Shown here: positions 1-64,000 of the stretch, in pieces
Layout of the letters: each line of letters starts with the position of its first letter
Position numbering within the stretch: position 1 is the stretch's first letter
NCBI RefSeq assembly: GCF_905207245.1
Contig: NZ_CAJLKP010000027.1
Coordinates: 171-64,170, forward strand
Direction: 5' to 3'
Source of the DNA: an uncultured Bacteroides sp.
GTDB lineage: Bacteria; Bacteroidota; Bacteroidia; Bacteroidales; Bacteroidaceae
DNA: 64,000 bases
Program-made: the position numbers and the translations under genes
Notes under the pieces: model-generated
Databases searched by the model: none
Told to the model about the DNA's origin: nothing
Seen by the model: the letters and a program-made list of their open reading frames with translations, nothing else

Positions 1-195
1 AAACTACTTAAAATCAGGGAATTATATTCATTCTTTGTTTCGATATTCAGTGTTTTATTCGTACCTTTACTTCGTATTAAAAGGTACTATAATACCTTTA
101 ATCAATGAACAATTATTTTTTATTTAAAATAAACTTCGATTTTAGTAAAACAAAAAACAGCAGATAGCTGTTGTTATTATAGAATTGAAAACGAC

Positions 196-645
196 ATGAG
201 AACAACTGTAAAGACATTTTTGGTATTTATGCTACTGACATTGGTATATAGTCTAAGTAGCAGCGCCGTCAACTTTACGGGGACGGTCGATAAAGAAGCA
301 GCCGCTTGCAAAGTAAGTGCTTCTTCTTCATCGCTGAGAAATGTCTCTTCAGATAATGTCGTTAACGATACAAGAAGCCTGTTTACTAATACCAAGTTCA
401 TGTGGTCTACTGATGTGGAACTTGGCAACAAACCTATCTCAGAAAGATATTCTTTTAATTCCCAGCGTTTCCGTAGAGCTATGGAAACTTCTATATTCCT
501 TAAGGGAATTTTCTTAATCTTATCTCAGCATCAGAATCTGATGGTGCATGACCAGTCGAAACTATACTATTCGGATAAAGATCCGCATTATACTTCCTTC
601 AGTAGTGAATACTACATCTATACTTTACGACGGATTATAATTTAA
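196..645 (+). CDS. hypothetical small secreted protein (coding status uncertain)
   Basis: 149-aa ORF with a signal-like N-terminus (MRTTVKTFLVFMLLTLVYSLSSSA). AT-rich and no family recognised. An antisense 84-aa ORF (177..431) overlaps it. Confidence 0.3.
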   Translation: MRTTVKTFLVFMLLTLVYSLSSSAVNFTGTVDKEAAACKVSASSSSLRNVSSDNVVNDTRSLFTNTKFMWSTDVELGNKPISERYSFNSQRFRRAMETSIFLKGIFLILSQHQNLMVHDQSKLYYSDKDPHYTSFSSEYYIYTLRRIII

Positions 646-839
646 ATTTCCCGCAGACTAGTTTTCCCTTTCCATCTTTCCCAAATGTGGCTGAAAGTTG
701 GCGATCTCTTACATCCCTAACTCTAGGGTGAGGTTATACGGGTGATTACGGTATATTGATACCGTGAGGGGGAGAACTGTATCCATACGAATTATTCTAA
801 AAAATCAATTTTAATACAAAACCATTTAAATTTTTCATC

Positions 840-1652
840 ATGGAAACTACTCAAAAGAAATCCGCCTCTTTTAAAGGCATCAAGTCTGCCGGTTGGGTAA
901 TCGTAATTTGCTTTATCGTAGCCGTGCTTATTTTTCACTTTGTGTTGGGAAATCCCTCTAACTTCATGAACAATGACCCGAACAACCATCCGCTGCCTGG
1001 AAACTTCCTCGGCACTATCTATAAAGGTGGATTCATTGTTCCTGTTATCCAGACTCTCTTGCTGACCGTTATTGCATTGAGCATTGAACGTTACATTGCT
1101 ATCGGTGCTGCTTTTGGTAAAGGTCCGTTGGCTAAGTTTGTTGCTAATATCAAAGCTGCCCTGGCTGCCAGTGACATGAAGAAAGCACAGGAAATTTGTG
1201 ACAAACAACATGGTTCTGTTGCCAATGTAGTAAATGCTACTTTGAAAAAGTATGCTGAAATGGAAAATGATACCAATCTGTCTAAAGACCAGAAGTTGCT
1301 TGCCATACAGAAGGAATTGGAAGAAGCCACTGCGCTGGAACTGCCGATGATGGAGCAGAACTTGCCTATTATCGGTACTATCACTACTCTGGGTACATTG
1401 ATGGGATTGCTCGGTACGGTTATCGGTATGATTCGTTCGTTTGCCGCTCTGGCTGCCGGAGGTTCTGCTGACTCAATGGCGTTGTCACAAGGTATCTCTG
1501 AGGCCTTGATTAATACGGCATTCGGTATCTTGACCGGAGCACTCGCCGTTATTTCCTATAACTATTATACCAATAAGATTGATAAGCTGACTTACAGCCT
1601 TGATGAGGTTGGATTCTCTATCGTGCAGACTTTTGCCGCTACGCATAAGTAA
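840..1652 (+). CDS. exbB: MotA/TolQ/ExbB family proton channel
   Basis: 270 aa with three TM segments. C-terminal signature TLGTLMGLLGTVIGMIRSF is typical of ExbB/TolQ. It is the first gene of an exbB-exbD-exbD-tonB array. Confidence 0.9.
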   Translation: METTQKKSASFKGIKSAGWVIVICFIVAVLIFHFVLGNPSNFMNNDPNNHPLPGNFLGTIYKGGFIVPVIQTLLLTVIALSIERYIAIGAAFGKGPLAKFVANIKAALAASDMKKAQEICDKQHGSVANVVNATLKKYAEMENDTNLSKDQKLLAIQKELEEATALELPMMEQNLPIIGTITTLGTLMGLLGTVIGMIRSFAALAAGGSADSMALSQGISEALINTAFGILTGALAVISYNYYTNKIDKLTYSLDEVGFSIVQTFAATHK

Positions 1653-1679
1653 ATTGACTCAATTTTTAATTTAATAATT

Positions 1680-2285
1680 ATGGGTAGAGCGAAGATAAAA
1701 AAGAAAAGTACGTTCATCGATATGACGGCGATGAGTGATGTGACAGTACTGCTGCTGACCTTTTTCATGCTGACATCTACGTTCGTGAAGAAAGAGCCGG
1801 TGCAGGTCACCACTCCGGCCTCTGTTTCCGAAATTAAGATTCCGGAAACGAATATCCTGCAGATATTGGTCGATCCGAACGGAAAAGTGTTTATGAGTAT
1901 GGACAAACAGTCTGACCTGCGCGAGGTGCTGGAAGCCATGGGACAAGAGTATGGAGTGACATTCACTCCGGAGGAAACCAAGAAGTTCGGATTGGCATCT
2001 ACTTTCGGAGTACCGATGAAGAGTATGAAGAAGTACCTCGACTTGCCGCAGGACCAGCAGGATGCTGTGTTAAAGAATGAGGGGATACCTACTGACAGTA
2101 TCGACAATCAGTTTAAAGCATGGGTGCGCAATGCCCGTGCCACGAACAAAGATTTACGTATCGCCATCAAGGCGGATGCCAATACTCCTTATTCCGTAAT
2201 CAAGAATGTGATGAACTCACTTCAGGACCTCAGAGAGAATCGGTATAACCTGATTACTTCTCTGAAGACTACTTCTGAAGAGTAG
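1680..2285 (+). CDS. exbD: biopolymer transporter ExbD/TolR
   Basis: 201 aa. N-terminal IDMTAMSDVTVLLLTFFML single-TM motif is characteristic of ExbD. Follows exbB. Confidence 0.87.
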   Translation: MGRAKIKKKSTFIDMTAMSDVTVLLLTFFMLTSTFVKKEPVQVTTPASVSEIKIPETNILQILVDPNGKVFMSMDKQSDLREVLEAMGQEYGVTFTPEETKKFGLASTFGVPMKSMKKYLDLPQDQQDAVLKNEGIPTDSIDNQFKAWVRNARATNKDLRIAIKADANTPYSVIKNVMNSLQDLRENRYNLITSLKTTSEE

Positions 2286-2363
2286 GGAACAAGGGGCAAG
2301 AGGGATAATACACCCTCGTAGACTTGTCAACTGAAACCTCGTCAACTAAAAAAATAGAATATT

Positions 2364-3014
2364 ATGGCTGAAATACAAGAAAGCGGCAATAAGAAAGGCG
2401 GAAAAAGCAAGCAGAAGAAAATGACTGTCAGGGTGGACTTTACACCAATGGTGGACATGAACATGTTGCTGATTACCTTCTTTATGCTTTGTACCTCACT
2501 GAGCAAGCCTCAGACGATGGAGATAAGTATGCCGAGTAACGATAAGGACATTACCGAAGAACAGCAGTCGAAAGTGAAGGCATCACAGGCTATTACTCTG
2601 CTGCTGGGTAGTGACGATAAAATGTATTATTACGAAGGAGAGCCCAACTACAAGGATTATACTTCGCTGAAGGAAACAACCTATCAGCCGGATGGTCTGA
2701 GGGCAATGCTCTTGCAACGTAATAGGGCTGCTGTAAATGAAGTGAACGAACTGAAACAGCAGAAACTGGACCTCAAGATATCAGAGGATGATTTCTCGAA
2801 GCGGCTTGCTGAGATAAAGAGCGGGAAGAATACACCGACAGTGATTATCAAAGCCACCGATAATGCTTCGTACAAGAATCTGATTGATGCACTCGATGAA
2901 ATGCAGATATGTAATATAGGTAAGTATGTGATTACCGACATTGCCGAAGCCGACGAATTTCTGATAAAGAATTTCGATAGCAAGGGTGAATTGTCGCAGA
3001 ACATTGCTGAATAA
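2364..3014 (+). CDS. exbD: biopolymer transporter ExbD/TolR (second paralog)
   Basis: 216 aa with VDFTPMVDMNMLLITFFML motif. Operon context. Confidence 0.85.
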   Translation: MAEIQESGNKKGGKSKQKKMTVRVDFTPMVDMNMLLITFFMLCTSLSKPQTMEISMPSNDKDITEEQQSKVKASQAITLLLGSDDKMYYYEGEPNYKDYTSLKETTYQPDGLRAMLLQRNRAAVNEVNELKQQKLDLKISEDDFSKRLAEIKSGKNTPTVIIKATDNASYKNLIDALDEMQICNIGKYVITDIAEADEFLIKNFDSKGELSQNIAE

Positions 3015-3040
3015 TGTGTAACACCTAAAAAAGTAAGAAT

Positions 3041-3856
3041 ATGGCTAAAGTAGATTTAAGTTCTTCGGAATGGTGCGACCTTATATTCAACGGCAAGAAC
3101 AAGGCATACGGTGCTTATAAGTTGAGGGAGACTTCTCCGAAACGTCATAATATCGCTGTGATATTGGTGATTGTCATCGCATTGGTAGGGTTCAGCATTC
3201 CTACTTTGATAAAGATGGCTACACCGAAGCAGAAGGAAGTGATGACTGAAGTGACTACTCTGTCTCAACTGGAGGAACCGGAAATTAAACAGGAAGAGAT
3301 GAAGAGAGTGGAGCCTGTTGCTCCCCCGCCTCCTGCTTTGAAGAGTTCTATCAAGTTTACCGCTCCGGTCATCAAAAAAGACGAGGAAGTAAACGAAGAG
3401 GATGAAATGAAGAGCCAGAAGGAACTGACTGAAACAAAAGTTGCCATTTCTATTGCCGACGTGAAAGGTAATGACGAAGCGAACGGTAAGGATATTGCTG
3501 ACCTGAAACAAGTGGTTACGCAGGCCGAGCCGGAACCTGAAAAGGTCTTCGATATGGTAGAGCAGATGCCTCAGTTCCCTGGTGGGCAGGCAGAGATGAT
3601 GCAGTTCATCAGTAAGAACATGAAGTATCCGACTATCGCTCAGGAAAACGGTACGCAAGGACGTGTGACTTGTCAGTTTGTGGTAGGTGCCGATGGTCGT
3701 GTGCGCGATGTGAATGTACTGAGAGGTGTAGACCCTTATCTGGACAAAGAAGCTGTTCGTGTGATAATGTCCATGCCTAAGTGGATTCCCGGCAAGCAGA
3801 ACGGTAAAGCTGTGTCGGTGAAGTATACAATACCGGTTGTGTTTAGATTACAATAA
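3041..3856 (+). CDS. tonB: energy transducer TonB
   Basis: 271 aa. N-terminal TM, Pro/Glu/Lys-rich linker (EPVAPPPPALK), and a C-terminal TonB_C-like domain (MPQFPGGQAEMMQFISKNMKYP...GRVTCQFVV...GKAVSVKYTIPVVF). Confidence 0.88.
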   Translation: MAKVDLSSSEWCDLIFNGKNKAYGAYKLRETSPKRHNIAVILVIVIALVGFSIPTLIKMATPKQKEVMTEVTTLSQLEEPEIKQEEMKRVEPVAPPPPALKSSIKFTAPVIKKDEEVNEEDEMKSQKELTETKVAISIADVKGNDEANGKDIADLKQVVTQAEPEPEKVFDMVEQMPQFPGGQAEMMQFISKNMKYPTIAQENGTQGRVTCQFVVGADGRVRDVNVLRGVDPYLDKEAVRVIMSMPKWIPGKQNGKAVSVKYTIPVVFRLQ

Positions 3857-3866
3857 TATGTGTGTG

Positions 3867-4817
3867 ATGAAAACGGTGAAACAACTTCAGCTTTTAGGTT
3901 TGGTGATGATGCTGGCTTCTGTGTCGGCATGCCAGAGCAAGCCCAAGGACGGACTGACGGATACATACACTTCGGGCGTGATAGCGATTGCTGCGGACGA
4001 AAGTTTCCGGCCTATCGTGCAGGAAGAAGTGGATGTGTTTGAGGGACTGTTTCCTTTGGCAGGAATTGTACCCCGTTATGTGACGGAAGTGGAAGCCGTC
4101 AATCTATTGCTCAAGGACAGTCTGCGGTTGGCGATTACCAGTCGCAGGCTGACACCGGAGGAGATGAACTCTTTCAATAGCCGGAAGTTCTTCCCACAGG
4201 AGATAAAGATAGCCACGGATGGATTAGCGTTGATTACCAATAAAGATAATCCCGATACACTGATTACCGTGAATGAGATCCGCGACATCCTGACGGGAAA
4301 GACCGCACAATGGAAAGACATCTATCCGGCATCCCGGTTGAAGGATATCAGTTTGGTATTTGATAACAAGAATTCCAGTACCGTACGTTTTGCGGTAGAT
4401 TCCATTTGCAAGGGTGCTCCGTTGTCGGACCAGGTAAAGGCGTTGAAGACCAACCGTGAGGTCATCGACTATGTGTCAAAGACTCCTGATGCTATCGGTA
4501 TTATTGGCGTGAATTGGCTGAGCGACCGTAATGACAGCACAGGACTTTCCTTTAGCAAAGAAGTACGGGTGATGTCCGTCAGCGCTGCCGACAAGGCGAC
4601 GCCGGAAAACAGTTTCAAACCCTATCAGGCATATTTGTTTTACGGTGATTATCCGTTGGCACGCAGCATCTATGCCCTGTTGAATGATCCGCGGAGCGCT
4701 CTTCCGTGGGGATTTGCCTCTTTCCTCTCTTCCGACCGGGGACAGCGGATTATTCTAAAGTCGGGATTAGTGCCTGCTACCCAACCGGTGCGGGTGGTGA
4801 ATATAAAAGATAAATAA
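3867..4817 (+). CDS. PstS-family (PBP-like) substrate-binding lipoprotein
   Basis: Start moved to MKTVKQLQLLGLVMMLASVSAC (lipobox), the internal Met of the 3837 ORF. Periplasmic-binding-protein-like sequence (IGIIGVNWL, DYPLARSIY). This is the usual partner gene of the Bacteroidota exbBD-tonB cluster. Confidence 0.72.
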   Translation: MKTVKQLQLLGLVMMLASVSACQSKPKDGLTDTYTSGVIAIAADESFRPIVQEEVDVFEGLFPLAGIVPRYVTEVEAVNLLLKDSLRLAITSRRLTPEEMNSFNSRKFFPQEIKIATDGLALITNKDNPDTLITVNEIRDILTGKTAQWKDIYPASRLKDISLVFDNKNSSTVRFAVDSICKGAPLSDQVKALKTNREVIDYVSKTPDAIGIIGVNWLSDRNDSTGLSFSKEVRVMSVSAADKATPENSFKPYQAYLFYGDYPLARSIYALLNDPRSALPWGFASFLSSDRGQRIILKSGLVPATQPVRVVNIKDK

Positions 4818-4822
4818 CTAAA

Positions 4823-6268
4823 ATGAATGCTATTATGAAAACGATGTTAATTCTTAGTATGGGAGCATTGCTGTTGGCCGGCACTGTTTCTGCACAGGCG
4901 CCTGTGAACGAATGGCAGGCTGGGGTAGATAAAATGAAAAACTTGGTTCAGACCAATCCCGAACAAGCTTCTGAGGAAGCCGGTGCATTGCTGAAAGGGA
5001 AGAATAAAAAGAATGTGGACCTTGTGACTTCCATAGCCCGTGTTTATCTGAATGCCGGAAAGCTTACCGATGCTCAGGAGTATCTGGCAATGGCGAAGAA
5101 AGCCAATAATAAGGATCCGAAAGTGTCCGTACTGGAGGGCGACATAGCTCTTGCACAAAAGAATGTGGGACAAGCCTGTCAGCTTTATGAACAGGCCATT
5201 TACTTCGACCCGAACTGTAAGGAGGCTTATCTGAAATATGCGCAGGCCTACAAATCTGCCAGTCCTTCATTGGCCATCGAGAAGCTGGAACAACTGAAAG
5301 CTGTGGAACCGGATTGTCTGGAAGCTGACAAGGAATTGGCTGAAGTATATTATTCCAGTAATCGGTTTGATAAAGCTGCCGCGATGTATGCGAAGTTCAT
5401 CAATACGCCTCTTGCTACGGAAGATGACATGCTGAAGTATGCATTTGCCTTATTCCTGAACCATGACTTCGAGAAATCGCTGCAAATAGCCCAGAAAGGC
5501 TTGCAGGCGAATGCCCGTCATGCTGCATTCAACCGTCTTGCCATGTATAATAATACGGACTTGAAACGTTATGAAGATGCGGAGAAAGCTGCTGATGCTT
5601 TCTTCCATGCTTCGGACAATGCGGATTATTCTTATCTGGATTATCGCTATTATGGCGCTTTATTGACTGCGTTGAAGAAATACGATGAAGCCATTATAGA
5701 ATATGGCAAGGCGCTTGAGAAGGACAATACGCAGACCGACTTATGGCGTGAAATCTCCGATGCTTATGAAATGAAGAACGATTATGCACAGGCTATTGCT
5801 TCTTATCAGAAGTATTATGATGCATTAGCCAAGGATAAAAAGACCCCTGAAACCTTATTCCAGCTAGGGCGTCTTTATTACGGACAGGGCACGTCTTCGG
5901 ACACGCTCACCGTGCAGCCTGCCGACCGTATGGCGGCGTTGCAGTCTGCTGACTCTGTATTCGCACTTGTTTCCGAACAAGCTCCCGATAGCTATCTGGG
6001 AGATATGTGGCGCGCCCGGACCAATTCTGCCATGGACCCCGAAACTACCGACGGGCTGGCGAAACCTTATTATGAAAAGGTGATGGAGGTGTTGCTAAGT
6101 AAAAACGATCCGAAGTATAATTCTCCGTTGATAGAGTGTTACAGTTATCTGGGATACTACTATCTATTGAAGAGCGACTATCCTACTTCGAAGGAGTACT
6201 GGAATAAAATTCTGGCTATAGACCCCGCCAATGCTACTGCCAAAAAGGCGTTGGATGGCATCAAATAG
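4823..6268 (+). CDS. tetratricopeptide-repeat protein (secreted)
   Basis: 481 aa with a signal peptide and many TPR-like A/Y/L-rich 34-aa repeats (AIYFDPNCKEAYLKYAQAY, AIASYQKYYDA, EYWNKILAIDPANATAKKAL). Last gene of the exbBD-tonB cluster. Confidence 0.8.
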   Translation: MNAIMKTMLILSMGALLLAGTVSAQAPVNEWQAGVDKMKNLVQTNPEQASEEAGALLKGKNKKNVDLVTSIARVYLNAGKLTDAQEYLAMAKKANNKDPKVSVLEGDIALAQKNVGQACQLYEQAIYFDPNCKEAYLKYAQAYKSASPSLAIEKLEQLKAVEPDCLEADKELAEVYYSSNRFDKAAAMYAKFINTPLATEDDMLKYAFALFLNHDFEKSLQIAQKGLQANARHAAFNRLAMYNNTDLKRYEDAEKAADAFFHASDNADYSYLDYRYYGALLTALKKYDEAIIEYGKALEKDNTQTDLWREISDAYEMKNDYAQAIASYQKYYDALAKDKKTPETLFQLGRLYYGQGTSSDTLTVQPADRMAALQSADSVFALVSEQAPDSYLGDMWRARTNSAMDPETTDGLAKPYYEKVMEVLLSKNDPKYNSPLIECYSYLGYYYLLKSDYPTSKEYWNKILAIDPANATAKKALDGIK

Positions 6269-6295
6269 CAACAATTTTAGTTGTTTGTCGTGTCG

Positions 6296-6345
6296 GGAGG
6301 AGTGGAGAGTGATTCTTAGCTCCTCTCTTTTTTTGCTTTTTTTTG
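6296..6345 (+). terminator. putative intrinsic terminator after the TPR gene
   Basis: GGAGGAG (6296-6302) pairs with CTCCTCT (6320-6326), followed by TTTTTTTGCTTTTTTTT. Confidence 0.45.
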
Positions 6346-6376
6346 AGGAAACGCTTGGAATATTAAAAAGTTTGCC

Positions 6377-6384
6377 TACATTTG
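6377..6384 (+). promoter_or_regulatory. Bacteroides-type -7 promoter box (TACATTTG)
   Basis: Matches the TAnnTTTG -7 consensus of the Bacteroides primary sigma factor. Lies 50 nt upstream of the ATG at 6435. Confidence 0.45.
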
Positions 6385-6434
6385 CGGTGTACTAATAAAC
6401 TAATACACTAAATAACTAATAAATATCCAAGCTT

Positions 6435-7289
6435 ATGCTACGAGTAGAAAACATTTCGTTCAGTTATCGTCGGGGCAAGAAAGAAGTTCTGCACGATTTT
6501 TCGCTTTCATTGGAGAAGGGTAGAGTATACGGGTTGCTGGGAAAGAATGGCGCCGGTAAGTCTACATTGCTTTATCTGATGAGCGGTTTGCTCACCCCCA
6601 AGAGCGGGAAGGTGATTTATCATGATACTGATGTGCGTCGCAGGTTGCCTGTCACTCTGCAGGATATGTTCCTGGTACCTGAAGAGTTTGAACTTCCTTC
6701 TATATCTCTGGTCAGCTATGTGGAGTTGAACAGTCAGTTCTATCCCCGTTTCAGCAAAGAAGATATGGTGAAGTACCTGCATTATTTTGAGATGGAGCAG
6801 GATTTGAATTTGGGAGCTTTATCTATGGGGCAGAAAAAGAAAGTATTCATGAGTTTTGCATTGGCTACCCATACTTCATTGTTGATTATGGACGAGCCAA
6901 CCAACGGACTTGATATTCCGGGTAAAAGCCAGTTCCGTAAGTTCATTGCTTCCGGCATGTCGGATGACAGGACAATTATTATCTCTACTCACCAGGTGCG
7001 GGATATTGATAAGATATTGGATCATGTAGTGATTATGGATAACAGTCGTGTATTGCTTGATGAGTCTACCGCCAGCATTTGCAACAAGTTGCTTTTCCTT
7101 GAAAGTGATGACCGTGAAATGGCGAAGACTGCACTTTATACATTGCCTTCCGTGCAAGGCAACTTCCTGATGCTACCGAATACGGAAGACGAAGAATCGG
7201 AGATTAATCTTGAACTGCTGTTCGGTGCTACGCTTGCCGCACCACAGAAGATGGCAGAAATGTTTCACCCTAAAAAGAATGAACAATGA
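6435..7289 (+). CDS. ABC transporter ATP-binding protein
   Basis: Walker A GKNGAGKSTLL, signature LSMGQKKK, Walker B LLIMDEPTNGLD. Confidence 0.9.
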   Translation: MLRVENISFSYRRGKKEVLHDFSLSLEKGRVYGLLGKNGAGKSTLLYLMSGLLTPKSGKVIYHDTDVRRRLPVTLQDMFLVPEEFELPSISLVSYVELNSQFYPRFSKEDMVKYLHYFEMEQDLNLGALSMGQKKKVFMSFALATHTSLLIMDEPTNGLDIPGKSQFRKFIASGMSDDRTIIISTHQVRDIDKILDHVVIMDNSRVLLDESTASICNKLLFLESDDREMAKTALYTLPSVQGNFLMLPNTEDEESEINLELLFGATLAAPQKMAEMFHPKKNEQ

Positions 7290-8125
7290 TACGCGATACT
7301 TTTTTTAGTGCACCCCGTTTTGTGAGCTTATGCCGCAAAGAAATGGTGGAGAGTTGGAAAGCTAATTTGCTTAGGTTTGTAATGATGTACGGCATAATGG
7401 CGATTGCTTTTATATGGAATGGCTACTTTCAATATAATCATCCGGAAGGTCTGATTAATAGAGGGATAACTCAGGACCCTATATGGACATTTGAATTGGG
7501 AGCTTTCATTTGGGCGCTTGTTATTATGGGACTTCTGAGCGCTTCGTTCATTATGGAACGCATGAAATCTAAAACGAACCGGATAGCTATGTTGATGACG
7601 CCTGCTACGATGTTTGAGAAGTTTTTCTCCCGTTGGCTGGTATTTACTTTCGGCTTTCTCATCGTATTCCTGATAGCTTTCAAATTGGCGGATTGGACAC
7701 GTGTAGCGGTTTATATGGTCAGCTATCCCGAGTTGAAAGATATTATTTCCTCTACTCCGCTTTCCCATCTGGTAGGAAAAGGACAATTCTGGACGGTTTT
7801 TGCTGATTGCAATTATTTCATGTTAGGAGTAAGCGCTTATTTCTTTGCACAGTCCTTGTTTGTTTTGGGTAGTTCCATCTGGCCGAAAAACTCATTTGTG
7901 AAAACTTTCTCAGCCATTGTGGTCGTTGCTATCATTTATATAGCAATAGGATCGGTACTGGGAAAAATAGTATTTGAAGCACGTGGTGTTCGTGGAGTGA
8001 ATCAGGATATATCTGATGAAGCCATGACACTTTGGACTACAATCGTCTTCTTTGGTATGGCTATCTTCAATTGGATAGTCGCTTATTTCCGCTTTAAAGA
8101 ATCTGAAATCATTAACCGCTGGTAA
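7286..8125 (+). CDS. multi-pass membrane protein, probable permease partner of the ABC ATPase
   Basis: 279 aa with about 6 hydrophobic segments. Its start overlaps the ATPase stop (ATGA). Confidence 0.6.
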   Translation: MIRDTFFSAPRFVSLCRKEMVESWKANLLRFVMMYGIMAIAFIWNGYFQYNHPEGLINRGITQDPIWTFELGAFIWALVIMGLLSASFIMERMKSKTNRIAMLMTPATMFEKFFSRWLVFTFGFLIVFLIAFKLADWTRVAVYMVSYPELKDIISSTPLSHLVGKGQFWTVFADCNYFMLGVSAYFFAQSLFVLGSSIWPKNSFVKTFSAIVVVAIIYIAIGSVLGKIVFEARGVRGVNQDISDEAMTLWTTIVFFGMAIFNWIVAYFRFKESEIINRW

Positions 8126-8127
8126 GT

Positions 8128-8496
8128 ATGAATTTTAAAGAAAGTAAAGCCATCTACCTGCAAATAGCAGATCGGATTTGTGACGAGGTACTTCTTGGTC
8201 AATATCAGGAAGAAGAACGTATACCATCCGTCAGAGAATATGCGGCTGTGGTAGAGGTAAATGCCAATACGGTGATGCGTTCGTACGATTATTTGCAATC
8301 ACAAGGGGTTATTTATAACAAGCGGGGCATTGGCTATTTTGTGTCTGCCGGTGCTCGCGAACAAATCCTTTCATTGCGGAAAGAGTATTTTCTGAAAGAA
8401 GAGGTGGATTACTTCTTCAAGCAGATGTACACACTCGGTATTTCGGCAAAAGATATGTCGGATATGTATCAGGAATATAGTAAGAAACAAAAATAA
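8128..8496 (+). CDS. GntR-family (YtrA-like) transcriptional regulator
   Basis: 122 aa. Winged-helix motif IPSVREYAAVVEVNANTVMRSYDYLQSQGVIYNKRGIGYFV. The short YtrA-type length and ABC neighbours fit. Confidence 0.85.
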   Translation: MNFKESKAIYLQIADRICDEVLLGQYQEEERIPSVREYAAVVEVNANTVMRSYDYLQSQGVIYNKRGIGYFVSAGAREQILSLRKEYFLKEEVDYFFKQMYTLGISAKDMSDMYQEYSKKQK

Positions 8497-8507
8497 AGAA
8501 GAAGATT

Positions 8508-9329
8508 ATGAAACGAACAACTTATATAATATTTGGAATGCTGCTTGCCGGATTGGTGGTTATATGCGGTGGCATATTCTATAGCTCTACGTTATTTTTC
8601 GACGGGAATGATAACTTTATGGATATCAATGGAGAACAAAAAACAGTGCAGTTGCCAGAGTGCAAAGTGGTGCAGTTGGTGACAGATAGAGATATCATTG
8701 TGGATGATAACGAAATAAAAGAAATAAGAATGGTTGCATTCAGTGAGATACCGCTGAAGGTTCGTCAGGCGCAAGCAGAAAACGGTACTTTCACTTATGC
8801 TTCTGATATGGATAAGTATATGACGATGAATACGTCGGGAGATACATTGCATATTGTATTCAATTTCTCCAAAGAAAAACTGGAGAAGAAGTACCAGGAT
8901 ATGTCTTGGCTTAATGTGCGCTCCAAAGAGATGATTTTGGCCTTACCCGCTGATATACAAAGGATAACTTCCAATTTGATAAGTCAGCAGGTGAACTTTA
9001 AAAATCTGGATTGTGACACATTGTCTTTTGCTGTAGAAAACCGTGCCACTATAGAAAATTGTCGATTTAGAGCCTTGCATGTGATTAATGGAAATTTGAA
9101 TTTTGACAGTGGAGAAGTGAAAGACTTACATCTTCGGCTGGATAACATACACTCCTGGCATGTAAATAAAGAATCTTTTAGCATTGATACTGAGTATCTC
9201 TATGCACATGGTAACCCAAGATGTACAATAGAAAAAGGAGAGTGTCGCCAAGTGGTTTGGATGCCCCAGTCAAGTGGAGCCACGCTGAATATAAACCTGA
9301 AAGAAGCCGCACGAATCGTTGTGGAATAA
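8508..9329 (+). CDS. membrane-anchored hypothetical protein
   Basis: 273 aa with an N-terminal TM. The C-terminal half looks like repetitive beta-strands. No family assigned with confidence. Confidence 0.55.
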   Translation: MKRTTYIIFGMLLAGLVVICGGIFYSSTLFFDGNDNFMDINGEQKTVQLPECKVVQLVTDRDIIVDDNEIKEIRMVAFSEIPLKVRQAQAENGTFTYASDMDKYMTMNTSGDTLHIVFNFSKEKLEKKYQDMSWLNVRSKEMILALPADIQRITSNLISQQVNFKNLDCDTLSFAVENRATIENCRFRALHVINGNLNFDSGEVKDLHLRLDNIHSWHVNKESFSIDTEYLYAHGNPRCTIEKGECRQVVWMPQSSGATLNINLKEAARIVVE

Positions 9330-9351
9330 CAATAGGAATAGTCAGGATACA

Positions 9352-9381
9352 AAAAAAGACCGTTGAAAAACGGTCTTTTTT
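9352..9381. terminator. bidirectional intrinsic terminator
   Basis: AAAAAAGACCGTT-GAAA-AACGGTCTTTTTT is a perfect hairpin flanked by an A-run and a T-run. It lies between the convergent 8508..9329 CDS and the tRNA gene. Confidence 0.65.
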
Positions 9382-9387
9382 ATTTAG

Positions 9388-9460
<73 letters not shown>

Positions 9461-9474
9461 ATGTTTTGTGGGTG

Positions 9475-9482
9475 CAAAGGTA
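9475..9482 (-). promoter_or_regulatory. -7 promoter box TACCTTTG for the tRNA gene
   Basis: The minus strand reads TACCTTTGcacccacaaaacat and then the tRNA 5' end follows. Matches TAnnTTTG. Confidence 0.55.
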
Positions 9483-9654
9483 CGGCTTTTTATGAAACTA
9501 ACAAATAAAATCCGTTTTATTTTCTCTAAAAAATGTGATGTTGTTTCTAAACTGTTGATAAGTAACATGATAGTGTATGCTTTTTTTTTCTTCTCTTCCT
9601 ATGATGGAATGTTAATAAAACACACGATTTCTTGTGTGGTATGCAGAAAAGTTT

Positions 9655-9662
9655 TACTTTTG
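9655..9662 (+). promoter_or_regulatory. -7 promoter box TACTTTTG
   Basis: TAnnTTTG match 35 nt upstream of the TetR-family start at 9697. Confidence 0.4.
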
Positions 9663-9696
9663 CTCAAATTATTAAGCAATGTGCAATTATTAATAT

Positions 9697-10296
9697 ATGA
9701 CTGTATCGAAGACAAAAGCTAAATTAGTGGATGTAGCCCGTCAGTTGTTTGCAAAGATGGGTGTTGAGAATACCACGATGAATGATATCGCTCTTGCTTC
9801 TAAAAAAGGTAGAAGAACTCTCTATACCTATTTTAAAAGTAAGGAAGAGATCTATACGGCTGTTGTCGAGTCGGAACTGGAGATTCTTTTGGATGTGATG
9901 AAGCGGGTGGCAGAGAAAGATATTTCACCCGACCAGAAGATTATCGAAATGATTTATACTCGCCTGGATGCTGTGAAGGAGGTGGTATATAGGAATGGAA
10001 CGCTCCGTGCTACCTTTTTCCGTGATATATGGCGGGTAGAGAAGGTGCGCAAACGTTTTGATGCCAAAGAACTACAGCTTTTCAAGGATGTACTCCAAGA
10101 GGGTGCGGAGAAAGGGGTATTTCAGATTGACGATGTCGATATGACTGCCGAGCTGGTACACTATTGCGTGAAAGGTATCGAAGTACCTTATATACGCGGA
10201 CACATAGGCGCTAAACTGACGGATGAGGAACGCGACAAGTACGTGGTCAACATTGTGTTCGGTGCGCTGCATAGAAAAGAAAACTTTAATCAATAA
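9697..10296 (+). CDS. TetR/AcrR-family transcriptional regulator
   Basis: N-terminal HTH: KLVDVARQLFAKMGVENTTMNDIALASKKGRRTLYTYFKSKEEIY. Confidence 0.86.
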   Translation: MTVSKTKAKLVDVARQLFAKMGVENTTMNDIALASKKGRRTLYTYFKSKEEIYTAVVESELEILLDVMKRVAEKDISPDQKIIEMIYTRLDAVKEVVYRNGTLRATFFRDIWRVEKVRKRFDAKELQLFKDVLQEGAEKGVFQIDDVDMTAELVHYCVKGIEVPYIRGHIGAKLTDEERDKYVVNIVFGALHRKENFNQ

Positions 10297-10306
10297 TTAA
10301 AAAAGT

Positions 10307-11053
10307 ATGGGATTATTAGATGGAAAAACTGTCATTGTGACTGGTGCTGCACGCGGCATCGGTAAGGCGATCGCTTTAAAGTTCGCTTCTGAAGGAGCAA
10401 ATATTGCATTCACTGACCTGGTGATTGATGAAAATGCAGAGAATACAACCAAAGAACTGGAAGCAATGGGCGTGAAAGCTAAAGGTTATGCTTCAAACGC
10501 TGCCAGCTTTGAAGATACTGCCAAGGTAGTAGAAGCCATTCATGCAGATTTTGGTCGCATTGATATTCTGGTAAACAATGCAGGTATCACTCGTGATGGT
10601 CTGATGATGCGTATGAGCGAGCAACAATGGGATATGGTTATTAACGTTAACCTGAAGTCTGCTTTCAACTTTATTCATGCTTGTACTCCGATCATGATGC
10701 GTCAGAAAGCAGGTAGCATTATCAATATGGCTTCTGTAGTAGGTGTTCACGGTAATGCCGGACAAGCCAACTATGCAGCTTCCAAGGCTGGTATGATTGC
10801 TTTGGCTAAGTCTATTGCCCAGGAACTCGGTTCTCGCGGCATCCGTGCCAACGCTATTGCTCCGGGCTTTATCCTGACCGATATGACTGCTGCATTGTCT
10901 GACGAGGTAAGAGCCGAATGGGCAAAGAAGATTCCTTTGCGTCGCGGCGGTACTCCCGAAGACGTGGCAAACATTGCTACCTTCCTCGCTTCTGATATGT
11001 CTTCTTATGTATCAGGACAGGTGATCCAGGTAGATGGTGGTATGAATATGTAG
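10307..11053 (+). CDS. fabG: 3-oxoacyl-ACP reductase (SDR family)
   Basis: TGAARGIGKAIA cofactor motif, NNAGIT, catalytic YAASKAG. 248 aa. Confidence 0.9.
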   Translation: MGLLDGKTVIVTGAARGIGKAIALKFASEGANIAFTDLVIDENAENTTKELEAMGVKAKGYASNAASFEDTAKVVEAIHADFGRIDILVNNAGITRDGLMMRMSEQQWDMVINVNLKSAFNFIHACTPIMMRQKAGSIINMASVVGVHGNAGQANYAASKAGMIALAKSIAQELGSRGIRANAIAPGFILTDMTAALSDEVRAEWAKKIPLRRGGTPEDVANIATFLASDMSSYVSGQVIQVDGGMNM

Positions 11054-11061
11054 TTTAAATT

Positions 11062-11151
11062 AAGAATGAAGAATGATGAATGAAGAATTTTGCTACGCTA
11101 TGCAAGTATGCCGCAAAGTAATTCATCATTCTTCATTCATCATTCTTCATT
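11062..11151 (+). repeat. palindromic element A (heptad-word arms plus GC-rich core)
   Basis: Perfect 24-bp stem: 11065-11088 (AATGAAGAATGATGAATGAAGAAT) pairs with 11128-11151. The arms are 7-nt tandem words (AAGAATG AAGAATG ATGAATG AAGAATT). The 39-nt core is TTTGCTACGCTATGCAAGTATGCCGCAAAG. An A9 run follows and abuts the rluA-family ATG. Confidence 0.85.
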
Positions 11152-11159
11152 AAAAAAAA

Positions 11160-11831
11160 ATGACTGTCGTATACGAGGACAATCATATCATTATAGTCAA
11201 CAAGACCGCTTCCGAGATCGTTCAGGGAGACAAGACGGGGGATACGCCGCTTTCGGAAACTGTAAAGCAGTATTTGAAGGAGAAATACCAGAAACCCGGT
11301 AATGTTTTCATCGGTGTTACCCACCGGCTGGACCGCCCCGTGAGCGGTCTTGTTGTATTTGCTAAGACCAGCAAGGCGTTGTCCCGCCTCAATGAAATGT
11401 TCAAGAATAGTGAGGTGAAGAAGACTTACTGGGCTATCGTGAAGAATGCTCCGAAGGAGCTGGAAGGAGAATTGGTGAACTATCTGGTGCGCAATGAGAA
11501 GCAGAACAAGAGCTATGCATATGATAAGGAGGTGCCAAAAAGTAAAAAGGCCATCCTGAACTATCGCCTGATAGGAAAGTCGGAGAATTACTTTCTGCTG
11601 GAAGTGGATTTGAAGACCGGACGGCATCATCAGATACGTTGCCAGTTGGCAAAGATGGGATGTCCTATCAAGGGAGATTTGAAGTATGGCTTTGCCCGCT
11701 CCAATCCGGATGGAAGTATTTGCCTGCATGCACGTCGTATCAGCTTTGTGCATCCGGTGTCTAAAGAAATGATTGAAGTGGAAGCACCTGTACCGCCGAC
11801 GAATCTCTGGCAAGGCTTTCAGATGATATAA
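11160..11831 (+). CDS. RluA-family pseudouridine synthase
   Basis: Catalytic motif HRLDRPVSGLVVFAKT, plus GRHHQIRCQLA. Confidence 0.88.
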   Translation: MTVVYEDNHIIIVNKTASEIVQGDKTGDTPLSETVKQYLKEKYQKPGNVFIGVTHRLDRPVSGLVVFAKTSKALSRLNEMFKNSEVKKTYWAIVKNAPKELEGELVNYLVRNEKQNKSYAYDKEVPKSKKAILNYRLIGKSENYFLLEVDLKTGRHHQIRCQLAKMGCPIKGDLKYGFARSNPDGSICLHARRISFVHPVSKEMIEVEAPVPPTNLWQGFQMI

Positions 11832-11834
11832 GAA

Positions 11835-11910
11835 AGAGCTTATTATAAAATAGAAATGCATCAAAAGGCTGAATAGTTTTTTGACGCATTTCTATTTTAT
11901 AGTAGGCTCT
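11835..11910. terminator. long bidirectional hairpin between convergent genes
   Basis: AGAGCTTATTATAAAATAGAAATGCATCAAAA pairs with TTTTGACGCATTTCTATTTTATAGTAGGCTCT (about 32 bp, 3 mismatches). Loop is GGCTGAATAG. Confidence 0.6.
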
Positions 11911-11912
11911 TA

Positions 11913-12944
11913 TCAAAAACGTGGCTTCACATATTTATCCTGAGAGGAAGTAAAACGTAATCCCGGTATGCTGTTACTCTTTCTTGGGAAGCTGATGGAC
12001 TTGATAAGCGAATAATCATCCGCATCCAGTGCATAATATTCGTCCGCGTCGGCTGTTTTCACACAAACCGTCCAGTCGAACATATTTCCGAAGATGGACA
12101 GGGCATCCTCTTCAGGATTGAAGGAAGGAACTCCGGTCTTGATCACATCATAAGTCTTATTGTTCAGCACATAGAAGTTGTTATCCACATCCGTCAGGAA
12201 CCCCAGTGTCTTGCGGTCCTTGAACTCCGTGATGAAAAGATACTTCGCATTTAAGCCTTCCGGCAGGGAAATGGCACGTACATACGGGCGCCCTTTTGTC
12301 TGTTTCAGATGGAAAAGTTTTCCCTCATTATCCAGAACCAGATAACCTTCATCGTACTCCTTGCGAGTGGTGGGATTACCGGCCAATCGGCGGGCAGGGA
12401 ATTTAAACCCTTTCTTCACCATAGCCTCTGTGAACAGTTGGCTTTTGTCTGTATCTACCGTATTGGTTTTCATACCGATAAATTCAAGATTTTTCGAGGT
12501 GACGCGGAATACATCATCGGGCATACTCAGGTCCACACGTCCCGACATACTTTCCAGCAAAGGATAAAGCTCTATCTTGGAGGCATTGATATCCGAAGCT
12601 GCCGAGCGGAAGCTGAAATTCGTAAGCTGCACCTCGCGCGGAGTGACGGCAACGCCATTGATGCTGTCCGGGAACCGCTCATCCGCCATAAGCTGGCGCA
12701 TGTAGAAGAACGGGAGAATACTGTCCGTCTGCTCCTGTGTATATACATTGCCGGACTGGTCGCGTCGTACCACGCCTTTACCATCTTCATTGCCCATGGA
12801 GAGGAAGTCGCCGAGGACACAACTGTACATGGAAAAAGGAACCTTCGATGGCTTTGCCGCAAAGAAAGAATAACACCAAGGCAACTGCCAGATAATGAGC
12901 AATGCAATAGTGATGTATAAGAATATTTGACTAAAACGTTTCAT
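11913..12944 (-). CDS. N-terminally anchored protein of unknown function (resembles the Bacteroides DUF4857 family, from memory)
   Basis: 343 aa with one N-terminal TM (IFLYITIALLIIWQLPWCY). The remainder looks soluble and beta-rich. Last gene of the ABC sub-operon. Confidence 0.55.
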   Translation of the reverse strand: MKRFSQIFLYITIALLIIWQLPWCYSFFAAKPSKVPFSMYSCVLGDFLSMGNEDGKGVVRRDQSGNVYTQEQTDSILPFFYMRQLMADERFPDSINGVAVTPREVQLTNFSFRSAASDINASKIELYPLLESMSGRVDLSMPDDVFRVTSKNLEFIGMKTNTVDTDKSQLFTEAMVKKGFKFPARRLAGNPTTRKEYDEGYLVLDNEGKLFHLKQTKGRPYVRAISLPEGLNAKYLFITEFKDRKTLGFLTDVDNNFYVLNNKTYDVIKTGVPSFNPEEDALSIFGNMFDWTVCVKTADADEYYALDADDYSLIKSISFPRKSNSIPGLRFTSSQDKYVKPRF

Positions 12945-12980
12945 TGTCTTTTTCGTTCTTAATAGTGAATGTATAACCTG

Positions 12981-13649
12981 TTAATCTTGTTCGCCTGCCT
13001 TGAACCGTGCGATGGAGAGCCATGAGAGACTTGCCGTGAGCAGGGTGTAGATTGCCAGCCAGGGCAGGAAAGCGTTGTAAGCTTCCGGTGCCGGAGCCAG
13101 GAAGAAGATGCGCAACAGCAATACAGAGATTACCAGATTGAGGACGCGGCGTTTCCAGGTCGGTTCCAGGCATATCCATGAAATCAGAAGATAAGCGGCA
13201 ATACCTGCCAGATACCAGGGAAGAGCTGTCAGCAGAATCCGCGAATAAAGTTCCGGAGCCAGGACGCCTTGCATGTAAACCGTCATCAGCAGGTAGTTGG
13301 CGGCAAAGCAGATAAGTAACACTACCAGTCCGTAGAGCAGCATCAGGTTAATCATCCGCAGTTGCGGGTAGGGCAGATGCAATGTCAGTTTCAGGCATTT
13401 ATGGTGCATTTCGGGTACGAATTGTACCAGTGCAAGCAGTATCCCGACCAATAGTGGAATAAATTCCAGTAAATCCACGAATACGGTATCCCGTGCCAGC
13501 ATAACTTCCCAAACGTGTTCCACGCCTTTCATGCTGGCAACACGGTTGATGCGCAACATCGAGTATCCGGCAAAACCGAGCGTTACAAGCAGTGCAAGCA
13601 ACAGATACCAGCGGGTTTTAATCCATTCTTTATAAAATATAGCGTTCAT
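12981..13649 (-). CDS. ABC-2-type permease-like membrane protein
   Basis: 222 aa with about 6 TM segments. N-terminus IFYKEWIKTRWYLL is typical of ABC-2 permeases. Lies downstream of an ABC ATPase. Confidence 0.6.
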   Translation of the reverse strand: MNAIFYKEWIKTRWYLLLALLVTLGFAGYSMLRINRVASMKGVEHVWEVMLARDTVFVDLLEFIPLLVGILLALVQFVPEMHHKCLKLTLHLPYPQLRMINLMLLYGLVVLLICFAANYLLMTVYMQGVLAPELYSRILLTALPWYLAGIAAYLLISWICLEPTWKRRVLNLVISVLLLRIFFLAPAPEAYNAFLPWLAIYTLLTASLSWLSIARFKAGEQD

Positions 13650-13650
13650 G

Positions 13651-13780
13651 GTGAATTAAAAATTAAAAATTGAAAATTAAAAAATGATACTGAGATATTG
13701 AAAATTGAGAATTGAGAGGTGATACAACAGCTACACTGCGCAGCTGTTTTTTAATTTTTAATTCTCAATTTTTAATTTAA
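13651..13780 (-). repeat. palindromic element B (AATTnAA heptad words, GC hairpin, conserved 33-nt arm)
   Basis: Fills the 131-bp gap between the ABC ATPase stop and the permease start. Contains heptad runs at 13654-13685 and 13697-13719, the hairpin AACAGCT-acactgcgc-AGCTGTT (13726-13748), and a 33-nt arm at 13747-13779 that is identical to 47869-47901. Confidence 0.8.
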
Positions 13781-14668
13781 TCAGTATTTTCCCGTCAGTC
13801 CGATAAAAGCATCTTCCAGGTTTACAGTCTCGCATTTCAAATCGCTGTAAGGCACTTGCAGGGCTTTGAAACGGGTTTCTACTTCTTGTTGAGGCAGGAA
13901 CGAGAAGGTTTCCAGCGTGTTTCTGATAAGAGACGGATGGTAGAAATCCTTATCTTCCGGCATCTTGTAACCTTCGGGCAACGTGCAGGTATAGCGGCGT
14001 ATCGTGTCCAACAGTTCCTTTACGGGCTGCTGGATGAGGATACGTCCGTAATCCATGATGATGCAGTCGTCTACCAGGCGTTCCATATCCTGAATGATGT
14101 GCGAGGTCAGGAAAACAGTTTTGTTTTCCGAGCGGGCATAGTCACGCAGATAGTCCACGAAGAGGCGGCGGTAGCCGGGGTCCAGACCGAGAGAGAAATC
14201 GTCCAGTACCAGCAATTCCGGGTTTTGCGCCAGGATAAGTCCCAGTGCCACTTGCGAACGTTGTCCGCACGACATACGCGAGATGCGCTGTCCGGGAGCT
14301 ACTTTCAGTTTATCCATCAGGTCGTAGTACGCTTCTTTGCGCCACTGTCCCGGATAGAAAGCAGAATAAAACTTCTCAATCTCCCGGATGGTCATGAACT
14401 GATATTGCACATGTCCCTCGATGAGCAGGCCGATATTACGGCGTGTCGAAGGGTGCATGGTCTGAATGTCCTGTCCGAAGATGGAGCATTGGCCGGAGCG
14501 GGGTTTCAGGTAACCGCTCAATATATTGATCGTTGTGGTTTTTCCTGTACCATTTTTCCCCAGCAGTCCCAGGATGCGCCCTTTAGGCACGCTGAAGCTG
14601 AGGTTTTCGTAAATTAACCGTTTGCCATAATAGTGCGTCAGGTTATTGCATTCAATGATATTCTCCAT
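13781..14668 (-). CDS. ABC transporter ATP-binding protein (ABC-2/NosF-like type)
   Basis: Walker A GKNGTGKTTT, signature MSCGQRSQV, Walker B LLVLDDFSLGLD. Confidence 0.9.
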   Translation of the reverse strand: MENIIECNNLTHYYGKRLIYENLSFSVPKGRILGLLGKNGTGKTTTINILSGYLKPRSGQCSIFGQDIQTMHPSTRRNIGLLIEGHVQYQFMTIREIEKFYSAFYPGQWRKEAYYDLMDKLKVAPGQRISRMSCGQRSQVALGLILAQNPELLVLDDFSLGLDPGYRRLFVDYLRDYARSENKTVFLTSHIIQDMERLVDDCIIMDYGRILIQQPVKELLDTIRRYTCTLPEGYKMPEDKDFYHPSLIRNTLETFSFLPQQEVETRFKALQVPYSDLKCETVNLEDAFIGLTGKY

Positions 14669-14763
14669 TGATATCTTTTGTTTTTAGTATTGAACCTATT
14701 TTAATAACTCGTTAGCTGCATGGATTGATCTCGGAACTCCTGTAGGTAATTCTGTTTACCCCA

Positions 14764-14896
14764 AATGGTAACTCCATTTACACGCCGTGGTAAAGACCGT
14801 TACATGCCGAGGTAAAGAGCGTTACAATACGTGGTAAAGGTCGTTACATCCTGCGGTAAATGCTTTTACCTCTTGTGGTAAATGCTTGGTAAATGC
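14764..14896. repeat. tandem array of about six 22-bp units (GnGGTAAAGnnCGTTACAnnnn)
   Basis: Units start at 14787, 14809, 14831, 14853 and 14875, with a degenerate unit at 14764. Each has GGTAAA...TTAC(C) dyad symmetry. Unit 14853 carries the perfect arms GGTAAA/TTTACC. Confidence 0.8.
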
Positions 14897-14962
14897 AATG
14901 CTTTGATAATTAGACTGCTAACCAATGCTTATATCTCAGGCTATATGCGAAGCTTGAGTCGT

Positions 14963-15535
14963 TTATAGAAATAGAAAAAGTAGCGGAATCAGTATACCTG
15001 CTGCAAGTTCTATACCTCCTCGTCCCCACAAGCCTTTTGGTCCTTTCAGCATCACCATTCCCGTGACGGTAATAATGATGAGTCCTACGGCAAATACATC
15101 TGCGAAGTGAGTCCACCATCTTCCGGGATTGTAATGCAGCTTGGTCAGGGCGCTTATCAACGGACGACGTGTCAGCTTCTCGTAAACGGCTTGCTTGGTC
15201 TGCAGATTGACCATCAGGTTGGAACCGCCTTTCAGGAATACCTTCATCTGGTTTTCCTTCGGGAAGTAATGTTTGGTATAGTTCTTTTCTTCACCGAGTG
15301 GTGCCAGCAGCTTCAGGACATCATCCTTTTTCATTCCGGCCTGCGGGGGCATCACTTCGGTAACGGTATATTCCTGTCGCTCTACCGAGTAATTGGGATT
15401 GATCGTATTCCGGTGGTTCATCACAATTCCGGAGATGGCATATATCAATACCATCCCCGAGAAGAAGAATGAGAGGTCCCGGTGGATGGTCCGGCTCCAT
15501 TTCCGAAATACGGTTCCCGCCTTACTGAATTTCAT
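14963..15535 (-). CDS. PepSY-associated TM-helix family membrane protein
   Basis: 190 aa. RKWSRTIHRDLSFFFSGMVLIYAISGIVMNH is the typical PepSY_TM N-terminus. A second TM pair lies at the C-terminus. Confidence 0.68.
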   Translation of the reverse strand: MKFSKAGTVFRKWSRTIHRDLSFFFSGMVLIYAISGIVMNHRNTINPNYSVERQEYTVTEVMPPQAGMKKDDVLKLLAPLGEEKNYTKHYFPKENQMKVFLKGGSNLMVNLQTKQAVYEKLTRRPLISALTKLHYNPGRWWTHFADVFAVGLIIITVTGMVMLKGPKGLWGRGGIELAAGILIPLLFLFL

Positions 15536-16106
15536 AGTTGGCGGCTTCCATATAATAGAATGACAGATAGGGCTTTCCTGATTCGGCCTGACGCTTGGCT
15601 ATTTTGGCGCGGAAGTCGGCGATACGTGCTTCGGGCGTATTGGCTGTTTCGCCGCGTGCTTTCTTCTCAGTGCTGCATCCGGCTTCGCCTTCACCGTGCT
15701 TTTCGGCAGCGGCAGCTTTCAAGCGTGATTCCCATTGTTGCAGATAAGCTTCGTCCACACGTTGTTCTTTCAGGGTTCCGGTGACGCGGACGATGCTGTT
15801 GACACACTTCGTATCGAAAGAACCCAGTTTGGCTGCTTCTACACGGATGGTCTGTGTGTCGTCGCTACCCATCAGGAAGATTTTGGTGGCGCCATGCTTG
15901 CAGGCATGTGTACATACACCTTCGATGGTGATTTCTTGGTCGGTCAGTGACTCGGCATTGGCAAGGAGGTCGTCTATTTCCATTGCACCGGAGGTCTGTT
16001 CGGTGGTTGCGGTTTCTTCAGTGCTCTTCTGCTTGTTGCTGCAAGAAGTTCCGATAAAGAATAACGCCATGATGGCGGCTGCGATTGATAATGTTTTAGT
16101 TCTCAT
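15522..16106 (-). CDS. lipoprotein of unknown function with Cys/His motifs
   Basis: Lipobox FFIGTSC. Contains CTHACKHG and a later GCS motif, so metal binding is possible. Overlaps the PepSY-TM start by 14 nt. Confidence 0.55.
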   Translation of the reverse strand: MRTKTLSIAAAIMALFFIGTSCSNKQKSTEETATTEQTSGAMEIDDLLANAESLTDQEITIEGVCTHACKHGATKIFLMGSDDTQTIRVEAAKLGSFDTKCVNSIVRVTGTLKEQRVDEAYLQQWESRLKAAAAEKHGEGEAGCSTEKKARGETANTPEARIADFRAKIAKRQAESGKPYLSFYYMEAANYEIQ

Positions 16107-16177
16107 TGTTGTTTTTTGTTTTATTGTTAGTTATACTTTTGTTTATTACGTAATTCACTATAGATGGAAGGAGGCCT

Positions 16178-17719
16178 TTAGAAAGAAATTCCCAGAGATA
16201 CTTCTATCCGGTCTGTCCCACCACATTTATCATATTCCTGATGCAGCCAGTTGGCTGAGAGGAATACGGCATACCGATCATTGAGTATATAGTCCCCGCG
16301 CAGTTTGAGGGCAACGGAGGCGTGGTCGTCACTGAGGTAATCGATGTTCGAGAGTAAAGTGCTGCCTACTGAACCTTTGCTGTCCAGTCCCGTCAGGGAA
16401 TAATCAGACTTCACATTGGAAGTATATCCACCGGCAACGCTTGCCGATAACAGCATTTTCGACACTTTCCAGAGGGATTGTGCTTCCAGTCCGCCGCTTG
16501 CAGAGGCTATTTCAACATAGCGTCCGTTTCCTTTATATTCGGGTTTCGTCTGGCAGTAGCCGGCGGTGGGGAGCAGAGTCCATCCCCAGCGGCGGTTCCC
16601 GTTGAGGCGTTGTCCTATCATACCTTTCAGTCCGGCTTTCAGTGTCGTATTTTTGAACTGGTCCACACTGCTGATTTGGGGATAAATGGCACCGGACGGT
16701 TCGCCGAAGATGTTTTCAACACCCGTACGCTGTTGCAATGCGGCAAGCAAGTGCACTCCATATTCCCATTCACGGTTGAGGTGTGTCCATGCAGTTTCTA
16801 ACGAAGCGTCTATGTTCTTTATTTCATTGATGGGAGTGTAATTGGTGCTGGACAACTCTTTGGTCAAATGAAAGTAGTCCGCCCGCAATGAAGCGGAAAA
16901 GCCATTATTGTCCCCTTCCTTGCTCACCGGAAGCAAATCGACGCTGCCGCCTATGCCCTCGCCTGTGTAGCGGGTGCTGGTCTGCGTTCCCGCAAAGCGA
17001 ACGTAATCCATGCCCAGCCCAAGCATTTGGTAGACGGATGTGGAACCTTTATCGGCAAGGAACGAGATTTCGCTCTTCTGATTGTACTTACGGGCATGCA
17101 CTGCAAGACCTAAGTTATATTTCCCGCTCAGGTTGCGTGAAAGTGCGAGGCTCGCCTGCAAATCGGAAATGATGTTACGCGGACGCGGGTCTTTGTCGCG
17201 GTAAGCAATCACCGCGCGATAACCCAGTTCGGCACCGGCAGTCCATTCGCCGAAGCGGTAGGCATACCCTCCGGAGAATTTATATTCCTCTTCTTTCATG
17301 AAGCCGCCGATGGAGTCGCCCACTACGTAAGGGTAGAGGAGAGAGTAGTCGGAATTCTCATTCCAAACCACATCTTCCCTGCGTCCGTTGCGGTAGGAGG
17401 CTTGCCCGAAAAGCCGGTTGCGCGGATTCAGTACGACGAAAGAGTTTACTTCTGCGCTGAAATCTTTTTTCCCGTTTCCTTCCTGTGCCAATGCAGCATC
17501 ACCACGTTGCTCGTACAGTCCCTTCACGCTGACGCTTGTCAGACTGAAAGGACGCTGTTCGAAACGGATGGCGGCATTCTGCCACACTTGGTTGCGGAAT
17601 ACAGCCATCCGACTGTATTCCGACAATAGTTTTTGTTCGACAGTAAGCGTATCTGCTGCGGCCAGTCGTAGGGGCGACAGGACTATTGCGGTCAATATGA
17701 TAAGGAAACGTTGTCTCAT
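16178..17719 (-). CDS. predicted outer-membrane beta-barrel protein of unknown function
   Basis: 513 aa with a signal peptide, alternating aromatic/polar strand pattern and a C-terminal ...SLGISF (terminal Phe). From memory it resembles the DUF6850 family. Confidence 0.55.
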   Translation of the reverse strand: MRQRFLIILTAIVLSPLRLAAADTLTVEQKLLSEYSRMAVFRNQVWQNAAIRFEQRPFSLTSVSVKGLYEQRGDAALAQEGNGKKDFSAEVNSFVVLNPRNRLFGQASYRNGRREDVVWNENSDYSLLYPYVVGDSIGGFMKEEEYKFSGGYAYRFGEWTAGAELGYRAVIAYRDKDPRPRNIISDLQASLALSRNLSGKYNLGLAVHARKYNQKSEISFLADKGSTSVYQMLGLGMDYVRFAGTQTSTRYTGEGIGGSVDLLPVSKEGDNNGFSASLRADYFHLTKELSSTNYTPINEIKNIDASLETAWTHLNREWEYGVHLLAALQQRTGVENIFGEPSGAIYPQISSVDQFKNTTLKAGLKGMIGQRLNGNRRWGWTLLPTAGYCQTKPEYKGNGRYVEIASASGGLEAQSLWKVSKMLLSASVAGGYTSNVKSDYSLTGLDSKGSVGSTLLSNIDYLSDDHASVALKLRGDYILNDRYAVFLSANWLHQEYDKCGGTDRIEVSLGISF

Positions 17720-17733
17720 GCTTAATCTTTTGA

Positions 17734-19047
17734 TTATTGGGCCGGTAAGAGGGTGGCACGTACCGAAGGCTCAAAGTCTACGCTTGAGTTATTGGTATCT
17801 TGCAATACTTTACGTCCGTCTTCGGTGGTGTAGGCTGTTCTGCGGACAACTGCCTTGCCGTAGTTTTCGGCAATCGTACTGTTCACACCTATATAGGCAT
17901 ATCCCATATCCAATGCCATGCTTGTCACGTTCCATACATATTTGTTCTTCGGACTCAGGTTGACAGCGTCTATAATCCAGCTATTGGGGAATTTGTATTC
18001 GGTGAATACCTTAGATTGGTTTCCGGTTGCCAGTGTATAAGTATAGTCGTAGGTATACTCTTCCAAGTATTGTTTGGAAGTCATTCCTGCCGGTAGCCGT
18101 CCGATAGCGTATGACCTGTTGCCTTGTTTAGCCAACACCCAAACGGTTTTGGTGTAATTGTACATCATGTCCAGATTGGGCACATCCGGATTGTCTATGT
18201 CCGGGTTGGAGGTGCTGGTAGACTGGGTGTACCATTCAAAGTCAGCCTTACTCAGGTCGGCCGAACCGGGGTTGGCTTCTTGATGGTTTATGGCATTATC
18301 ACAAATGGTGATGCTTTCTCCCGGCAACACCGGATAGTCTGTACCGCTTCCGGGAACCATGGCTATCACCTGCACGGTCATGGCTTCCTCCATAATGTTC
18401 GGGGTGTAATCGTTTTTGGTAACGGTCAGGAATTTAGATTCAAGCAATACCAGTCCGTCGGCATACAGCGTTTCGGTAGAGTTGTTGTGGATGCGGATAT
18501 ACTGGTCGCCGTTATACTGCTTGTTTGTTTCCGCATTCAGGGTTCCGGCGGCAAAAACTTCTGCAATCACGAAATCACCTTTCTCGTCCTTGTTCAGCAC
18601 ATAGACGGGCAGGTTCAGTGATATGGTTCCACCTTTTACTTCCACATTTTGCTTGGCACCTTGAACGTCAACATCAGCGGTTTTGGTTACTTCTACCGTT
18701 TCTTCTTTTCCGTCCTCATTGGTTATAATCTGGGTTTCCTTGTAACTATAGGATGCGGTACCTATAAAAGTTACGTTATACAGACCGTCGGTCAGCGTGG
18801 CCAATGTGCTTTGGACTGCCGCACGGGTCAGGGTAGAGGCATAATCAACTCTTGTCTCAAGTCCGGTGCTGATGTCGGTAAACGTGTATGTTCCCGTCTT
18901 GACGGTCAGGTCGTCTCCGATACTGTTGATGACATTTAATCCCATGTCTACCTGTGTAGTGGCAACGTCGTCGTCGCTACAAGCGGTCATTGCAAAGCCC
19001 CCTGCCAGCAGGAGTGCCCATGCGAAATACTTTACTCTTTTCATCAT
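17734..19047 (-). CDS. surface lipoprotein of unknown function (DUF4876-like, from memory)
   Basis: 437 aa. Lipobox GGFAMTAC followed by SDDD. Lies immediately downstream of the TonB-dependent receptor. Confidence 0.55.
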   Translation of the reverse strand: MMKRVKYFAWALLLAGGFAMTACSDDDVATTQVDMGLNVINSIGDDLTVKTGTYTFTDISTGLETRVDYASTLTRAAVQSTLATLTDGLYNVTFIGTASYSYKETQIITNEDGKEETVEVTKTADVDVQGAKQNVEVKGGTISLNLPVYVLNKDEKGDFVIAEVFAAGTLNAETNKQYNGDQYIRIHNNSTETLYADGLVLLESKFLTVTKNDYTPNIMEEAMTVQVIAMVPGSGTDYPVLPGESITICDNAINHQEANPGSADLSKADFEWYTQSTSTSNPDIDNPDVPNLDMMYNYTKTVWVLAKQGNRSYAIGRLPAGMTSKQYLEEYTYDYTYTLATGNQSKVFTEYKFPNSWIIDAVNLSPKNKYVWNVTSMALDMGYAYIGVNSTIAENYGKAVVRRTAYTTEDGRKVLQDTNNSSVDFEPSVRATLLPAQ

Positions 19048-19068
19048 AATCTATTGTTTTTATACTTG

Positions 19069-21801
19069 TTAAAATCTTAAGTTGGCTTCCATCCCGAAGT
19101 ATGGGTTATAAGTGCGCTTGACCTCTCTCGTACCACTGTGATATATGGGTGCTACGTTCAGCAAGCGGTTTACAAATAATGACAGTTGCATATACTTCCC
19201 GATTTCTTTGGTCGCTTTCAGATTGATGCCCATTTCAAAGGGAACCACTTTGCGGTTGAAGTAATCGTCGGCATATTTGTTTACTAAATGTTGCAACTGC
19301 ACGTCCGTGGCGTCAGCTTCTGTGAAGAGATGTACTTTTCCTCCTTTATCCACGTAACTCACCGGTGTTCCGTTGTTCCAAAGGCTTTGTGAGGCGGTGT
19401 ACCAAGTGCACTGTGCTGTCACAGAAAAAGCCATTCCTATTCTGTTCAGATAGGTGTCGGCAGTGACATTCGTATTGAATACTTCATTGGTGGAACCACT
19501 TTCCCAATCATACAGACCTACATATTGCAATTGTTCTCCGTTCAGTATGATGGATGACTCTTTATATTCGGGCATACTATTGCTATAAGTTGTTTTTAGC
19601 CAGGCGCCGGTGACGGTGAATCTGGTTTTCAGTTGCTTGATACGTTGGGACGAGAAAGTGAACTCCACACCCTGCTTGCGTACACGTGTACCGTTTCCGG
19701 CCATTTTGTAGGCGTTGATTAAAGTATCTTCTGCATAGGATAGACCTTCCAGTGTGGGCGGACCGGTCAGTTCGGAAGAGTTGATGGAAGAAGTATCGTA
19801 CTTCTTGTAAGCCAGTGTGCGGTAATAGGAAATATCGCGGAAAGCATTGTTCATGCGTTCCTGAAAATAGGTGACGGAGAATTGGTTTCCTTTATGTGCC
19901 ACATTCAGGCGCACTTCCCATTTCTGGTTGCGTGCAGGTTCCAGGTTATAATTCGTATTGTCCCATTTATAGGTCATCATGTTGATGCGGCGATAGTCGG
20001 CATTGTTATGGTAGTAGTTCAGTTGCACTACGTCCACATATCTGGCATCCGGATATAGCTGTGCGGTGGTCGGGAGCTTTGACAACCAACCGATGCCGGC
20101 GGATATGTCGATCAGCCAGTCCTCGTTGGCACCCAGTGCGGGGAGTTGCCACTTCAGGTTAAAGCGGGGATCGAGGTATATTTTGCCTTGAATAGCATAG
20201 TCGCCGGATAAGCCTAACAGAGAGTTGGCGCGTACACCTGCCGAGAGGAACAGTTCATGCTTGCCGAGGGGCAGCTTCATTTGCTCTTCTGCATAAACGG
20301 ATACGTCCTGCCGTGCCGGGATGTCATTATAACTCCGGGGGCGGGTGGTCGATGAGGTGTTCAACGGGCGGGTGGTGTCATATACCTGTCCGTCTCCGAA
20401 GTTCTTGCTCAGATTCCATTCCGCACCGACTTTCAGCGTGTGAGAGCTTTTCATCCAGTGAAAGGCGAAATCGCCGATTATTTTGGCATTTGCATAGAAA
20501 GGCTTGCCGTCCACCAATACATTGGCTACGTAGTTATAAGGAAGGTAAAGTCCGTCCGCCTCTCCCTGTTCCGTGCTGTTGGGGATACCGGTGGGGCGGT
20601 CCAGTGATACCGACTTCCGTTCTTTTATCTTGCTGAACTCTTGCGAAACGGATGCGTTGGCACGCAGCTGGCGCAAGAAAGAGTGCTCGGGGCGCTTCAA
20701 CACCCATTCGCCGCCCAGCGTCATTTTATCATAAGAGGACTTGTAAGAATCTTCCTTTACGGTAATATCTTTATCACGTTTCACATTGTCGAATGAACCG
20801 GTATAATCGGCGTTGATACGCCAGTCTATGTGTCCAATCTTTGCTTTGTAGTTAGTATTCAGACGGGCGGATGCGGTGATGCGTTTGTAGTTCTCACGGC
20901 TGTCGCGCGGATCTACTTTCGAATCCAGATAACTAAGATCCAGATTCAGTACATTGGTGCCGCTGATTGCCCAGCCTTTTCCGGCGGAGAACAGTTTGCT
21001 TACCTGGTCTGCTTTGAAACGTGCAGTCAGGGGAGAGGCGCTTGATTTCCGTTTGATGTTTACTAATCCTCCGGTCAGGTTTCCGTATTCTACAGAAGGT
21101 ATTCCCCGGATGATTTCCACACTTTCTATATTGTCTGTTGAAAGCGTACGCATATCTACACCTTTGGATACGGACTCTTTGTCACCTTGATTTGTTCCTT
21201 GCAGGTATTGCAAGTTGGCATCAGTGTTTACGGTCATGCCGTCCACCACAAATCCCACTCCTAAAGAGGCGATGGTTTCGCTGGTGCTTCCGGCTTCACG
21301 GATTTTTATCAGATTGGCACTGCCCATGTTCGGGTCAACGGACTTTCCGCCGGGAAGCAACTCCAGCAAGTCGGTGAAACTTGTCGGTTGCAGATGTTCC
21401 ATTGCCCTGCGGTCTATTCTTGACGCACTGGTCAGTCCTTTCGACTCCGAAGCGGTAATCACTACCTCATTCAGTGCTAGGGTCGATGAAGTGAGTTGGA
21501 AAGACAGGGTTGTATTTTTGGAGATAGAGAGAGTCTTTGTTAACTTGTCATATCCCAGATAAGATACGGTTATTGTATATGTTCCGGCTGATAATTTGGA
21601 GAAAGAATACTTTCCGTTCTGGTCGCTGAGAGCGCCATACCAAGTCTTATCCGCAGTCTGTAATTGAATGGTGGCAAAACTTAAAGGCTCTTTGGTCTGC
21701 GCATCTTGTATAGTTCCGGTGAGGGTGTAACCATGTTGGGCAGAGGCAGATAAGTGATTGATAAACAGAATTGTTATGATATAAAGAACTTTGCGAAACA
21801 T
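19069..21801 (-). CDS. TonB-dependent receptor with N-terminal carboxypeptidase-regulatory-like domain
   Basis: 910 aa. Contains a CarboxypepD_reg-like segment (YTLTGTIQDAQTKEPLSFATIQL...GKYSFSKLSAGTYTITVSYLGY), a plug region, and a C-terminal ...MEANLRF. No SusD-like partner is present. Confidence 0.9.
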   Translation of the reverse strand: MFRKVLYIITILFINHLSASAQHGYTLTGTIQDAQTKEPLSFATIQLQTADKTWYGALSDQNGKYSFSKLSAGTYTITVSYLGYDKLTKTLSISKNTTLSFQLTSSTLALNEVVITASESKGLTSASRIDRRAMEHLQPTSFTDLLELLPGGKSVDPNMGSANLIKIREAGSTSETIASLGVGFVVDGMTVNTDANLQYLQGTNQGDKESVSKGVDMRTLSTDNIESVEIIRGIPSVEYGNLTGGLVNIKRKSSASPLTARFKADQVSKLFSAGKGWAISGTNVLNLDLSYLDSKVDPRDSRENYKRITASARLNTNYKAKIGHIDWRINADYTGSFDNVKRDKDITVKEDSYKSSYDKMTLGGEWVLKRPEHSFLRQLRANASVSQEFSKIKERKSVSLDRPTGIPNSTEQGEADGLYLPYNYVANVLVDGKPFYANAKIIGDFAFHWMKSSHTLKVGAEWNLSKNFGDGQVYDTTRPLNTSSTTRPRSYNDIPARQDVSVYAEEQMKLPLGKHELFLSAGVRANSLLGLSGDYAIQGKIYLDPRFNLKWQLPALGANEDWLIDISAGIGWLSKLPTTAQLYPDARYVDVVQLNYYHNNADYRRINMMTYKWDNTNYNLEPARNQKWEVRLNVAHKGNQFSVTYFQERMNNAFRDISYYRTLAYKKYDTSSINSSELTGPPTLEGLSYAEDTLINAYKMAGNGTRVRKQGVEFTFSSQRIKQLKTRFTVTGAWLKTTYSNSMPEYKESSIILNGEQLQYVGLYDWESGSTNEVFNTNVTADTYLNRIGMAFSVTAQCTWYTASQSLWNNGTPVSYVDKGGKVHLFTEADATDVQLQHLVNKYADDYFNRKVVPFEMGINLKATKEIGKYMQLSLFVNRLLNVAPIYHSGTREVKRTYNPYFGMEANLRF

Positions 21802-21818
21802 CTTTATGGATTTGTTTG

Positions 21819-21826
21819 CAAAGTTA
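21819..21826 (-). promoter_or_regulatory. possible -7 box TAACTTTG for the receptor gene
   Basis: The minus strand reads TAACTTTGcaaacaaatccataaagATG. The distance to the ATG is very short, so support is weak. Confidence 0.3.
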
Positions 21827-21923
21827 TGTAGAATGGGAAACGTGGGAAATCGCTATATATAGGTAAATTGTGGGTAGAGTTGTGGATTTTGCTACTTATA
21901 AATAGGTATTGGTCAGAAACAAC

Positions 21924-21964
21924 AAAAGCCGTTCCCCAGAATAGACAAGTAGGGAGCGGCTTTT
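21924..21964 (-). terminator. intrinsic terminator/attenuator after the small ORF
   Basis: On the minus strand, AAAAGCCGCTCCC-loop-GGGAACGGCTTTT is followed by GTTGTTT. Confidence 0.55.
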
Positions 21965-21984
21965 GTATGTTAGCGTGCTTACTA

Positions 21985-22233
21985 TTATTTGGCAGGCTGT
22001 GCAGGTGTTTCTGCTGCAGGCGTTTCCGTTGCAGGAGCTTCTGTCTTGGGCTCTTCTGCTTTCGGTTCTTCTGCTTTGGGTTCTTCCTTGGCAGGCTCAG
22101 TTGCCTTAGGTTCATCAGTCTTTTCCGTTGTCGGTTGCTGAGTCTTCACGGGATCCTGAGCGTTTGCCACGAAAGAACCACCACAAACAAACATAAACAG
22201 GGCTGCTACTAATACTAACTTTTTCATAATCAT
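21985..22233 (-). CDS. small secreted Pro/Glu/Lys/Ala/Thr-repeat protein
   Basis: Start placed at MIMKKLVLVAALFMFVCGGSFVANA (signal peptide). The mature part is low complexity with EEPKA x3 and ETPA repeats. Sits about 90 nt downstream of a sigma-54 promoter match. Confidence 0.6.
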   Translation of the reverse strand: MIMKKLVLVAALFMFVCGGSFVANAQDPVKTQQPTTEKTDEPKATEPAKEEPKAEEPKAEEPKTEAPATETPAAETPAQPAK

Positions 22234-22325
22234 TTGCTTTTTAAGTGTTATACTATATATATTTCTAAGTTTAAAGTTTAGGTTTCCTCTTTTTTGGGGA
22301 AGCTTGTCGCTTACATATGAATAGT

Positions 22326-22341
22326 TGCAAAGGTTGTGCCA
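22326..22341 (-). promoter_or_regulatory. sigma-54 (-24/-12) promoter
   Basis: The minus strand reads TGGCACaacctTTGCA. This is an exact match to TGGCAC-N5-TTGCW with correct GG-GC spacing. The adjacent upstream gene encodes a sigma-54 activator. Confidence 0.72.
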
Positions 22342-22398
22342 AGAGGAACTGATGATAGGCAAGTGGTTGATTATTAGTGAAGTTGGTGAGTGGGGAAA

Positions 22399-22458
22399 GT
22401 GTGGCACAGTGTGGAATTGTGTGGAAAGTGTAGAAACAAGTGTGGAAAAATTCCACAC
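22399..22458. promoter_or_regulatory. candidate enhancer (UAS): GTGTGGAA repeat array with a perfect dyad
   Basis: GTGTGGCA 22399, GTGTGGAA 22409, 22419 and 22440, GTGTAGAA 22428. The dyad GTGTGGAAAAATTCCACAC spans 22440-22458. A further copy lies at 22498-22505. The array is 60-130 bp upstream of the sigma-54 promoter. Confidence 0.45.
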
Positions 22459-22504
22459 TGTGGTGGTCTGCACCATACTAAAGCCGTAGCCAAAGCGTGT
22501 GGAA

Positions 22505-23860
22505 TTATAAGTTTATGTCGTACAAACTTAATTTATTGTACAACGTCTTCCGGTCAATACCCAGCAACTGTGCTGCCCGGCTTTTGTTGTTTCCCGTTTG
22601 TCGCAATGCCTCGATAATTTTTTGTTTTTCTGTTTCCTCATTGCGCAGGGGTAAACCTATGTGGGTATGGATAGGCTCTTGAAGTTCGGTCAGTTCGTTC
22701 GGGGTGATGAACTTGCCTTGTGCCAGCAGGGTAGCACGGCGCACAATATTCTTCATCTGCCGGAGGTTACCCGGCCAGTGATATTCTGACAGTGCTTTGG
22801 ATGCCGCGTCGTCGAAACCAATCAATTGTTTATCCAGCTCGCGGTTGGCTTGGTCGAGGAAGAAGTTTGCAAAGAGAAGAATATCTTCCCGGCGGTCCTT
22901 CAGTTCGGGCATGCGCAGGGTGAATTCGTTGATTCGGTGGAACAAATCCTGGCGGAAGGTTCCTTTTTCGATAGCCTGCTCCAGATCTTCATTGGTGGCC
23001 GAAACTAAACGTATGTCTACGGTGATTTCCTTATTGGAACCTACCGGACGAATCTTCCGTTCCTGCAAGGCTCGCAATAGTTGTATTTGTACTTCATAAC
23101 TGAGATTGCCTATTTCATCCAGAAAGATAGTCCCGCCGTTGGCAGCAACGAAAGCGCCTGTCTTGTCCGTCAGTGCTCCGGTGAATGAACCTTTTATGTG
23201 TCCGAAGAATTCAGAAGCGGCAAGTTCTTTAGGGATAGAGCCGCAATCGATGGCAACAAAGGGTTGCCCGGCACGTTTGCTGAGTTGGTGGATGCGATGG
23301 GCTACGTATTCTTTTCCCGTTCCGCTGGCACCGTTGATGAGTACCGACATGGTGGTGGGAGCAACCAGCCTTACATAATTATATAATTGTTTGGCAGCGT
23401 CGCTTTCTCCTTCCAGATAATCAGAAGAACCGCTTCCTGAGGCTTGTGAGTGGGTGTTGTCCCCTTTATCGGAACGGACGGTCTGTTTGGGTGAAGCAGA
23501 TGGTTGCTTTATCGCTTCGCCTATTTTCTTCAAAAGTTCTTCCGGATTTACCGGTTTGGCAACGTAATCGCTGGCACCTAATTTCATGGCTTGCACGGCC
23601 GACTGGATGTCGGCATAGCTCGTCATCATGATGAGTGGGATGGACATACCCTGAGTTCCTAACCACTTCAACAAATCGATGCCGTCCTTGTCGGGCAGAC
23701 GCAGGTCGGACAAAATCAAGTCGGCACCCTCCGTTTCCAGATGCTTCTGGGCGCGGGCGATACTGCTGACGGAAGTTACCTGGAAGCCTTTTTTGCCTAA
23801 CCAGGTTTTTAGCATCATACCGTAAGTAATGTCGTCTTCAACGATGAGTATAGATTTCAT
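22505..23860 (-). CDS. sigma-54-dependent response regulator (NtrC family: REC + AAA+ + Fis-HTH)
   Basis: REC domain (ILIVEDD...DLILSDLRLPD). AAA+ Walker A GASGTGKE, GAFTGA-type loop GSFTGA, ASEFFGH. C-terminal HTH NKSRAAQLLGIDRKTLYNKL. Confidence 0.92.
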   Translation of the reverse strand: MKSILIVEDDITYGMMLKTWLGKKGFQVTSVSSIARAQKHLETEGADLILSDLRLPDKDGIDLLKWLGTQGMSIPLIMMTSYADIQSAVQAMKLGASDYVAKPVNPEELLKKIGEAIKQPSASPKQTVRSDKGDNTHSQASGSGSSDYLEGESDAAKQLYNYVRLVAPTTMSVLINGASGTGKEYVAHRIHQLSKRAGQPFVAIDCGSIPKELAASEFFGHIKGSFTGALTDKTGAFVAANGGTIFLDEIGNLSYEVQIQLLRALQERKIRPVGSNKEITVDIRLVSATNEDLEQAIEKGTFRQDLFHRINEFTLRMPELKDRREDILLFANFFLDQANRELDKQLIGFDDAASKALSEYHWPGNLRQMKNIVRRATLLAQGKFITPNELTELQEPIHTHIGLPLRNEETEKQKIIEALRQTGNNKSRAAQLLGIDRKTLYNKLSLYDINL

Positions 23861-23917
23861 TGCCTTAACTTTTGTCTCTTTTAAGACACAAAGGTAAACC
23901 GTTTTACCTGAAAATCG

Positions 23918-23925
23918 TATATTTG
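23918..23925 (+). promoter_or_regulatory. -7 promoter box TATATTTG
   Basis: TAnnTTTG match 26 nt upstream of the ATG at 23952. Confidence 0.45.
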
Positions 23926-23951
23926 CAAACTTAATTTAAATAAAAAGCGTT

Positions 23952-24791
23952 ATGAAGAAGAATTTTATTGTAATATTAACCATACTGATTTGCAGTGTAA
24001 CAGCCTGCCAGTCGGGACAAAAGAAAGATAGAAATATGAGTGAAGAAACTAAATTAAAGATTGAGACATCTGCAGGTGACATCATTGTGAAACTGTATAA
24101 TGAGACGCCGCAGCACCGTGATAATTTCATTAAATTGGCGGAACAAGGAACATATGAAGGTACGCTGTTCCATCGTGTCATCAAGGATTTTATGATACAA
24201 GCAGGTGATCCTGAATCAAAGAATGCACCTAAAGGCAAGATGTTGGGTGCGGGCGATGTAGGCTATACGATCCCTGCCGAGTTTGTTTATCCGAAGTATT
24301 TCCATAAGAAAGGCGCATTGTCTGCTGCACGTCAGGGTGATAATGTGAATCCGAATAAAGAGTCTTCCGGTTGCCAGTTCTACATTGTTACGGGTAAGGT
24401 GTACAATGACACTACCTTGCTTGGTATGGAGAACCAGATGAATCAGAACCGTTTGACAACTGTGTTCAATACTTTGGCACAGAAGCACATGAAGGAGATT
24501 TATAAGATGCGTAAGGAGAATGACCAGGACGGGTTGATGAACTTGCAGGATACATTGTTTGCACAGGCTGAGGCAGAAGTTGCCAAGCAACCGGAATTCC
24601 ACTTTACACCGGAACAGGTGAAAGCTTATACTACAGTGGGCGGTACTCCGCATCTGGACGGCGAATATACTGTGTTCGGCGAGGTTGTTGAAGGCATGGA
24701 TATAGTAGATAAGATACAACAGGTAAAAACGGATCGTAGCGATCGCCCGGAAGATGATGTGAAGATCAAGAAGGTGACAGTGCTGAACTAA
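23952..24791 (+). CDS. cyclophilin-type peptidyl-prolyl isomerase (lipoprotein)
   Basis: Lipobox ICSVTAC. FHRVIKDFMIQAGDP, GCQFYIV, YTVFGEVVEGMDIVDKI. Confidence 0.9.
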   Translation: MKKNFIVILTILICSVTACQSGQKKDRNMSEETKLKIETSAGDIIVKLYNETPQHRDNFIKLAEQGTYEGTLFHRVIKDFMIQAGDPESKNAPKGKMLGAGDVGYTIPAEFVYPKYFHKKGALSAARQGDNVNPNKESSGCQFYIVTGKVYNDTTLLGMENQMNQNRLTTVFNTLAQKHMKEIYKMRKENDQDGLMNLQDTLFAQAEAEVAKQPEFHFTPEQVKAYTTVGGTPHLDGEYTVFGEVVEGMDIVDKIQQVKTDRSDRPEDDVKIKKVTVLN

Positions 24792-24834
24792 ACTGTTGGT
24801 GGAATTAATTCAAGCCGGTACAGAAGAGAAGGAA

Positions 24835-24924
24835 ACAAGGGGACGAGTTGACAAGGGGACAAGGGGCTGCGCAATGCTTCTATACCGCATGGAACCTTGT
24901 TCCCTTGTCAACTCTTCCCCTTGT
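24835..24924 (+). repeat. palindromic element E (octamer-word arms plus GC-rich core)
   Basis: 30-bp stem between 24835-24864 and 24895-24924 (28 Watson-Crick pairs, 1 G:U, 1 mismatch). Arms are built from the words CAAGGGGA and CGAGTTGA. Core is GGCTGCGCAATGCTTCTATACCGCATGG. Confidence 0.85.
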
Positions 24925-24986
24925 CAACTGATTCAAATCCGCTCCGAAAAGTGTTAATTCCGCTAACAAGTAACAATCGCTATTTT

Positions 24987-26219
24987 ATGAAAATCAATAA
25001 ACTCACTCTCTCTAATGGTTTGCGACTGGTGCATTACCAGGATATCAGTACTCAGATGGTGGCACTGAACATCGTCTATGATGTAGGTGCTCGGGATGAA
25101 CATCCTGATCATACTGGTTTTGCCCACTTGTTCGAACATCTTATGTTCGGCGGTTCCGTGAATATTCCCGATTATGATGCCCCACTGCAATCGGCAGGAG
25201 GTGAAAACAATGCTTGGACGAACAATGATATCACTAACTATTACCTTACCGTTCCCAAAGCGAATGTAGAGATTGGTTTCTGGTTGGAGTCCGACCGTAT
25301 GCTGAGCCTGGCATTCAATGAACAAAGCCTTGAGGTGCAGCGCGGTGTGGTAATGGAGGAGTTTAAACAGCGTTGTCTGAACCAGCCTTATGGGGATGTG
25401 GGACATTTCATCCGCCCATTGGCCTATCAGGTGCACCCATATCGCTGGCCTACTATCGGAAAGGACTTGTCGCATATTGAACAAGCCACGCTGGAAGAGG
25501 TGAAAGCATTCTTCTACCGTTTTTATGCACCCAACAATGCTGTGTTGGCCGTCACCGGAAACATTTCATGGGAAGAAACTGTCAGGTTGACAGAGAAGTG
25601 GTTTGGTCCGATACCCCGCAGGGATGTGCCTGTGCGGAATCTGCCGCAGGAAATTGCACAGACGGAAGCCCGCAGACAGGTGGTGGAGCGTCCCGTACCT
25701 TTGGATGCACTCTTTATGGCTTATCATATGTGCAGCCGCGAACATCCCGATTATTATGCGTTCGATATTCTTTCGGACATCCTTAGCAACGGGCGTTCCA
25801 GTCGTTTGAACCGTCGTCTGGTGCAGGAGCAGAAATTGTTCTCCAGTATTGATGCTTATATTTCCGGCACGCGTGATGCGGGACTGTTGCATATCAGTGG
25901 AAAACCGGCGGCAGGTGTGTCGTTGGAGGAGGCTGAGGCTGCTGTGTGCAAGGAGTTGGAAAAGCTGCAGCAGACAGCGATAGAGGAACAAGAACTGGAG
26001 AAAGTGAAGAATAAATTCGAGTCTACTCAGATATTCGGAAATATTAATTACCTGAATGTAGCTACTAACCTGGCATGGTTCGAACTGACCGGGCAGGCGG
26101 AAGACATAGACCGCGAAGTAGAACGGTATCGCGCTGTGACGGCGGAACAATTGAAACGGGTGGCACAAGAGGCTTTCCGGGAGGAAAACTCGGTAGTGCT
26201 ATATTATAAGAAAGAGTAG
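24987..26219 (+). CDS. M16-family (pitrilysin-like) zinc peptidase
   Basis: Start moved to MKINKLTLSNG. Inverted zinc motif HLFEH (HxxEH). Confidence 0.85.
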   Translation: MKINKLTLSNGLRLVHYQDISTQMVALNIVYDVGARDEHPDHTGFAHLFEHLMFGGSVNIPDYDAPLQSAGGENNAWTNNDITNYYLTVPKANVEIGFWLESDRMLSLAFNEQSLEVQRGVVMEEFKQRCLNQPYGDVGHFIRPLAYQVHPYRWPTIGKDLSHIEQATLEEVKAFFYRFYAPNNAVLAVTGNISWEETVRLTEKWFGPIPRRDVPVRNLPQEIAQTEARRQVVERPVPLDALFMAYHMCSREHPDYYAFDILSDILSNGRSSRLNRRLVQEQKLFSSIDAYISGTRDAGLLHISGKPAAGVSLEEAEAAVCKELEKLQQTAIEEQELEKVKNKFESTQIFGNINYLNVATNLAWFELTGQAEDIDREVERYRAVTAEQLKRVAQEAFREENSVVLYYKKE

Positions 26220-26225
26220 TTTTTT

Positions 26226-27560
26226 ATGAAGAATCTAATAGATACATACAAAGGCCATTACAAAGCCCTGTTTTATTTAGGGCTCCCTATCGTCATCGGC
26301 CAGTTGGGTGTCATCATCCTCGGCTTTGCCGATACCCTAATGGTAGGACATCATAGCACAGCGGAGCTGGCTGCCGCTTCTTTCACCAACAATCTTTTCA
26401 CGCTTTGCATCATTTTCAGCACAGGTTTCTCTTACGGACTGACGCCTGTGGTGGGTGAGTTTTACGGGAACCGCCGCTTTATGGAAGCCGGACAGGCCTT
26501 GCGTTCCAGCCTGCTCGCCAATGTGCTGGTAGCCCTGCTGCTGACACTCGTCATGACCATCGTCTACTTCAATGTAGAGCGCATGGGACAACCGGAGGAA
26601 CTGATTCCCTTGATAAAACCTTACTTCCTTATACTGCTGGCATCGCTGGTATTCGTCATGCTCTTCAATGGTTTCAAGCAATTTACCGATGGTATCACCA
26701 ACACGCAAACCGCCATGTGGGTGCTGCTTGGCGGGAATGCATTGAATATTGTCGGCAACTACGTACTGATTTACGGGAAGTTCGGCTGTCCGGAATTGGG
26801 ATTGCTGGGGGCGGGCATCAGCACCCTGTTCTCACGTATAGTGATGGTGATTGTATTTGCACTTATCATTTTCCGTACTCGCAGATTTCTGAGGTATAAG
26901 GCGGGTTTCCTTCGCCTGGGTTGGTCGAAACAGATGTTCAGGAGGCTCAATGCACTTGGATGGCCTGTTGGTTTGCAGATGGGGATGGAGACGGCTTCAT
27001 TTAGTCTCAGTACCATCATGGTGGGGTGGTTGGGCACCATTGCTTTGGCTTCCCACCAGATTATGCTTACCATTTCCCAGTTCACGTTTATGATGTTCTA
27101 TGGGATGGGGGCGGCAGTGGCGGTTCGTGTCAGCAATTTCAAGGGGCAGAGTGATATGGTGAATGTACGTCGTTCGGCATATGCCGGTTTCCATTTGATT
27201 ATGGCAATGGCGGTGGTGCTTCTGAGCATTGTGTTCCTGTTTCGTAATAGGGTGGGAGGTTGGTTCACAGATAGCATGGAGGTGTCGGCCATGGTGTCTT
27301 CCCTGTTCCTGCCGTTTCTGGTTTATCAGTTTGGCGACGGGCTGCAAATCAGTTTTGCCAATGCCTTGCGCGGCATTGCAGACGTAAAACCTATGATGTT
27401 CATTGCATTTATCTCCTATTTTATTATATCTTTGCCTGTGGGTTACCTATGCGGTTTTGTACTGGGCTGGGGCACGGTCGGTGTCTGGATGGCGTTTCCG
27501 TTTGGGTTGACGAGCGCAGGCATTATGCTTTGGCTACGGTTCCGCTATAAGACGAGATGA
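26226..27560 (+). CDS. MATE-family efflux transporter
   Basis: 444 aa with 12 predicted TM segments. N-terminus LGLPIVIGQLGVIILGFADTLMVGH is typical of the family. Confidence 0.9.
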   Translation: MKNLIDTYKGHYKALFYLGLPIVIGQLGVIILGFADTLMVGHHSTAELAAASFTNNLFTLCIIFSTGFSYGLTPVVGEFYGNRRFMEAGQALRSSLLANVLVALLLTLVMTIVYFNVERMGQPEELIPLIKPYFLILLASLVFVMLFNGFKQFTDGITNTQTAMWVLLGGNALNIVGNYVLIYGKFGCPELGLLGAGISTLFSRIVMVIVFALIIFRTRRFLRYKAGFLRLGWSKQMFRRLNALGWPVGLQMGMETASFSLSTIMVGWLGTIALASHQIMLTISQFTFMMFYGMGAAVAVRVSNFKGQSDMVNVRRSAYAGFHLIMAMAVVLLSIVFLFRNRVGGWFTDSMEVSAMVSSLFLPFLVYQFGDGLQISFANALRGIADVKPMMFIAFISYFIISLPVGYLCGFVLGWGTVGVWMAFPFGLTSAGIMLWLRFRYKTR

Positions 27561-27577
27561 AAGAAAAGTGATAGAAT

Positions 27578-29929
27578 ATGAACAATGTCTCCAAGAAGAA
27601 AATAGCTGCCGGTTATGCTGTCCTGCTGGCAGTTTTGCTTTACTCCCTGTTCTTTGTGCACAGGGAGATGGAGAACCTTATGAGTTCCGACACTAGCGAC
27701 ATCCTGCGTACCGACAGCTTGATAGGTCTTTTGCGGGAGAAAGATGCCAATACCGTCCGCCTACTGCGCACGCTGAGCGAAGCAAACGACAGCATGATTT
27801 CCGCCCGTGAGGTGGAGCAGATAATTGCCGAACAGGATACCATCATTACTCAACAACGTGTGCAGCGTCGTGTTACTGCCCGTCGTGATACAGTTGTGAC
27901 GCAACCCAAGAAGAAGGGCTTCTTCCGCCGTCTGGGCGAAGTCTTCGTGCCACCCAAGAAGGATACTGCCGTGCAGGTACAGACTACCCTTGAAGTGGCC
28001 ACCGATACCATTCTCGATGCCTACAACCCCGTCGATTCCCTGCATGCAAAACTGCGTACTGTTGCCCAACAGAAGAAGGCGACTAATAGCGTGGTGCAAC
28101 GTCGCAAGCGAACCCTGCAACGCCTAGACCATGCACTGACCGCCCGCATCGACAGCCTCTTGAAAGGATATGAACAGGAAACCCTGCTCCGCGCCCGCGA
28201 AGAAGCCGAGTATCAGAAGGCGGTGCGCCATCGTTCAGCAACCATCATTTCGGGTATTGCGGCGGGAGCCGTAGTGTTGTCCGTCATCTTCCTTGTCATG
28301 ATTTGGCGCGACATTACCCGTAGCAACCGCTACCGCCGCCAATTGGAAGAGGCCAACCGCTTCGCCGAGGAACTGCTCGCCTCCCGCGAAAAACTGATGC
28401 TTGCCATCACCCACGACTTCAAAGCCCCTTTAGGCTCCATCATGGGCTATGCCGACCTGCTTTCACGTCTCACTGTAGATGAGCGGCAACGCTTCTACCT
28501 CGATAATATGAAAACCTCCTCGGAACACCTTCTGAAACTGGTTACCGATCTGCTCGACTTCCATCGCCTCGACCTGAAAAAAGCTGAGATTAATCGTGTC
28601 ACTTTCCACCCTTCACGCTTGCTGGAAGAAATCTATGTCAGCTTCGAACCACTGACTTCCGCCAAGGGACTGTCTCTGAAATGCGATATAGCCCCTGAAC
28701 TGAAAGGAACCTTCATCAGTGACCCACTGCGCTTGCGCCAGATTGTCAACAATCTGCTTTCCAATGCTGTGAAGTTCACTTCGGAGGGCAGCATTACACT
28801 GACAGCCTGTTTTGTACCGAAGGATGACCCTGCTTTCTCCGGTAATCACCTGAAGCTCTCTGTCATCGATACAGGCAAGGGTATGGAGGCGGGCGACCGT
28901 GAACGTATCTTTCAGGAATTTACCCGCCTGCCGGGAGCACAGGGCGAAGAAGGGTTCGGACTGGGACTGTCCATCGTCCGCATGTTGGTGCAGTTACTCG
29001 AAGGGCGTATAGATGTGGACAGTGTGCCCGGAAAGGGGAGCACATTTACACTTCGCGTTCCGCTTTATCCGGTGAAGAGGGAGGGGAATGAAGAATTGGG
29101 AATGAAGAATGAAGAATTGGGCTGCGCACCCACGCCGTCAGGTAATTCTTCATTCTTCATTTCTAATTCTTCATCTTTCCATATCCTCATGATTGATGAC
29201 GACCGTATCCAACTCACCCTCACCTCCGCCATGTTGTCGCAAAGCGGCATAACCTCCGTCACTTGCCTGCAATTGGATGAATTGTTGGATGCCTTGCGTA
29301 CCGACACTTTCGATGTGCTGCTTACTGACGTGCAGATGCCTGCAATGAACGGTTTCGACCTGCTGAATCTGTTGCGTGCTTCGAATATTCCGCAGGCAAA
29401 GACCATACCTGTAATTGCCGTCACTGCACGCAGCGACATGCAACGGGATGAATTTCTAAAACACGGCTTCACCGGCTGCCTGCACAAACCGTTCATGGTG
29501 AATGAGTTGCTTGCCGAATTGAAACAGGAAGCCGGGGAACTGAAAGCAACACCTCCAGAAACTGAGTCAATCGCCGATACACCGACACCGGCCGGCACTT
29601 CGACTTTGAATTTTTCCGCCCTCACCGCCTTCTCCGGTGATGATGCCGACGCGGCAAAATCCATTCTGGAAAGTTTCGTCACCGAGACGCGCCTTAACAC
29701 TGACCACCTGCGGCATTCCCTTGAGGCGGAAGACACAGATGGCATCGCAGCTATGGGCCACAAGATGCTCCCCCTCTTTACGCTGTTGGGTGCTGATGAA
29801 CTCGTAATTCTGCTGAAAGCGCTCGAAGCATCGCACGGCGTGCCTTTTAACGAAGAGATAAAAGAAAAGTCACTTTTGGCACTGAGCATTATAGAAGAAG
29901 TGCTGACACAAGCTGTGAAACTCTATTAG
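27578..29929 (+). CDS. hybrid sensor histidine kinase/response regulator with C-terminal HPt domain
   Basis: Two TM segments and coiled-coil regions. HisKA H-box ITHDFKAPL, HATPase (NAVKFT...DTGKGM...GFGLGLSIV), REC (ILMIDDD...LLTDVQMP...HKP), HPt-like (AAMGHKMLPLFTLLGA). Confidence 0.9.
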   Translation: MNNVSKKKIAAGYAVLLAVLLYSLFFVHREMENLMSSDTSDILRTDSLIGLLREKDANTVRLLRTLSEANDSMISAREVEQIIAEQDTIITQQRVQRRVTARRDTVVTQPKKKGFFRRLGEVFVPPKKDTAVQVQTTLEVATDTILDAYNPVDSLHAKLRTVAQQKKATNSVVQRRKRTLQRLDHALTARIDSLLKGYEQETLLRAREEAEYQKAVRHRSATIISGIAAGAVVLSVIFLVMIWRDITRSNRYRRQLEEANRFAEELLASREKLMLAITHDFKAPLGSIMGYADLLSRLTVDERQRFYLDNMKTSSEHLLKLVTDLLDFHRLDLKKAEINRVTFHPSRLLEEIYVSFEPLTSAKGLSLKCDIAPELKGTFISDPLRLRQIVNNLLSNAVKFTSEGSITLTACFVPKDDPAFSGNHLKLSVIDTGKGMEAGDRERIFQEFTRLPGAQGEEGFGLGLSIVRMLVQLLEGRIDVDSVPGKGSTFTLRVPLYPVKREGNEELGMKNEELGCAPTPSGNSSFFISNSSSFHILMIDDDRIQLTLTSAMLSQSGITSVTCLQLDELLDALRTDTFDVLLTDVQMPAMNGFDLLNLLRASNIPQAKTIPVIAVTARSDMQRDEFLKHGFTGCLHKPFMVNELLAELKQEAGELKATPPETESIADTPTPAGTSTLNFSALTAFSGDDADAAKSILESFVTETRLNTDHLRHSLEAEDTDGIAAMGHKMLPLFTLLGADELVILLKALEASHGVPFNEEIKEKSLLALSIIEEVLTQAVKLY
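29085..29177 (+). repeat. palindromic element inside the hybrid kinase ORF
   Basis: 31-bp stem between 29088-29118 and 29144-29174 (29 Watson-Crick pairs plus 2 G:U). Heptad words GAATGAA/GAATTGG. 25-nt core GGGCTGCGCACCCACGCCGTCAGGT. The reading frame stays open across it. Confidence 0.85.
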
Positions 29930-30090
29930 AAAATCAAGATACGATATGTTCCCGGACAATTTACAAGTTAATTAAACCAACTATTCGAAACATCTGCTTT
30001 TTGGACTTTTTTTCTTTATGGGGAACTAAATGTCAGGAGAATTTGTTTACTTTGTAACGATTTAAACACTGACTATCGAATGATACTCTC

Positions 30091-33000
30091 ATGAGAAGAA
30101 AATGGATAAAATGGGTAGTATGGATACTGCTTACACCTGTTATACTGTTTGTAATACTGATGGTATTGCTCTACGTGCCTCCCGTACAAAACCTAATACG
30201 GAAACAGGCCACTGCAATAGCATCCGAAGCTACGGGTATGGATATATCCGTAGAGCGGATAGACCTCCGCTTTCCGTTGAACCTGCTGGTGCGCGGCGTG
30301 CAGGTGATACAGCCTGTGCAGGCTGACAAACAAATCGCTTCCGTCCCCGGTGACACCCTCGCCATGCGGCAAGTCTCTGACACCTTGCTGTTGCTCGAAA
30401 GCCTGAACGTGCGCGTGCAGGCATGGCCCTTGATACGGGGACAGGTGGAAGTGGATGAAGTAACTTTGAACGGTGTTTCCGTAAATTCCGCCAATCTGAT
30501 AGAAGGCATGCACCTGAAAGGTGTGCTGGGCCGCTTCTTCCTCGAAAGCCATGGCATCAATCTGAAGACGGAAGATGTCGTGCTCAATCGTATAGAACTG
30601 AGCGACACCCACATGTTGGTAGTGATGAACGACACCACCACTGCCGAACCGGACACTACTGCCACTACTCTCAATTGGAAAATAGCCCTGCACAAACTAG
30701 CGTTGAAAAACGTCTCCGTAGACCTGCAAATGCCTCTCGACTCCATGAGCCTCGACGCCCGTCTGGGCGAGGCGGAAATAGACGATGCCACTGCTGACCT
30801 CGGACGCCAAGCCTATGGTTTCAGGCAATTCCTGCTTAGCGGCACCTCTGTGAATTATGATACGGGCAGCCACCTTGCCAGTGCACTGAACAGCCTTATC
30901 GACACCGGCAGCCTTGCCAATGCCGACAGCACCTCCGTGAAGCCCCTTCCCGGTTTCGATGCTTCGCACATTGCCTTGCGGGATATACGCATCGGCATAG
31001 ACTCCGTGCTTTACGCCGGGCACAATATCAACGCCGTCATTCGCGAATTCTCCATGAACGAACGTTCCGGTCTGAGCGTTACCTCACTGACGGGACGGGT
31101 GTTTGCTGATTCCACTGTGATACAGGTACCGTTTTTAAAGCTCCTCACCCCGCATAGCGAGATGGACTTCACCGCGCAGACTTACTGGGAGTTAGTGGAT
31201 ATTCCTACCACCGGGCGATTGACCGCCCGCTTCAACGCCCGCATCGGTAAGCAGGATGTAATGCTCTTTGCTGGCGAACTTCCTGAAACTTTTAAGGAAG
31301 CCTATCCCTTCCGCCCCCTCACCATTCGTGCCGGAACGGAAGGTAACTTCAGGCAGATGCAGATTTCACGTTTCAACGTGGATTTGCCGGGCGCTTTCAC
31401 CCTTGACGGCGGCGGCGAAATATGGAACCTCACCGACAGTCTGACCCGCAACGGGAGCATCGACCTCGACATCCGCACTCAGAATCTGAACTTCCTTACC
31501 GGCCTGACAGGTGTCACTCCGGATGGCTCCATCGTGGTGCCGGACAGTATGCATCTGACGGCGCGTCTCACCATGGATGGCCCCAAGTACGATGCCACCC
31601 TGAAGCTGAAAGAGCGCGAAGGCGTGCTGAACCTGCTGGCACACTACAACACCGCAACTGAAGCCTATCAGGCGGACCTCAACGTGGATGCCCTGCAACT
31701 GCACCATTTCCTGCCCAAAGACTCTATTTATACCCTTTCGGCTAAAGTTGCTGCCAAAGGCCAGGGCTTCGACCCTGCCAACCACCGCACGGTGGCCACC
31801 CTGAAAGCCTCCCTCGGCGAATTGCAATACGGCCACTGGCACATCTCCGGTATAGACCTGACGGCGGGATTGAAATCCGCTCTTGCCACCGTGCACCTGG
31901 CGAGTGACAACCCACTCTTGAAGATGCAGGCCGAAGCCGATATGCGTCTGGACCGCAAGTATCTGGACGGTAAACTCGATATGAATGTGACGGAGGTGGG
32001 CTTGCATGAGTTGGGTATTTCGCCCAAACCCTTGAAGCATCCTTTCGCCTTCAATCTCGGTGCGGAAGCACGCCACGACTCCATCAAAATGAAGATGGAT
32101 GCAGGCGACCTTGACTTCCAGTTCCGTGCCCGCAGCACTCTGAAGAAACTGATAGACCAAGGCAGTGCTTTCGCCACACTTCTCACCAGACAGATAGAAC
32201 AGAAGCAGCTTGACCATGCCGAACTGCGGCGGGCGCTCCCCTCGGCCGGTATGCAACTGAAAGCGGGCAAGCAGAATCCCGTCAGTTACTTTCTGGTAAC
32301 GAAGGATATTTCTTTTAATGATCTCATTCTGCGCTTCGGCACCACACCCCAGCGGGGTATCAATGGCCGGACCGCTATACACGGTCTGCGCATGGATTCC
32401 TTGCAACTGGATACCATCTTCTTTGCCATCAGTCAGGATACTGCTCGCATGAAGTTGCAGGGCGGTGTTATCAACGGGCCGAAGAATCCTCAGGTTGTAT
32501 TCCGCAGCACATTGACGGGCGAAGTCCGCAACGATGATGCCGAACTGACTCTGAACTACGTGGATGCCAAGGGAGACACCGGTCTCGATCTCGGGGTCAA
32601 TGCCCGCCCACTCATTGAAGGCAGGGGGAGGGGCAATGGTATCGCTTTCCGCCTGACGCCCGCCGAGCCCATCATTGCCTTCCAAAAGTTCCATTTTGTA
32701 GATGGCAACAACTGGATTTACTTGCACAAAAATATGCGAGTCTATGCCAATGTGGACATGGACAGCAATGACGGACTCTGTTTCCGTATGCAGTCCGATA
32801 GGTCGGACACCGTTTCTTTGCAGAACATTAATCTGGAATTAATCCGTTTCCGTCTGGACAAACTGAGTGGTATCTTGCCCTATATGCCACGGATAACAGG
32901 ACTATTCTCAGCAGAAGCAAATTATATACAGACGGCAACTTCACTGCAAGTGTCGGCGGAAGCCGGTGTGGAAAACCTGACCTACGAACGCCAGCCGGTA

Positions 33001-34728
33001 GGTAACATCGGACTGGGTGCCACGTGGCTACCGGGTGATGCAGGTACTCACTACCTGAACGCTTATTTCCGTTCGGGAGATCAGGAAGTATTGACTGCCG
33101 ATGCTGTGCTGAAGCAGAAGAACGGACGCGATTCCATCGATGTCAATACCACCTTTGAACATTTCCCGCTTTCGCTTGCCAATGCTTTCGTTCCCGACCG
33201 TATGGTTGCCCTCACAGGTGATATTGATGGCGGGCTCTACATCAACGGCTCCCTGGAAAAGCCGAAGTTGAGTGGAGACCTTTCGTTGGACAGTGTATCG
33301 GTTTATGCCCGCCAGGCAGGCGCACGCTATTGGTTCGACAACCGTCCGTTGAAGATAGAAAACAATCAGCTTATCTTTAATAAGTTTGCCATATACACCA
33401 CCAGCCGGAATCCCTTTACGATAGACGGTAATGTGGACTTCCGTAATATGGAGAAGCCTACTGCGAAACTGAATCTGCGTGCCCAGAATTATACTTTACT
33501 CGATGCGCCCCGTACCAAGGAAAGCATGCTCTACGGTAAAATCTTCGTAGACCTGAATGCCACCGTACGCGGTCCGCTGGATGCGTTGACCATGCGCGGG
33601 AATATGAATCTGCTGGGTAATACGGATGTGACCTATGTGTTGACTGATTCTCCCCTGACGGTGGAGGACCGCTTGGGTGAGCTTGTGAAGTTCACTTCCT
33701 TTACGGATACCACTTCTGTACAGGCCACGGAAACACCGACCATGTCGCTTGGCGGTATGGATATGCTGATGTCTGTGCATATTGACGATGCCGTGCGCCT
33801 GCGTGCCGACCTCAGTCCCGACCGTAGTAGTCGCGTGGAACTTGAAGGGGGAGGAGACCTGAATCTGCAATATACTCCACAGGGCGATCTTACGTTGTCC
33901 GGTCGTTATACTTTGATTGGCGGTATGATGAAGTATGCCTTGCCTGTGATTCCTTTGAAAGAATTTCAGTTCACCAATGGCAGTTATGTCGACTGGACGG
34001 GGAATCCGATGAATCCCAAACTGAACCTGACTGCCACGGAGCGTGTCCGCGCTTCCGTCTCCGACGGCGATGACAATAGTGGCTCACGCATGGTAAACTT
34101 CGATGTGTCCATCAGCATTAAGAACAGTCTGGAAAACCCCGACCTGAGTTTCAACCTCAGCGCACCCGAGGATGCCAGCGTACAGAATGAATTGGCGGCA
34201 ATGAGTGCAGACGAGCGAAGCAAGCAGGCCATCACCATGCTTGCCACAGGCATGTATCTGTACAATGGGGGGAAAGGTGGTGGACTGACTATGGGATCCG
34301 CACTGAACAGTGTACTGCAAAGCCAGATTAATTCGTTAACCGGAAACCTTAAGAATGCATCTCTCAGTGTCGGTATTGAGGACCGCACTGCTGCCGAAAC
34401 CGGTGATAAACAAACGGATTATAGTTTCCGCTATTCGCAACGTTTCTTTAATGACCGTGTGCAGGTTATCATTGGTGGAAAAGTGTCCAGTGGTGCCAAT
34501 GCTACGAATGATGTAGAGTCGTTCATCGACAATATCTCACTGGAATATCGACTGGACAACAGTGGAACGCGCTATGTTCGCGTTTTCCATAACAAGAATT
34601 ATGAAAGTGTGCTTGATGGTGAAATCACTGAGACGGGTGTCGGTCTTGTACTCCGCCGCAAGATGGATAAGCTAAGCGAGTTGTTCATTTTCAAGAGAAA
34701 AAAGAAAATAGAGCCGGTAAGTGAATAA
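30091..34728 (+). CDS. tamB: translocation/assembly module TamB-like protein (AsmA/DUF490 family)
   Basis: 1545 aa. N-terminal TM anchor, very long beta-rich body, conserved C-terminal region (RYSQRFFNDRVQVIIGGKV...). Followed by a BamA/TamA-family gene. Confidence 0.82.
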   Translation: MRRKWIKWVVWILLTPVILFVILMVLLYVPPVQNLIRKQATAIASEATGMDISVERIDLRFPLNLLVRGVQVIQPVQADKQIASVPGDTLAMRQVSDTLLLLESLNVRVQAWPLIRGQVEVDEVTLNGVSVNSANLIEGMHLKGVLGRFFLESHGINLKTEDVVLNRIELSDTHMLVVMNDTTTAEPDTTATTLNWKIALHKLALKNVSVDLQMPLDSMSLDARLGEAEIDDATADLGRQAYGFRQFLLSGTSVNYDTGSHLASALNSLIDTGSLANADSTSVKPLPGFDASHIALRDIRIGIDSVLYAGHNINAVIREFSMNERSGLSVTSLTGRVFADSTVIQVPFLKLLTPHSEMDFTAQTYWELVDIPTTGRLTARFNARIGKQDVMLFAGELPETFKEAYPFRPLTIRAGTEGNFRQMQISRFNVDLPGAFTLDGGGEIWNLTDSLTRNGSIDLDIRTQNLNFLTGLTGVTPDGSIVVPDSMHLTARLTMDGPKYDATLKLKEREGVLNLLAHYNTATEAYQADLNVDALQLHHFLPKDSIYTLSAKVAAKGQGFDPANHRTVATLKASLGELQYGHWHISGIDLTAGLKSALATVHLASDNPLLKMQAEADMRLDRKYLDGKLDMNVTEVGLHELGISPKPLKHPFAFNLGAEARHDSIKMKMDAGDLDFQFRARSTLKKLIDQGSAFATLLTRQIEQKQLDHAELRRALPSAGMQLKAGKQNPVSYFLVTKDISFNDLILRFGTTPQRGINGRTAIHGLRMDSLQLDTIFFAISQDTARMKLQGGVINGPKNPQVVFRSTLTGEVRNDDAELTLNYVDAKGDTGLDLGVNARPLIEGRGRGNGIAFRLTPAEPIIAFQKFHFVDGNNWIYLHKNMRVYANVDMDSNDGLCFRMQSDRSDTVSLQNINLELIRFRLDKLSGILPYMPRITGLFSAEANYIQTATSLQVSAEAGVENLTYERQPVGNIGLGATWLPGDAGTHYLNAYFRSGDQEVLTADAVLKQKNGRDSIDVNTTFEHFPLSLANAFVPDRMVALTGDIDGGLYINGSLEKPKLSGDLSLDSVSVYARQAGARYWFDNRPLKIENNQLIFNKFAIYTTSRNPFTIDGNVDFRNMEKPTAKLNLRAQNYTLLDAPRTKESMLYGKIFVDLNATVRGPLDALTMRGNMNLLGNTDVTYVLTDSPLTVEDRLGELVKFTSFTDTTSVQATETPTMSLGGMDMLMSVHIDDAVRLRADLSPDRSSRVELEGGGDLNLQYTPQGDLTLSGRYTLIGGMMKYALPVIPLKEFQFTNGSYVDWTGNPMNPKLNLTATERVRASVSDGDDNSGSRMVNFDVSISIKNSLENPDLSFNLSAPEDASVQNELAAMSADERSKQAITMLATGMYLYNGGKGGGLTMGSALNSVLQSQINSLTGNLKNASLSVGIEDRTAAETGDKQTDYSFRYSQRFFNDRVQVIIGGKVSSGANATNDVESFIDNISLEYRLDNSGTRYVRVFHNKNYESVLDGEITETGVGLVLRRKMDKLSELFIFKRKKKIEPVSE

Positions 34729-34785
34729 TATGAATGATAATTTGTAGGGGTGAGTAGTTACACCCGCAAACATAAAGCAAAGAAG

Positions 34786-37134
34786 ATGAAGAAACTTGTA
34801 TATATACTCATTGCAACCCTGCTTCTGGCAGCTTGCTCCACTACTAAGCATCTGCCTGAAGGAGAAGTGCTCTACACCGGACAAAAGCCGATGATAGTGG
34901 AGAACCGTTCCGTGACCCCGGTTGGTGTGACGGCAATGGAAGAAGTAGAAGCAGCCCTTGCCAAAGCTCCCAACAACTCTCTGCTGGGTAGCTCCGAATA
35001 TCGCATCCCTTTTCCTTTCGGATTATGGGTATACAATGGCTTCAGCAAGTATAAAAAAGGTTTCGGTAAGTGGATATTCAATCGCTTTGCCGCTACTCCT
35101 GTATTTATGTCCACCGTCAATCCGGACATCCGCCAGAAGGTGGCAACGAACATCCTGCACGATTATGGTTACTTCAATGGCAAGGTCAGCTACCAAACCT
35201 TTGTGAACCCCAAAGACAGCCTGAAAGCCAAGTTGCAATATACTGTCGACATGCGCAACCCATACTTCATTGATACCGTTTATTATCGTGGTTTCAACGA
35301 TACCACCATGCGTATCATCAATCTGGGGCGCCGTCGCTCTCTCATCAGTCCGGGTGAACAATTCAATGTCACCGACCTTGATGGTGAGCGTACCCGTATC
35401 AGTGGCCTGTTACGTAATATGGGCTATTACTATTTTCGTCCCGACTATCTGACTTATCAGGCAGACACAACGCTTGTTCCCGGTGGGCACGTTAGTCTGC
35501 GCATAATACCCGTCCCCGGTCTGCCGAAAGATGCCGAACGTCCTTTTTTCGTAGGAAATACCAACTTCTATCTGCATGGTCCGCAGGGACAGATGCCGAA
35601 CGATAGTCTTTATTATAAGTCTTTCTGGATACACTACTACAATAAGTTGAAGATACGCCCCAATATGCTTTATCGCTGGTTGCACTATCAGGGTTATCAA
35701 AGAAAGCGTCAGGAACTGGATAAGGGAGGCATGCGCCGCCGTCCGGACAAATTGTACAGCCAGTATCGTCAGACCCGTATCCAGGAGCGTCTGGCAAGCG
35801 TAGGCATTTTCCGCTATCTGGAAATGCAGTACACTCCCCGTGATACCGCCCTCATTTCCGATACCCTTGACGTGAATATTCGCGCCATATTGGATAAACC
35901 GTATGATGCAGAGTTTGACTTCAACGTCACCATGAAAAGCAATAACCAGACGGGACCCGGCGCCGCTTTCACCGTAACCAAGAATAATGTTTTCGGTGGT
36001 GGCGAGACTTGGAATGTGAAAGTGAACGGTTCCTATGAATGGCAGACGGGCAAGAACAGCAGTTCGCTGATGAACAGTTACGAATTGGGATTGTCTTCAG
36101 CACTTACTTTCCCGCGCATCGTCTTCCCCCGTATGGGTGATAAGGAGTATGACTTTCCGGCTTCAACCACTTTCCGTGTCTACATAGACCAGATGAATCG
36201 TGCCAAGTACTACAAGCTGCTTGCTTTCGGTGGAAACGTCACATACGATTTTCAGCCTGTGCCCACCCGTAAGCATAGCATCACACCCTTCCAGTTGACG
36301 TTCAATGTACTTCGTAATCCCACTACGGCTTTTGAAGAAATACAAGCCCAGAATCCTGCGCTCTATGTCAGCCTCCGTAATCAGTTTATTCCTAAGATGG
36401 AATATACTTATACTTACGACAATGCTTCCCTGCGCACTGTTCGCAATCCTATCTGGTGGCAGACGACGGTGGCTTCCGCCGGTAATCTGACTTCCTTGAT
36501 TTACCGTGCATTCGGAGAATCGTTCAGCAAGGAAGATAAGAAACTGATGGGCGTCCCCTTTGCCCAGTTCCTGAAGTTGAATTCCGAGTTCCGCTATCAT
36601 TACCGGATAGATAAGAATCAGATGATTGCTTCCCGCATTGCAGGTGGAGTGATTTGGTCCTATGGAAATGCGACCACTGCGCCTTATACCGAGCAATTCT
36701 ATATAGGTGGTGCCAATAGTATCCGTGCTTATTCCGCACGTAGTATCGGCCCCGGTGGCTATCCGCCCAATAAGGAGAAGAAGTATTCTTATATTAACCA
36801 CGTGGGTGACATCCGCATGGAGGCAAACGTAGAATACCGTTTTCGTATCCTTGGTGATTTGCACGGTGCTATCTTCCTTGATGCCGGTAATGTTTGGTTG
36901 ATGCGTAAAGATGAGGCTCGGCCCAATGGAGAACTCACTTTAAAGAATTTCCCCAAACAGATAGCTCTGGGTACAGGTGCAGGTTTGCGTTACGATCTGG
37001 ACTTCCTCGTGTTCCGTTTGGACTGGGGAGTGGCACTACACGATCCGTATGAAACTGGGAAGAAGGGCTATTATAATATTCCGAAGTTCAAGGATGGCAT
37101 GGCATGGCATTTTGCAATAGGTTATCCGTTCTAA
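34786..37134 (+). CDS. BamA/TamA-family outer-membrane protein (surface antigen D15)
   Basis: Start moved to MKKLVYILIATLLLAAC. C-terminal barrel region (YIGGANSIRAYSARSIGPG...GTGAGLRYD...HFAIGYPF). Confidence 0.8.
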   Translation: MKKLVYILIATLLLAACSTTKHLPEGEVLYTGQKPMIVENRSVTPVGVTAMEEVEAALAKAPNNSLLGSSEYRIPFPFGLWVYNGFSKYKKGFGKWIFNRFAATPVFMSTVNPDIRQKVATNILHDYGYFNGKVSYQTFVNPKDSLKAKLQYTVDMRNPYFIDTVYYRGFNDTTMRIINLGRRRSLISPGEQFNVTDLDGERTRISGLLRNMGYYYFRPDYLTYQADTTLVPGGHVSLRIIPVPGLPKDAERPFFVGNTNFYLHGPQGQMPNDSLYYKSFWIHYYNKLKIRPNMLYRWLHYQGYQRKRQELDKGGMRRRPDKLYSQYRQTRIQERLASVGIFRYLEMQYTPRDTALISDTLDVNIRAILDKPYDAEFDFNVTMKSNNQTGPGAAFTVTKNNVFGGGETWNVKVNGSYEWQTGKNSSSLMNSYELGLSSALTFPRIVFPRMGDKEYDFPASTTFRVYIDQMNRAKYYKLLAFGGNVTYDFQPVPTRKHSITPFQLTFNVLRNPTTAFEEIQAQNPALYVSLRNQFIPKMEYTYTYDNASLRTVRNPIWWQTTVASAGNLTSLIYRAFGESFSKEDKKLMGVPFAQFLKLNSEFRYHYRIDKNQMIASRIAGGVIWSYGNATTAPYTEQFYIGGANSIRAYSARSIGPGGYPPNKEKKYSYINHVGDIRMEANVEYRFRILGDLHGAIFLDAGNVWLMRKDEARPNGELTLKNFPKQIALGTGAGLRYDLDFLVFRLDWGVALHDPYETGKKGYYNIPKFKDGMAWHFAIGYPF

Positions 37135-37177
37135 TTGTAAGTTTTGTACAATAGAACTAAATTATGAACTAATTGTC

Positions 37178-37185
37178 TACCTTTG
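37178..37185 (+). promoter_or_regulatory. -7 promoter box TACCTTTG (a second match TAATTTTG lies at 37202-37209)
   Basis: TAnnTTTG matches upstream of the ATG at 37259. Confidence 0.4.
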
Positions 37186-37258
37186 TTGGTTATATTTTTT
37201 GTAATTTTGCCAGCGTAATCAACAGTGATACACTAACCTATTTTTAATAATAACTAAT

Positions 37259-38170
37259 ATGAAACCAACTTTATTCTTATTGGCAGCCGGTATGGGCAGC
37301 CGTTATGGTGGCTTGAAGCAATTGGACGGATTGGGTCCCAATGGCGAGACTATTATGGATTACTCTATTTACGATGCTATTAACGCTGGATTCGGTAAGC
37401 TCGTGTTCGTTATCCGTAAGGATTTTGAGAATGACTTCCGTGATAAAATTATTTCCAAATACGAAGGTCACATTCCGTGCGAACTGGTATTCCAGTCTAT
37501 TGACGACCTGCCCGAAGGCTTTACTTGTCCCGAAGGTCGTACAAAACCTTGGGGAACCAACCATGCTGTAATGATGGGTGCCGATGTAATTAAAGAACCG
37601 TTTGCAGTGATCAACTGTGATGACTTCTATGGTCGCGATTCTTTCCAGGTGATGGGAAAGTTCCTTTCTGCACTGCTTGAAGGTTCAGAGAATGTATACT
37701 CTATGGTAGGTTTCCGTATCGGCAACACGTTGAGCGATAGTGGTACGGTGTCTCGTGGGCTTTGTGGCACGGATGCCAAGAATCTGCTGACTTCTGTTGT
37801 TGAACGCACTAAGATTCAGCGCATGAATGGCGAAGTGAAATATGTAGATGATAATGGTGAGTGGGTAGCTACTCCCGAAACTACTCCGGTAAGTATGAAC
37901 TTCTGGGGCTTCACTCCCGATTACTTTGGATATAGCTGCGAGTTCTTCAAGAGCTTCCTGAGCGATCCGAAGAATATGGAGAACCTGAAGAGCGAATTCT
38001 TCATCCCGTTGATGGTGGATAAGTTGATTCAGGACGGCACTGCTACGTGCGAGGTGCTTGACACTACGAGTAAATGGTTTGGCGTGACTTATCCTGAAGA
38101 CCGCCAGAGCGTTGTAGATAAAATCCAGGCTTTAGTGGACGCAGGTGAATATCCTGCCAAGCTGTTTTAA
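37259..38170 (+). CDS. sugar-phosphate nucleotidyltransferase-family protein
   Basis: N-terminal LLAAGMGSRYGGLKQLD (the GxGxR nucleotide-binding loop of NTP-transferases). Confidence 0.72.
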   Translation: MKPTLFLLAAGMGSRYGGLKQLDGLGPNGETIMDYSIYDAINAGFGKLVFVIRKDFENDFRDKIISKYEGHIPCELVFQSIDDLPEGFTCPEGRTKPWGTNHAVMMGADVIKEPFAVINCDDFYGRDSFQVMGKFLSALLEGSENVYSMVGFRIGNTLSDSGTVSRGLCGTDAKNLLTSVVERTKIQRMNGEVKYVDDNGEWVATPETTPVSMNFWGFTPDYFGYSCEFFKSFLSDPKNMENLKSEFFIPLMVDKLIQDGTATCEVLDTTSKWFGVTYPEDRQSVVDKIQALVDAGEYPAKLF

Positions 38171-38211
38171 GTCTGGAGACTTTGCGAAAGTAATTTTAAA
38201 TTGTAATGAGA

Positions 38212-38241
38212 GGGAGTCATCGTGAGATGGTTCCCTTTTTT
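38212..38241 (+). terminator. intrinsic terminator
   Basis: GGGAGTCATC-GTGA-GATGGTTCCC followed by TTTTTT. Confidence 0.6.
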
Positions 38242-38256
38242 AATTACTTTCCCTTC

Positions 38257-39939
38257 TTAGAGGCGTATGCTGGCTTCGCAGGATTCTGCTACGGCGGGGT
38301 GGTGGGTGATGAAGATAAAAGTCTTTCCTGTGCAGTCTCTGCGCAGGTTCTTTATTAATTGCCGTTCGGTTTCGGGGTCGAGGGCGGAAGTGGCTTCATC
38401 TAATAATAAGATGTGTCCCGGGCGGAGGAGTGCACGGGCGATGGCGATGCGTTGGGCTTGTCCTTCGCTGAGGCCGCCACCTTGTTCGTTGAGACTGGTG
38501 TCGATGCTTTGCGGAAGAGAAAAGACAAAGTCGGCACAAGCGGTGCGGAGGGATTGGAGCATCTGGGTTTCCGTGGCATGAGGATTACCCATGAGGAGAT
38601 TGTCACGGATAGTACCACTGAAAAGGGTATTTCCCTGGGGAACGTAGACGAAGTTGGCACGTGTTTGTGGAGAAACCTTGAGAGTTGAGAGTTGAGGCAA
38701 TGCTGCGTTGACAGATGAAGAATTGTGGTTACTTGCAGGGCCTAAAAATCTTTTGCCTATAAGAGTGATGTCTCCTTCTTGAGGGGTAGTGAGAGCGAGT
38801 AACAGACGGATAAGAGTGGTCTTACCGGCACCCGTCTCACCTAAAACAGCAGTACAACTTCCGGCGGGGAAGTTGCAGGAGAAATGATTCAGTATAGGGC
38901 GGTCGCCTGGCGAATAACTGAAGGTAATATCCTTTAGTTGCAAATCCGGCGTTGTTTCAAAGAATTCCGATTCTCCGGTCGTTTCAGCAGGCAGTTCTTC
39001 CAGTTCCATTAATCGCTCCACGGCGGTGAGGGCGTTGATAAACGAAGGCAGCAGGCGCGAAAGGTCGAGTGCAGGGCGTTGCACTTTGCCTACTAATTGT
39101 AGGAAAGCAGTCATCGTTCCGAAGGTTATGCTGCCTGTGCTGAGGCGGACGGCTCCCCAAAGAAAAGCAGTGAGATAACCGCCGGAGAATGCGAAGGCTA
39201 CCAGTGTGCGTGCCGATAATGAAAAGCGGGTGCGTCCGAATATCTGGCTACGGAGAGCATCTTGCAAGTCATCCAATTTATTGATATGCCGTTCGCCCTG
39301 TTCCAGTGTTTTGATAACAGTGCGGTGTTGCAGGCTCTCCTGGATGACGGATTGAATACGGCTATCACTTTGCCGGATTTCCCGGGTATAGCGGCGCATC
39401 CGTTTCATGTAGAAGCGGCTGCCGAGAAGAAAAATAGGTAGGATTCCTACAACTACCCATGGCAGGGACGGGTCGAGTAGACAGAAGAAAATGAATGCAG
39501 CCAGTAACTGGACAATGGTGACAATAAAAGCGGGGATTGTACTGGTCAGTAGTCCTACGATGGCGGCAGTGTCCTGCTCCACCCGGTTTACGATGTCTCC
39601 GGTGTGGAAACGTTCCAGTTCGTTCCAACGGCTTTGCAGTAGTCGGGAGAAGAGACGGTGGCGCAAGGCATTTCCGGCTTCTACCTGCATACGGGCACTG
39701 AGCCAAGTGTCGGCGGCACTGCAAAGAAGCTGTGCTATCAGTAGGGCGATGGTGAGGAGGGCGGCATGAGTCAGGCGTCCGGTTGCGGCACCTGTGGCGA
39801 TGTCTATGACGACTTTAGAGGCGTAGATAAATGCAAGAGAGACGCCTACACCGATAATTCCGGTGAAGCAGGAGAGAAGGATGCGTCCTCGTTGTCCGTG
39901 GGAGACTTCCCGGACGTATTTTAGCTGCGCTGTCTTCAT
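38257..39939 (-). CDS. ABC exporter (fused TMD-NBD), no C39 peptidase domain
   Basis: 560 aa. Six TM segments in the N-terminal half. Walker A GETGAGKTT, signature LSEGQAQR, Walker B LLLDEATSALD. About 20 extra residues lie between Walker A and the Q-loop. Confidence 0.88.
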   Translation of the reverse strand: MKTAQLKYVREVSHGQRGRILLSCFTGIIGVGVSLAFIYASKVVIDIATGAATGRLTHAALLTIALLIAQLLCSAADTWLSARMQVEAGNALRHRLFSRLLQSRWNELERFHTGDIVNRVEQDTAAIVGLLTSTIPAFIVTIVQLLAAFIFFCLLDPSLPWVVVGILPIFLLGSRFYMKRMRRYTREIRQSDSRIQSVIQESLQHRTVIKTLEQGERHINKLDDLQDALRSQIFGRTRFSLSARTLVAFAFSGGYLTAFLWGAVRLSTGSITFGTMTAFLQLVGKVQRPALDLSRLLPSFINALTAVERLMELEELPAETTGESEFFETTPDLQLKDITFSYSPGDRPILNHFSCNFPAGSCTAVLGETGAGKTTLIRLLLALTTPQEGDITLIGKRFLGPASNHNSSSVNAALPQLSTLKVSPQTRANFVYVPQGNTLFSGTIRDNLLMGNPHATETQMLQSLRTACADFVFSLPQSIDTSLNEQGGGLSEGQAQRIAIARALLRPGHILLLDEATSALDPETERQLIKNLRRDCTGKTFIFITHHPAVAESCEASIRL

Positions 39940-39989
39940 GCTTTATCTTTTTAATATGATTAGCTACGCGGGAAAGTGTATTGCAATCT

Positions 39990-40256
39990 TTATTCTATGA
40001 TTCCGGCTTTCAACCAGTCCTCTGTCACTTGGCGGGCATCGCGTGCGGCGGTGTCGGCTTCTACTTCGTAGTGTTCCGTAAGGTAGGCGGCGAGCGTTTC
40101 GGCATCGAACTCTTTATTTTCTACATTTTTCCATAGCCGGGCAGCTGTGGGGTTCAGACTGATGATGTTACTGAAATCTACATTGCCGGTGCCGCTCTGC
40201 ATGATGACGTATTCGTCACCGACTTGGTGGAGGGTAAAGCCTTTTTTGATTTTCAT
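39990..40256 (-). CDS. PqqD-family protein (candidate RiPP recognition element)
   Basis: Start moved to MKIKKGFTLHQVGDEYVIM (88 aa). The pattern ...LNPTAARLWKNVENKEFDAETLAAYLTEHYEVEADTAARDARQVTEDWLKAGII matches the PqqD winged-helix layout. Confidence 0.72.
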   Translation of the reverse strand: MKIKKGFTLHQVGDEYVIMQSGTGNVDFSNIISLNPTAARLWKNVENKEFDAETLAAYLTEHYEVEADTAARDARQVTEDWLKAGIIE

Positions 40257-40276
40257 GGGTGGTATATTTATTAATG

Positions 40277-40732
40277 TTAGATTCTTCTGAATATCGCCAG
40301 CAACCAGCGCCTTATAGGCATCAACTTCATCCACCAGTAGGAATATCGCTGCCAGGTTCGCCCGTTGCAAGGGTATTCCTTGTCTTTGCGTATGGCGGCA
40401 ATCATGATTCCCATGACATCCGTTATATGGGTCTGTTCGGTTACTTTCAGGTTTCCGTCGCCTAGGAGTGTTAATTCCTGTCCGTTGCGGCGGATGATAC
40501 GATGGAAGACGATGCGTCCCAGACTTTCCCTTGCCAGAACAACAGCACCCGGTTGCAAGTCTGCTTCGGTGAAGGGACCTACGACGATGCGGTCGCGGCG
40601 GTCCACAAGAAAGGGATTCATGCTGTTGCCCCGTATGATTAACGTCACGGTATGCCCTTCGTTGATGAGGCGTGCCACTTCGGGGAGTAATACCTCATTG
40701 GGGATGATTCTTTTCTGTTCGTTGCTTATCAT
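40277..40732 (-). CDS. S24/S26-family serine peptidase, apparently Ser/His (S26B/SipW-like) type
   Basis: 151 aa. Nucleophile motif RGNSMNPF. A downstream GRIVFHRII sits where S26A enzymes have xxKR(V/I). No N-terminal TM. Confidence 0.7.
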   Translation of the reverse strand: MISNEQKRIIPNEVLLPEVARLINEGHTVTLIIRGNSMNPFLVDRRDRIVVGPFTEADLQPGAVVLARESLGRIVFHRIIRRNGQELTLLGDGNLKVTEQTHITDVMGIMIAAIRKDKEYPCNGRTWQRYSYWWMKLMPIRRWLLAIFRRI

Positions 40733-40736
40733 TTGC

Positions 40737-41657
40737 TTACTTGATGGTGTTGAAACTCAGTTCGGCTGCCGCCTTGTCGGGCCGGCATTTCAGATGATAG
40801 ACCGGCAGGTTGGCGGCAAGAAGTTTCACGGTTTCTATCACGCCATTGTTCAGTTCTTCCACTGCTTTCAGGCAGGAACAGGAGGGCAACAAGGAAGCGA
40901 ATGCACGTGCTGCCCCTTCCCTTTTTATGATATTTTCCGGTGCCTGCTCCAAGCGGACGAATGCGCCTACCGGAACAGAATCGTTCTTGTAGCAAGGCGT
41001 CTTTCCACTCCAGGGCGAACCGTAGACGGTGGCTCCTCCGGTTTCCTTATTATAGTGGACGATAGGATTATCGTCATTCAGTAACTCGCAACCGGGAATA
41101 TTTTCTAACCACAACCGGGTGTGCGTGCTCTTTCCCGTTCCGCTTTTCCCTAAGAAGAGGTAGCCTTTTCCATCTTTCTTGATGACGGAGGCATGCATCA
41201 GCACGGTATCCATGCAGGCAGTCCTGAATGCATACACCATCATCAGTATATTATTGAGTACGAACGCATCTGCTTCTGTGTGGTGCAAAAACAACGTACC
41301 TGTGGCAAAGCCGGAGTGGAAACAGGCTGAATATTCTTTAGTATCGTTCGGTGCAAGGATGGTGATGAGGTATGAGTCGGTACCGGTCATTACGCTGATT
41401 CTGCACGTGGCACCTTCCCACTCAAACTCTGTGAGCTGGTGGTATTGCGAATTATCTTCCTCGTTACTCCCTTTTTCCAACTGAATGTTGAGTGAGAATA
41501 TAATCTTACTCTTGCTTTCCGGAATTTCTTTTTCCGGCAACAGGAAAGGGCTCAGGGAAGGGATAAGTTCCTCTGACTTCCAGCCTGGAATAGGAGATGA
41601 AGTGCCGAACAGGTAGGGACCTACCCGGAATAGTTGCACATTGCGTTCCTCTTTCAT
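40737..41657 (-). CDS. HPr-kinase-like P-loop protein
   Basis: 306 aa. GYLFLGKSGTGKSTHTRLWL...LLNDDNPIV resembles the HprK C-terminal catalytic core (GxSGxGKS ... DD). Confidence 0.6.
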   Translation of the reverse strand: MKEERNVQLFRVGPYLFGTSSPIPGWKSEELIPSLSPFLLPEKEIPESKSKIIFSLNIQLEKGSNEEDNSQYHQLTEFEWEGATCRISVMTGTDSYLITILAPNDTKEYSACFHSGFATGTLFLHHTEADAFVLNNILMMVYAFRTACMDTVLMHASVIKKDGKGYLFLGKSGTGKSTHTRLWLENIPGCELLNDDNPIVHYNKETGGATVYGSPWSGKTPCYKNDSVPVGAFVRLEQAPENIIKREGAARAFASLLPSCSCLKAVEELNNGVIETVKLLAANLPVYHLKCRPDKAAAELSFNTIK

Positions 41658-41879
41658 TCTTTTTTTGTATAGTAATTGGGTTGCTGTTTGTATATACGAC
41701 GTAAAGGTAGATGTATTCTTCTAATTTACCAAAGCTGCCGGAAGGATAATTCATTAGGAAGTTATATCTCTGCGTCTGATATATATTAGTAAATCTGAAT
41801 CCTCAGTGAAAGTAACAGAAATGTTGTATCAGATGTCTTCTTTCTGACTATAATTTGAAGACAAACTGCCGGAAATGAC

Positions 41880-41887
41880 TACCTTTG
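41880..41887 (+). promoter_or_regulatory. -7 promoter box TACCTTTG
   Basis: TAnnTTTG match 30 nt upstream of the ATG at 41918. Confidence 0.5.
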
Positions 41888-41917
41888 CAGTCTTGAACGC
41901 TAAATTTCATTGACACT

Positions 41918-43885
41918 ATGATATCAGTAGAAGGACTGAAAGTGGAATTCAACGCCACTCCTTTGTTCGAAGACGTCTCTTACGTTATCAACAAGAAAGA
42001 CCGCATCGCCCTGGTGGGCAAGAATGGTGCGGGCAAATCTACCATGCTTAAGATACTGGCTGGCTTGCAACAGCCCACTTCAGGCGTTGTTGCCGTTCCC
42101 CGCGAATGTACTATTGGCTATCTGCCTCAAGTGATGATTCTCAGCGATGAACACACTGTGATGCAAGAAGCCGAGCTTGCCTTCGAGCACATCTTTGAGA
42201 TGCAGGCAAACATCGAACGCATGAACCGGCAGCTTGCCGAACGCACTGATTATGACAGCGAGGATTATCATAAACTTATCGACCGCTTCACCCACGAGAA
42301 CGAACGCTTCCTGATGATGGGCGGCACTAACTTCCGTGCCGAAATAGAACGAACCCTGCAAGGTCTGGGATTCAGCCGTGAGGACTTCGACCGCTCCACT
42401 AGTGAGTTTTCCGGTGGTTGGCGTATGCGTATCGAATTGGCAAAGCTCCTGCTTCGCCGTCCCGATGTGCTGTTGCTCGATGAGCCTACCAATCACCTTG
42501 ATATTGAGAGTATCCAATGGCTGGAAAACTTCCTCTCTACCCGTGCCAATGCGGTAGTGTTGGTAAGTCACGACCGTGCTTTCCTCAACAACGTTACCAC
42601 ACGCACCATCGAAATCACCTGCGGACAGATTTACGACTACAAAGTGAAGTACGATGAGTTTGTCGTGCTGCGGAAGGAACGCCGTGAGCAGCAACTTCGT
42701 GCCTACGAAAACCAGCAGAAGCAGATAGAAGACACCGAGGCCTTCATCGAACGTTTCCGCTACAAAGCCACCAAAGCCGTGCAGGTGCAAAGCCGCATCA
42801 AGCAACTGGAAAAGATAGACCGCATTGAAGTGGACGAAGAAGATAACTCGGCACTGCGCCTGAAATTTGTTTGCAGCAATCGCAGCGGAAGTTATCCTGT
42901 CATCTGTGAGGATGTGGCCAAAGCCTACGGCGACCACGTCATCTTCCATGATGTGAACCTCACCATCAATCGTGGTGAGAAAGTGGCATTCGTGGGCAAG
43001 AACGGTGAAGGTAAATCTACTCTCGTGAAGTGCATCATGGACGAGATAACCGATTATACCGGAAAGTTGACTTTAGGACATAATGTCCAGATAGGATACT
43101 TTGCCCAGAACCAGGCACAGCTTCTTGATGAAACGCTTACGGTGTTCGATACTATCGACCGTGTGGCAGTGGGGGACATCCGCACCAAGATACGTGATAT
43201 CCTTGGCGCATTCATGTTCGGCGGCGAGGCTTCCGATAAGAAGGTAAAAGTGCTTTCAGGTGGTGAACGTACCCGTTTGGCTATGATTAAGCTCCTGCTG
43301 GAACCCGTGAACTTCCTGATACTGGACGAACCGACCAACCATCTGGATATGCGCTCGAAGGATGTGTTGAAAGATGCTATCCGCGAATTTGACGGTACGG
43401 TGATATTAGTCAGCCACGACCGTGACTTCCTTGACGGACTTGCGACTAAAGTATATGAGTTCGGTGGTGGCGTTGTGAAAGAACATCTTGGCGGCATCTA
43501 CGATTTCCTACAGAAAAAGCAGATAGAAAGCCTGAATGAATTACAGAAATCACCGACACTTTCAGCTTCCCCTTCCAACGGAAAAGAAAGTGCCGATAAG
43601 GATGTGGCAGCGCAGCCTTCCGGCGCAAAACTCTCTTACGAAGAGCAAAAGGAACTGAATAAAAAACTCAAGAAGCTGGAACGCCGTGTTGCCGACTGTG
43701 AAGAGGAGATAGAACAGACTGAATCCGCCATCGCCATTCTCGAAGCCAAAATGGCAACTCCCGAAGGCGCTTCGGATATGACACTCTACGAACAGCATCA
43801 GAAGTTGAAACAACAACTCGACTCCGTGATGGAAGAGTGGGACACCGCCTCTACCGAACTGGAAGAAGCGCGTGGTAACCAATGA
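41918..43885 (+). CDS. ABC-F family ATPase (translation-factor type, no TMD)
   Basis: Two ABC cassettes (GKNGAGKST and GKNGEGKST; LSGGWRMR and LSGGERTR) with an inter-domain linker and a C-terminal coiled coil. Confidence 0.9.
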   Translation: MISVEGLKVEFNATPLFEDVSYVINKKDRIALVGKNGAGKSTMLKILAGLQQPTSGVVAVPRECTIGYLPQVMILSDEHTVMQEAELAFEHIFEMQANIERMNRQLAERTDYDSEDYHKLIDRFTHENERFLMMGGTNFRAEIERTLQGLGFSREDFDRSTSEFSGGWRMRIELAKLLLRRPDVLLLDEPTNHLDIESIQWLENFLSTRANAVVLVSHDRAFLNNVTTRTIEITCGQIYDYKVKYDEFVVLRKERREQQLRAYENQQKQIEDTEAFIERFRYKATKAVQVQSRIKQLEKIDRIEVDEEDNSALRLKFVCSNRSGSYPVICEDVAKAYGDHVIFHDVNLTINRGEKVAFVGKNGEGKSTLVKCIMDEITDYTGKLTLGHNVQIGYFAQNQAQLLDETLTVFDTIDRVAVGDIRTKIRDILGAFMFGGEASDKKVKVLSGGERTRLAMIKLLLEPVNFLILDEPTNHLDMRSKDVLKDAIREFDGTVILVSHDRDFLDGLATKVYEFGGGVVKEHLGGIYDFLQKKQIESLNELQKSPTLSASPSNGKESADKDVAAQPSGAKLSYEEQKELNKKLKKLERRVADCEEEIEQTESAIAILEAKMATPEGASDMTLYEQHQKLKQQLDSVMEEWDTASTELEEARGNQ

Positions 43886-43914
43886 CATGTATCAACCAAT
43901 TTAATAATACAAGA

Positions 43915-45951
43915 ATGAGATTTACCAAGTATTTACCTTTCGCTGCAATTTGCCTCATGATGGCGGGATGCGGCACCGGCAAGCAGAAGGCTGAATTGAC
44001 AGCCGGCATCAAACTTGCCAATCTTGACACGACTGCCCTTCCGGGAAGCAGTTTCTATCAGTACGCCTGTGGCGGTTGGATTGAAAGCCATCCACTTTCG
44101 GCTGAGTATTCGCAATATGGTTCTTTCACCGAACTTGCCGAGAACAACCGCAAACAGATACAAGGTCTGATTGAGGAACTTGCCGCCACCCAGCATGAAG
44201 CCGGTAGTGTGGCTCAAAAAGTGGGCGACCTTTATAAAATTGCTATGGACAGCGTGAAGTTGAACCAGGAAGGTGTTGCCCCTATCAAAGCCGACCTGGA
44301 ACAAATAGCCGCTCTAAAGGATAAAAAAGATGTCTATGCCCTATTGGCCAACTTGCGCAAGCAAGGCATCGGCGCTTACCTCGGAATGTATGTTGCTGCC
44401 GATGAAATGAACAGTAACGAGAATGCCGTACAAACTTATCAAAGTGGTTTGAGTATGGGCGAACGTGACTATTATCTGGCTACAGACCCTTCTACTACTG
44501 CTATCCGCGATGCTTTCCGCACTCATGTGCAGAAGATGTATCAGTTGGCAGGCTTCGATGAGGCTACTGCCAAGAAAGGCATGGAAGTAGTGATGGACGT
44601 AGAAACCCGTCTTGCCAAGGCTTTCCGCTCTCGCACCGAACTGCGCGACCCGCATGCCAACTACAACAAGATGAGCATGGAAGAAATAAAGAAGAATTAT
44701 CCCACTTTCAACTGGGATGCTTATCTGTCAGAGCTTGGCTTGAAGGACGTAAAAGAAATCATCGTAGGTCAGCCTGCCTCTGTGGCTGAGGCAGCCAAGA
44801 TTCTGGATACATTACCTGTTGACCAGCAATCTCTCTACCTGCAATGGAAACTGATTGATGCTGCCGCCAACTACCTGAATGACGAGATAGCTCAACAAAA
44901 CTTCGACTTCTACGACCGCACTATGTCCGGAACACAGGAGATGCAGCCTCGTTGGAAGACCGCTGTTTCTGTTGTCAGCTCTGCACTGGGTGAAGCTGTG
45001 GGACAGATGTATGTAGAGAAATATTTCCCTGCTGCTGCCAAGGAACGTATGGTTACTCTGGTGAAGAATCTTCAGACGAGCTTGGGCGAGCGAATTAACA
45101 ACCTGCCTTGGATGAGTGATGAAACCAAACAGAAAGCACAGGAAAAACTGGCCACCTTCCACGTGAAGATTGGCTATCCTGACAAGTGGAAAGACTACTC
45201 TACACTGGAAATCAAAGACGACTCATACTGGAATAACATAAAGCGTGCTAACTTATGGAGCTATGCCGAAATGGTTGCAAAAGCTGGCAAACCGGTGGAC
45301 AAAGACGAATGGCTGATGACCCCGCAAACCGTAAACGCTTATTACAATCCGACAACGAACGAAATCTGTTTCCCTGCCGGTATCCTGCAATATCCGTTCT
45401 TCGATATGGAAGCTGACGATGCCTTCAACTACGGTGCTATCGGTGTGGTAATCGGTCACGAAATGACACATGGATTCGACGACCAGGGACGCCAGTACGA
45501 TAAAGACGGTAACCTGAAAGACTGGTGGACGGAAGAAGATGCCAAGAACTTTGAGAAACGTGCCGACGTGATGGTTGCTTTCTTCGACAGCATCGAAGTG
45601 GCTCCGGGCGTACATGCCAACGGGCGTATGACATTGGGTGAGAACATTGCCGACCATGGAGGCCTGCAGGTTTCTTTCCAAGCGTTCAAGAAAGCTACGG
45701 CTGCTGCTCCGCTGGAAGTGAAAGACGGTTTCACTCCCGAACAACGCTTCTTCCTGGCTTATGCCAACGTTTGGGCCAACAACACCCGCCCCGAAGCTAT
45801 CCTGCAATTGACGAAGGTGGATGTACACTCTTTGGGCAAATGGCGTGTAGACGCTGCATTGCCGCACATCGCAGCATGGAATGAGGCATTCGGTATTACT
45901 GAAAAAGATCCAATGTTCGTACCGGTGGAAGAACGCGTCTCTATCTGGTAA
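43915..45951 (+). CDS. M13-family metalloendopeptidase (PepO/neprilysin-like) lipoprotein
   Basis: Start moved to MRFTKYLPFAAICLMMAGC. Zinc motif HEMTHGFD, ENIADHGG, C-terminal ...ERVSIW. Confidence 0.9.
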   Translation: MRFTKYLPFAAICLMMAGCGTGKQKAELTAGIKLANLDTTALPGSSFYQYACGGWIESHPLSAEYSQYGSFTELAENNRKQIQGLIEELAATQHEAGSVAQKVGDLYKIAMDSVKLNQEGVAPIKADLEQIAALKDKKDVYALLANLRKQGIGAYLGMYVAADEMNSNENAVQTYQSGLSMGERDYYLATDPSTTAIRDAFRTHVQKMYQLAGFDEATAKKGMEVVMDVETRLAKAFRSRTELRDPHANYNKMSMEEIKKNYPTFNWDAYLSELGLKDVKEIIVGQPASVAEAAKILDTLPVDQQSLYLQWKLIDAAANYLNDEIAQQNFDFYDRTMSGTQEMQPRWKTAVSVVSSALGEAVGQMYVEKYFPAAAKERMVTLVKNLQTSLGERINNLPWMSDETKQKAQEKLATFHVKIGYPDKWKDYSTLEIKDDSYWNNIKRANLWSYAEMVAKAGKPVDKDEWLMTPQTVNAYYNPTTNEICFPAGILQYPFFDMEADDAFNYGAIGVVIGHEMTHGFDDQGRQYDKDGNLKDWWTEEDAKNFEKRADVMVAFFDSIEVAPGVHANGRMTLGENIADHGGLQVSFQAFKKATAAAPLEVKDGFTPEQRFFLAYANVWANNTRPEAILQLTKVDVHSLGKWRVDAALPHIAAWNEAFGITEKDPMFVPVEERVSIW

Positions 45952-45964
45952 TTACTGCCACCAC

Positions 45965-46096
45965 GTTGGCAAGACTTTGCCACCGTGATGGCAAAACTTT
46001 GCCACCGTGATGGCAAAACTTTGCCACTATGATGGCAAGACTTTGCCAATGCGATGGCAAAACTTTGCCACTACGATGGCAAAAATGCTCTGATAA
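45965..46096. repeat. tandem array of 22-bp units with dyad TGGCAAA-AC-TTTGCCA
   Basis: Five full units start at 45965, 45987, 46009, 46031 and 46053. A degenerate sixth starts at 46075. Variation is confined to an A/G position and the 4-5 nt linker. Confidence 0.9.
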
Positions 46097-46137
46097 TGCA
46101 ATGATATTCAGAGTTCCTACTTTACGAAAGATAAAGC

Positions 46138-46176
46138 AAAAGGCAGTAAATCCTAAACAGGATTGCTGCCTTTTTT
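46138..46176 (+). terminator. intrinsic terminator
   Basis: AAAAGGCAGTAAATCCT-AAAC-AGGATTGCTGCC followed by TTTTTT. Confidence 0.7.
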
Positions 46177-46228
46177 AATTATACCTAATTTATTGTGTTT
46201 GAGTATATGTGCAAATAAACATTTTTAG

Positions 46229-46236
46229 TACCTTTG
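46229..46236 (+). promoter_or_regulatory. -7 promoter box TACCTTTG
   Basis: TAnnTTTG match 27 nt upstream of the purH ATG at 46264. Confidence 0.5.
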
Positions 46237-46263
46237 CGCATCAAATCGTTAATACGCAAATCC

Positions 46264-47787
46264 ATGTCTGAAACAAAAAAAATTAAAACCGCTCTGGTAT
46301 CGGTTTATCATAAGGAAGGTTTGGACGAAATAATTACCAAACTGCATGAAGAAGGAGTAGAGTTTCTGTCAACCGGCGGAACTCGTCAGTTTATAGAATC
46401 GCTGGGCTATCCCTGCAAGGCAGTGGAAGACCTGACAACTTATCCCTCTATCCTGGGAGGACGTGTGAAAACCTTGCACCCGAAGGTATTCGGTGGTATT
46501 CTTTGCCGTCGCGGACTGGAACAGGATATGCAACAGATTGAAAAATATGAAATTCCCGAAATAGACCTTGTAATCGTCGACCTGTATCCGTTTGAAGCTA
46601 CCGTGGCTTCCGGTGCCGACGAAGCATCTATCATCGAGAAGATTGACATAGGCGGCATCTCCCTGATACGTGCTGCTGCCAAAAACTTTAATGATGTAGT
46701 GATTATTGCTTCTCAGGCTCAATACCAGCCGTTCCGCGACATGCTGATGGAACACGGAGCTACTACCTCTATCGAAGAGCGCCGTTGGTTCGCCAAAGAG
46801 GCATTTGCTGTTTCTTCTCACTATGACTCGGCCATTTTCAACTACTTCGATGGTGAAGAAGGTTCGGCATTCCGTTGCTCTGCCAACAATCAGAAGACTT
46901 TGCGCTATGGGGAAAACCCGCACCAGAAGGGGTACTTCTATGGAAATCTGGAAGGAATGTTCGACCAGATTCATGGGAAAGAGATTTCTTACAATAACCT
47001 GCTCGATATCAACGCTGCCGTTGACTTGATAGACGAATTTGAAGATATAACTTTTGCCGTATTGAAGCATAACAATGCCTGTGGTCTGGCTTCGCGCCCC
47101 ACGGTGCTCGAAGCATGGAACGATGCATTGGCAGGCGACCCGGTATCTGCTTTCGGTGGTGTGCTCATCACGAACGGTGTGATTGACAAGGAAGCTGCCG
47201 AGGAAATCAACAAGATTTTCTTTGAAGTAATTATCGCTCCCGACTACGATGTGGATGCACTGGAAATACTGGGACAGAAAAAGAACCGTATCATTCTGGT
47301 TCGCAAGCCGACTACGTTGCCGAAGAAACAGTTCCGCTCATTGCTGAACGGCGTACTGGTTCAGGACCGTGACCTGAACATCGAACAGCCGGAAGATTTG
47401 AAGACAGTAACCACCAAAGCTCCTACCGCACAGGAAATAGAAGATATGCTCTTTGCAAATAAGATTGTAAAGAACAGCAAGTCCAATGCCATCGTACTGG
47501 CAAAAGGCAAACAATTGCTGGCAAGCGGTGTAGGACAGACTTCACGTGTGGATGCTTTGAAGCAAGCTATTGAAAAAGCCAAGAACTTTGGTTTCGACCT
47601 GAAAGGTGCCGTGATGGCATCCGACGCTTTCTTCCCCTTCCCCGACTGTGTGGAAATTGCCGGAGGCGAAGGTGTGACTGCTGTTATCCAGCCGGGTGGC
47701 TCGATTAAAGACCAACTCTCGTTCGACTATTGCAATGAACATGGCATCGCAATGGTGACTACGGGAATCCGTCATTTTAAACACTAA
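46264..47787 (+). CDS. purH: bifunctional AICAR transformylase / IMP cyclohydrolase
   Basis: Start moved to MSETKKIKTALVSVYHKEG. MGS-like domain followed by an AICARFT domain (LRYGENPHQ, LKHNNACG, GGSIKD). Confidence 0.93.
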   Translation: MSETKKIKTALVSVYHKEGLDEIITKLHEEGVEFLSTGGTRQFIESLGYPCKAVEDLTTYPSILGGRVKTLHPKVFGGILCRRGLEQDMQQIEKYEIPEIDLVIVDLYPFEATVASGADEASIIEKIDIGGISLIRAAAKNFNDVVIIASQAQYQPFRDMLMEHGATTSIEERRWFAKEAFAVSSHYDSAIFNYFDGEEGSAFRCSANNQKTLRYGENPHQKGYFYGNLEGMFDQIHGKEISYNNLLDINAAVDLIDEFEDITFAVLKHNNACGLASRPTVLEAWNDALAGDPVSAFGGVLITNGVIDKEAAEEINKIFFEVIIAPDYDVDALEILGQKKNRIILVRKPTTLPKKQFRSLLNGVLVQDRDLNIEQPEDLKTVTTKAPTAQEIEDMLFANKIVKNSKSNAIVLAKGKQLLASGVGQTSRVDALKQAIEKAKNFGFDLKGAVMASDAFFPFPDCVEIAGGEGVTAVIQPGGSIKDQLSFDYCNEHGIAMVTTGIRHFKH

Positions 47788-47789
47788 TT

Positions 47790-47901
47790 AAATTGAGAAT
47801 TGAGAATTGAAAATTGAGAAATAATATCTTCTCTCACTTTTAATTCTCAGTTCCTAATATGAGTGATATTTTTTAATTTTTAATTCTCAATTTTTAATTT
47901 A
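47790..47901 (+). repeat. palindromic element C (AATTGAG heptad arm / U-rich arm)
   Basis: 32-bp helix between 47790-47821 and 47869-47900 (27 Watson-Crick pairs plus 5 G:U, no other mismatch). The 3' arm ends 2 nt before the mreB ATG. Confidence 0.85.
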
Positions 47902-47902
47902 C

Positions 47903-48925
47903 ATGGGATTATTCTCTTTTACGCAAGAAATAGCGATGGACCTTGGTACCGCCAATACCATTATCACAACCAATGGCAAGATTGTGGTGGATGAGCCTTC
48001 GGTGGTAGCTCTCGACCGTCGTACCGATAAGATGATTGCCGTGGGTGACAAGGCAAAGATGATGCATGAAAAGACCCACGAAAACATACGTACCATCCGT
48101 CCGCTCCGCGACGGTGTAATTGCCGACTTCTATGCTTGTGAGCAAATGATACGCGGTCTGATAAAGATGGTGAATAACCGTAGCCGTCTGTTCTCTCCTT
48201 CGCTTCGTATGGTAATCGGTGTCCCTTCAGGTAGTACGGAAGTGGAATTGCGTGCCGTACGCGACTCTGCCGAGCATGCCGGTGGTCGTGACGTTTACCT
48301 GATTTTCGAACCTATGGCTGCCGCTATCGGTATCGGTATCGACGTGGAAGCTCCGGAAGGAAACATGATTGTAGACATAGGTGGTGGTTCTACTGAAATC
48401 GCCGTTATCTCTTTGGGTGGTATCGTAGCCAATAACTCTATCCGCATTGCCGGTGATGACTTGACTGCTGACATTCAGGAGTACATGAGCCGCCAGCACA
48501 ATGTGAAAGTCAGCGAGCGTATGGCTGAACGTATTAAGATCAATGTAGGTGCTGCCCTGACCGAACTTGGAGAGGATGCTCCGGAAGATTATATTGTTCA
48601 CGGACCGAACCGTATCACGGCCCTGCCTATGGAAGTGCCCGTATGCTATCAGGAAGTGGCACACTGTCTGGAGAAATCAATCTCCAAGATTGAAACTGCT
48701 ATCTTGAATGCGCTGGAAAATACACCTCCCGAATTGTATGCCGATATCGTGCACAACGGTATTTATCTGGCAGGTGGTGGTGCATTGCTCCGCGGACTCG
48801 ATAAGCGTTTGACAGATAAGATAAACATTCCGTTCCATATTGCCGAAGACCCCTTGCATGCCGTTGCTAAAGGTACAGGTGTTGCATTGAAGAATGTGGA
48901 TCGTTTCTCATTCCTTATGCGGTAA
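47903..48925 (+). CDS. mreB: rod-shape-determining actin homolog MreB
   Basis: IAMDLGTANT, DIGGGSTEIAVISLGG, GIYLAGGGALLRGLD. Confidence 0.95.
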   Translation: MGLFSFTQEIAMDLGTANTIITTNGKIVVDEPSVVALDRRTDKMIAVGDKAKMMHEKTHENIRTIRPLRDGVIADFYACEQMIRGLIKMVNNRSRLFSPSLRMVIGVPSGSTEVELRAVRDSAEHAGGRDVYLIFEPMAAAIGIGIDVEAPEGNMIVDIGGGSTEIAVISLGGIVANNSIRIAGDDLTADIQEYMSRQHNVKVSERMAERIKINVGAALTELGEDAPEDYIVHGPNRITALPMEVPVCYQEVAHCLEKSISKIETAILNALENTPPELYADIVHNGIYLAGGGALLRGLDKRLTDKINIPFHIAEDPLHAVAKGTGVALKNVDRFSFLMR

Positions 48926-48934
48926 TAAAAGGAT

Positions 48935-49777
48935 ATGCGAAATTTACTGAACTTTCTTGTTAAATACAACTACTGGTTCCTCTTTCTATTGTTAGAGGCA
49001 GCCAGTTTTGTTTTATTATTCCGCTTCAATTACTATCAGCAGAGCGTGTTTTTTACTTCTGCCAATAGCGTGGCGGGGAAAGTTTATGATATTTCGGGAG
49101 CTATCACTTCTTATTTCCACCTGAAAACAACCAATGAAGACCTGCTGGACCGCAACATGTGGCTGGAACAACGGGTGGCATTCCTTGAAAAGACACTGAA
49201 AAACAACGGAATGGACTCTGTCAGGCTGTATAGCCTGGAACGGCTCGAACCGGAAGAATATCAGATATTCAAGGCGAATGTGATTAAGAATAGCTTGAAC
49301 CGGCTGGATAACTATATCACTCTTGACGAGGGAACCAGTGCAGGTATCCGTCCGGAAATGGGTGTGGTAGATGCCAATGGAGTGGTAGGTATTGTTTATA
49401 AGACTTCTCAGCATTATTCTACCGTCATTCCGTTGCTGAACAGTAAATCGAGTATTAGTTGTAAGATTGTGGGCAGTGACTATTTCGGCTATTTGAAGTG
49501 GGAATATGGAGATTCCCGTTTCGCTTATTTGAAGGATTTGCCCCGTCATGCCGAGTTCAACCTGGGCGATACGGTTGTGACAAGCGGTTACTCTACGGTA
49601 TTTCCCGCAGGAGTCTTAGTGGGCACGGTGGATGATATGTCCGACTCGCACGACGGCCTTTCTTATCTATTAAAGATAAAACTGGCTACGGATTTCGGAA
49701 AAGTGAGCAATGTGCGTGTAATTGCCCGTACAGGACAGGAAGAGCAGAAAGCGTTGGAGAAGGAAGAGGAAAAGTGA
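48935..49777 (+). CDS. mreC: rod-shape-determining protein MreC
   Basis: 280 aa with an N-terminal TM, a coiled coil and C-terminal beta domains (GDTVVTSGYSTVFPAGVLVG). Follows mreB. Confidence 0.88.
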   Translation: MRNLLNFLVKYNYWFLFLLLEAASFVLLFRFNYYQQSVFFTSANSVAGKVYDISGAITSYFHLKTTNEDLLDRNMWLEQRVAFLEKTLKNNGMDSVRLYSLERLEPEEYQIFKANVIKNSLNRLDNYITLDEGTSAGIRPEMGVVDANGVVGIVYKTSQHYSTVIPLLNSKSSISCKIVGSDYFGYLKWEYGDSRFAYLKDLPRHAEFNLGDTVVTSGYSTVFPAGVLVGTVDDMSDSHDGLSYLLKIKLATDFGKVSNVRVIARTGQEEQKALEKEEEK

Positions 49778-49890
49778 TAGAGTGATGAGATGATAAAGTG
49801 ATAGGGCGAAAAGTGATAGAATGAAAAATGATAAGAGAATAAACTCCCCTTCATTTTTTAATTTTTAATTTTCAATTTTTAATTTAATAA
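49778..49890 (+). repeat. element D: GTGATAG-word run plus an unpaired copy of the conserved U-rich arm
   Basis: GTGATAG/GTGATGA/ATGATAA words span 49773-49835. The arm at 49854-49886 is 32/33 identical to 47869-47901. No complementary partner arm was found. Confidence 0.7.
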
Positions 49891-49892
49891 GT

Positions 49893-50393
49893 GTGGTCAT
49901 CAATTATCTGCATAAATTAGGTTGGTTTATTGGTTTGGTGCTATTGCAGGTGCTGATACTGAACAATGTGCATATTGCCGGATATGCCACTCCTTTTCTA
50001 TATATCTATCTCATACTGAAGTTCGAGTCGGAAACGCCGAGAAATGCCTTAATGCTATGGGCGTTCTTCCTGGGACTGACAGTGGACATTTTCTCGGATA
50101 CGCCGGGCATGAATGCGGCGGCTACGGTAGCGCTGGCATTCTTGCGGCCTACTTTCCTGCGATTGTTTGTGCCGCGAGATACATTAGAGAACATCGTTCC
50201 TTCGATAAAGTCGATGGGAATTGCTCCCTTTCTGAAATATTTGGTTGTCAGTGTTTTTGTTCATCATGCAATATTACTTACCATAGAATTCTTTTCGTTC
50301 GCCCACATCGGAACGTTGCTACTGAGAATTGTGGCAAGTGCGTTGCTGACTATAACCTGCATAATGGCTATAGAAGGAGTGAGGAAAAAGTAA
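49893..50393 (+). CDS. mreD: rod-shape-determining protein MreD (GTG start as given by the ORF track)
   Basis: 166 aa with 5 hydrophobic segments. Lies between mreC and the PBP2 gene. Confidence 0.72.
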   Translation: MVINYLHKLGWFIGLVLLQVLILNNVHIAGYATPFLYIYLILKFESETPRNALMLWAFFLGLTVDIFSDTPGMNAAATVALAFLRPTFLRLFVPRDTLENIVPSIKSMGIAPFLKYLVVSVFVHHAILLTIEFFSFAHIGTLLLRIVASALLTITCIMAIEGVRKK

Positions 50394-50394
50394 A

Positions 50395-52260
50395 ATGGCT
50401 AAAAACTACGTACTCGAAAAGCGGAAATTGGTGATAGGTGGGGTGGCGATTGTGATTGTCATCATCTATATTATGCGTCTTTTTGTGTTGCAAGTCATGA
50501 CTGATAGTTACAAAAAGAATGCAGATAGCAATGCTTTTCTTAATAAAATCCAGTATCCTTCGCGTGGTGCGATTTATGATCGTAATGGAAAGTTGTTGGT
50601 GTTCAATCAGCCGGCATATGATATTACGTTTGTGCCACGAGAGGTGACGCAACTTGATACACTGGATTTTTGCCGTACACTGAATATTACCAAAGAACAG
50701 CTTCTTAAGCGAATGGCGGATGTGAGGAACCGCTGGATGAACCCTGGCTACTCAAGATATACGCATCAGGTTTTTATGACGCAGCTCTCGGCGGAAGAGT
50801 GCGGTGTGTTTCAGGAGAAACTTTTCAAATTCCCCGGTTTCTATATTCAGAGGCGTACTATCCGGCAATATACATATGATGCCGCCGGACATGCTTTGGG
50901 GGATATTGGTGAAGTGTCAATGAAAGATATCGAAGCGGATGACTACTATATTCGTGGTGACTATATAGGCAAGCAGGGAATAGAAAAGTCTTATGAGAAA
51001 TACCTGCGTGGAGAGAAAGGAGTTGAAATTCTTCTTCGTGATGCACATGGACGTATTCAGGGACATTATATGGATGGAAAGTTGGATCGTTCGTCTGTGC
51101 CGGGTAAGAATCTCACGTTAGGGTTGGATATTGAGTTGCAGAGATTGGGCGAACGCCTGATGAAGAACAAAATTGGTGCGATTGTAGCCATTGAACCGGA
51201 GACGGGGGAAATTCTTTGTCTTGTATCAGCTCCGAACTTTGATCCGCATTTGATGATTGGTCGTCAACGTGGAAAAAATCATCAGATGTTGCAGATGGAT
51301 AAGCAAAAGCCTTTATTGAATCGTGCCATTATGGGATCTTATCCGCCGGGTTCTACTTTTAAGACAGCACAGGCTTTGACTTTCCTGCAAGAAGGAATTA
51401 TTCAGCCTTCCACATCTTTCCCTTGTTCTCATGGGTTTGTTTATGGTGGTTTGCGGGTAGGCTGTCATGGACATGGGTCGCCATTGCCACTGATTCCGGC
51501 AATCGCTACCTCTTGTAACGCTTACTTCTGTTGGGGACTTTATCGCATGTTTGGTGACCGGAAGTATGGTTCGCCACAAAATGCGATTACAGTCTGGAAA
51601 GATCATATGGTTTCCCAGGGATTCGGCTATCGATTAGGTACGGACCTTCCCGGAGAAAAGCGTGGATTTATTCCGAATGCAGGTGTGTATGATAAAGCCT
51701 ATCGCGGTTCGTGGAACGGACTGACGGTAATCAGTATTTCTATCGGTCAGGGTGAAGTATTGAGCACTCCTTTGCAAATGGCGAATCTGGCGGCTACCAT
51801 TGCCAACCGTGGCTATTTCGTAACCCCTCATATTGTAAAGGAAATCCAGGAAGCAGAGTTGGACAGCATCTATCGGGAACGTCGGTATACTTCTATTGAC
51901 CGGCAGTATTATGAAGAAATAGTAGAAGGTATGCGGGCAGCAGTAACAGGTGTTACCGGAAGTGCTACTTGTCGCATTGCGGGGACTATTCTGCCCGGTG
52001 TGGAAATATGCGGAAAGACCGGTACGGCACAAAACCGCGGACATGACCACTCCGCATTTATTGGTTTTGCACCTATGGATAAGCCAAAGATTGCCATTGC
52101 CGTTTATGTGGAAAATGGCGGTTGGGGGGCTACTTATGGAGTACCTTATGGTGCTCTGATGATGGAACAGTATTTGAACGGAAAACTTTCGCCTGCCAGT
52201 GAGGCACGGGCGGAAGAGATGAGTAACCGTGTTATAATGTATGGTAACGAGGAGAGATAG
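50395..52260 (+). CDS. mrdA: penicillin-binding protein 2 (elongasome transpeptidase)
   Basis: N-terminal TM. RGAIYDRNG, active-site PGSTFK, SCN and KTGTA motifs. Confidence 0.92.
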   Translation: MAKNYVLEKRKLVIGGVAIVIVIIYIMRLFVLQVMTDSYKKNADSNAFLNKIQYPSRGAIYDRNGKLLVFNQPAYDITFVPREVTQLDTLDFCRTLNITKEQLLKRMADVRNRWMNPGYSRYTHQVFMTQLSAEECGVFQEKLFKFPGFYIQRRTIRQYTYDAAGHALGDIGEVSMKDIEADDYYIRGDYIGKQGIEKSYEKYLRGEKGVEILLRDAHGRIQGHYMDGKLDRSSVPGKNLTLGLDIELQRLGERLMKNKIGAIVAIEPETGEILCLVSAPNFDPHLMIGRQRGKNHQMLQMDKQKPLLNRAIMGSYPPGSTFKTAQALTFLQEGIIQPSTSFPCSHGFVYGGLRVGCHGHGSPLPLIPAIATSCNAYFCWGLYRMFGDRKYGSPQNAITVWKDHMVSQGFGYRLGTDLPGEKRGFIPNAGVYDKAYRGSWNGLTVISISIGQGEVLSTPLQMANLAATIANRGYFVTPHIVKEIQEAELDSIYRERRYTSIDRQYYEEIVEGMRAAVTGVTGSATCRIAGTILPGVEICGKTGTAQNRGHDHSAFIGFAPMDKPKIAIAVYVENGGWGATYGVPYGALMMEQYLNGKLSPASEARAEEMSNRVIMYGNEER

Positions 52261-53707
52261 TATATGGAAATCATTGGATTGGGTGACGATTTGCGTTTAT
52301 CTGATTCTTATCGTATTTGGATGGTTCAGTGTCTGCGGGGCAAGTTATGACTATGGCGACCGCGACTTTTGGGATTTCTCAACCCGTGCGGGTAAGCAGT
52401 TGGTGTGGATTATCTGTTCTTTCGGTTTAGGGTTTGTATTGCTGATGTTGGATGATGATATCTATGATATGTTTGCCTACCTGATTTATATAGCGCTTGC
52501 CATATTGCTTGTAGTTACCATATTTATAGCTCCTGATACCAAGGGCTCCCGGTCGTGGCTGGTGATGGGACCTGTCAGTTTGCAGCCGGCAGAGTTTGCC
52601 AAGTTTGCCACGGCATTAGCACTTGCCAAGTATATGAATTCCTATTCGTTCACCATGAAGAACTGGAAGAACATACTGATGATGGTTTCTCTTATCCTAC
52701 TCCCGATGGTGCTGATTATCCTGCAACGAGAAACGGGTTCTGCACTGGTATACACTGCATTTTTTCTGGTATTGTACCGGGAAGGGATGCCGGGTGTGGT
52801 GTTATTCTCCGGCTTGTGTGCGGTTGTCTATTTTGTGGTAGGCATCCGTTTCGATCAGGTATTTATTGCCGATACACCGACACCGATAGGGGAGTTCGCA
52901 GTGCTGTCTATGGTACTTTTGTCTGCTGCAGGTATGGTATGGGTGTATAAAAAAAAGTGGGAACCTGTACGCAATATACTATTGGTTACGGTGGGGGTGT
53001 TACTGATAGCTTATATTATCTCAGAACATGTGGTTCCGTTCAATCTGGTTTGGGTACAGTGGGGATTATGCATTCTGGTGGTAGGGTATCTTATTTTTCT
53101 TTCTTTGAGTGAGCGACATCTCAGCTATTTCCTGATAGGCTTGTTTGCTATCGGTTCTATCGGTTTTCTGTATTCAAGTGATTATTTCTTTAATAAAGTA
53201 CTGGAACCGCATCAACAGATTCGTATCAAGGTAGTATTGGGTATGGAGGAAGATTTGACTGGTGCAGGATACAATGTGAATCAGTCTAAAATTGCTATCG
53301 GTTCGGGAGGATTGACCGGGAAGGGATTCCTGAATGGTACGCAGACCAAACTGAAATATGTGCCCGAACAGGATACGGATTTTATTTTCTGCACGGTAGG
53401 CGAGGAGGAAGGATTTATCGGTTCTACTGCCGTATTGCTTCTATTCCTTATATTGATACTTCGCCTGATAGCTGTGGCGGAACGGCAACCGTCTGTTTTC
53501 GGCAGGGTGTATGGCTATTCGGTGCTCAGTATATTCTTGTTCCACCTATTTATAAATATAGGTATGGTACTGGGATTGACGCCTGTGATTGGTATCCCTC
53601 TACCATTCTTTAGTTATGGCGGCTCCTCTCTCTGGGGCTTCACTATCCTGTTGTTCATCTTCTTGCGAATTGATGCAGGACGTAAAAAAAGACTTTCAGC
53701 GTTTTAA
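52241..53707 (+). CDS. rodA: rod-shape-determining protein RodA (SEDS family)
   Basis: 488 aa polytopic protein. QPAEFAKF, DTDFIFCTVGEEEGFIG, PLPFFSYGGSS. Confidence 0.9.
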   Translation: MVTRRDSIWKSLDWVTICVYLILIVFGWFSVCGASYDYGDRDFWDFSTRAGKQLVWIICSFGLGFVLLMLDDDIYDMFAYLIYIALAILLVVTIFIAPDTKGSRSWLVMGPVSLQPAEFAKFATALALAKYMNSYSFTMKNWKNILMMVSLILLPMVLIILQRETGSALVYTAFFLVLYREGMPGVVLFSGLCAVVYFVVGIRFDQVFIADTPTPIGEFAVLSMVLLSAAGMVWVYKKKWEPVRNILLVTVGVLLIAYIISEHVVPFNLVWVQWGLCILVVGYLIFLSLSERHLSYFLIGLFAIGSIGFLYSSDYFFNKVLEPHQQIRIKVVLGMEEDLTGAGYNVNQSKIAIGSGGLTGKGFLNGTQTKLKYVPEQDTDFIFCTVGEEEGFIGSTAVLLLFLILILRLIAVAERQPSVFGRVYGYSVLSIFLFHLFINIGMVLGLTPVIGIPLPFFSYGGSSLWGFTILLFIFLRIDAGRKKRLSAF

Positions 53708-54181
53708 TTTAATTCCTATGTCATTGATGCCGGGAAGTACTTCGTCCGGTAGCAGGTGTGTGATTTTAAAGCGGTATTCTCCGACTTTTCCAATGCGAAT
53801 AAGTCCTGCGGAGAGTGTCGATTGATATAATCCGCCCCAACCGTCACCCAGCCAGATGCCTGCACTGTCGGCAAGTTTCAGTTCTAATGTATCCCTTTTG
53901 ATGTTCTGGGCTTCCGGGCTGTCGTAATAAATAAGAAGAGGCAGGTTCTGATAAGGATAATTGTTTCGGTTTCTGACTTCTACGGATACGTTGTAGAGCG
54001 TAGCGGAGTCCGGAACCATCACATTGAAGAATAGTGTATCTTTCCTCTGCCACCCTTCCGTTGGCAGAGATTGAAAGGTATGATATACCGTCTGTTCGTC
54101 GCAAGCCATGCAGAGGCTTGCGGCAAACAGTAGTATCAAACTCTTTTGGAGAAACGTCTTATGCTTGAGCTGGCTTTTCAT
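53696..54181 (-). CDS. GldH-like lipoprotein
   Basis: Start moved to MKSQLKHKTFLQKSLILLFAASLCMAC (lipobox). About 160 aa. The sequence (VYHTFQSLPTEGWQRKDTLFF...RNRNNYPYQNLPLLI) and its position after a PSP1 gene match my memory of the GldH family. Confidence 0.55.
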   Translation of the reverse strand: MKSQLKHKTFLQKSLILLFAASLCMACDEQTVYHTFQSLPTEGWQRKDTLFFNVMVPDSATLYNVSVEVRNRNNYPYQNLPLLIYYDSPEAQNIKRDTLELKLADSAGIWLGDGWGGLYQSTLSAGLIRIGKVGEYRFKITHLLPDEVLPGINDIGIKLKR

Positions 54182-55589
54182 TTCCGGCTGGTTTCTCTCC
54201 TTGTTGTCTGGGTGAATTATTGGGTCTGGCGCCTTTGTCGTTGCGCTGACCGTTCTCGCGTTGCCCGTCGCCCCGTTCACGATTATTCCTTGGCGGCTTG
54301 TTACGTCTGGGCTGTTCTCCTTGCTGCCGGTCTCTTTGCGGCTTGGCTTGGTCACTTTGCTGTCTAGGCTGTTCGTTCTGAGGTCTGGCACCATTTGGGG
54401 ATCTAAAGTCTCCTTGCGGACGTTGTCTGGGTTGTTGTTCCGCAGGTTGGTTAGGGTTTCCTTTTTTCTTTTTCTTGCGGTTATTATTGCCGTTTCCGCC
54501 ACCGTTATTCTCTCCGCCGTTCTTTGCCTTGCGGCTACGATCGAACCGAGTGAGACTTTCTTGTTCCAGCAAGTCTACCGGCTTTTTAGATTCTACACGG
54601 CGTGTTTCTTCTATGAGACTGTCAGGTTTAGTACCCCTCTTGTTCATGCCGATGATTTCGAACGCACGTTTACCGCTGATAGTTACCAGATTGGCAGGAA
54701 TATTTTTGTCGGTAGAGTATGTTATCTGGTTACTCAGAATATCCGCTTTAAAGAAATAGAATGTACCGTCTTTAGTTTCCAGTTCGATTTCTCTGGAAGG
54801 GAGGCGCTTCTGCGCTTCTACATAGCAGTCTACTTCGTAGTTGAGACAACATTTCAGTTTGGCGCATTGTCCTGCCAACTTTTGAGGATTGAGGGAAATA
54901 TCCTGATAACGTGCCGCACTTGTAGATACCGACACGAAGGAAGTCATCCAGGTTGCGCAACAAAGTTCACGTCCACAGGGACCGATGCCTCCGATGCGTC
55001 CGGCTTCCTGGCGCGCACCGATTTGTTTCATCTCAATGCGTACATGGAAAGCGTCAGCCAGTACTTTAATGAGCTGACGGAAGTCCACACGTTCATCGGC
55101 AATGTAATAGAAGATTGCTTTATTGCCGTCTCCCTGATATTCCACATCACCGATTTTCATATTGAGGTTTAGGTTGAGGGCAATTTGGCGGGCACGTATC
55201 ATCGTGCTGTGCTCGCGGTCTTTCGCCTCGTTATACTTGTCCATATCTACCTGTTTTGCCTTGCGGTAGATACGTTTGATGTCAGCTTCGGATTTGATAT
55301 TTGCTTTCCTCATTTGTAACGGAACGAGCCGTCCGGTCAAGGTTACTACGCCGATATCATGTCCCGGTGTTGCTTCTACGGCTACGATGTCTCCCTTTTC
55401 AAGAGGTATACGGTTGCTGTTGCGGAAGTACCCTTTGCGGGTATTCTTGAACTGTACCTCCACCATGTCGCTCTCTTCTCCGTTTCCGGGGATGTCAGCC
55501 AACCAGTCGTAGGTGTTCAGTTGCTTGTCCTGTCTGCAACAACTTTTGCAACAGAGACCTCCACTTCCGTTATGTAGTTTAAAATCCAT
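54159..55589 (-). CDS. PSP1-domain protein (RicT/YaaT-like) with a long basic disordered tail
   Basis: PSP1 core (VEYQGDGNKAIFYYIADERVDFRQLIKVLADAFHVRIEMKQIGARQEAG...GPCGRELCC...KLKCCLNYE). The C-terminal roughly 130 aa are rich in R/Q/N/P/G/K. Confidence 0.85.
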   Translation of the reverse strand: MDFKLHNGSGGLCCKSCCRQDKQLNTYDWLADIPGNGEESDMVEVQFKNTRKGYFRNSNRIPLEKGDIVAVEATPGHDIGVVTLTGRLVPLQMRKANIKSEADIKRIYRKAKQVDMDKYNEAKDREHSTMIRARQIALNLNLNMKIGDVEYQGDGNKAIFYYIADERVDFRQLIKVLADAFHVRIEMKQIGARQEAGRIGGIGPCGRELCCATWMTSFVSVSTSAARYQDISLNPQKLAGQCAKLKCCLNYEVDCYVEAQKRLPSREIELETKDGTFYFFKADILSNQITYSTDKNIPANLVTISGKRAFEIIGMNKRGTKPDSLIEETRRVESKKPVDLLEQESLTRFDRSRKAKNGGENNGGGNGNNNRKKKKKGNPNQPAEQQPRQRPQGDFRSPNGARPQNEQPRQQSDQAKPQRDRQQGEQPRRNKPPRNNRERGDGQRENGQRNDKGARPNNSPRQQGEKPAGNEKPAQA

Positions 55590-55633
55590 CTTTTTATTTA
55601 TGATTTAGCTATTTACAATTATATATCTGGTTT

Positions 55634-56752
55634 CTACTGTTTAAGTAGAACAATCATTTTTAATGAAAAATCAAAGAATACCATCCGGGCATTTACGTTC
55701 TGCTCGATGTGTATCTGTGCTTCACTCAGTTCGTCCATCATCCCCATCACGTTCCGTTCGTTGATGAAAGGAGCGAAGCGGGTGGCAAAGTTCTGCTCAG
55801 GCAAGGTCATGTAGTTCATCTCCTTGTTGTGCAGATTGTAGATGAAATTCTCACGAATCATACGTTGGGCATATGCCAGGAAATTCTTCTGCCGTTCGCG
55901 TCCTATGCCTGCGAGTTGTTCGCTCCACTGCTTCATTTCCCGTATCTTTCGTTGATAGGAGAGACGCATGAGGCTGACGAATAGTTCAAAGAACAATTCA
56001 TTTTCCTCATTCAGATGGATGGTTTCCAACGCTTTAATGAAGTCACCATTGGCAAGATGTGCCAAGGTGAAGCTATCGTTGGGACGTACACCGTATTTCT
56101 GTTGCAAAGCATTGGCAATGTCTGTTTCTTCTATCTTGCGGATATTGAAACGTTGCGTACGGCTTAGGATGGTTGGTAAAATCATGTCCGGAGTCTCGGA
56201 TACCAATAGAAATACTGTCTTTTCAGGTGGCTCTTCCAGAAGTTTCAGCAATTTGTTGGCACAGACTACGTGCATCTTTTCCGGTAACCATACGATAGTG
56301 ACTTTGTATCCGCCTTCGCTTGACTTCAAACTGAGTTTTCGTACAATTTCATCACTTTCCTTTGCGTAGATGATGGCTTGCCCATTTTCGGCATCCATCT
56401 CATTGAGCCAGTGGTTGAGGCTGAAATAGGGGCTGTTTAATATCAAGTGCCGCCAGTCGGCTATATAGTCATCACAAACTTCCTTTTTCCCTTTCTTTAC
56501 GATGGGGAAGACAAAGTGCACATCAGGATGTACCAGTTTGTTCCATTTTACACAAGAAGGACAAGTTCCGCAAGCATCTGTTTTGGTACGATTCGGGCAA
56601 CAAATGTAACGGGCATAGGCCATTGCCAACGGAAGTTTTCCTACCCCCGATGGACCGCAAAATAGTTGTGCATGAGGGATGCGTCCTTCTTGCACTTCTT
56701 GTCTTAATCGCTCTTTAGCGGCTTCCTGTCCTATTACATCTTTGAAAAACAC
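55634..56752 (-). CDS. holB: DNA polymerase III subunit delta-prime
   Basis: HAQLFCGPSGVGKLPLAMAYARYICC, zinc-module cysteines CGTCPSC, SRTQRF sensor motif. Confidence 0.85.
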   Translation of the reverse strand: MFFKDVIGQEAAKERLRQEVQEGRIPHAQLFCGPSGVGKLPLAMAYARYICCPNRTKTDACGTCPSCVKWNKLVHPDVHFVFPIVKKGKKEVCDDYIADWRHLILNSPYFSLNHWLNEMDAENGQAIIYAKESDEIVRKLSLKSSEGGYKVTIVWLPEKMHVVCANKLLKLLEEPPEKTVFLLVSETPDMILPTILSRTQRFNIRKIEETDIANALQQKYGVRPNDSFTLAHLANGDFIKALETIHLNEENELFFELFVSLMRLSYQRKIREMKQWSEQLAGIGRERQKNFLAYAQRMIRENFIYNLHNKEMNYMTLPEQNFATRFAPFINERNVMGMMDELSEAQIHIEQNVNARMVFFDFSLKMIVLLKQ

Positions 56753-56803
56753 GATATTATCTACGATTTACATTGTTCTTAACTTCCAACTCTCAACTTC
56801 TTT

Positions 56804-57757
56804 TTAGTAGACCAGTTTTGCAACTTCTTTTATACTATCTACGGCACCAATGGAATAGAAGTGAATGCTTGGCACACCATACCCTACTAATTCTTTGCAT
56901 TGTTGCACACACCATTCGATACCTACTTGCTTGGCCTCTTCATCTGTTTTGCACTTCATAGCTTCACGTGCCAGCTCTTCGGGCAGGTCTACCTTAAAGG
57001 TCTTGGGTATCATGCTGATTTGAGATATTTTCTTGAATGGTTTGATGCCGGGAATAATAGGGATGGTAACACCTGCTTTCTGTGCGCGTTTCACGAAGTC
57101 GAAATATTTTCGGTTATCATAGAAAAGCTGTGTGACGGCATACTCTGCGCCTGCTTCCATCTTCTTTTTTAACCAATAAATGTCAGTATCTATATTGGGC
57201 GCTTCTTCATGTTTCTCTGGATAGCACGCCACACCATAGGAAAACGGTGTATTCGTCACCTTCATTTCCGAACCATCTACGAAGATGCCTTTATTGAAAT
57301 TGTTGATTTGTTCCTGTAATTCGATGGCGTGGTGATAACCGTCGCCTTCGGGAGTAAATACCGATTCATGCTTTGCCTTGTCTCCACGTAAAACAAGTAA
57401 GTCCGTGATGCCGAGAAATTGTAAGTCAAGCAGCACATATTCCGTTTCTTCACGGGTGAAACCACTGCAAAGAAGATGAGGGACTACGGTGATGTTGTAT
57501 TTATTTTGGATAGCACCGGCTACGGCAACAGTTCCCGGACGGCGGCGTAAGCGATTGCGTTGAAACAAGCCATTACCCAGGTCTTTGTATACATATTCGC
57601 TGCGATGCGTGGTAATATTGATGTATTTAGGGTCAAATTCCCGTAAAGTATCTATGGTTTCGTACAGCTTTTCGATGCCTGTGCCTTTCAGCGGTGGCAG
57701 TATTTCAAAAGAGAAAGCTGTCTTCTCATTGCTGTGTATCAGGTCGATAATTTTCAT
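56804..57757 (-). CDS. metF: methylenetetrahydrofolate reductase
   Basis: 317 aa. FSFEILPP N-terminus and the TIM-barrel MTHFR pattern (ITDLLVLRGD, AGAEYAVTQLFYD). Confidence 0.9.
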   Translation of the reverse strand: MKIIDLIHSNEKTAFSFEILPPLKGTGIEKLYETIDTLREFDPKYINITTHRSEYVYKDLGNGLFQRNRLRRRPGTVAVAGAIQNKYNITVVPHLLCSGFTREETEYVLLDLQFLGITDLLVLRGDKAKHESVFTPEGDGYHHAIELQEQINNFNKGIFVDGSEMKVTNTPFSYGVACYPEKHEEAPNIDTDIYWLKKKMEAGAEYAVTQLFYDNRKYFDFVKRAQKAGVTIPIIPGIKPFKKISQISMIPKTFKVDLPEELAREAMKCKTDEEAKQVGIEWCVQQCKELVGYGVPSIHFYSIGAVDSIKEVAKLVY

Positions 57758-57785
57758 TTCTTTTTCGTTGTCTTTGTTCGGTGAA

Positions 57786-57793
57786 CAAAACTA
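57786..57793 (-). promoter_or_regulatory. -7 promoter box TAGTTTTG for metF
   Basis: The minus strand reads TAGTTTTG. It lies about 30 nt upstream of the ATG at 57757. Confidence 0.4.
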
Positions 57794-57850
57794 TTTGTAC
57801 ATTGGGAACAAAAATACGAAAAAGAAATGAGATATGCTTTTTTTATCCGG

Positions 57851-59749
57851 CTATTCTTTTATACAGCGTATCGAAAGGGCTTTATAATAACTAGCTTTCG
57901 AAACGAGAGTATTGCCTGAATCACATAAGTTACTACTTCCGGTAAAGAAAGCTGTTTGCTCTGGTATACTACTACTACCATCTTCATAGTCTAATGTCCA
58001 GTAACCTACTAATTTGTTTTTAAGCAGATGCTGTCCATCACCCCACATGCCTGCCGGATATACGGCAAACCCGGTCAGATTGGAAGCCGGGCAAACAGGT
58101 TTACCTTCTGTTGACGCTTCCCAAGCTCCGGTTTTTATTAAAGAGGCATCATTCCCTATATAAGCTTTTAAGGAATTCCAATCATTCGTATTGGGAATTT
58201 TCCATCCTGCTGGTGCTAAATTGTTTTTAAGTACAGCCTCACCATTATAGAAATAAGTTTCATAATCTTTGGGCTTGAAGTAACTCGCCCCTTTTCCCAA
58301 ATTTGTTTGTTTGCTTAAAGTAGTACCATCCCTATATGCCGTTGCATGTAAATCTTCTCCCATCCAGTATTGTGTACCAACTTTTACAATCGAATACTCG
58401 CTGGTATTTCCATTACGTATATCTCTGATGGTATGACTGACAATATCTATGCTGATGGGGTTTTCCGGTTCTTCTAATAAAATAGTACCTTCTGCATTGA
58501 GATAGAACTTATTAATGAATGGGGAACTACCTTCTGTGTAGCTGAAACTATTTTTATCCATATCCCACTTTATTATTCCACCATTTATGGCTTCCTTTTC
58601 GTCTTGTAGTTGCAGAACGGTGCCGTGACTCAGATCACTTAGTTCATCTTCTTTAACCGGATATACAATGATAGCTTTAGAAGTGATTTTGTCAGATTTC
58701 AGATACTCTTTGCAAACTTCTGCTATAGGCTTTCCCCCATGATAAACCCTATATACATTTGATTGGGAAAAAGATAATGCTGCGAGACGAATGGTGGTGA
58801 TGCTTCCTTGATTATCAGTATCTTTATTTTCCCCATTCACCCAGTCGTCAACTTTACTGGCTATTCCGGTAAGGGTGTGACTTGTAGCCTGCATAGCTGT
58901 AATATTTATTTGGCATTGCGTACTTCCTTGCATGGTTAGCTCCGGCATCGGACAGGTGTACACTTTTCCATTCCATTCCATTGTGAACGATTGTATATCA
59001 GGGGATATCTTTTGTGGTATGATAATAAATTCCTTTCCTGTTAAGTTACCACTCATTATATTCCATTCACCATGAGGGATGATATCTGTTTCTTCGGTGA
59101 GATTTATAAAAGTATCTGTCTTTGTATCATATTCTGCTTTGGTATTGAAGCCTGTTGCTATAATTCTGGGTTTGGCATTATACATTTTTGTAACGTCTTC
59201 TCCGGCACCGGGCGTGATTATGATTTTTATCTTGGTAAATTTATGCTTGTACTGTAGCTCTACTGCGTCTTCACTACTTGCTATATCTTCTTCTGATGCT
59301 ATTAAAAAGTCAGACAGGACACGATTACTGTCCTTGCTCTGATCGGTTTGGATGGATACGGGAATGGTAGATTTGCCTATGGGAATTCCCGTTTTCTGAT
59401 AAGGATAATAGCTGATAAAGTCAAGTGTTGCGTCTCCTGCGGGATAGAACACTGTTTTTTCGGGAGTAAATACCTCGTTTTCCCCACATTCCAACCATAT
59501 ATTGTCTATATAGCGTTTTTCTGTGATTGAAGTGGAAGGGAGCATAGCATATAGTCCTACTTTATCTCCTTTTTCGAATGCTGTGTCTGTAACACGAGTG
59601 TTGTTGTTATTGACTTTTGTGGAAAACTTGATCGGAATAGTTCCGGAAGAATCCTCCGATTCAATTTCGTTGACACAAGCTGTTAACAGCGGAATAGTAC
59701 ATAGCGATAGGAGCATCAAACTCTTGTTTTTGATGTTTTTTCTATTCAT
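57851..59749 (-). CDS. fimbrillin-like lipoprotein with C-terminal FISUMP (Fibrobacter major paralogous) domain
   Basis: Start moved to MNRKNIKNKSLMLLSLCTIPLLTAC. N-terminal fimbrillin-like segment (IKFSTKV...FEKGDKVGLYA). C-terminal VKVGTQYWMGEDL...APAGWKIPNTNDW...GYWT. Confidence 0.68.
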   Translation of the reverse strand: MNRKNIKNKSLMLLSLCTIPLLTACVNEIESEDSSGTIPIKFSTKVNNNNTRVTDTAFEKGDKVGLYAMLPSTSITEKRYIDNIWLECGENEVFTPEKTVFYPAGDATLDFISYYPYQKTGIPIGKSTIPVSIQTDQSKDSNRVLSDFLIASEEDIASSEDAVELQYKHKFTKIKIIITPGAGEDVTKMYNAKPRIIATGFNTKAEYDTKTDTFINLTEETDIIPHGEWNIMSGNLTGKEFIIIPQKISPDIQSFTMEWNGKVYTCPMPELTMQGSTQCQINITAMQATSHTLTGIASKVDDWVNGENKDTDNQGSITTIRLAALSFSQSNVYRVYHGGKPIAEVCKEYLKSDKITSKAIIVYPVKEDELSDLSHGTVLQLQDEKEAINGGIIKWDMDKNSFSYTEGSSPFINKFYLNAEGTILLEEPENPISIDIVSHTIRDIRNGNTSEYSIVKVGTQYWMGEDLHATAYRDGTTLSKQTNLGKGASYFKPKDYETYFYNGEAVLKNNLAPAGWKIPNTNDWNSLKAYIGNDASLIKTGAWEASTEGKPVCPASNLTGFAVYPAGMWGDGQHLLKNKLVGYWTLDYEDGSSSIPEQTAFFTGSSNLCDSGNTLVSKASYYKALSIRCIKE

Positions 59750-60112
59750 TGTTGTTTGGTTATTGAAATGCATATATGCATTCCGGATTAATACTTAATT
59801 TTACTAAGCAATCAATGCATCAGAATATTCGGGGGGATTGAGTAGGACCATAACTGGTATGGAAAAGTCTGTCGGCTTTAAGATGCTAATTATTTGAAGT
59901 CACGCTTGAATTCAGGTTCTATTCTATCTTTATGTTCGTCAACGTTAATTAACGTTAGTGGACGTCAAAGGTAAAATTTTATTTTAATGTAATGAAAGAA
60001 ATATCTCTTTTATGTTCATAATTTTACTTATTATGCTTTGTATGAAGGTGATAAATAAACAGGTTTTACCCTACATTTTCTTTCTTTCGCGGGAGATTTC
60101 AAAATTATCACG

Positions 60113-60120
60113 TACCTTTG
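60113..60120 (+). promoter_or_regulatory. -7 promoter box TACCTTTG
   Basis: TAnnTTTG match 29 nt upstream of the metA ATG at 60150. Confidence 0.5.
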
Positions 60121-60149
60121 TAGTCGAATTAAAGATAATCTGAGGACTT

Positions 60150-61067
60150 ATGCCATTAAATTTACCTGATAAGCTGCCGGCGATAGAGTTGCTGAAAGAA
60201 GAGAATATATTTGTCATTGACAACTCGCGCGCCACGCAACAGGACATCCGTCCGTTGCGCATCGTTATCCTGAACTTGATGCCTTTGAAGATTACCACGG
60301 AGACAGACCTTGTGCGTTTGCTCTCCAATACACCGCTTCAGGTGGAAATCTCGTTCATGAAAATCAAGAGTCATACATCGAAGAATACGCCTGTTGAACA
60401 TATGCAGACGTTCTATACTGACTTTGAGAAGATGCGTGGCGAGAAGTACGACGGTATGATTATCACCGGTGCCCCGGTAGAGCAACTGGATTTTGAAGAA
60501 GTGACTTACTGGGATGAGATTATGGAAATCTTTGATTGGGCGCGTACGCACGTCACATCTACCCTTTATATATGCTGGGCGGCACAGGCCGGACTCTATC
60601 ATCATTATGGAGTGCCTAAGTATGCCTTGGATAAGAAGATGTTCGGCATTTTCGAACATCGTCCGTTGCAGCCGCTGCATGCCATTTTCCGCGGCTTCGA
60701 TGATGTGTTCTATGTTCCACATAGCCGCCATACGGAAGTGCGGAAAGAAGATATCCTGAAAGTGCCGGAACTAACTTTGCTCTCTGAATCGGAAGAGGCA
60801 GGCGTGCATCTTGTTGTGGCACGTGGTGGGCGTGAGTTCTTTGTGACCGGGCATTCGGAGTACTCTCCGTTGACACTGGATACAGAATACCGCAGAGATT
60901 TAGGCAAAGGACTGCCTATTGAAGTGCCTCGTAATTATTATGTGGATAATGATTTGGACAAAGGTGTGATGGTACGTTGGCGTGCCCATGCCAATTTACT
61001 GTTTTCCAATTGGCTGAACTACTTCGTATATCAGGAAACTCCGTATAATATCAACGATATAAAGTAG
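60150..61067 (+). CDS. metA: homoserine O-acyltransferase (MetA family)
   Basis: [23 protein letters not shown]-terminus, [14 protein letters not shown] (active-site Cys region). Confidence 0.9.
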
Positions 61068-61147
61068 TTACAAGCTACGAGCTACGAGTGACAAGACTTT
61101 GCGGTCATAGCATAGCACTCGTAGCTCGTAGCCTGTAACTTGTAACT
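61067..61147 (+). repeat. palindromic element F (GCTACGA heptad arms)
   Basis: 24-bp stem between 61067-61090 and 61116-61139 (1 A:C mismatch). Words are GTTACAA GCTACGA GCTACGA GTGACAA, with an extra TTGTAAC word at the 3' end. The 25-nt core resembles the reverse complement of the element A core (ACTTTGCGG...CATAGC). Confidence 0.85.
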
Positions 61148-61154
61148 AAAAAAT

Positions 61155-63059
61155 ATGATAAAGCAACGAAAGATAGAGTTACTGGCTCCTGCCAAAAACA
61201 TGGAATGCGGCATTGAGGCTATTAATCATGGTGCGGATGCGGTCTACATCGGTGCGCCTAAGTTTGGCGCACGTGCAGCAGCCGGCAATTCGTTGGAAGA
61301 TATAGCTGCTTTGGTGGCTCATGCCCATTTATATAATGCCCGGATTTATGTGACTGTCAATACGATCTTAAAGGAAGAAGAACTGGAAGAGACAGAGAAA
61401 ATGATTTGGGATTTGTATCGTGCGGGAGTGGATGCGCTTATTGTGCAAGATATGGGAATCACTCACTTAAACCTGCCACCTATTCCCTTGCACGCCAGTA
61501 CGCAAATGGATAACCGTACGCCGGAGAAAATACGCTTCCTTGCAGAAGCCGGTTTCCGGCAGGTAGTATTGGCACGTGAGCTCTCCTTGCAGGAAATCAG
61601 CCATATTCATAAAGCCTGTCCGGAAGTGCCGTTGGAAGTATTTGTGCATGGGGCACTATGCGTTAGCTATAGTGGACAGTGCTATGTCAGTCAGGCATGC
61701 TTTGGGCGTAGTGCCAACCGGGGAGAGTGTGCACAGTTTTGCCGTCTGCCTTTCAGCCTGGTGGATACCGACGGAAAAATAATTGTACGTGATAAGCATT
61801 TGCTATCCCTTAAAGATTTGAATCAGAGTGATATGCTGGAAGAACTGCTCGATGCGGGCGCTGCTTCACTTAAAATAGAAGGTCGTCTGAAAGATGTCTC
61901 TTACGTAAAGAATGTCACAGCAGCCTATCGCCAGAAGCTGGATACCATCTTTGCCCGCCGCAAAGAATATGTGCGTGCTTCTTCCGGTATCTGCCGTTAT
62001 ACTTTCCGGCCGCAACTGGATAAGAGCTTCAGTCGTGGATTTACTCACTATTTCCTGCATGGACGCAGTGAAGAGATTTTCTCTTTCGATACCCCGAAAT
62101 CTCTCGGTGAAGAGATGGGAACTATGAAAGAGCAACGTGGAAATTACCTTACGGTAGCCGGACTGAAATCATTTAATAACGGTGATGGCGTATGCTATCT
62201 TGATGAACAGGACCGTTTGCAAGGTTTTCGCATCAACCGCGTGGACGGAAATAAACTTTATCCGGCAGGTGAGGTGCCCCGTATCCGTCCGCGAACTGTG
62301 CTCTACCGCAACTTCGACCAGGAATTTGAGAAGCTGCTTTCCCGCAAGTCTTCCGAGCGGAAGATTGCCGTATCCTTGCTTTTGGCAGATACGGCTTTTG
62401 GCTTTACCCTGACTGCTACGGATGAGGATGATAATAGTGTGACCCTTTCTTTCCCTTATCAGAAAGAACTTGCCCGTACTCCGCAGGCGGATAATCTGCG
62501 CACGCAACTCGGCAAATTAGGAAATACTCCCTTTGATGCTTGTCTTCCTGTAGGGGCGAAGTATCATTTGCCCGAAACCCGTTCCGCCATCGAAATATGC
62601 TTTTCCGACAACTGGTTTCTCCCTGCTTCCGTCGTAGCCGAATGGCGTCGCCAGGTTATAGAAAAACTCATTACTGACCGCCGCATCAACTACCGTCAGG
62701 AACTAGCTGTCTGGAAACCGACCACCCATCCTTTCCCGCTTTCGGAGACTCTGCATAAACCAGCCGCTTTCGGAACTTCATTGACGTATCTTGGCAATGT
62801 AATGAACACCCGTGCCGCTTCTTTCTATGCTGACCACGGCATTGCCTCCGTGGCTCTGGCCTATGAGAAGCAATCTGTTCCGGGTGCTGTCCTGATGTTT
62901 TGCAAACATTGCCTGCGTTATAGTATGGGTTGGTGTCCTACTTATCAGAAAGGACGTTCACCTTACCGGGAACCTTATTACCTGTCAGGAACCGACGGTA
63001 AGCGTTTCCGTCTGGAGTTTGATTGTAAAAATTGTCAGATGAAGGTTTATGCGGAATAA
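61155..63059 (+). CDS. U32-family peptidase
   Basis: ELLAPAKNMECGIEAINHGADAVYIG N-terminus. 634 aa with multiple Cys motifs (CVSYSGQCYVSQACFGRSANRGECAQFCR). Confidence 0.87.
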   Translation: MIKQRKIELLAPAKNMECGIEAINHGADAVYIGAPKFGARAAAGNSLEDIAALVAHAHLYNARIYVTVNTILKEEELEETEKMIWDLYRAGVDALIVQDMGITHLNLPPIPLHASTQMDNRTPEKIRFLAEAGFRQVVLARELSLQEISHIHKACPEVPLEVFVHGALCVSYSGQCYVSQACFGRSANRGECAQFCRLPFSLVDTDGKIIVRDKHLLSLKDLNQSDMLEELLDAGAASLKIEGRLKDVSYVKNVTAAYRQKLDTIFARRKEYVRASSGICRYTFRPQLDKSFSRGFTHYFLHGRSEEIFSFDTPKSLGEEMGTMKEQRGNYLTVAGLKSFNNGDGVCYLDEQDRLQGFRINRVDGNKLYPAGEVPRIRPRTVLYRNFDQEFEKLLSRKSSERKIAVSLLLADTAFGFTLTATDEDDNSVTLSFPYQKELARTPQADNLRTQLGKLGNTPFDACLPVGAKYHLPETRSAIEICFSDNWFLPASVVAEWRRQVIEKLITDRRINYRQELAVWKPTTHPFPLSETLHKPAAFGTSLTYLGNVMNTRAASFYADHGIASVALAYEKQSVPGAVLMFCKHCLRYSMGWCPTYQKGRSPYREPYYLSGTDGKRFRLEFDCKNCQMKVYAE

Positions 63060-63081
63060 GGAAGTGAAATATGAGTCAGGA

Positions 63082-64000
63082 ATGCGAATCAGCATAGGAC
63101 TACACAAAGTGTGCCGTTTCTTTTCTTTGCGCAGGTCTGCACTTATCTGTATTTCCTTATTCTTGTGTTTCTGTTTTCTTTCTTGCCGCTATTCTCGTCC
63201 CAATCTGGATGAGGAAGGAATGAGTGCCGGGACCCGCGATTCCTTGACTTACCTTTATGACCGCCACTATACGCTGAATACCAATTTGGAAGTGGTGCAG
63301 GATTCTGTTGTACTCGCCTGCCTTCCTGTGAAAGATTGCTATAATACCCTTTACAGAGGGGATCGTGTGGTAGTGGCCGAGTTAGCCATTCATCTGGCAG
63401 ATAGCGTGGATAGCGTCTGGGTGAAGCTGGCCCATACTCAGGATATACAGGGCTGGATTGGTGAGCGGGAGATGATGCAGGCTTTTGTGCCGACGGATAG
63501 TATTTCCCAATTCATTTACCTATTCAGTGATACGCATGCATCGTATTTTGTTATTATTTTCGCTTTGTTTGTGGGGGCCTGGATGCTGCGCCTATTCCGA
63601 CGTAAACAGTTGAAGATGGTTTATTTCAATGATATAGATAGTGTGTATCCGTTGTTGCTTTGCCTGCTGATGGCTTTCAGTGCTACGGTGTACGAGTCCA
63701 TGCAGGTCTTTGTGCCCGAAACATGGGAACACTTCTACTTTAATCCTACGCTTTCTCCTTTTAAAGTGCCGTTTGTTCTTTCAGTCTTCTTGCTGAGCAT
63801 CTGGCTGTTTATCATTGTGCTGCTGGCAGTGCTCGATGATCTGTTCCGCCAGCTTTCGCCTGCTGCCGCTATGTTCTATTTGTTGGGGTTGGCATCTTGC
63901 TGCATCTTCTGCTATTTCTTCTTTATACTGACTACACAGATTTATATCGGTTACGTCTTCCTTGCCGCTTTCATCTGGATTTTCCTGAAAAAGATGCATA
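63082..64000 (+). CDS. hypothetical lipoprotein/polytopic membrane protein (3' end outside window)
   Basis: Read by hand because the ORF is open to the window end and absent from the track. MRISIGLHKVCRFFSLRRSALICISLFLCFCFLSC (lipobox), then a soluble segment, then at least 4 hydrophobic segments. Confidence 0.5.
   Translation, partial: MRISIGLHKVCRFFSLRRSALICISLFLCFCFLSCRYSRPNLDEEGMSAGTRDSLTYLYDRHYTLNTNLEVVQDSVVLACLPVKDCYNTLYRGDRVVVAELAIHLADSVDSVWVKLAHTQDIQGWIGEREMMQAFVPTDSISQFIYLFSDTHASYFVIIFALFVGAWMLRLFRRKQLKMVYFNDIDSVYPLLLCLLMAFSATVYESMQVFVPETWEHFYFNPTLSPFKVPFVLSVFLLSIWLFIIVLLAVLDDLFRQLSPAAAMFYLLGLASCCIFCYFFFILTTQIYIGYVFLAAFIWIFLKKMH

Follow-up and report, generated by a model that had tools for sequence, protein, structure and literature searches.

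Palindromic repeats of Bacteroides with a shared loop core on arms of variable tandem words

The gap between a fabG-like and an rluA-like ORF of a 64-kb Bacteroides window (the whole stretch of DNA analyzed; arms, outer repeats and coreless hairpins are given without strand) holds a long hairpin, element A (11054-11155), and raises the question of what kind of element it is, an earlier note having described its loop core as partly conserved among copies and its arms as particular to each copy. The ORF 5' of element A carried an adh_short domain (FabG-like) and the ORF 3' of it a PseudoU_synth_2 domain (RluA-like). The left arm (11054..11088) was made of AATGAAG/AATGATG 7-nt words, with 7-nt periodicity in the arms, and the apical core TTTGCTACGCTATGCAAGTATGCCGCAAAGT (11089..11119, + strand) was of the A type, with A in block 1 where the family has G. 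The right arm (11120..11155) was followed by A8 and then by the rluA-like start codon at 11160. The perfect 24-bp stem reported before was confirmed (11065-11088 and 11128-11151, 24 nt each, 100% complementary), and the RNA fold reached -39.2 kcal/mol (z = -9.8; 0 of 200 shuffles equally good). An alternative register gave 36-nt arms with 86% complementarity and a loop of 30 nt.

In most of 33 relatives the fabG-rluA gap was empty and only 8-15 nt long. Because most related species have this empty gap, element A is, as judged by comparison among genomes, an insertion and not a structure grown in place. The B. intestinalis copy at this site had arms that differed from those of element A, and in other lineages the gap held unrelated tandem-word hairpins.

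Hairpins of this kind occurred in the window at about 1 per 9 kb, with stems of 24-35 bp and RNA fold z from -5.6 to -9.8. Element E had a left arm of ACAAGGGG/ACGAGTTG 8-nt words (24835..24864), a right arm 93% complementary to it (24895..24924) and the core GGCTGCGCAATGCTTCTATACCGCATGGAA (24865..24894, + strand), which defines the E type (two 11-nt half-blocks set 6 nt apart). It lay within an outer inverted repeat, read from the sequence as GTTGGTGGAATTAA (24795..24808) pairing with TTAATTCCGCTAAC (24954..24967), and this outer pair recurred around many E-type copies elsewhere. When the two types were aligned, the outer stem of the A type was in another register than that of the E type.

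Element K (29088..29174, + strand) had GAATGAA/GAATTGG arms (29088-29118 and 29144-29174) around the core GGGCTGCGCACCCACGCCGTCAGGT (29119-29143), and lay in frame within the translated linker of a hybrid histidine-kinase ORF (27578-29929). Element F (61066..61140, - strand) had AGCTACG/AGTTACA 7-nt arms (61066-61090 and 61116-61140) and a core (61091-61115) in reverse orientation, the reverse complement of which is CTATGCTATGACCGCAAAGTCTTGT. Element B (13654..13777, - strand) was a composite hairpin with AATTAAA/AATTGAG arms between two minus-strand genes, and its mini-hairpin at 13728-13746 resembled block 1 of the core (CAGCTGCGCAGTGTAGCTG on the minus strand). Two hairpins had no core: one of the AATTGAG arm-word class (47789..47901), without a GC-rich core, occupied the space that separates ORF 46234..47787 from ORF 47903..48925, and a degenerate tandem-word hairpin (49773..49885), its left side built of AGTGATA-type words and its right side of TTTTTAA words, was positioned between ORFs 48935..49777 and 49893..50393. 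Some arm words were common to several window copies, GAATGAA-type words to A and K and AATTGAG/AATTAAA-type words to B and the two coreless hairpins.

Similarity between cores was evaluated by shuffle tests on local alignment scores. Cores A and E, said to agree at about 20 of 29 positions, were identical at 19/29 in this genome and at 20/29 with the B. intestinalis orthologue (G replacing A), in the same orientation (p = 0.001), and the reverse-orientation match of core A to element F also held (p = 0.0003). The match to element B reached p = 0.03 with core E, and with core A, for which it had been claimed, it was not significant on its own. Kinase copy K, thought to be akin over its first 10 nt, was related over the whole core (E-K p = 0.007), aligned by eye as GGCTGCGC...GCCG..AGGTAATTC with the middle 5 nt shorter; the A-K and K-F pairs were individually not significant. 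The A-E score was reached by about 8 of every 10,000 random 30-mers drawn from the window, and two matches among five other hairpin loops were therefore unlikely by chance. Two further places in the window that matched core A, at 53976 and 50136, were in coding DNA and were rejected as chance.

The core was modeled as GGCTGCGCWATG-N4-YATGCCGCAWGG, a GC-rich segment of 25-30 nt at the hairpin tip, composed of two inverted 11-nt half-blocks. Half-block spacing was 6 nt (11 + 6 + 11) in A, C and E types, and spacings of 1 or 14 nt also occurred. Block 1 (GGCTGCGCWAT) directly adjoined the arm, at the same place, in all types; block 2 was absent from some block-1 loops. The half-blocks could pair as a mini-hairpin in which a C.C mismatch is conserved; 94.8% of pair cells were compatible with this structure, which was not proven, since the core alignment had no compensatory double changes or covariation. 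The canonical Bacteroides promoter TTTG ... TAnnTTTG was not found in the core by eye.

A core-pattern scan of metagenomes placed all 87 AT-context matches (at about 47 distinct loci and with three unrelated types of arm) within arm-bearing hairpins, with no solo core outside a hairpin among them. On the same contigs, hairpins that the pattern had not selected held variants of the core on arms of yet other types. Of 42 distinct hairpins with periodic arms that were not picked by the core pattern, 14 had GCTGCGC or its complement in the loop, with 0.28 expected (Poisson P ~1e-19), and the core similarity thus exceeded chance. The claim of a conserved core with unrelated arms was supported: block 1 was found with at least 9 arm-word types, the words around the same core being GAATGAA, GTTGAC/AAGGGRAC, CAATGTGC, AGCTACG, GGATTACRC, GACGCGGAT, GGTGATAA, GAGAGTT and AATTAAA. 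Tandem-word hairpins without the core occurred in the window (47789-47901) and in other Bacteroidales, so the core is dispensable for the existence of hairpins of this kind.

The A-type and E-type families each had many dispersed copies, with arms and termini shared within the family (A type, AAATGATAATTTA / TAAATTATCATTT; E type, GGGAAAG... / ...CTTTCCC), and several families occurred together on single contigs (L280, L199 and L237). The notion of copy-specific, locally generated arms was thus not borne out: arms were specific to sub-families with many dispersed copies, and element A was an insertion. Terminal inverted repeats were conserved within a family, as in MITEs, and the elements were multi-copy imperfect palindromes, as in REPs, with every copy extragenic except K. 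Core variants correlated with arm type. Since core variants travel with arm type, whole units (arms plus core) are copied to many sites downstream of genes, tiny intercistronic gaps included.

Comparison of orthologous loci, suggested in the earlier note as a way to see how the arms evolve, revealed one-word indels, compensated changes, swapped arm words and core inversion, in addition to insertion. Orthologous copies differed by an 8-nt, one-word indel in an arm. A change from CAAGGGG to CCAGGGG was mirrored by CCCCTTG to CCCCTGG on the opposite arm, and at the kinase-linker site GAATGAA words were swapped for GAGAGTT words while the core survived. One locus (L285) was a relic after central deletion. 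The local remodeling of arms with complementarity kept, as the earlier note had it, was thus observed, and the arms change quickly after insertion: whole words are gained or lost, substitutions are compensated, the center can be deleted and one word type can give way entirely to another. The core is recognizable across sub-families with nothing in common in their arms, and its orientation can flip: it was inverted between L251 and L202, between L228 and L264, and between the window and isolate genome L282. Perfect inverted repeats could let metagenome assembly mis-orient the loop, and among these cases L282 alone came from the genome of an isolate, its core being diverged.

The reading given somewhat better than an even chance is that of a REP/MITE-like superfamily in which the loop core is a constrained module, probably a protein recognition site on extruded DNA, and the arms are fast-evolving. 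Element A would be one copy of a Bacteroides-wide superfamily of non-autonomous palindromic repeats of about 90-130 bp, the unit being a long, mostly AT-rich hairpin with arrays of 7-9-nt tandem words as arms and a GC-rich core at its tip. The core may be constrained through recognition by a trans-acting protein, the likeliest candidate being the enzyme that copies the element, which would act on the core once the AT-rich palindrome extrudes as a hairpin or cruciform. Arm sequence would be free provided both arms remain complementary; the arms probably evolve by slippage, and either hairpin-templated (quasipalindrome) correction or selection, or the two together, would uphold their complementarity. 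Transcribed stems of 24-35 bp probably double as RNA processing or stability elements, which would be a by-product and not the reason for core conservation.

A bolder version is tentatively entertained as a possibility: a new class of mobile or selfish palindromes, the copying machinery of which reads the apical loop on a cruciform or hairpin extruded by the arms, with loops that flip and copies that may be two-state DNA switches. If palindromes are recognized by their loops in this manner, an enzyme not yet linked to any Bacteroides repeat family would be involved. Against the reading as a REP/MITE-like superfamily, RAYT-like ORFs (YI..NP plus [ND]H.H) were absent from about 2.9 Mb of fetched loci, in which one gene per genome would rarely be sampled, and genes adjoining the elements included no recurrent candidate for a mobilizing enzyme and no recurrent transposase, those that recurred being of families common in Bacteroides (glycoside hydrolase, hybrid two-component sensor and amidase). 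No direct repeat of at least 2 nt was found at ten A-type copies, a palindromic 1-2 nt duplication being still compatible; with no target-site duplication, copying through ssDNA (HUH-type) fits better than DDE copying. The GT[AG]G / CGTC foot was absent from the core alignments, the core starting with GGCTGCGC. This leaves RAYT subclass 2.6 (for example CBK69331.1) possible because REPs of that Bacteroidetes subclass, described with "atypical secondary structures" (PMC6006769), are also reported without GTAG. The only published Bacteroides RAYT-associated REP, from B. xylanisolvens (CAGCGGATT-TAT-AATCCGCTG; PMC6006769 supplement), was rejected as the identity of the elements, being unlike the core in sequence and its pattern being absent from the fetched loci.

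Function at the RNA level is considered unlikely. The stem, in polycistronic or 3' UTR RNA, would end transcription, be cut by RNase III or stabilize the 3' end, and the loop would bind an RNA-binding protein or another RNA. Transcribed Correia elements of Neisseria are cleaved by RNase III, and the window stems would be very stable as RNA. Every periodic-arm hairpin of the window exactly filled a gap between co-directional genes or followed a gene. By ORF calls that were crude, 28 of 29 copies lay between tandem or convergent ORFs and 1 in a divergent region; divergent regions made up 27% of intergenic length, and elements were depleted there (p = 0.001), a distribution that also speaks for the superfamily reading. 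A B. thetaiotaomicron copy (TTGAGAGTTGGCTGCGCTGTG...) lies within a transcribed inter-CDS region (PMC7366714 supplement). An intercistronic copy of that species is located at about 2,514,221. Against this stood the core in both orientations to genes (12 sense, 8 antisense) and inverted between orthologous loci, where a loop acting as a specific RNA would have to keep to one orientation, and folding energy without a sense-strand advantage (sense better in 11, antisense in 9). Intrinsic terminators were not recognized, the long AT-rich stems having no consistent T-run after them and the terminator scan reporting none. One copy (K) is translated as protein. In Rfam 15 only a tRNA was above the gathering score, and at E <= 5 the matches of the hairpins were all to models of eukaryotic miRNA precursors and fell far short of the threshold. 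With core orientation at 12:8 and strand folding at 11:9, the evidence points to DNA over a specific RNA.

Neutral palindromes of recent common ancestry, in which arms slip fast and the core mutates at the ordinary rate without a function of its own, are judged improbable. Slippage by word units was seen directly, the core helix was without covariation, and the AT-rich 7-mers of different copies, as read from the sequences, formed a chain of one-step neighbors (AATTAAA, AATTGAA, AATTGAG, AATTAAG, AATGAAG, AATGATG). However, the same core stood on arms of 8- and 9-nt words without detectable relation to the 7-mers, persisted where one locus had its arms entirely replaced, and was also present in a distant Bacteroidales genome (L045, its RluA 75% identical). 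The constant place of block 1 next to the arm in all types also argues against neutrality.

Nested insertion, with the core as a separate unit landing in pre-existing hairpin loops, for example as a tyrosine recombinase core site like dif/Xer, is regarded as distinctly improbable. It would agree with the inverted half-blocks of the A, C and E cores, with hairpins of the same arm words that have short loops or no core, with the core in both orientations within the same arms, and with E-type units that are themselves nested within an outer inverted repeat; microvirus proviruses of Bacteroidales have also been reported to use dif-like sites (PMC3091885). The core variants nevertheless tracked arm type, so that within a family the core is inherited along with its arms, and none of the AT-context matches was a solo core outside a hairpin. 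A dif/Xer site was ruled out by the spacings of 1 and 14 nt, intolerable for a duplex recombinase site, and by the lack of likeness between the core and the predicted B. fragilis dif, ATTTCGTATAAATTAGTTTATGTCATAT (PMC3025954 supplement). The microvirus link was rejected, as the two matches in the phage collection were not microviruses but unverified fragments that resemble host DNA, with HU, an amidase and RNase P RNA on them; the plasmid collection had no core match. An integron attC site (5'-RYYYAAC ... GTTRRRY-3') was also rejected, the outer repeat of E (5'-GTTGG...CTAAC-3') having the opposite arrangement and A, K and F having no boxes. Similarity of the degree expected among GC-rich hairpin loops can be dismissed: the A-K, A-B and K-F pairs were singly not significant and random coding 30-mers such as that at 53976 reached similar scores, but the A-E and A-F pairs were significant, unselected loops were strongly enriched and every AT-context pattern match was in a hairpin.

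Few gut bacteria have been studied as much as Bacteroides, yet their small intergenic repeats are barely described. The elements sit precisely between the cistrons of operons, with at least one inside a protein-coding gene, and probably influence operon expression and RNA processing. Assemblers can mis-orient their loops, searches for invertible DNA based on inverted repeats would pick them up as candidates, and they are abundant, fast-evolving markers for strain discrimination. They also offer a natural system for the upkeep and reshaping of long palindromes in bacteria via slippage and hairpin-templated correction, and what binds the core is a directly testable question.

The architecture matched no Rfam 15 family and nothing in full-text literature searches, and no published Bacteroides REP or dif site matched the element family. 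Several known systems share parts of it. Origin hairpins of rolling-circle replicons and CRESS-DNA viruses have a conserved loop nonamer on variable stems and resemble the elements in presenting a single-stranded recognition or cleavage site on a conserved loop; those origins are single-copy beside a Rep gene, whereas the Bacteroides elements number tens per genome with no linked Rep gene. Rickettsia palindromic elements (RPE) can sit in frame in coding genes and be translated, as element K does in the kinase linker, but are longer, belong to another phylum, lack tandem-word arms and have no sequence in common with the Bacteroides elements. Correia/NEMIS elements of Neisseria and ERIC elements of enterobacteria are palindromic repeats of 100-150 bp, located between genes and co-transcribed, with sub-families that vary in internal segments and, in some Correia elements, a central IHF site. 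In Correia elements the terminal inverted repeats, 26 bp long, are conserved and TA is duplicated, and the arms are not tandem-word arrays; the shared part of Correia elements is the terminal repeats, that of the Bacteroides elements is the center, and there is no sequence similarity.

BIME-1/RIP units have a protein-binding motif between inverted repeats, and the mosaic, nested architecture of the Bacteroides elements is like that of BIMEs. Pneumococcal BOX is also a modular small repeat with a variable count of internal tandem units and complementary ends (PMC3049150), but its tandem module (boxB, 45 nt) is central, outside the stem and without a conserved loop core, whereas the tandem words of the Bacteroides elements form the stem. 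REP/BIME/REPIN sequences, which go with RAYT (TnpA-REP) transposases, are like the elements as multi-copy extragenic palindromes placed after genes and as short GC-rich imperfect palindromes (here the core) for which target-site duplication was not seen; in the fetched loci, however, no copy of the elements had a RAYT gene beside it. Within a sub-family the arms were conserved as in an ordinary MITE, and in that respect the earlier description of the elements as the reverse of REP and MITE families did not apply; between sub-families it did, with the loop conserved and the stems turning over, the opposite of ordinary families. In REP/REPIN the conserved REP is the stem and the loop or spacer is variable, whereas in the Bacteroides elements the tip is conserved and the long stems vary between sub-families.

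The periodic-arm hairpins were dispersed, multi-family palindromic repeats copied as whole units downstream of genes, with arms that turned over fast and a conserved apical core. A long inverted-repeat scan found seven hairpins with arms of 7-8-nt periodicity in the 64 kb of the window: element A (11054-11155), element B (13654-13777), element E (24835-24924; between tandem genes), element K (29088-29174; within a gene), element F (61066-61140), and hairpins at 47789-47901 and, degenerate, at 49773-49885. Elements A, B and F and the hairpins at 47789-47901 and 49773-49885 each filled almost exactly the spacer between co-directional ORFs, beginning at the stop codon and ending a few bases short of the next start. 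GAATGAA-type words were common to A and K, and AATTGAG/AATTAAA-type words to B, 47789-47901 and 49773-49885. Element A was flanked by an adh_short (FabG-like) ORF and a PseudoU_synth_2 (RluA-like) ORF, and its 24-nt arms of 7-nt words (11065-11088 / 11128-11151) were 100% complementary, as in the perfect 24-bp stem described in the earlier note; a second register gave 36-nt arms and a 30-nt loop. The RNA fold of element A had -39.2 kcal/mol (z = -9.8 relative to dinucleotide-shuffled sequences), and the other elements named earlier had z values of -5.6 to -9.7. The source genome was a Bacteroides near B. intestinalis (RluA-like proteins 97% identical).

Other repeats occurred in the window. 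A 33-bp hairpin without word periodicity (11834-11911; 91% complementary) lay between the convergent rluA-like and DUF4857 ORFs. It probably serves as a bidirectional terminator, and B. intestinalis has kept a shorter version (L001, 3689-3738). At 22389-22462, successive 9-10-nt words of the GTGTGGAAA type ended in a 14-bp perfect hairpin (CACAGTGTGGAATT / AATTCCACACTGTG); the whole may be a further tandem-word element of another layout. Between ORFs 43882..45951 and 46234..47787, six tandem 22-bp units (45956-46084), each a palindrome TTGCCA-N6-TGGCAA followed by AACT, looked from their sequence like dimeric-regulator binding sites two helical turns apart. The second 22-bp periodic array (14778-14896), with about five tandem units (TTACAnnnCGTGGTAAAGnnCG), lay upstream of the minus-strand ABC-transporter ORF 13781..14668.

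The common form of the core was GGCTGCGCWAT + 6 nt + ATGCCGCAWGG (alignment A3), that is, two inverted 11-nt half-blocks. The half-blocks were spaced by 1 nt in K, L282 and L232 and by 14 nt in L199 and L280, and some loops had the GGCTGCGCWAT half-block (block 1) alone, always directly adjoining an arm. A possible core fold (UGCG / C.C mismatch / WAUG / 4-nt loop / YAUG / CGCA) was compatible with 94.8% of pair cells and had no compensatory double changes in the alignment, and is thus allowed, not proven.

Arms had been thought specific to each copy, and were specific to sub-families instead. Core-aligned copies from unrelated loci had arms and termini in common, both for the A-type (AAATGATAATTTAATGAAG ... 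CTTCATTTCGATAAATTATCATTT) and for the E-type (GGGAAAGAAAGGAAGGAAACCAGTTGAC ... GTCAACTTTCCCTCAAAACC). No target-site duplication was visible at ten A-type copies, as read from the core-aligned copies. An outer inverted repeat, GTTGGCGGAATTAATT / AATTAATYCCGCCAAC, often enclosed E-type copies (e.g., L185, L201, L250 and L252) and was present around E in the window (24795-24808 / 24954-24967), unit and outer repeat forming a layered palindrome of ~200 bp; the outer layer was missing from some copies. Core variants tracked arm type, with A at the W position, TYCT in the centre and TGGAA at the end in the E-type, and T, AAGY and WGGTAATT, respectively, in the A-type; whole units were therefore copied. 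Several families occurred together on one contig (L280, L199 and L237), and likewise in the window.

The distance from the fabG stop to the rluA start was 8-15 nt in most of 33 Bacteroidales. Four contigs of this species had identical copies of element A, and B. intestinalis had one with a single core substitution; element A is thus an insertion into that gap. The gap held unrelated tandem-word hairpins in L012, L028, L031, L043, L045, L068, L075 and L076, with words including GAATTAT, GACGCAG, TGATAAT, TTGAAGGA, GTGGTTA and TTTTGGG; since these belong to several Bacteroidales lineages, the hairpin type is far wider spread than the GC-rich core. Nine occupied gaps in 80 genomes were about the number expected from density (~1 per 9 kb), and a hot spot is unnecessary. 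The core was absent from the tandem-word hairpins of Paludibacter, Parabacteroides, Prevotellaceae and Dysgonomonadaceae compared, and occurred in this sample in Bacteroides and one uncultured Bacteroidales genome (L045), so that the tandem-word hairpin is a wider Bacteroidales habit.

Comparison of orthologous intergenic regions revealed insertion, one-word slippage, compensation, core inversion and arm replacement. An arm of L251 differed from that of L202, at the same locus, by a single 8-nt word; a compensated change turned CAAGGGG into CCAGGGG on one arm and CCCCTTG into CCCCTGG on the other; and at the B locus B. intestinalis had the same flanks with AATTATG arms and another loop. Of the local origin of arms proposed in the earlier note, remodelling was borne out by the one-word indel and the compensated change; local generation was not, whole units being copied.

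Copied palindromes with fast arms and a core held as a protein recognition site are, as a whole package, somewhat probable; the descriptive part is close to certain, and the recognition-site part is less probable than not. Recognition by a trans-acting protein would hold the core constant. The AT-rich, near-perfect arms may allow easy hairpin or cruciform extrusion, which would expose the core at the tip, single-stranded or as a mini-hairpin. A mismatch conserved amid pairing, as the C.C of the core would be, is typical of folded-DNA sites of HUH/Y1 enzymes or integrases, and the absence of target-site duplications fits such a folded-DNA reading. Arm complementarity is plausibly kept by tandem-word slippage and by quasipalindrome template switching, a known bacterial mutational process. 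No linked enzyme gene was found in the fetched loci by motif search and recurrent-neighbour check.

Position and orientation were counted from crude ORF calls on metagenome contigs. Of 29 scorable loci, 28 lay between ORFs that were tandem (20) or convergent (8), and a single one lay between divergent ORFs. Divergent regions accounted for 27% of the intergenic length of these contigs (depletion p = 0.001 by length; p = 0.055 by count). In B. thetaiotaomicron, a transcribed inter-CDS region holds a copy with TTGAGAG arms (supplement of PMC7366714). That the hairpins act in RNA processing, termination or stability, with a protein bound to the loop, is nevertheless unlikely: at tandem loci the core was found in both orientations (12 sense, 8 antisense), and the better fold was that of the sense strand at 11 loci and of the antisense strand at 9, which makes a specific loop RNA an improbable object of conservation.

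Within the hybrid histidine kinase ORF 27578-29929, element K supplied 29 in-frame codons of the linker that joins HATPase_c (residues 382-497) to the receiver domain (residues 536-648). The encoded peptide (...NEELGMKNEELGCAPTPSGNSSFFISNSSSF...) or an inverted one was recognisable in homologues of other species, and the linker of orthologues held K as it is here, inverted, with other arms or in decayed form. In L281, GAGAGTT arms surrounded a core with two copies of block 1; a relic left after a central deletion was all that L285, the closest relative, had kept; and more distant relatives kept GAATGAA arms, a pattern not explained by gradual drift alone. A neutral family with arms simply mutating faster is quite improbable.

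At three loci the core (25-30 nt) stood in opposite orientations in different samples or species. Two pairs known from metagenome assemblies, L251 against L202 and L228 against L264, had the 30-nt core reversed within otherwise unaltered arms and flanks. At the kinase locus, K and isolate genome L282 differed likewise, and the inverted core there had also diverged, so that an assembler cannot simply have turned one sequence round. The opposite orientations result either from flipping by recombination between arms or, solely in the metagenome pairs, from assembler mis-orientation. A recombinase-type core inserted separately is slightly more improbable still, the predicted B. fragilis dif being different from the core.

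Cores A and E were identical at 19/29 positions (20/29 with the B. intestinalis orthologue of A), close to the 20 of 29 first counted (shuffle test of local alignment scores, p = 0.001). The same test gave p = 0.0003 for A-F, confirming the match in reverse orientation, p = 0.007 for E-K and p = 0.03 for E-B. The core pattern GCTGCGCNATGCNNNNATNCCGCA, scanned against public metagenome contigs, matched at least 119 stretches. Among the matches listed, those in GC-rich contigs were rejected as chance occurrences in coding DNA, and 87/87 of those in AT-rich context with complete flanks, at least ~47 distinct loci by flank clustering, lay within arm-bearing hairpins. The pattern stood, among the matches listed, on three arm types: GAATGAA 7-mers (A-type), GTTGAC/AAGGGRAC 8-mers (E-type) and CAATGTGC/CAATATGC 8-mers. 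Unselected hairpins on core-bearing contigs carried core variants on AGCTACG/AGTTACA 7-mers (as F), GGATTACRC and GACGCGGAT 9-mers, GGTGATAA 8-mers and AATTAAA 7-mers, and the same core thus did occur with unrelated arms. GCTGCGC or its complement was in the loop of 14 of 42 distinct unselected periodic-arm hairpins, drawn partly from contigs picked for holding a core elsewhere, against 0.28 expected (P ~1e-19). With these counts and the 87/87 matches in hairpins, chance similarity among loops is practically negligible.

The plasmid collection had no core match, and two phage-collection matches were discarded as a phage link, both being host-like fragments. These two GenBank 'Bacteriophage sp.' (unverified) records, L286 (MT838846.1) and L287 (MT837774.1), had GAATMAA-word hairpins near host-type genes (HU-like protein and amidase in one, RNase P RNA in the other) and look like Bacteroides chromosomal fragments, not phage genomes.

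The Rfam search proposed in the earlier note returned no matching family, and the published RAYT-associated REP of B. xylanisolvens was different from the core. A full-text literature search found no description of tandem-word arms or of the shared core, in line with the earlier note, which knew of no description of the architecture. Tens of thousands of Bacteroidota MITEs are counted in large censuses that leave their architecture undescribed (PMC11602168), so that copies may already be catalogued anonymously. The elements belong to none of the families tested. They resemble REP/BIME, Correia/ERIC and RPE in copy number, placement and palindromic build, and K resembles RPE also in in-frame residence, but differ from all of these in that the loop is conserved and the stems vary between sub-families. 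The proposed reversal of REP/MITE organization therefore holds between sub-families, and not within a sub-family, where arms and termini are kept.

Follow-up and report, generated by a model that had tools for sequence, protein, structure and literature searches.

What does an apparent sigma-54 promoter drive in a Bacteroides genome, and which protein would switch it on? The question is raised by a 64,000-nt stretch of Bacteroides DNA (the window), in which the original prediction had recognized the classical enhancer-dependent layout: activator gene, UAS-like repeats, -24/-12 promoter and target. A sigma-54 promoter cannot fire without an enhancer-binding activator, and sigma-54 regulation has hardly been explored by experiment in gut Bacteroides.

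We consider it highly probable that the locus is a genuine, self-contained enhancer-dependent unit, with a regulator, a UAS array and a sigma-54 promoter driving a small transcript that has a likely role at the RNA level. What the original prediction had inferred about the activator, the co-conserved array and the start site (as seen in B. thetaiotaomicron) holds. The features of the locus are collected in Table 1. Comparisons were made in a set of 81 sequences, the window and 80 fetched loci from Bacteroides, Phocaeicola and Paraprevotella.

Table 1. Features of the sigma-54 locus, in window coordinates
Feature	Position	Strand	Basis or remark
Orphan NtrC-type enhancer-binding response regulator, 451 aa	22505..23860	-	Pfam and inspection of the translation
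Extra TTCCACAC copy abutting the regulator stop, outside the conserved array	22497..22504	-	Exact octamer
UAS dyad GTGTGGAA-N3-TTCCACAC, distal inverted half-site pair	22440..22458	.	Exact in the window
Five direct TTCCACAC-type half-sites (TTCTACAC, TTCCACAC, TTCCACAC, TGCCACAC, TTCCCCAC), 9-12 bp spacing	22390..22435	-	
IHF-like AATCAACCACTTG, between UAS and -24 element	22360..22372	-	Match to IHF consensus WATCAANNNNTTR
Sigma-54 -24/-12 promoter TGGCACaacctTTGCA	22326..22341	-	Unique exact match in the window
Predicted transcription start (A 22316 or G 22314)	22314..22316	-	Canonical spacing and B. thetaiotaomicron orthologue
5' leader: hairpin (22298-22314), CTAAAC repeats (22265-22282), AAAGCAAATGA box (22230-22240)	22234..22313	-	
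Small ORF, 82 aa: signal peptide, then Pro/Glu/Lys-rich tail	21985..22233	-	Start common to other species is ATG 22227
RNA core of 39 nt, GTTAGTATTAGTAGCAGCCCTGTTTATGTTTGTTTGTGG, overlapping signal-peptide codons	22181..22219	-	Conservation
3' box AATAATAGTAAGCACGCTAAC, containing triple stop codons	21969..21989	-	Kept in coding and ORF-less loci
Intrinsic terminator, loop GTCTATTC (21939-21946)	21917..21964	-	Fold and covariation

Sigma-54 promoter and transcription start

The minus strand reads TGGCACAACCTTTGCA at 22341..22326, the sole zero-mismatch match to TGGCAC-N5-TTGCW in 64 kb. Its GG and GC doublets lie exactly one helical turn apart, and so the exact match and the correct spacing claimed in the original prediction were both borne out. 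The promoter had also been called near-consensus and placed about 90 nt before the ATG at 22233. The first description suits the window, where the match is exact, but not the orthologues at large: a -12 element TTGCA was seen only in some lineages, with TTTGA and TTTGG equally common. As to the second, the start common to the window and other species is ATG 22227; ATG 22233 is an in-frame start further upstream that is specific to the lineage.

We counted a promoter as conserved if TGGCAY-N5-TTG was accompanied by at least two octamers within 220 bp upstream. By this measure it was present in 63 of the 81 sequences; nine more had the octamers at a distance or in degenerate form. The base following TGGCAY was A or G in all 63 promoters. 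After TTG, at the -12 position, we observed C in 24 promoters, A in 25, T in 9 and G in 5. The -12 C is a hallmark of sigma-54 promoters, and its retention in only 24 of 63 orthologues counts against the sigma-54 reading. Still, a TTTGA variant of the -12 element is active in the B. thetaiotaomicron BT_1000 promoter, where transcription starts at 26 nt.

The start site can be placed with the help of a B. thetaiotaomicron transcript. BTnc212 (4929741-4930192) is a 451-nt sRNA candidate with a dRNA-seq start at 4930192 and promoter class '?' (Ryan et al. 2020, PMC7366714, Supplementary Data); the same source gives it as a candidate only, with no regulator, sigma factor or function assigned. In contigs carrying the identical sORF, this start is the first purine, 28 nt past the T of TGGCACACACTTTGA. 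It is thus 2 nt downstream of the canonical 26-nt position, which counts against the assignment. A start mapping elsewhere had been named in the original prediction as a ground for refutation; this ground does not apply in the B. thetaiotaomicron orthologue, whose published start, given above, was assigned no housekeeping promoter motif. In the window, the interval from 22225 to 22510 is free of TAnnTTTG, the housekeeping -7 box. A reading of CCTTTGCA as such a box was rejected, TAnnTTTG being missing both here and in the orthologues.

Transcript, small ORF and conserved RNA elements

By its sequence the transcript is the orthologue of BTnc212, here still encoding an 82-aa secreted Pro/Glu/Lys-rich protein. 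The core is common to the window and sORF_00320/BTnc212, and the contigs with the identical sORF show the same signal-peptide sORF, an 82-nt leader, and the same UAS and TGGCAC promoter; in this sense BTnc212 is a direct orthologue. The mature peptides differ, with NDTV repeats in BTnc212 and a Pro/Glu/Lys-rich tail in the window. BTnc212 is present in the B. thetaiotaomicron expression tables, while no mention of it was found in the main text of indexed papers. An identification of the RNA with IroR, for which a nearby receptor suggested a link to iron, was rejected: IroR is BTnc022 and has no ORF.

The motifs of the 5' leader recur in other Bacteroides leaders, and its CTAAAC repeats were seen by inspection in the Phocaeicola RNA too. 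The leader hairpin is weak (-3 kcal/mol), and the AAAGCAAATGA box extends into the start of the ORF. Downstream, the core was matched in 37 loci, in most of them with 85-100% identity; the regulators of these loci have only ~67-95% amino acid identity. The hairpin following the core shows compensatory changes. At the 3'-end, the 3' box and terminator loop were aligned in 34 loci, a set with close relatives from the B. thetaiotaomicron group but without that species. The terminator has a folding energy of -22.3 kcal/mol (z-score -6.0); in the 34 loci its stem covaries, with double changes in 6 of 11 pairs, and the 8-nt loop is identical in 34/34.

The original prediction had proposed the small gene as a target of the promoter. 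This stands in so far as a small transcript is the conserved target; it does not stand for a protein-coding gene in general, as the transcript is non-coding in several species. We found the small ORF intact in about 20 loci and broken or start-less in at least 11, including three isolate genomes, which indicates that loss of the ORF is not an assembly error. The core is kept in the ORF-less loci, B. clarus, B. gallinarum and B. fluxus isolates among them.

One may ask whether the output of the unit is just the mRNA of a small secreted protein, the conservation at the 5'-end being due to signal-peptide, codon or translation-initiation constraint and the ORF-less loci being decaying pseudogenes. 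The features AQDPVK and NDTVxTD of the mature peptide recur in other species, including Paraprevotella, so the protein is real in many lineages; together with the intact ORF in the window, this makes a purely protein-coding role here possible. Also, the same promoter precedes different small secreted proteins in other lineages. Several observations speak against this reading. In the ORF-less loci, CCTGTTTATGTTTGTTTGTG is invariant across 12 save for a one-base gap in one, and they also retain the covarying hairpin, the 3' box and the terminator with its invariant loop. Synonymous codon identity is 0.81 in the core versus 0.47 in the regulator. In B. thetaiotaomicron, the only species covered by the CLIP data, the protein RbpB crosslinks exactly at the core of BTnc212 (peak 179, log2FC 4.8, padj 3.9e-10). 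In Phocaeicola, a distinct ORF-less RNA of 130-240 nt stands at the same position, behind the same UAS and promoter. We therefore regard a role confined to coding as unlikely, though deserving serious attention.

The core and the terminator loop are under constraint as RNA, and the core most likely serves RbpB as a binding platform. As to what the RNA does, we infer that it probably has a regulatory function, either alongside a role as mRNA or in its place.

Database searches added little to this picture. Pfam gave no family match for the small ORF protein and only a sub-threshold PepSY_like match for the small proteins of Phocaeicola, and looking up the exact sequences of the small proteins gave 'hypothetical protein' and nothing else. 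Searches of Rfam (Rfam 15) at gathering and permissive thresholds, with the window, B. thetaiotaomicron-type contigs and Phocaeicola loci, yielded nothing beyond tRNAs and chance hits. When the core and the terminator loop were folded as duplexes with 71 start regions of the window, all that emerged were long, gapped duplexes, and no target of the RNA was identified. Pairing between the 5' core and the 3' box was considered and set aside; it amounts to a 6-bp GUUAGU/ACUAAC match with no covariation in its favor.

Octamer array, adjacent regulator and downstream operon

The original prediction had listed octamers at 22399, 22409, 22419, 22428 and 22440, ending in a perfect 19-bp dyad at 22440-22458. 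All five were recovered on the plus strand with at most one mismatch to GTGTGGAA, along with one on the minus strand at 22451, and the dyad is exact; an additional copy at 22390 (GTGGGGAA) had been missed. Altogether eight TTCCACAC-like octamers occur in 115 bp, as compared with 0.13 expected from the window-wide rate (Poisson P ~2e-12). The dyad is nested in a longer perfect inverted repeat, CACAGTGTGGAATT, at 22405-22418 and 22449-22462. One claim has to be corrected: the octamer said to overlap the regulator stop really abuts the TAA at 22505-22507. No sequence but the window has this copy, at -163 from the T of TGGCAC; in L001, the closest relative, the octamer is degenerate.

The array has a regular architecture. 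Each locus has 3-6 half-sites, which follow the consensus wTTCCACAC(t). A dyad with a 3-nt spacer and at most one mismatch per arm was found in 48 of the 63 promoters. Counting from the T of TGGCAC, its arms are usually at -117/-106, or ~10 nt farther from the promoter in some lineages, and the direct repeats typically stand at -94, -85, -75 and -65. Measured from start to start in the 63 promoters, half-site spacing is most commonly 9 or 10 bp, then 12 bp.

In 63/81 sequences, drawn from three genera, -24 element and octamer array occur together with their spacing kept; it had been suggested earlier to check whether related loci keep both, and they do. The geometry of the module is unchanged where it lies 0.4-3.3 kb from the regulator gene (L010, L016, L018, L021, L032, L033, L058). 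The sites are found at the classical upstream distance and are inherited together with the promoter and the activator gene, and the layout seen in the original prediction is conserved.

Between UAS and promoter, 23 of the 63 loci carry the exact IHF consensus, located -32 to -28 relative to the T of TGGCAC, with 0.3 expected from shuffles; in 20 of these 23 it is at -31 or -30, and many other promoters carry one-mismatch versions at the same place. The IHF-like site of the window would act as a DNA-bending site.

The neighbor that had been taken for an NtrC-family regulator proved to be a complete activator. Pfam identified Response_reg (PF00072), Sigma54_activat (PF00158, 8e-66), AAA_lid_14 and HTH_8 (PF02954). 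Inspection of the translation showed Walker A (GASGTGKE), Walker B (FLDEIG) and the sigma-54 contact loop GSFTGA, in which Ser replaces the Ala of the GAFTGA type with F and T kept. In the receiver we saw the acidic pocket EDD, the Asp in LILSDLRLPD, and the Thr and Lys in MMTS and AKP. The protein thus combines an AAA+ sigma-54 domain with a receiver bearing the phospho-acceptor Asp and a Fis-type HTH, as expected of the NtrC class. Its best solved relatives are Aquifex NtrC4 and NtrC1, ZraR and LuxO. No histidine kinase gene adjoins the regulator gene, and no rpoN was found in the window.

The octamers would be bound by this regulator, and the promoter would depend on rpoN. A direct-repeat array is unlike the usual paired dyads of NtrC-family sites, and one could argue that a different factor binds the octamers while the adjacent activator works elsewhere or from other sites. 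Against this, the regulator gene adjoins the array in all three genera, the window has no other activator gene, and the array lies at the classical enhancer distance from a sigma-54 promoter, which needs such an activator. Binding by another factor appears to us improbable.

Even less probable is that the real target of the promoter is the downstream operon for a TonB-dependent receptor, DUF4876 and DUF6850, with the small gene as its leader. The operon is on the same strand, only 183 bp past the small ORF, and read-through of the terminator is possible in principle. The intervening terminator, however, is the strong -22.3 kcal/mol one with a T tract, and the operon has its own TAACTTTG -7-type box 18-25 nt before the receptor ATG. 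Synteny is lacking as well: apart from the window, only L001 (B. oleiciplenus) has the operon at this place, the receptor in L078 is unrelated (26% identity), and the next long ORF is usually convergent, being on the opposite strand in 7/8 Bacteroides-group and 4/4 Phocaeicola loci examined. The receptor operon, which the original prediction had included among the targets, was rejected on the grounds of the terminator, the operon's own promoter box and the missing synteny.

The least probable reading takes the dyad for an intrinsic terminator that ends the regulator gene and denies the octamers a role as activator sites. It draws on a terminator scan that flags 22459-22439, on an RNA fold of -12 kcal/mol followed by UUGUUUCU and on the position of the dyad just 3' of the regulator stop in most loci, but is contradicted by conservation of sequence and not merely of pairing (48/63 loci match GTGTGGAA-N3-TTCCACAC at a near-constant distance from the promoter, where a terminator would conserve structure rather than sequence), by unpaired direct repeats of the same octamer flanking the dyad, and by the displaced modules, in which the dyad goes with the promoter and zero octamers are left after the regulator stop. 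The dyad can fold as a modest terminator-like hairpin 46 nt past the regulator stop, and in the window it may have a secondary terminator role.

Proposed circuit and comparison with known systems

Our preferred reading, an enhancer-dependent unit with a small transcript as its output, suggests the following course of events. The orphan regulator would be phosphorylated on its receiver Asp, presumably by a kinase encoded elsewhere, and would bind the UAS (22390-22458) at one inverted pair and four or five direct TTCCACAC half-sites, about one helical turn apart. It would form an active AAA+ ring and contact the sigma-54 holoenzyme held at TGGCAC-N5-TTGCA, a contact probably aided by the bend at the IHF-like site. 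ATP hydrolysis would open the promoter, with a start near 22316-22314, and the product would be a ~400-nt transcript ending at the terminator and excluding the TonB-dependent receptor operon.

A more general proposal is offered tentatively, as a serious possibility but one on which we would not yet rely. In Bacteroidaceae, one orphan two-component regulator and sigma-54 may control a single fast-evolving riboregulator locus, whose product is, depending on the species, a secreted-protein mRNA, a dual-function RNA or a purely non-coding RNA (the ORF-less Bacteroides forms and the distinct Phocaeicola RNA). The RNA would act via RbpB through its invariant U/G-rich core, and in place of paired dyads, six or seven half-sites in helical phase would template the activator ring.

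In the literature on sigma-54, RpoN or NtrC with Bacteroides sRNAs, and on BTnc212, we found no description of this circuit, and sigma-54 is not mentioned in the published B. thetaiotaomicron transcriptome atlas papers or in the Segatella paper. If the more general proposal is true, this would be the first defined circuit of sigma-54, enhancer-binding protein and sRNA in the phylum. The locus would offer it complete: a named activator, the wTTCCACAC half-site in a fixed arrangement, a promoter consensus in which the -12 C may be missing, and as output a single, abundant, RbpB-bound transcript, BTnc212, whose promoter class had been left open. An orphan sRNA candidate would thereby gain a candidate regulator and a candidate sigma factor. 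Furthermore, the coding, dual and non-coding orthologues form a natural series for how an mRNA becomes an sRNA, and a promoter reporter could help to seek the kinase and the signal. The enhancer-dependent unit itself is classical in type, though new to Bacteroides, and its interest lies in the target, a likely dual-function RNA.

The classical model is NtrC at glnAp2, where activator sites lie 100-140 bp upstream of the -24/-12 element and the protein oligomerizes on DNA, loops it and opens the promoter by ATP hydrolysis. The present array differs in having one dyad followed by three to five same-orientation half-sites at a 9-12 bp pitch, instead of two or more dyads, and the orthologous -12 elements are often without the C.

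In Vibrio, LuxO (REC, AAA+, HTH) activates the sigma-54 promoters of the Qrr sRNAs, one of which has its gene adjoining the regulator gene. Common to both are an NtrC-type response regulator, sigma-54 and an adjoining small RNA, and LuxO is among the best solved relatives of our regulator. The RNAs, however, are unrelated in sequence, the binding-site architecture differs, and the transcript described here is also an mRNA in many species. The RNA partner differs too. Qrr RNAs work with Hfq, which Bacteroides, to our knowledge, do not have; here the partner is most likely the RRM protein RbpB.

The transcript reaches the threshold of no curated Rfam sRNA family, Qrr and GlmY included, and the likeness is in circuit design only. 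In Enterobacteriaceae, the GlrK-GlrR system and sigma-54 control GlmY (GlmZ) through several upstream sites and IHF sites, and the sRNA largely works by binding RapZ (PMC3045617). Common to both systems is an enhancer-binding response regulator with multiple upstream sites, IHF sites and a sigma-54 promoter leading to an sRNA. GlrR, in contrast, uses TGTC-N10-GACA dyads and has its kinase gene adjacent, and its RNA and pathway are unrelated to the present one.

With dual-function RNAs (SgrS/SgrT, RNAIII/hld, SR1/SR1P) the locus shares a small ORF and a candidate regulatory RNA element on one transcript. For SgrS it is known that related species may lose the ORF yet retain the RNA function. The difference is that the constrained RNA element here overlaps the signal-peptide codons.

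Promoter and octamer array in the window and in related loci

Scanning of the whole window for TGGCAC-N5-TTGCW produced a sole match with zero mismatches, TGGCACAACCTTTGCA on the minus strand at 22341..22326; the -24/-12 promoter of the original prediction is thus exact and unique in the window. The octamer block proposed next to it was also borne out: allowing one mismatch at most, GTGTGGAA-type octamers were found at 22390, 22399, 22409, 22419, 22428, 22440, 22451 (opposite strand) and 22497, i.e. eight sites in 115 bp versus 0.13 expected (P ~2e-12). The 19-bp dyad at 22440-22458, an inverted octamer pair, is exact as well and is nested in a 14-nt perfect inverted repeat (22405-22418 / 22449-22462). 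The octamer placed at the regulator stop is present, but its position, 22497-22504, puts it right next to the stop codon with no overlap. A second sigma-54-like match, TGGCACGGGCATTGCG at 2127-2142 (minus strand), has no octamers upstream, lies within an ORF (1680-2285) and is probably due to chance.

In the inspected translation of the regulator gene we found Walker A (GASGTGKE), Walker B (FLDEIG), the GSFTGA loop and the receiver pocket intact; the nearest solved relatives are Aquifex NtrC4 and NtrC1, ZraR and LuxO. A gene for a cyclophilin-type peptidyl-prolyl isomerase diverges upstream of the regulator. No kinase gene is adjacent to the regulator, and a search of the window revealed neither rpoN nor a second activator gene.

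Features of the module and its surroundings (window coordinates unless given relative to the regulator stop)
Feature	Position	Strand	Description
Regulator gene (NtrC-type), 451 aa	22505-23860	minus	REC, Sigma54_activat, AAA_lid_14 and HTH_8 domains
IHF-like site, window copy	22372-22360	minus	AATCAACCACTTG; match to consensus WATCAANNNNTTR
Core, 39 nt	22219-22181	minus	GTTAGTATTAGTAGCAGCCCTGTTTATGTTTGTTTGTGG; 85-100% identical in most of 37 loci with a match
Small ORF, 82 aa	downstream of regulator	minus	signal peptide and Pro/Glu/Lys-rich tail
Hairpin terminator	21964-21917	minus	-22.3 kcal/mol, z-score -6; after the 82-aa ORF
Receptor operon	16178-21801	minus	TonB-dependent receptor (CarboxypepD_reg + Plug), DUF4876, DUF6850; beyond the terminator
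Phocaeicola RNA	~110-420 nt past regulator stop		L053, L055-L057, L059-L061, L063-L066, L070, L072, L073, L075, L076, L079, L080
Phocaeicola RNA	~1.7 kb past regulator stop		L050

For comparison we took 80 loci from species-representative genomes scanned with the regulator, making 81 sequences with the window. The regulators of these loci, from Bacteroides, Phocaeicola, Mediterranea and Paraprevotella, have 63-95% amino-acid identity, the closest being those of B. oleiciplenus (95%) and B. intestinalis (91%). Conservation in orthologous loci, earlier proposed as a check, was observed for the -24 element and the octamers: TGGCAY-N5-TTG with two or more octamers within 220 bp upstream occurs in 63 of the 81 sequences, while by our estimate ~0.03 such motifs are expected by chance per 4 kb; nine further sequences carry the promoter motif with more distant or degenerate octamers. 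In the 63 promoters, the base 3′ of TGGCAY is always a purine and T is favoured before TTG (49/63). The label 'near-consensus' suits the window, where the match is exact, but less so the family, as the canonical C after TTG at -12 is present in just 24 of 63 promoters (A in 25, T in 9, G in 5).

The geometry of the array, counted from the T of TGGCAC, is nearly constant: dyad arms are typically at -117/-106 and same-orientation repeats at -94, -85, -75 and -65, with the whole array ~10 nt further upstream in some lineages. From the start of one site to the start of the next, distances of 9 and 10 bp are the most frequent, with 12 bp coming after them; there are three to six sites per locus with the half-site consensus wTTCCACAC(t), and a dyad with a 3-nt spacer is present in 48/63 promoters.

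The dyad, which can fold as RNA at -12 kcal/mol, might be thought to be merely the terminator of the regulator gene. In nine loci (L010, L016, L018, L019, L021, L032, L033, L038 and L058), however, the module is situated 0.4-3.3 kb from the regulator gene, with a sulfatase-like ORF in between in L016 and L018, and the array remains beside the promoter; no exact octamers are left within 400 bp past the regulator stop in these loci, the exception being L021, whose octamers in that stretch are those of the displaced module itself. The travelling of the array with the promoter argues against the terminator explanation. Among B. thetaiotaomicron-type metagenome contigs, L107 has the regulator stop directly beside the array, and contigs sharing its identical small ORF (sORF) have different DNA on that side; in L095, compared with L082 and L097, a deletion removed the sigma-54 promoter, with octamers and sORF kept.

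Comparison of promoters revealed an element absent from the original prediction. A match to the IHF consensus WATCAANNNNTTR is located between enhancer and promoter, at -32 to -28 relative to the TGGCAC T, in 23/63 promoters (0.3 in shuffles), with offset -31 or -30 in 20 of the 23. BHFa, a host factor familiar from the integration of CTnDOT, is an IHF-like protein of Bacteroides; DNA bending at this site may be suggested.

The small transcript as the conserved target

An ORF of 59-94 aa starting with MKKLVLVAALFMFVCGGSF is kept in ~20 loci, while the mature peptide varies (AQDPVK followed by acidic/Lys/Pro-rich tails, or NDTVxTD repeats); judging from these sequences, the predicted secreted protein is real in many lineages. 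In at least 11 loci the core is retained despite a missing start codon or broken frame; these include the isolates B. clarus YIT 12056, B. gallinarum DSM 18171 and B. fluxus YIT 12057. Across 12 ORF-less loci CCTGTTTATGTTTGTTTGTG is invariant, save for a single-base gap in one, and is predicted to be unpaired; the hairpin 3′ of it has compensatory double changes in 6/8 predicted pairs. Coding and ORF-less loci alike conserve a 3′ box with stop codons inside, AATAATAGTAAGCACACTAAC, and the terminator, whose stem covaries (6/11 pairs) and whose loop, GTCTATTC, is identical in 34/34 loci. In the first 18 codons of 15 coding loci, identical amino acids use the same codon in 81% of comparisons, versus 47% in the receiver domain of the regulator.

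Some loci show rearrangements. In L031, with ORFs at ~+217 and ~+531 relative to the regulator stop, the small gene, or the core only, is tandemly duplicated; L025 and L027 have a degenerate first core copy ahead of an intact one, again a tandem duplication of small gene or core. L006 carries a long inverted repeat of GTTGAAAGTTGAGAGTTGAAAGTTGAAAG units directly after the conserved terminator, ~250-380 nt past the predicted start.

The checks listed with the original prediction included measuring the downstream receptor gene beside the small gene. The receptor was not borne out as a conserved target: the window and B. oleiciplenus (L001) are the only sequences in which the receptor/DUF4876/DUF6850 operon comes after the module (L078 has an unrelated receptor). 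In the window a separate TAACTTTG -7-type box serves the receptor at 21826-21819; no such box was found upstream of the small gene. When the long ORFs beyond the module were listed for 13 loci, the next one was on the opposite strand in 7/8 Bacteroides-group loci (an ~845-aa protein, then a 223-aa ORF) and in 4/4 Phocaeicola loci (the 223-aa ORF directly). What is conserved as a transcription unit is therefore only the small transcript, and the receptor operon resembles a lineage-specific insertion that separates the module from otherwise convergent genes.

In Phocaeicola loci the octamers are retained together with a TGGCAC-N5-TTG(C/T) promoter, and behind them comes a different RNA of 130-240 nt with invariant blocks ACCCAACCC and GAAGATGCCTATGTGTT and a terminator with a covarying stem; CTAAAC repeats are common to this RNA and the Bacteroides leaders. 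No conserved ORF was found in it, the sole recurrent frame being a 6-codon mini-ORF within ATGAAGATGCCTATGTGTTAA, which we take to be fortuitous. In place of the RNA, some loci of Phocaeicola and Paraprevotella encode other small secreted proteins. Neither the BTnc212-type nor the Phocaeicola RNA has an Rfam model.

Published data on the B. thetaiotaomicron orthologue

We located the core in the Supplementary Data of Ryan et al. 2020 as sORF_00320, within the sRNA candidate BTnc212 (NC_004663.1, 4929741-4930192, minus strand, 451 nt), with TSSs at 4930192 and 4930190 and promoter class '?', i.e. neither of two motifs (PMC7366714). Metagenome contigs with the identical 270-nt sORF have the same array and TGGCACACACTTTGA upstream. 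Mapping of the start elsewhere had been named as evidence against the promoter; placed via these contigs, the published TSS coincides with the first purine, 28 nt downstream of the TGGCAC T (canonical distance, 26).

Another sigma-54-type promoter in the same dRNA-seq data is that of BT_1000 (TSS 1245246, minus strand, NC_004663.1; upstream TTTTGGCACAGGATTTGAAGTATTCTTCTG; Ryan et al. 2020, supplementary file 3, PMC7366714), which is absent as such from the discussion in that paper. The distance from the T of TGGCAC to its TSS is exactly 26 nt, with TTGA replacing TTGC at -12; thus the TTGA variant is used in vivo.

CLIP-seq of the RNA-binding protein RbpB, which is reported to prefer single-stranded regions of sRNAs, gave peak 179 in BTnc212 (4930033-4930108, log2FC 4.79, padj 3.9e-10; PMC11697453). 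With its start 2 nt past the ATG of the sORF, the peak takes in the core. An RbpB-bound sRNA of a six-member, transposase-associated family, BTnc213 (4930650-4930838, minus strand), is found ~0.5 kb upstream of where BTnc212 starts. We found no indexed paper naming BTnc212 in its text.

A candidate enhancer-dependent circuit and known systems

The best-supported reading of the module is a unit of the classical enhancer-dependent type. Once phosphorylated, the regulator would bind the dyad and phased half-sites, form an AAA+ ring and loop to the sigma-54 holoenzyme at -24/-12, possibly helped by an IHF-like bend between enhancer and promoter; the promoter would be opened near 22316-22314, giving a transcript of ~400 nt with its 3′ end at 21917. 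In this scheme binding of the array by the regulator and dependence of the transcript on rpoN are presumed, and so are bending at the IHF-like site, an inducing signal, a cognate kinase and a function for the RNA. Given the constraint at RNA level and the RbpB crosslink, a regulatory or dual-function role is fairly probable for the family as a whole and less so for the ORF-bearing copy of the window.

We found no prior report in which BTnc212-type RNA is tied to sigma-54, to an activator or to a binding motif, and no experimentally defined sigma-54/activator/sRNA circuit in the Bacteroidota literature; the one relevant paper contains regulon predictions made by computation and, with a citation, a statement on grpE and groES. 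Unusual features are the enhancer of phased direct repeats, the relaxed -12 element and a promoter target alternating between coding and non-coding forms. The transcript of the window is the orthologue of BTnc212. The circuit would work like LuxO-Qrr and GlrR-GlmY, although the RNA falls outside both the Qrr and GlmY families; at the DNA level the likeness is to NtrC-glnAp2.

Follow-up and report, generated by a model that had tools for sequence, protein, structure and literature searches.

The window, that is, the whole 64-kb stretch of DNA analysed here, contains on its + strand an open reading frame of 783 aa (27578..29929; ORF list and Pfam) encoding a hybrid sensor histidine kinase. Pfam assigns residues 270-332 to a HisKA domain, 382-497 to HATPase_c and 536-648 to Response_reg, the C-terminal region is HPt-like, and the orthologues of Bacteroides intestinalis are annotated as hybrid sensor histidine kinase/response regulator. 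Residues ~503-533 are encoded by a palindromic repeat element located exactly between HATPase_c and Response_reg. The initial annotation had placed such an element in the linker joining the HATPase and receiver (REC) domains, within a reading frame that stays open from end to end; the Pfam boundaries at 497 and 536 flank the element as described and the ORF list bears out the uninterrupted frame.

The element is 87 nt long and consists of two arms of 31 nt each (29088-29118 and 29144-29174), which the repeat finder scores as 94% complementary and which stand 25 nt apart. Sequence and repeat finder agree with the earlier description of a 31-bp helix of 29 Watson-Crick and 2 G:U pairs around a 25-nt core; both non-complementary positions place a G opposite a T on the + strand. 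The purine-rich left arm (29086..29118, + strand) is made of GAATGAA heptads in tandem and is translated as NEELGMKNEEL, one variant unit, AATTGGG, eliminating an in-frame TGA. The pyrimidine-rich right arm (29144..29174, + strand) is composed of ATTCTTC heptads encoding NSSFFISNSS, and its own variant unit, TCTAATT, mirrors that of the left arm. The intervening core, or loop, GGGCTGCGCACCCACGCCGTCAGGT (29119..29143, + strand), carries the motif GCTGCGC, characteristic of the family described below, with 0 mismatches and encodes GCAPTPSG. With a period of 7, Tandem Repeats Finder reports 4.6 copies of GAATGAA at 29086-29117 and 4.3 copies of ATTCTTC at 29145-29174, and the periodicity score of the element at this period is 0.71. 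As RNA, the + strand between 29080 and 29182 is predicted to fold with -56.1 kcal/mol versus -24.0 +/- 3.4 for 200 shuffled sequences (z = -9.6, 0 as good), and the - strand of the same interval with -40.6 kcal/mol (z = -6.5). The sequence downstream of the right arm is CATCTTTCC; no terminator-like site was found on the + strand within 28800-29500 and no U tract follows the hairpin 3' of the right arm, for which reason its reading as an intrinsic terminator was rejected. Since relatives assembled independently (L001, L002, L009, L006 and L010) contain the element too, it is not an assembly artefact.

The heptad words of the kinase element had been recognized at the outset in an intergenic element at 11062..11151. 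With up to 1 mismatch allowed, the window contains 15 matches to GAATGAAGAAT, where 2.05 would be expected and 0/100 shuffles yield as many; 12 of them fall within the elements at 11064-11152 and 29086-29162. Altogether, six palindromes of like build are found in the window, one within the kinase gene and five in intergenic positions, the latter recorded without strand. One copy with GAATGAA arms and the core TTTGCTACGCTATGCAAGTATGCCGCAAAGT (11058..11151) takes up the whole spacer from an SDR/FabG-like gene to a gene for a pseudouridine synthase, and another with AATTAAA/AATTGAG arms and GCGCAGC in its core (13648..13778) does the same between two genes on the - strand. Between the genes for a PPIase and a peptidase M16 lies a copy with arms of the 8-mer ACAAGGGG and the core GGCTGCGCAATGCTTCTATACCGCATGGAA (24835..24924), at a site where other species carry elements with different arm words. 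The palindrome filling the purH-mreB gap (47789..47901) has AATTGAG heptad arms and a core devoid of GCTGCGC, and represents a related subfamily. Finally, a copy with AGCTACG heptad arms (61065..61148) separates the homoserine O-succinyltransferase and peptidase U32 genes, its core resembling that of the 11058 copy in reverse orientation.

As a working definition, we assigned to the family those repeats with inverted arms of at least ~24 bp made of tandem 7-10-nt units, a 20-60-nt core with GCTGCGC (or its complement) adjoining an arm, and dispersed copies; arms, tandem units, GCTGCGC core and dispersed copies are all found for the kinase element. Family members measure 75-125 bp, with arms of 24-35 bp and cores of 22-45 nt usually containing GGCTGCGC...CCGCA/CTGCA, and they usually occupy the short spacers that separate adjacent genes. 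A survey of 1.59 Mb of DNA drawn from some 70 Bacteroides genomes retrieved 40 long inverted repeats with periodic arms and 56 with non-periodic arms, a GCTGCGC core (<=1 mismatch) being present in 21/40 of the former versus 4/56 of the latter. Scanning gut metagenomes yielded about 40 more true family copies, nearly all intergenic. Among viral contigs, only 2 fit an arm-plus-arm pattern. A search with the 40-aa element peptide returned only 8 candidates and 3 small spurious ORFs, which is too little to gauge how frequent coding copies are. At the Rfam gathering threshold, a tRNA alone passes in the entire window, and with E values up to 10 the two GAATGAA elements match generic miRNA-precursor-like hairpins, all far below gathering scores. 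Searches of the literature on palindromes, REPs, MITEs, terminators and invertons of Bacteroides brought up no description of the family; UG27 hairpin arrays and a MITE census were considered and are not relevant in detail. Neither a transposase nor a target-site duplication nor a clean empty site turned up for the family, so that mobility is deduced from the dispersed copies alone; at the PPIase/peptidase M16 site, a clean empty allele is absent from close relatives, so that a target-site duplication cannot be read there.

Known classes of small dispersed repeats share some of these traits. Like REP/REPIN sequences, the Bacteroides elements are abundant extragenic palindromes residing in short intergenic spacers. 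However, REPs are 20-40 nt long and GT[AG]G is conserved at their foot, whereas the kinase element measures some 87 nt and the interval 29080-29180 contains no GT[AG]G; in the family, GT[AG]G lies <=8 nt from the foot in 9/40 copies, which is estimated to be about chance level, and it is the top of the hairpin, not its foot, that is conserved. In-frame REP copies have been reported within tnpA-REP of subclass 2.4 (PMC6006769), and in Bacteroidetes, RAYT genes of subclass 2.6, among them one from B. xylanisolvens (CBK69331.1), have 'atypical secondary structures' without GTAG on their flanks. No RAYT-like (HUH/Y1-motif) ORF was detected in 2.4 Mb scanned by motif. MITEs have terminal inverted repeats that match the ends of an autonomous IS, together with a target-site duplication; the Bacteroides elements do have inverted arms, but the arm words differ between copies, and we know of no parent IS. 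ERIC/RU are likewise small repeats with inverted ends, mostly intergenic and occasionally located within ORFs to which they add peptides (PMC2759123); they differ from the Bacteroides family by their fixed consensus, the lack of tandem-unit arms and their phylum, and loop inversion is not reported for them.

The alignment of orthologous kinases, which the initial annotation had proposed as a check, revealed at the same linker either an element, a decayed remnant or an unrelated sequence, and no orthologue split there was seen. At least seven Bacteroides lineages share the linker element, with protein identities as low as 70%. Elements with GAATGAA arms are found in the window, L001/L002/L009, L006/L010 (B. 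oleiciplenus), L019, L062, L072 (B. rodentium) and L076, those with AGTTGAG arms in L003, L008, L020 and L029, and decayed remnants in L018, L038, L067, L075 and L016. A short type of linker is represented by B. cellulosilyticus. Element-free linkers are ordinary, many of them acidic or proline-rich; they occur in more distant species, in which kinase and receiver are nevertheless still fused. The ORF is open in every linker extracted from orthologues. Judging from this distribution, the insertion is probably old and would be earlier than the split of several Bacteroides species. Its patchiness on the orthologue tree fits a single old insertion followed by many decays; it would also be compatible with repeated insertion or with allele exchange by recombination, and L003 and L008 carry a nearly identical element in two different gene backgrounds.

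Coding copies occur at other sites as well. In L014 the second linker of the kinase houses a family element; L010 and L020 have remnants there. Elsewhere in the window, an ABC exporter (38257..39939) has an insert of 19 residues that may be a remnant of an element specific to the lineage. In a SpoIID/LytB gene, an in-frame element is present at one site inside the SpoIID domain in 119 of 120 close homologues, the sole exception, P0183, having lost it by deletion. The elements at this site differ in their arm words, and some are partly deleted or expanded. Moreover, exact inversions of the 26-nt core distinguish SpoIID/LytB alleles that are 97-99% identical across the gene. For each of the three inverted alleles (n=3, two of them from one sample), the nearest relative is a forward allele, which suggests that core flips may have been recurrent.

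This in-frame behaviour recalls the Rickettsia palindromic elements (RPEs), which Ogata et al. reportedly described in 2000 as dispersed palindromes of ~100 bp, both intergenic and in frame within genes. Once translated, RPEs are tolerated because the parts of the proteins that receive them are permissive, and related species share the same sites. The Bacteroides family similarly consists of dispersed palindromes that are in frame and translated in the kinase and in a second gene. The proposal that a repeat had inserted into a tolerant linker, much as RPEs do, thus gains support, from the dispersed family on the one hand and from orthologues carrying the element, its remnants or unrelated linkers on the other. 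The analogy is functional only: Bacteroides belongs to another phylum and no sequence relation is expected, and, unlike RPEs, the arms of the Bacteroides family are composed of tandem 7-10-nt units whose words differ by copy, around a shared short core motif. To our knowledge, neither core inversion nor arm turnover at a fixed site has been described for RPEs. Mentions of RPEs are found in PMC1779305 and PMC10969869.

Core orientation also varies among the kinases. The window core matches that of its closest relative, L009, at 23/27 positions as reverse complement and at 6/27 in direct orientation; relative to the window, the core is reversed in L072, L076 and L062 and direct in L010 and L019. 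All orientation calls, those for SpoIID/LytB included, derive from short-read assemblies, in which a loop between perfect inverted repeats can in principle be misoriented. The differences lie between species, not between strains, and both orientations keep the frame in the kinase as well as in the SpoIID/LytB gene. Because intergenic copies that sit at one locus but come from different samples never differed by a flip (0/11 pairs), core inversion is occasional.

Inversion could nevertheless be programmed, a recombinase flipping the core between the 31-bp arms and thereby switching the linker sequences of the kinase and SpoIID proteins. Intragenic invertons have been described in Bacteroides, and those documented in Bacteroides thetaiotaomicron include one in a hybrid two-component gene (Chanin et al., PMC10028968). 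The present elements resemble them in that a segment between inverted repeats, wholly inside one gene, is found in both orientations with the frame kept and the protein recoded, and an exact inversion separating SpoIID alleles 99% identical across the gene, together with the recurrence suggested by the forward neighbours of the three inverted alleles, would agree with such a switch. On the other hand, the orientations of invertons coexist within a population and are attributed to site-specific recombinases, whereas here they are seen between strains or species only. The segment flipped is only 25-27 bp, the recoded linker residues differ in no obviously functional way, and the inverted repeats themselves belong to a dispersed repeat family, whose arms they form. 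Weighed against the 0/11 intergenic pairs and the between-species distribution in the kinase, a programmed switch appears rather unlikely.

The near-perfect complementarity of the arms could alternatively reflect a function of the mRNA hairpin as an RNase III or other processing site, or as a translational pause site, tuning or uncoupling the expression of kinase and receiver. The predicted + strand structure is very stable (see above), the window copy has two sense-strand G:U pairs, and across species the arms are better conserved than the gene, 48-57 of 60 nt being identical to the window compared with 70-89% in the rest of the gene; such conservation well above gene level could reflect a hidden function. 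In addition, an ATG (Met538, 29189-29191) lies 15 nt past the right arm in the window, but this position is a Leu in every other orthologue listed, and we have no evidence for separate expression of kinase and receiver. Many orthologues have lost the hairpin with the gene intact, the elements also occupy non-coding spacers with either core orientation relative to the flanking genes, and the U tract of a terminator is missing. Arm mismatches lend no support to selection at the RNA level: on the sense strand, G.U-compatible mismatches are not in excess, G.T and A.C being balanced in 30 family members (22 vs 21) and G.T being the rarer in the copies script-scored as coding (5 vs 12). Covariation between orthologue arms is slight (3/30 pairs with double changes, 15 invariant) and, the signal being weak in mostly invariant arms, a covariation-supported structure is not claimed. 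Since the sense strand shows no G:U excess, we infer that pairing of the arms is kept by a process acting on DNA and not by selection on an mRNA hairpin, and a functional hairpin seems quite improbable.

That the kinase was born by fusion of separate kinase and receiver genes across a read-through intergenic element, as the initial annotation had alternatively envisaged, is hardly credible: family elements do typically fill the entire gap between co-directional genes, the element takes up almost the whole linker, and CATTAAAAA follows the right arm in L072 and L019 as it does at the intergenic copy ending at 11151, but all 66 related proteins with an extractable linker, down to about 48% identity, are single kinase plus receiver ORFs, none is split and most are element-free, so that the kinase-receiver fusion predates the element.

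Taken together, these observations are best explained, with a probability that we estimate at roughly 0.7, by a copy of a Bacteroides-wide repeat family that is tolerated as a linker insert, whose arms are kept up at the DNA level and whose loop is occasionally flipped. The copy lies in frame in an unstructured HATPase-REC linker, where it is translated as about 30 residues and tolerated; it would thus be DNA of a selfish or neutral kind at a permissive site. Its arms would be maintained by copying between them through template switching in the quasi-palindrome, together with slippage among the tandem units. Now and then a similar event would invert the loop and recode about 9 residues, the net outcome for the protein being a linker variable in length and sequence. 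According to the work of Ripley and of Lovett, template switching in quasi-palindromes is said to copy one arm from the other during replication, to perfect the palindrome and to be able to rearrange the spacer. Generation of hairpins by template switching is also the subject of a preprint (10.1101/2023.04.19.537475). Such a mechanism, which the symmetry of the arms suggests, would account for their strand-symmetric maintenance and for the mirrored variant units. It is, however, a mutational mechanism and not an element family, and it leaves the shared core motif and the dispersal unexplained.

A more ambitious view, to which we give a small though real chance, is that the elements constitute an undescribed Bacteroides class of self-maintaining palindromic cassettes, built of tandem-unit arms and a GCTGCGC core and spread by an enzyme, with arms kept paired and a loop flipped by an enzyme, so that in-frame copies would provide built-in diversification of linkers and loops. 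As the dedicated enzyme one may think, for example, of a RAYT of the Bacteroidetes subclass 2.6 or of an invertase whose substrate is the core. If this were true, the cassettes would be miniature recoding invertons spread as a repeat family to sites such as kinase linkers and the SpoIID site.

Palindromic repeats lying in frame within genes are best known from Rickettsia. The tolerated family copy in the kinase linker extends the same behaviour to the abundant gut Bacteroides, with an unusual build in which the tandem units of the arms vary while the core is shared. Such DNA can reside for long periods in linkers between the domains of signalling proteins, and likewise at the site in the SpoIID domain, and the segments derived from the elements evolve much faster than the remainder of the gene through changes of arm words, deletions and expansions. 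In practice, the elements can be expected to give rise to spurious small ORFs and seemingly hypervariable regions in Bacteroides genomes, and possibly to ambiguous assemblies. Through inversion of the loop, near-identical alleles come to encode different peptides, which links the biology of these repeats to the recently described intragenic invertons. The kinase and SpoIID loci thereby offer concrete cases in which the flipping of palindromes, by template switching during replication or by an enzyme, can be studied.

The palindrome lying in frame at 29086-29174, within the 783-residue hybrid sensor histidine kinase ORF (27578..29929), has the 31-bp helix described in the initial annotation: its arms, 29088-29118 and 29144-29174, are 94% complementary at a spacing of 25 nt, the two G:U positions correspond to the only non-complementary sites, both G opposite T on the + strand, and each arm is periodic at 7 nt. 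The reading frame is uninterrupted across the element. Pfam assigns residues 382-497 to HATPase_c and 536-648 to the receiver, which puts the element, at about residues 503-533, in the linker between these domains. An ATG occurs at 29189-29191, 15 nt past the right arm, and the receiver begins ILMIDDD; all other orthologues listed have Leu at the position of this Met. Intergenic copies of the family lie 2-9 nt upstream of the ATG of the next gene. The ATG in the kinase is relevant to whether the receiver could be expressed on its own, but is probably a coincidence.

The element belongs to a dispersed family. Within the window, GAATGAAGAAT (at most one mismatch) occurs 15 times versus 2 expected, and 12 of the 15 fall in the kinase element and the intergenic copy at 11058-11151 (SDR/pseudouridine synthase gap), in agreement with the arm words they had been said to share. 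Four further intergenic palindromes are found at 13648-13778 (ABC ATPase/unknown gene), 24835-24924 (PPIase/peptidase M16), 47789-47901 (purH/mreB) and 61065-61148 (metA-like/peptidase U32), and all five non-kinase copies fill gaps between co-directional housekeeping genes. The six share one build, with 24-35-bp arms in which 7- or 8-nt units repeat in tandem, around a core of 22-62 nt; their arm words vary (GAATGAA, AATTGAG/AATTAAA, ACAAGGGG, AGCTACG). GCTGCGC or its complement (at most one mismatch) is present in four of the six cores, appears with two mismatches in the 61065 core and is absent from the 47789 core. An inverted-repeat scan over 1.59 Mb, comprising the window and loci from about 70 Bacteroides genomes, gave 40 long inverted repeats with periodic arms, 21 of which carry the core motif (about four estimated by chance) versus 4 of 56 non-periodic ones. 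Arm words recur as subfamilies, some of them based on 9- and 10-mers (CGCGGATTA, CACAAATTR and GGAGTTAGAG, for example). Scanning metagenomes for a GAATGAA arm with GCTGCGC after it recovered at least about 40 true copies, mainly from human gut assemblies, GGCTGCGCTATCAYGCTGCAAAGT being the commonest core among the matches listed. Rfam holds no family matching these elements, and no description of them was found in the searchable full-text literature, in which subscription journals are thinly covered. The spacer at 49773-49885 may be a broken or composite member: it separates ORFs 48935..49777 and 49893..50393, and its left side carries 8-mers of AGTGATAG and its right side 7-mers of TTTTTAA, which do not complement each other.

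Turnover is apparent at the PPIase/M16 spacer (24792-24986), which was compared with the syntenic spacer in L003-L076. In close relatives the flanks and a similar core (GGCTGCGC[A/T]ATG..) are retained, yet the arm words are wholly different and the arms still complementary; in more distant species the spacer measures 3-50 nt and holds no element. Elsewhere it is occupied by non-periodic hairpins of other repeat families (loci L020 at 7249, L026, L013 at 7180, L076 at 21077). In a B. intestinalis-like metagenome-assembled genome (L033, 643-1090) it spans 448 nt, with GATGGTAAGAT-type tandem-unit arms around a long AT-rich insert, and resembles a palindrome of this family whose core is far larger. 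Other repeats were also encountered in the window. A hairpin at 21918-21965 has a conserved loop, GAATAGACAAG, stems that vary by species but retain their pairing, and a T-rich stretch after the stem; it recurs in many Bacteroides loci near the kinase, at variable distances upstream (L024 4545, L049 3006, L056 4527, L059 3856, L060 3458, L063 85, L066 4613, L073 4193) and could be a conserved terminator or small structured RNA. Upstream of purH, 45956-46084 contains 5.9 copies of a 22-nt tandem repeat, TGCCACCACGATGGCAAAACTT, each unit with a TGCCA..TGGCA inverted repeat, which could form an array of protein-binding sites; a second, intergenic 22-nt array (TTACAAGCCGTGGTAAAGACCG and variants, about five copies) lies at 14778-14896.

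The proteins closest to the kinase are hybrid kinases of the Bacteroides intestinalis group (86-93% identity). The DNA used comprised eight close alleles and 77 genome loci, and the linker was taken from every orthologue. A GAATGAA-arm element occupies the identical site in the window, in uncultured Bacteroides (L001, L002 and L009, 93%), in B. oleiciplenus (L006 and L010, 88%) and in L019, L062, L072 (B. rodentium) and L076 (70-77%). The same linker carries an AGTTGAG-arm element in L003, L008, L020 and L029 and a decayed but recognisable remnant in L018, L038, L067, L075 and L016. Typical B. intestinalis, B. cellulosilyticus and B. timonensis have a short linker, ..NEQ.(N/S)E|(N/D)S.., which may be read as a collapsed, core-less remnant, and B. 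clarus/stercoris-type and more distant orthologues have unrelated acidic or proline-rich linkers. In a neighbour-joining tree of the protein minus the linker, element-bearing genes are scattered among element-free ones, a pattern that fits an old insertion followed by decay. Re-insertion or allele exchange could also have produced this patchiness, since L003 and L008, whose gene backgrounds differ, have almost identical elements. The second linker of the kinase, between receiver and HPt, contains a full family element in L014 (11050-11129), with a core very similar to that of the first-linker element in L003 and L008, and decayed remnants in L010 (about 11960-12040) and L020 (about 11920-12010).

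A pure GAATGAA run contains TGA every 7 nt, so that all three frames are blocked within 21 nt. In the kinase copies the stop-giving unit is replaced by AATTGGG, AATTAGG, AATTAAG or AACGAAG, and the arm stops short of the next unit giving an in-frame TGA. In the window and B. oleiciplenus the variant unit is mirrored (TCTAATT, CCTAATT) in the opposite arm, which has no stop to avoid; it is unmirrored in L009, L019 and L072, leaving arm mismatches. Across nine aligned kinase copies 93% of cells are paired. Fifteen of the 30 arm pairs are invariant and only three changed on both sides, hence structure is carried by sequence conservation and not covariation; the arms match those of the window at 48-57 of 60 nt, versus 70-89% identity over the remaining gene. 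The + strand of the element folds at -56.1 kcal/mol versus -24.0 +/- 3.4 for 200 shuffles (z = -9.6), the - strand at -40.6 kcal/mol, and the initial annotation had raised the possibility that such a hairpin serves as an RNase III site. This is not favoured: the G.U-favouring bias expected under RNA hairpin selection was not found among 30 family members with co-directional flanks (22 G.T versus 21 A.C sense-strand mismatches), copies scored as coding by script showing 5 versus 12. From the missing G.T excess we infer that pairing is maintained at the DNA level rather than by RNA hairpin selection. The arms would be copied from each other by quasi-palindrome template switching, alongside slippage among tandem units.

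The core can be inverted. That of L009 matches the window core at 23 of 27 positions as reverse complement and 6 of 27 directly, at equal total linker length; relative to the window, the cores of L072, L076 and L062 have the reversed orientation too, and those of L010 and L019 the direct one. The flip recodes LGCAPTPSG to SSGGVDAQP. A second in-frame host is a 452-aa SpoIID/LytB protein, in which a metagenome copy (L135, 4817-4913) lies within the Pfam SpoIID match. Among 120 close homologues at 82-99% identity, from B. acidifaciens and others, 119 have an element at this site, the sole exception, P0183, having lost it by deletion. GAATGAA-type, AGTTGAG-type or other arms occur there with partial deletions, duplications and expansions, and the region is hypervariable. 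Three alleles have an inverted core (..LRVGCAVRLQSN.. versus the usual ..LRVTLQPDSAAH..), each with a forward allele as nearest relative. Between L208 and L209 a 26-nt core is exactly reverse-complemented between identical arms of about 33 bp that pair perfectly, with 46 other differences in 1350 nt; L210 and L211 differ by the identical 26-nt inversion and by 12 point differences in the 1350-nt gene (about 170 over the 5350-nt locus). Alleles separated by exact inversion are 97-99% identical across the gene; all are short-read assemblies, two inverted alleles coming from a single sample. Intergenic copies compared at the same locus across samples gave 11 pairs, none with a flipped core, so flipping looks occasional rather than rapid. 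In the nucleotide-binding domain of an ABC exporter (ORF 38257..39939), a 19-residue insert relative to solved ABCB structures, RFLGPASNHNSSSVNAALP (38660-38735, - strand), is encoded by AATTCTTCAT, a GCTGCG-like stretch and CTCAACTCTCAACTCTCAAG, and may represent a family element that lies in frame and has decayed.

Rickettsia palindromic elements are likewise in frame, translated and tolerated, but the Bacteroides element differs in build and its host belongs to another phylum. The family has neither the GT[AG]G foot that defines REP/RAYT systems nor their short length. RAYT genes of Bacteroidetes subclass 2.6 are described as having atypical hairpins on their flanks (PMC6006769), a possible lead; no RAYT-like ORF was present in the 2.4 Mb of DNA scanned. 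Geometry and recoding outcome are shared with intragenic invertons (PMC10028968), which are defined by switching within a population, whereas orientations are here compared between assemblies. The alternative that separate kinase and receiver genes fused across an intergenic element is wrong, every extracted orthologue being a single fused ORF with no split gene. Insertion into a tolerant linker, the other explanation proposed at the outset, is borne out by a dispersed family and by orthologues holding element, remnant or unrelated sequence in the same linker. The permissive linker of the kinase thus hosts, in translated form, one copy of a palindromic repeat dispersed in Bacteroides, a copy that is probably old at this site and subject to occasional loop inversion.
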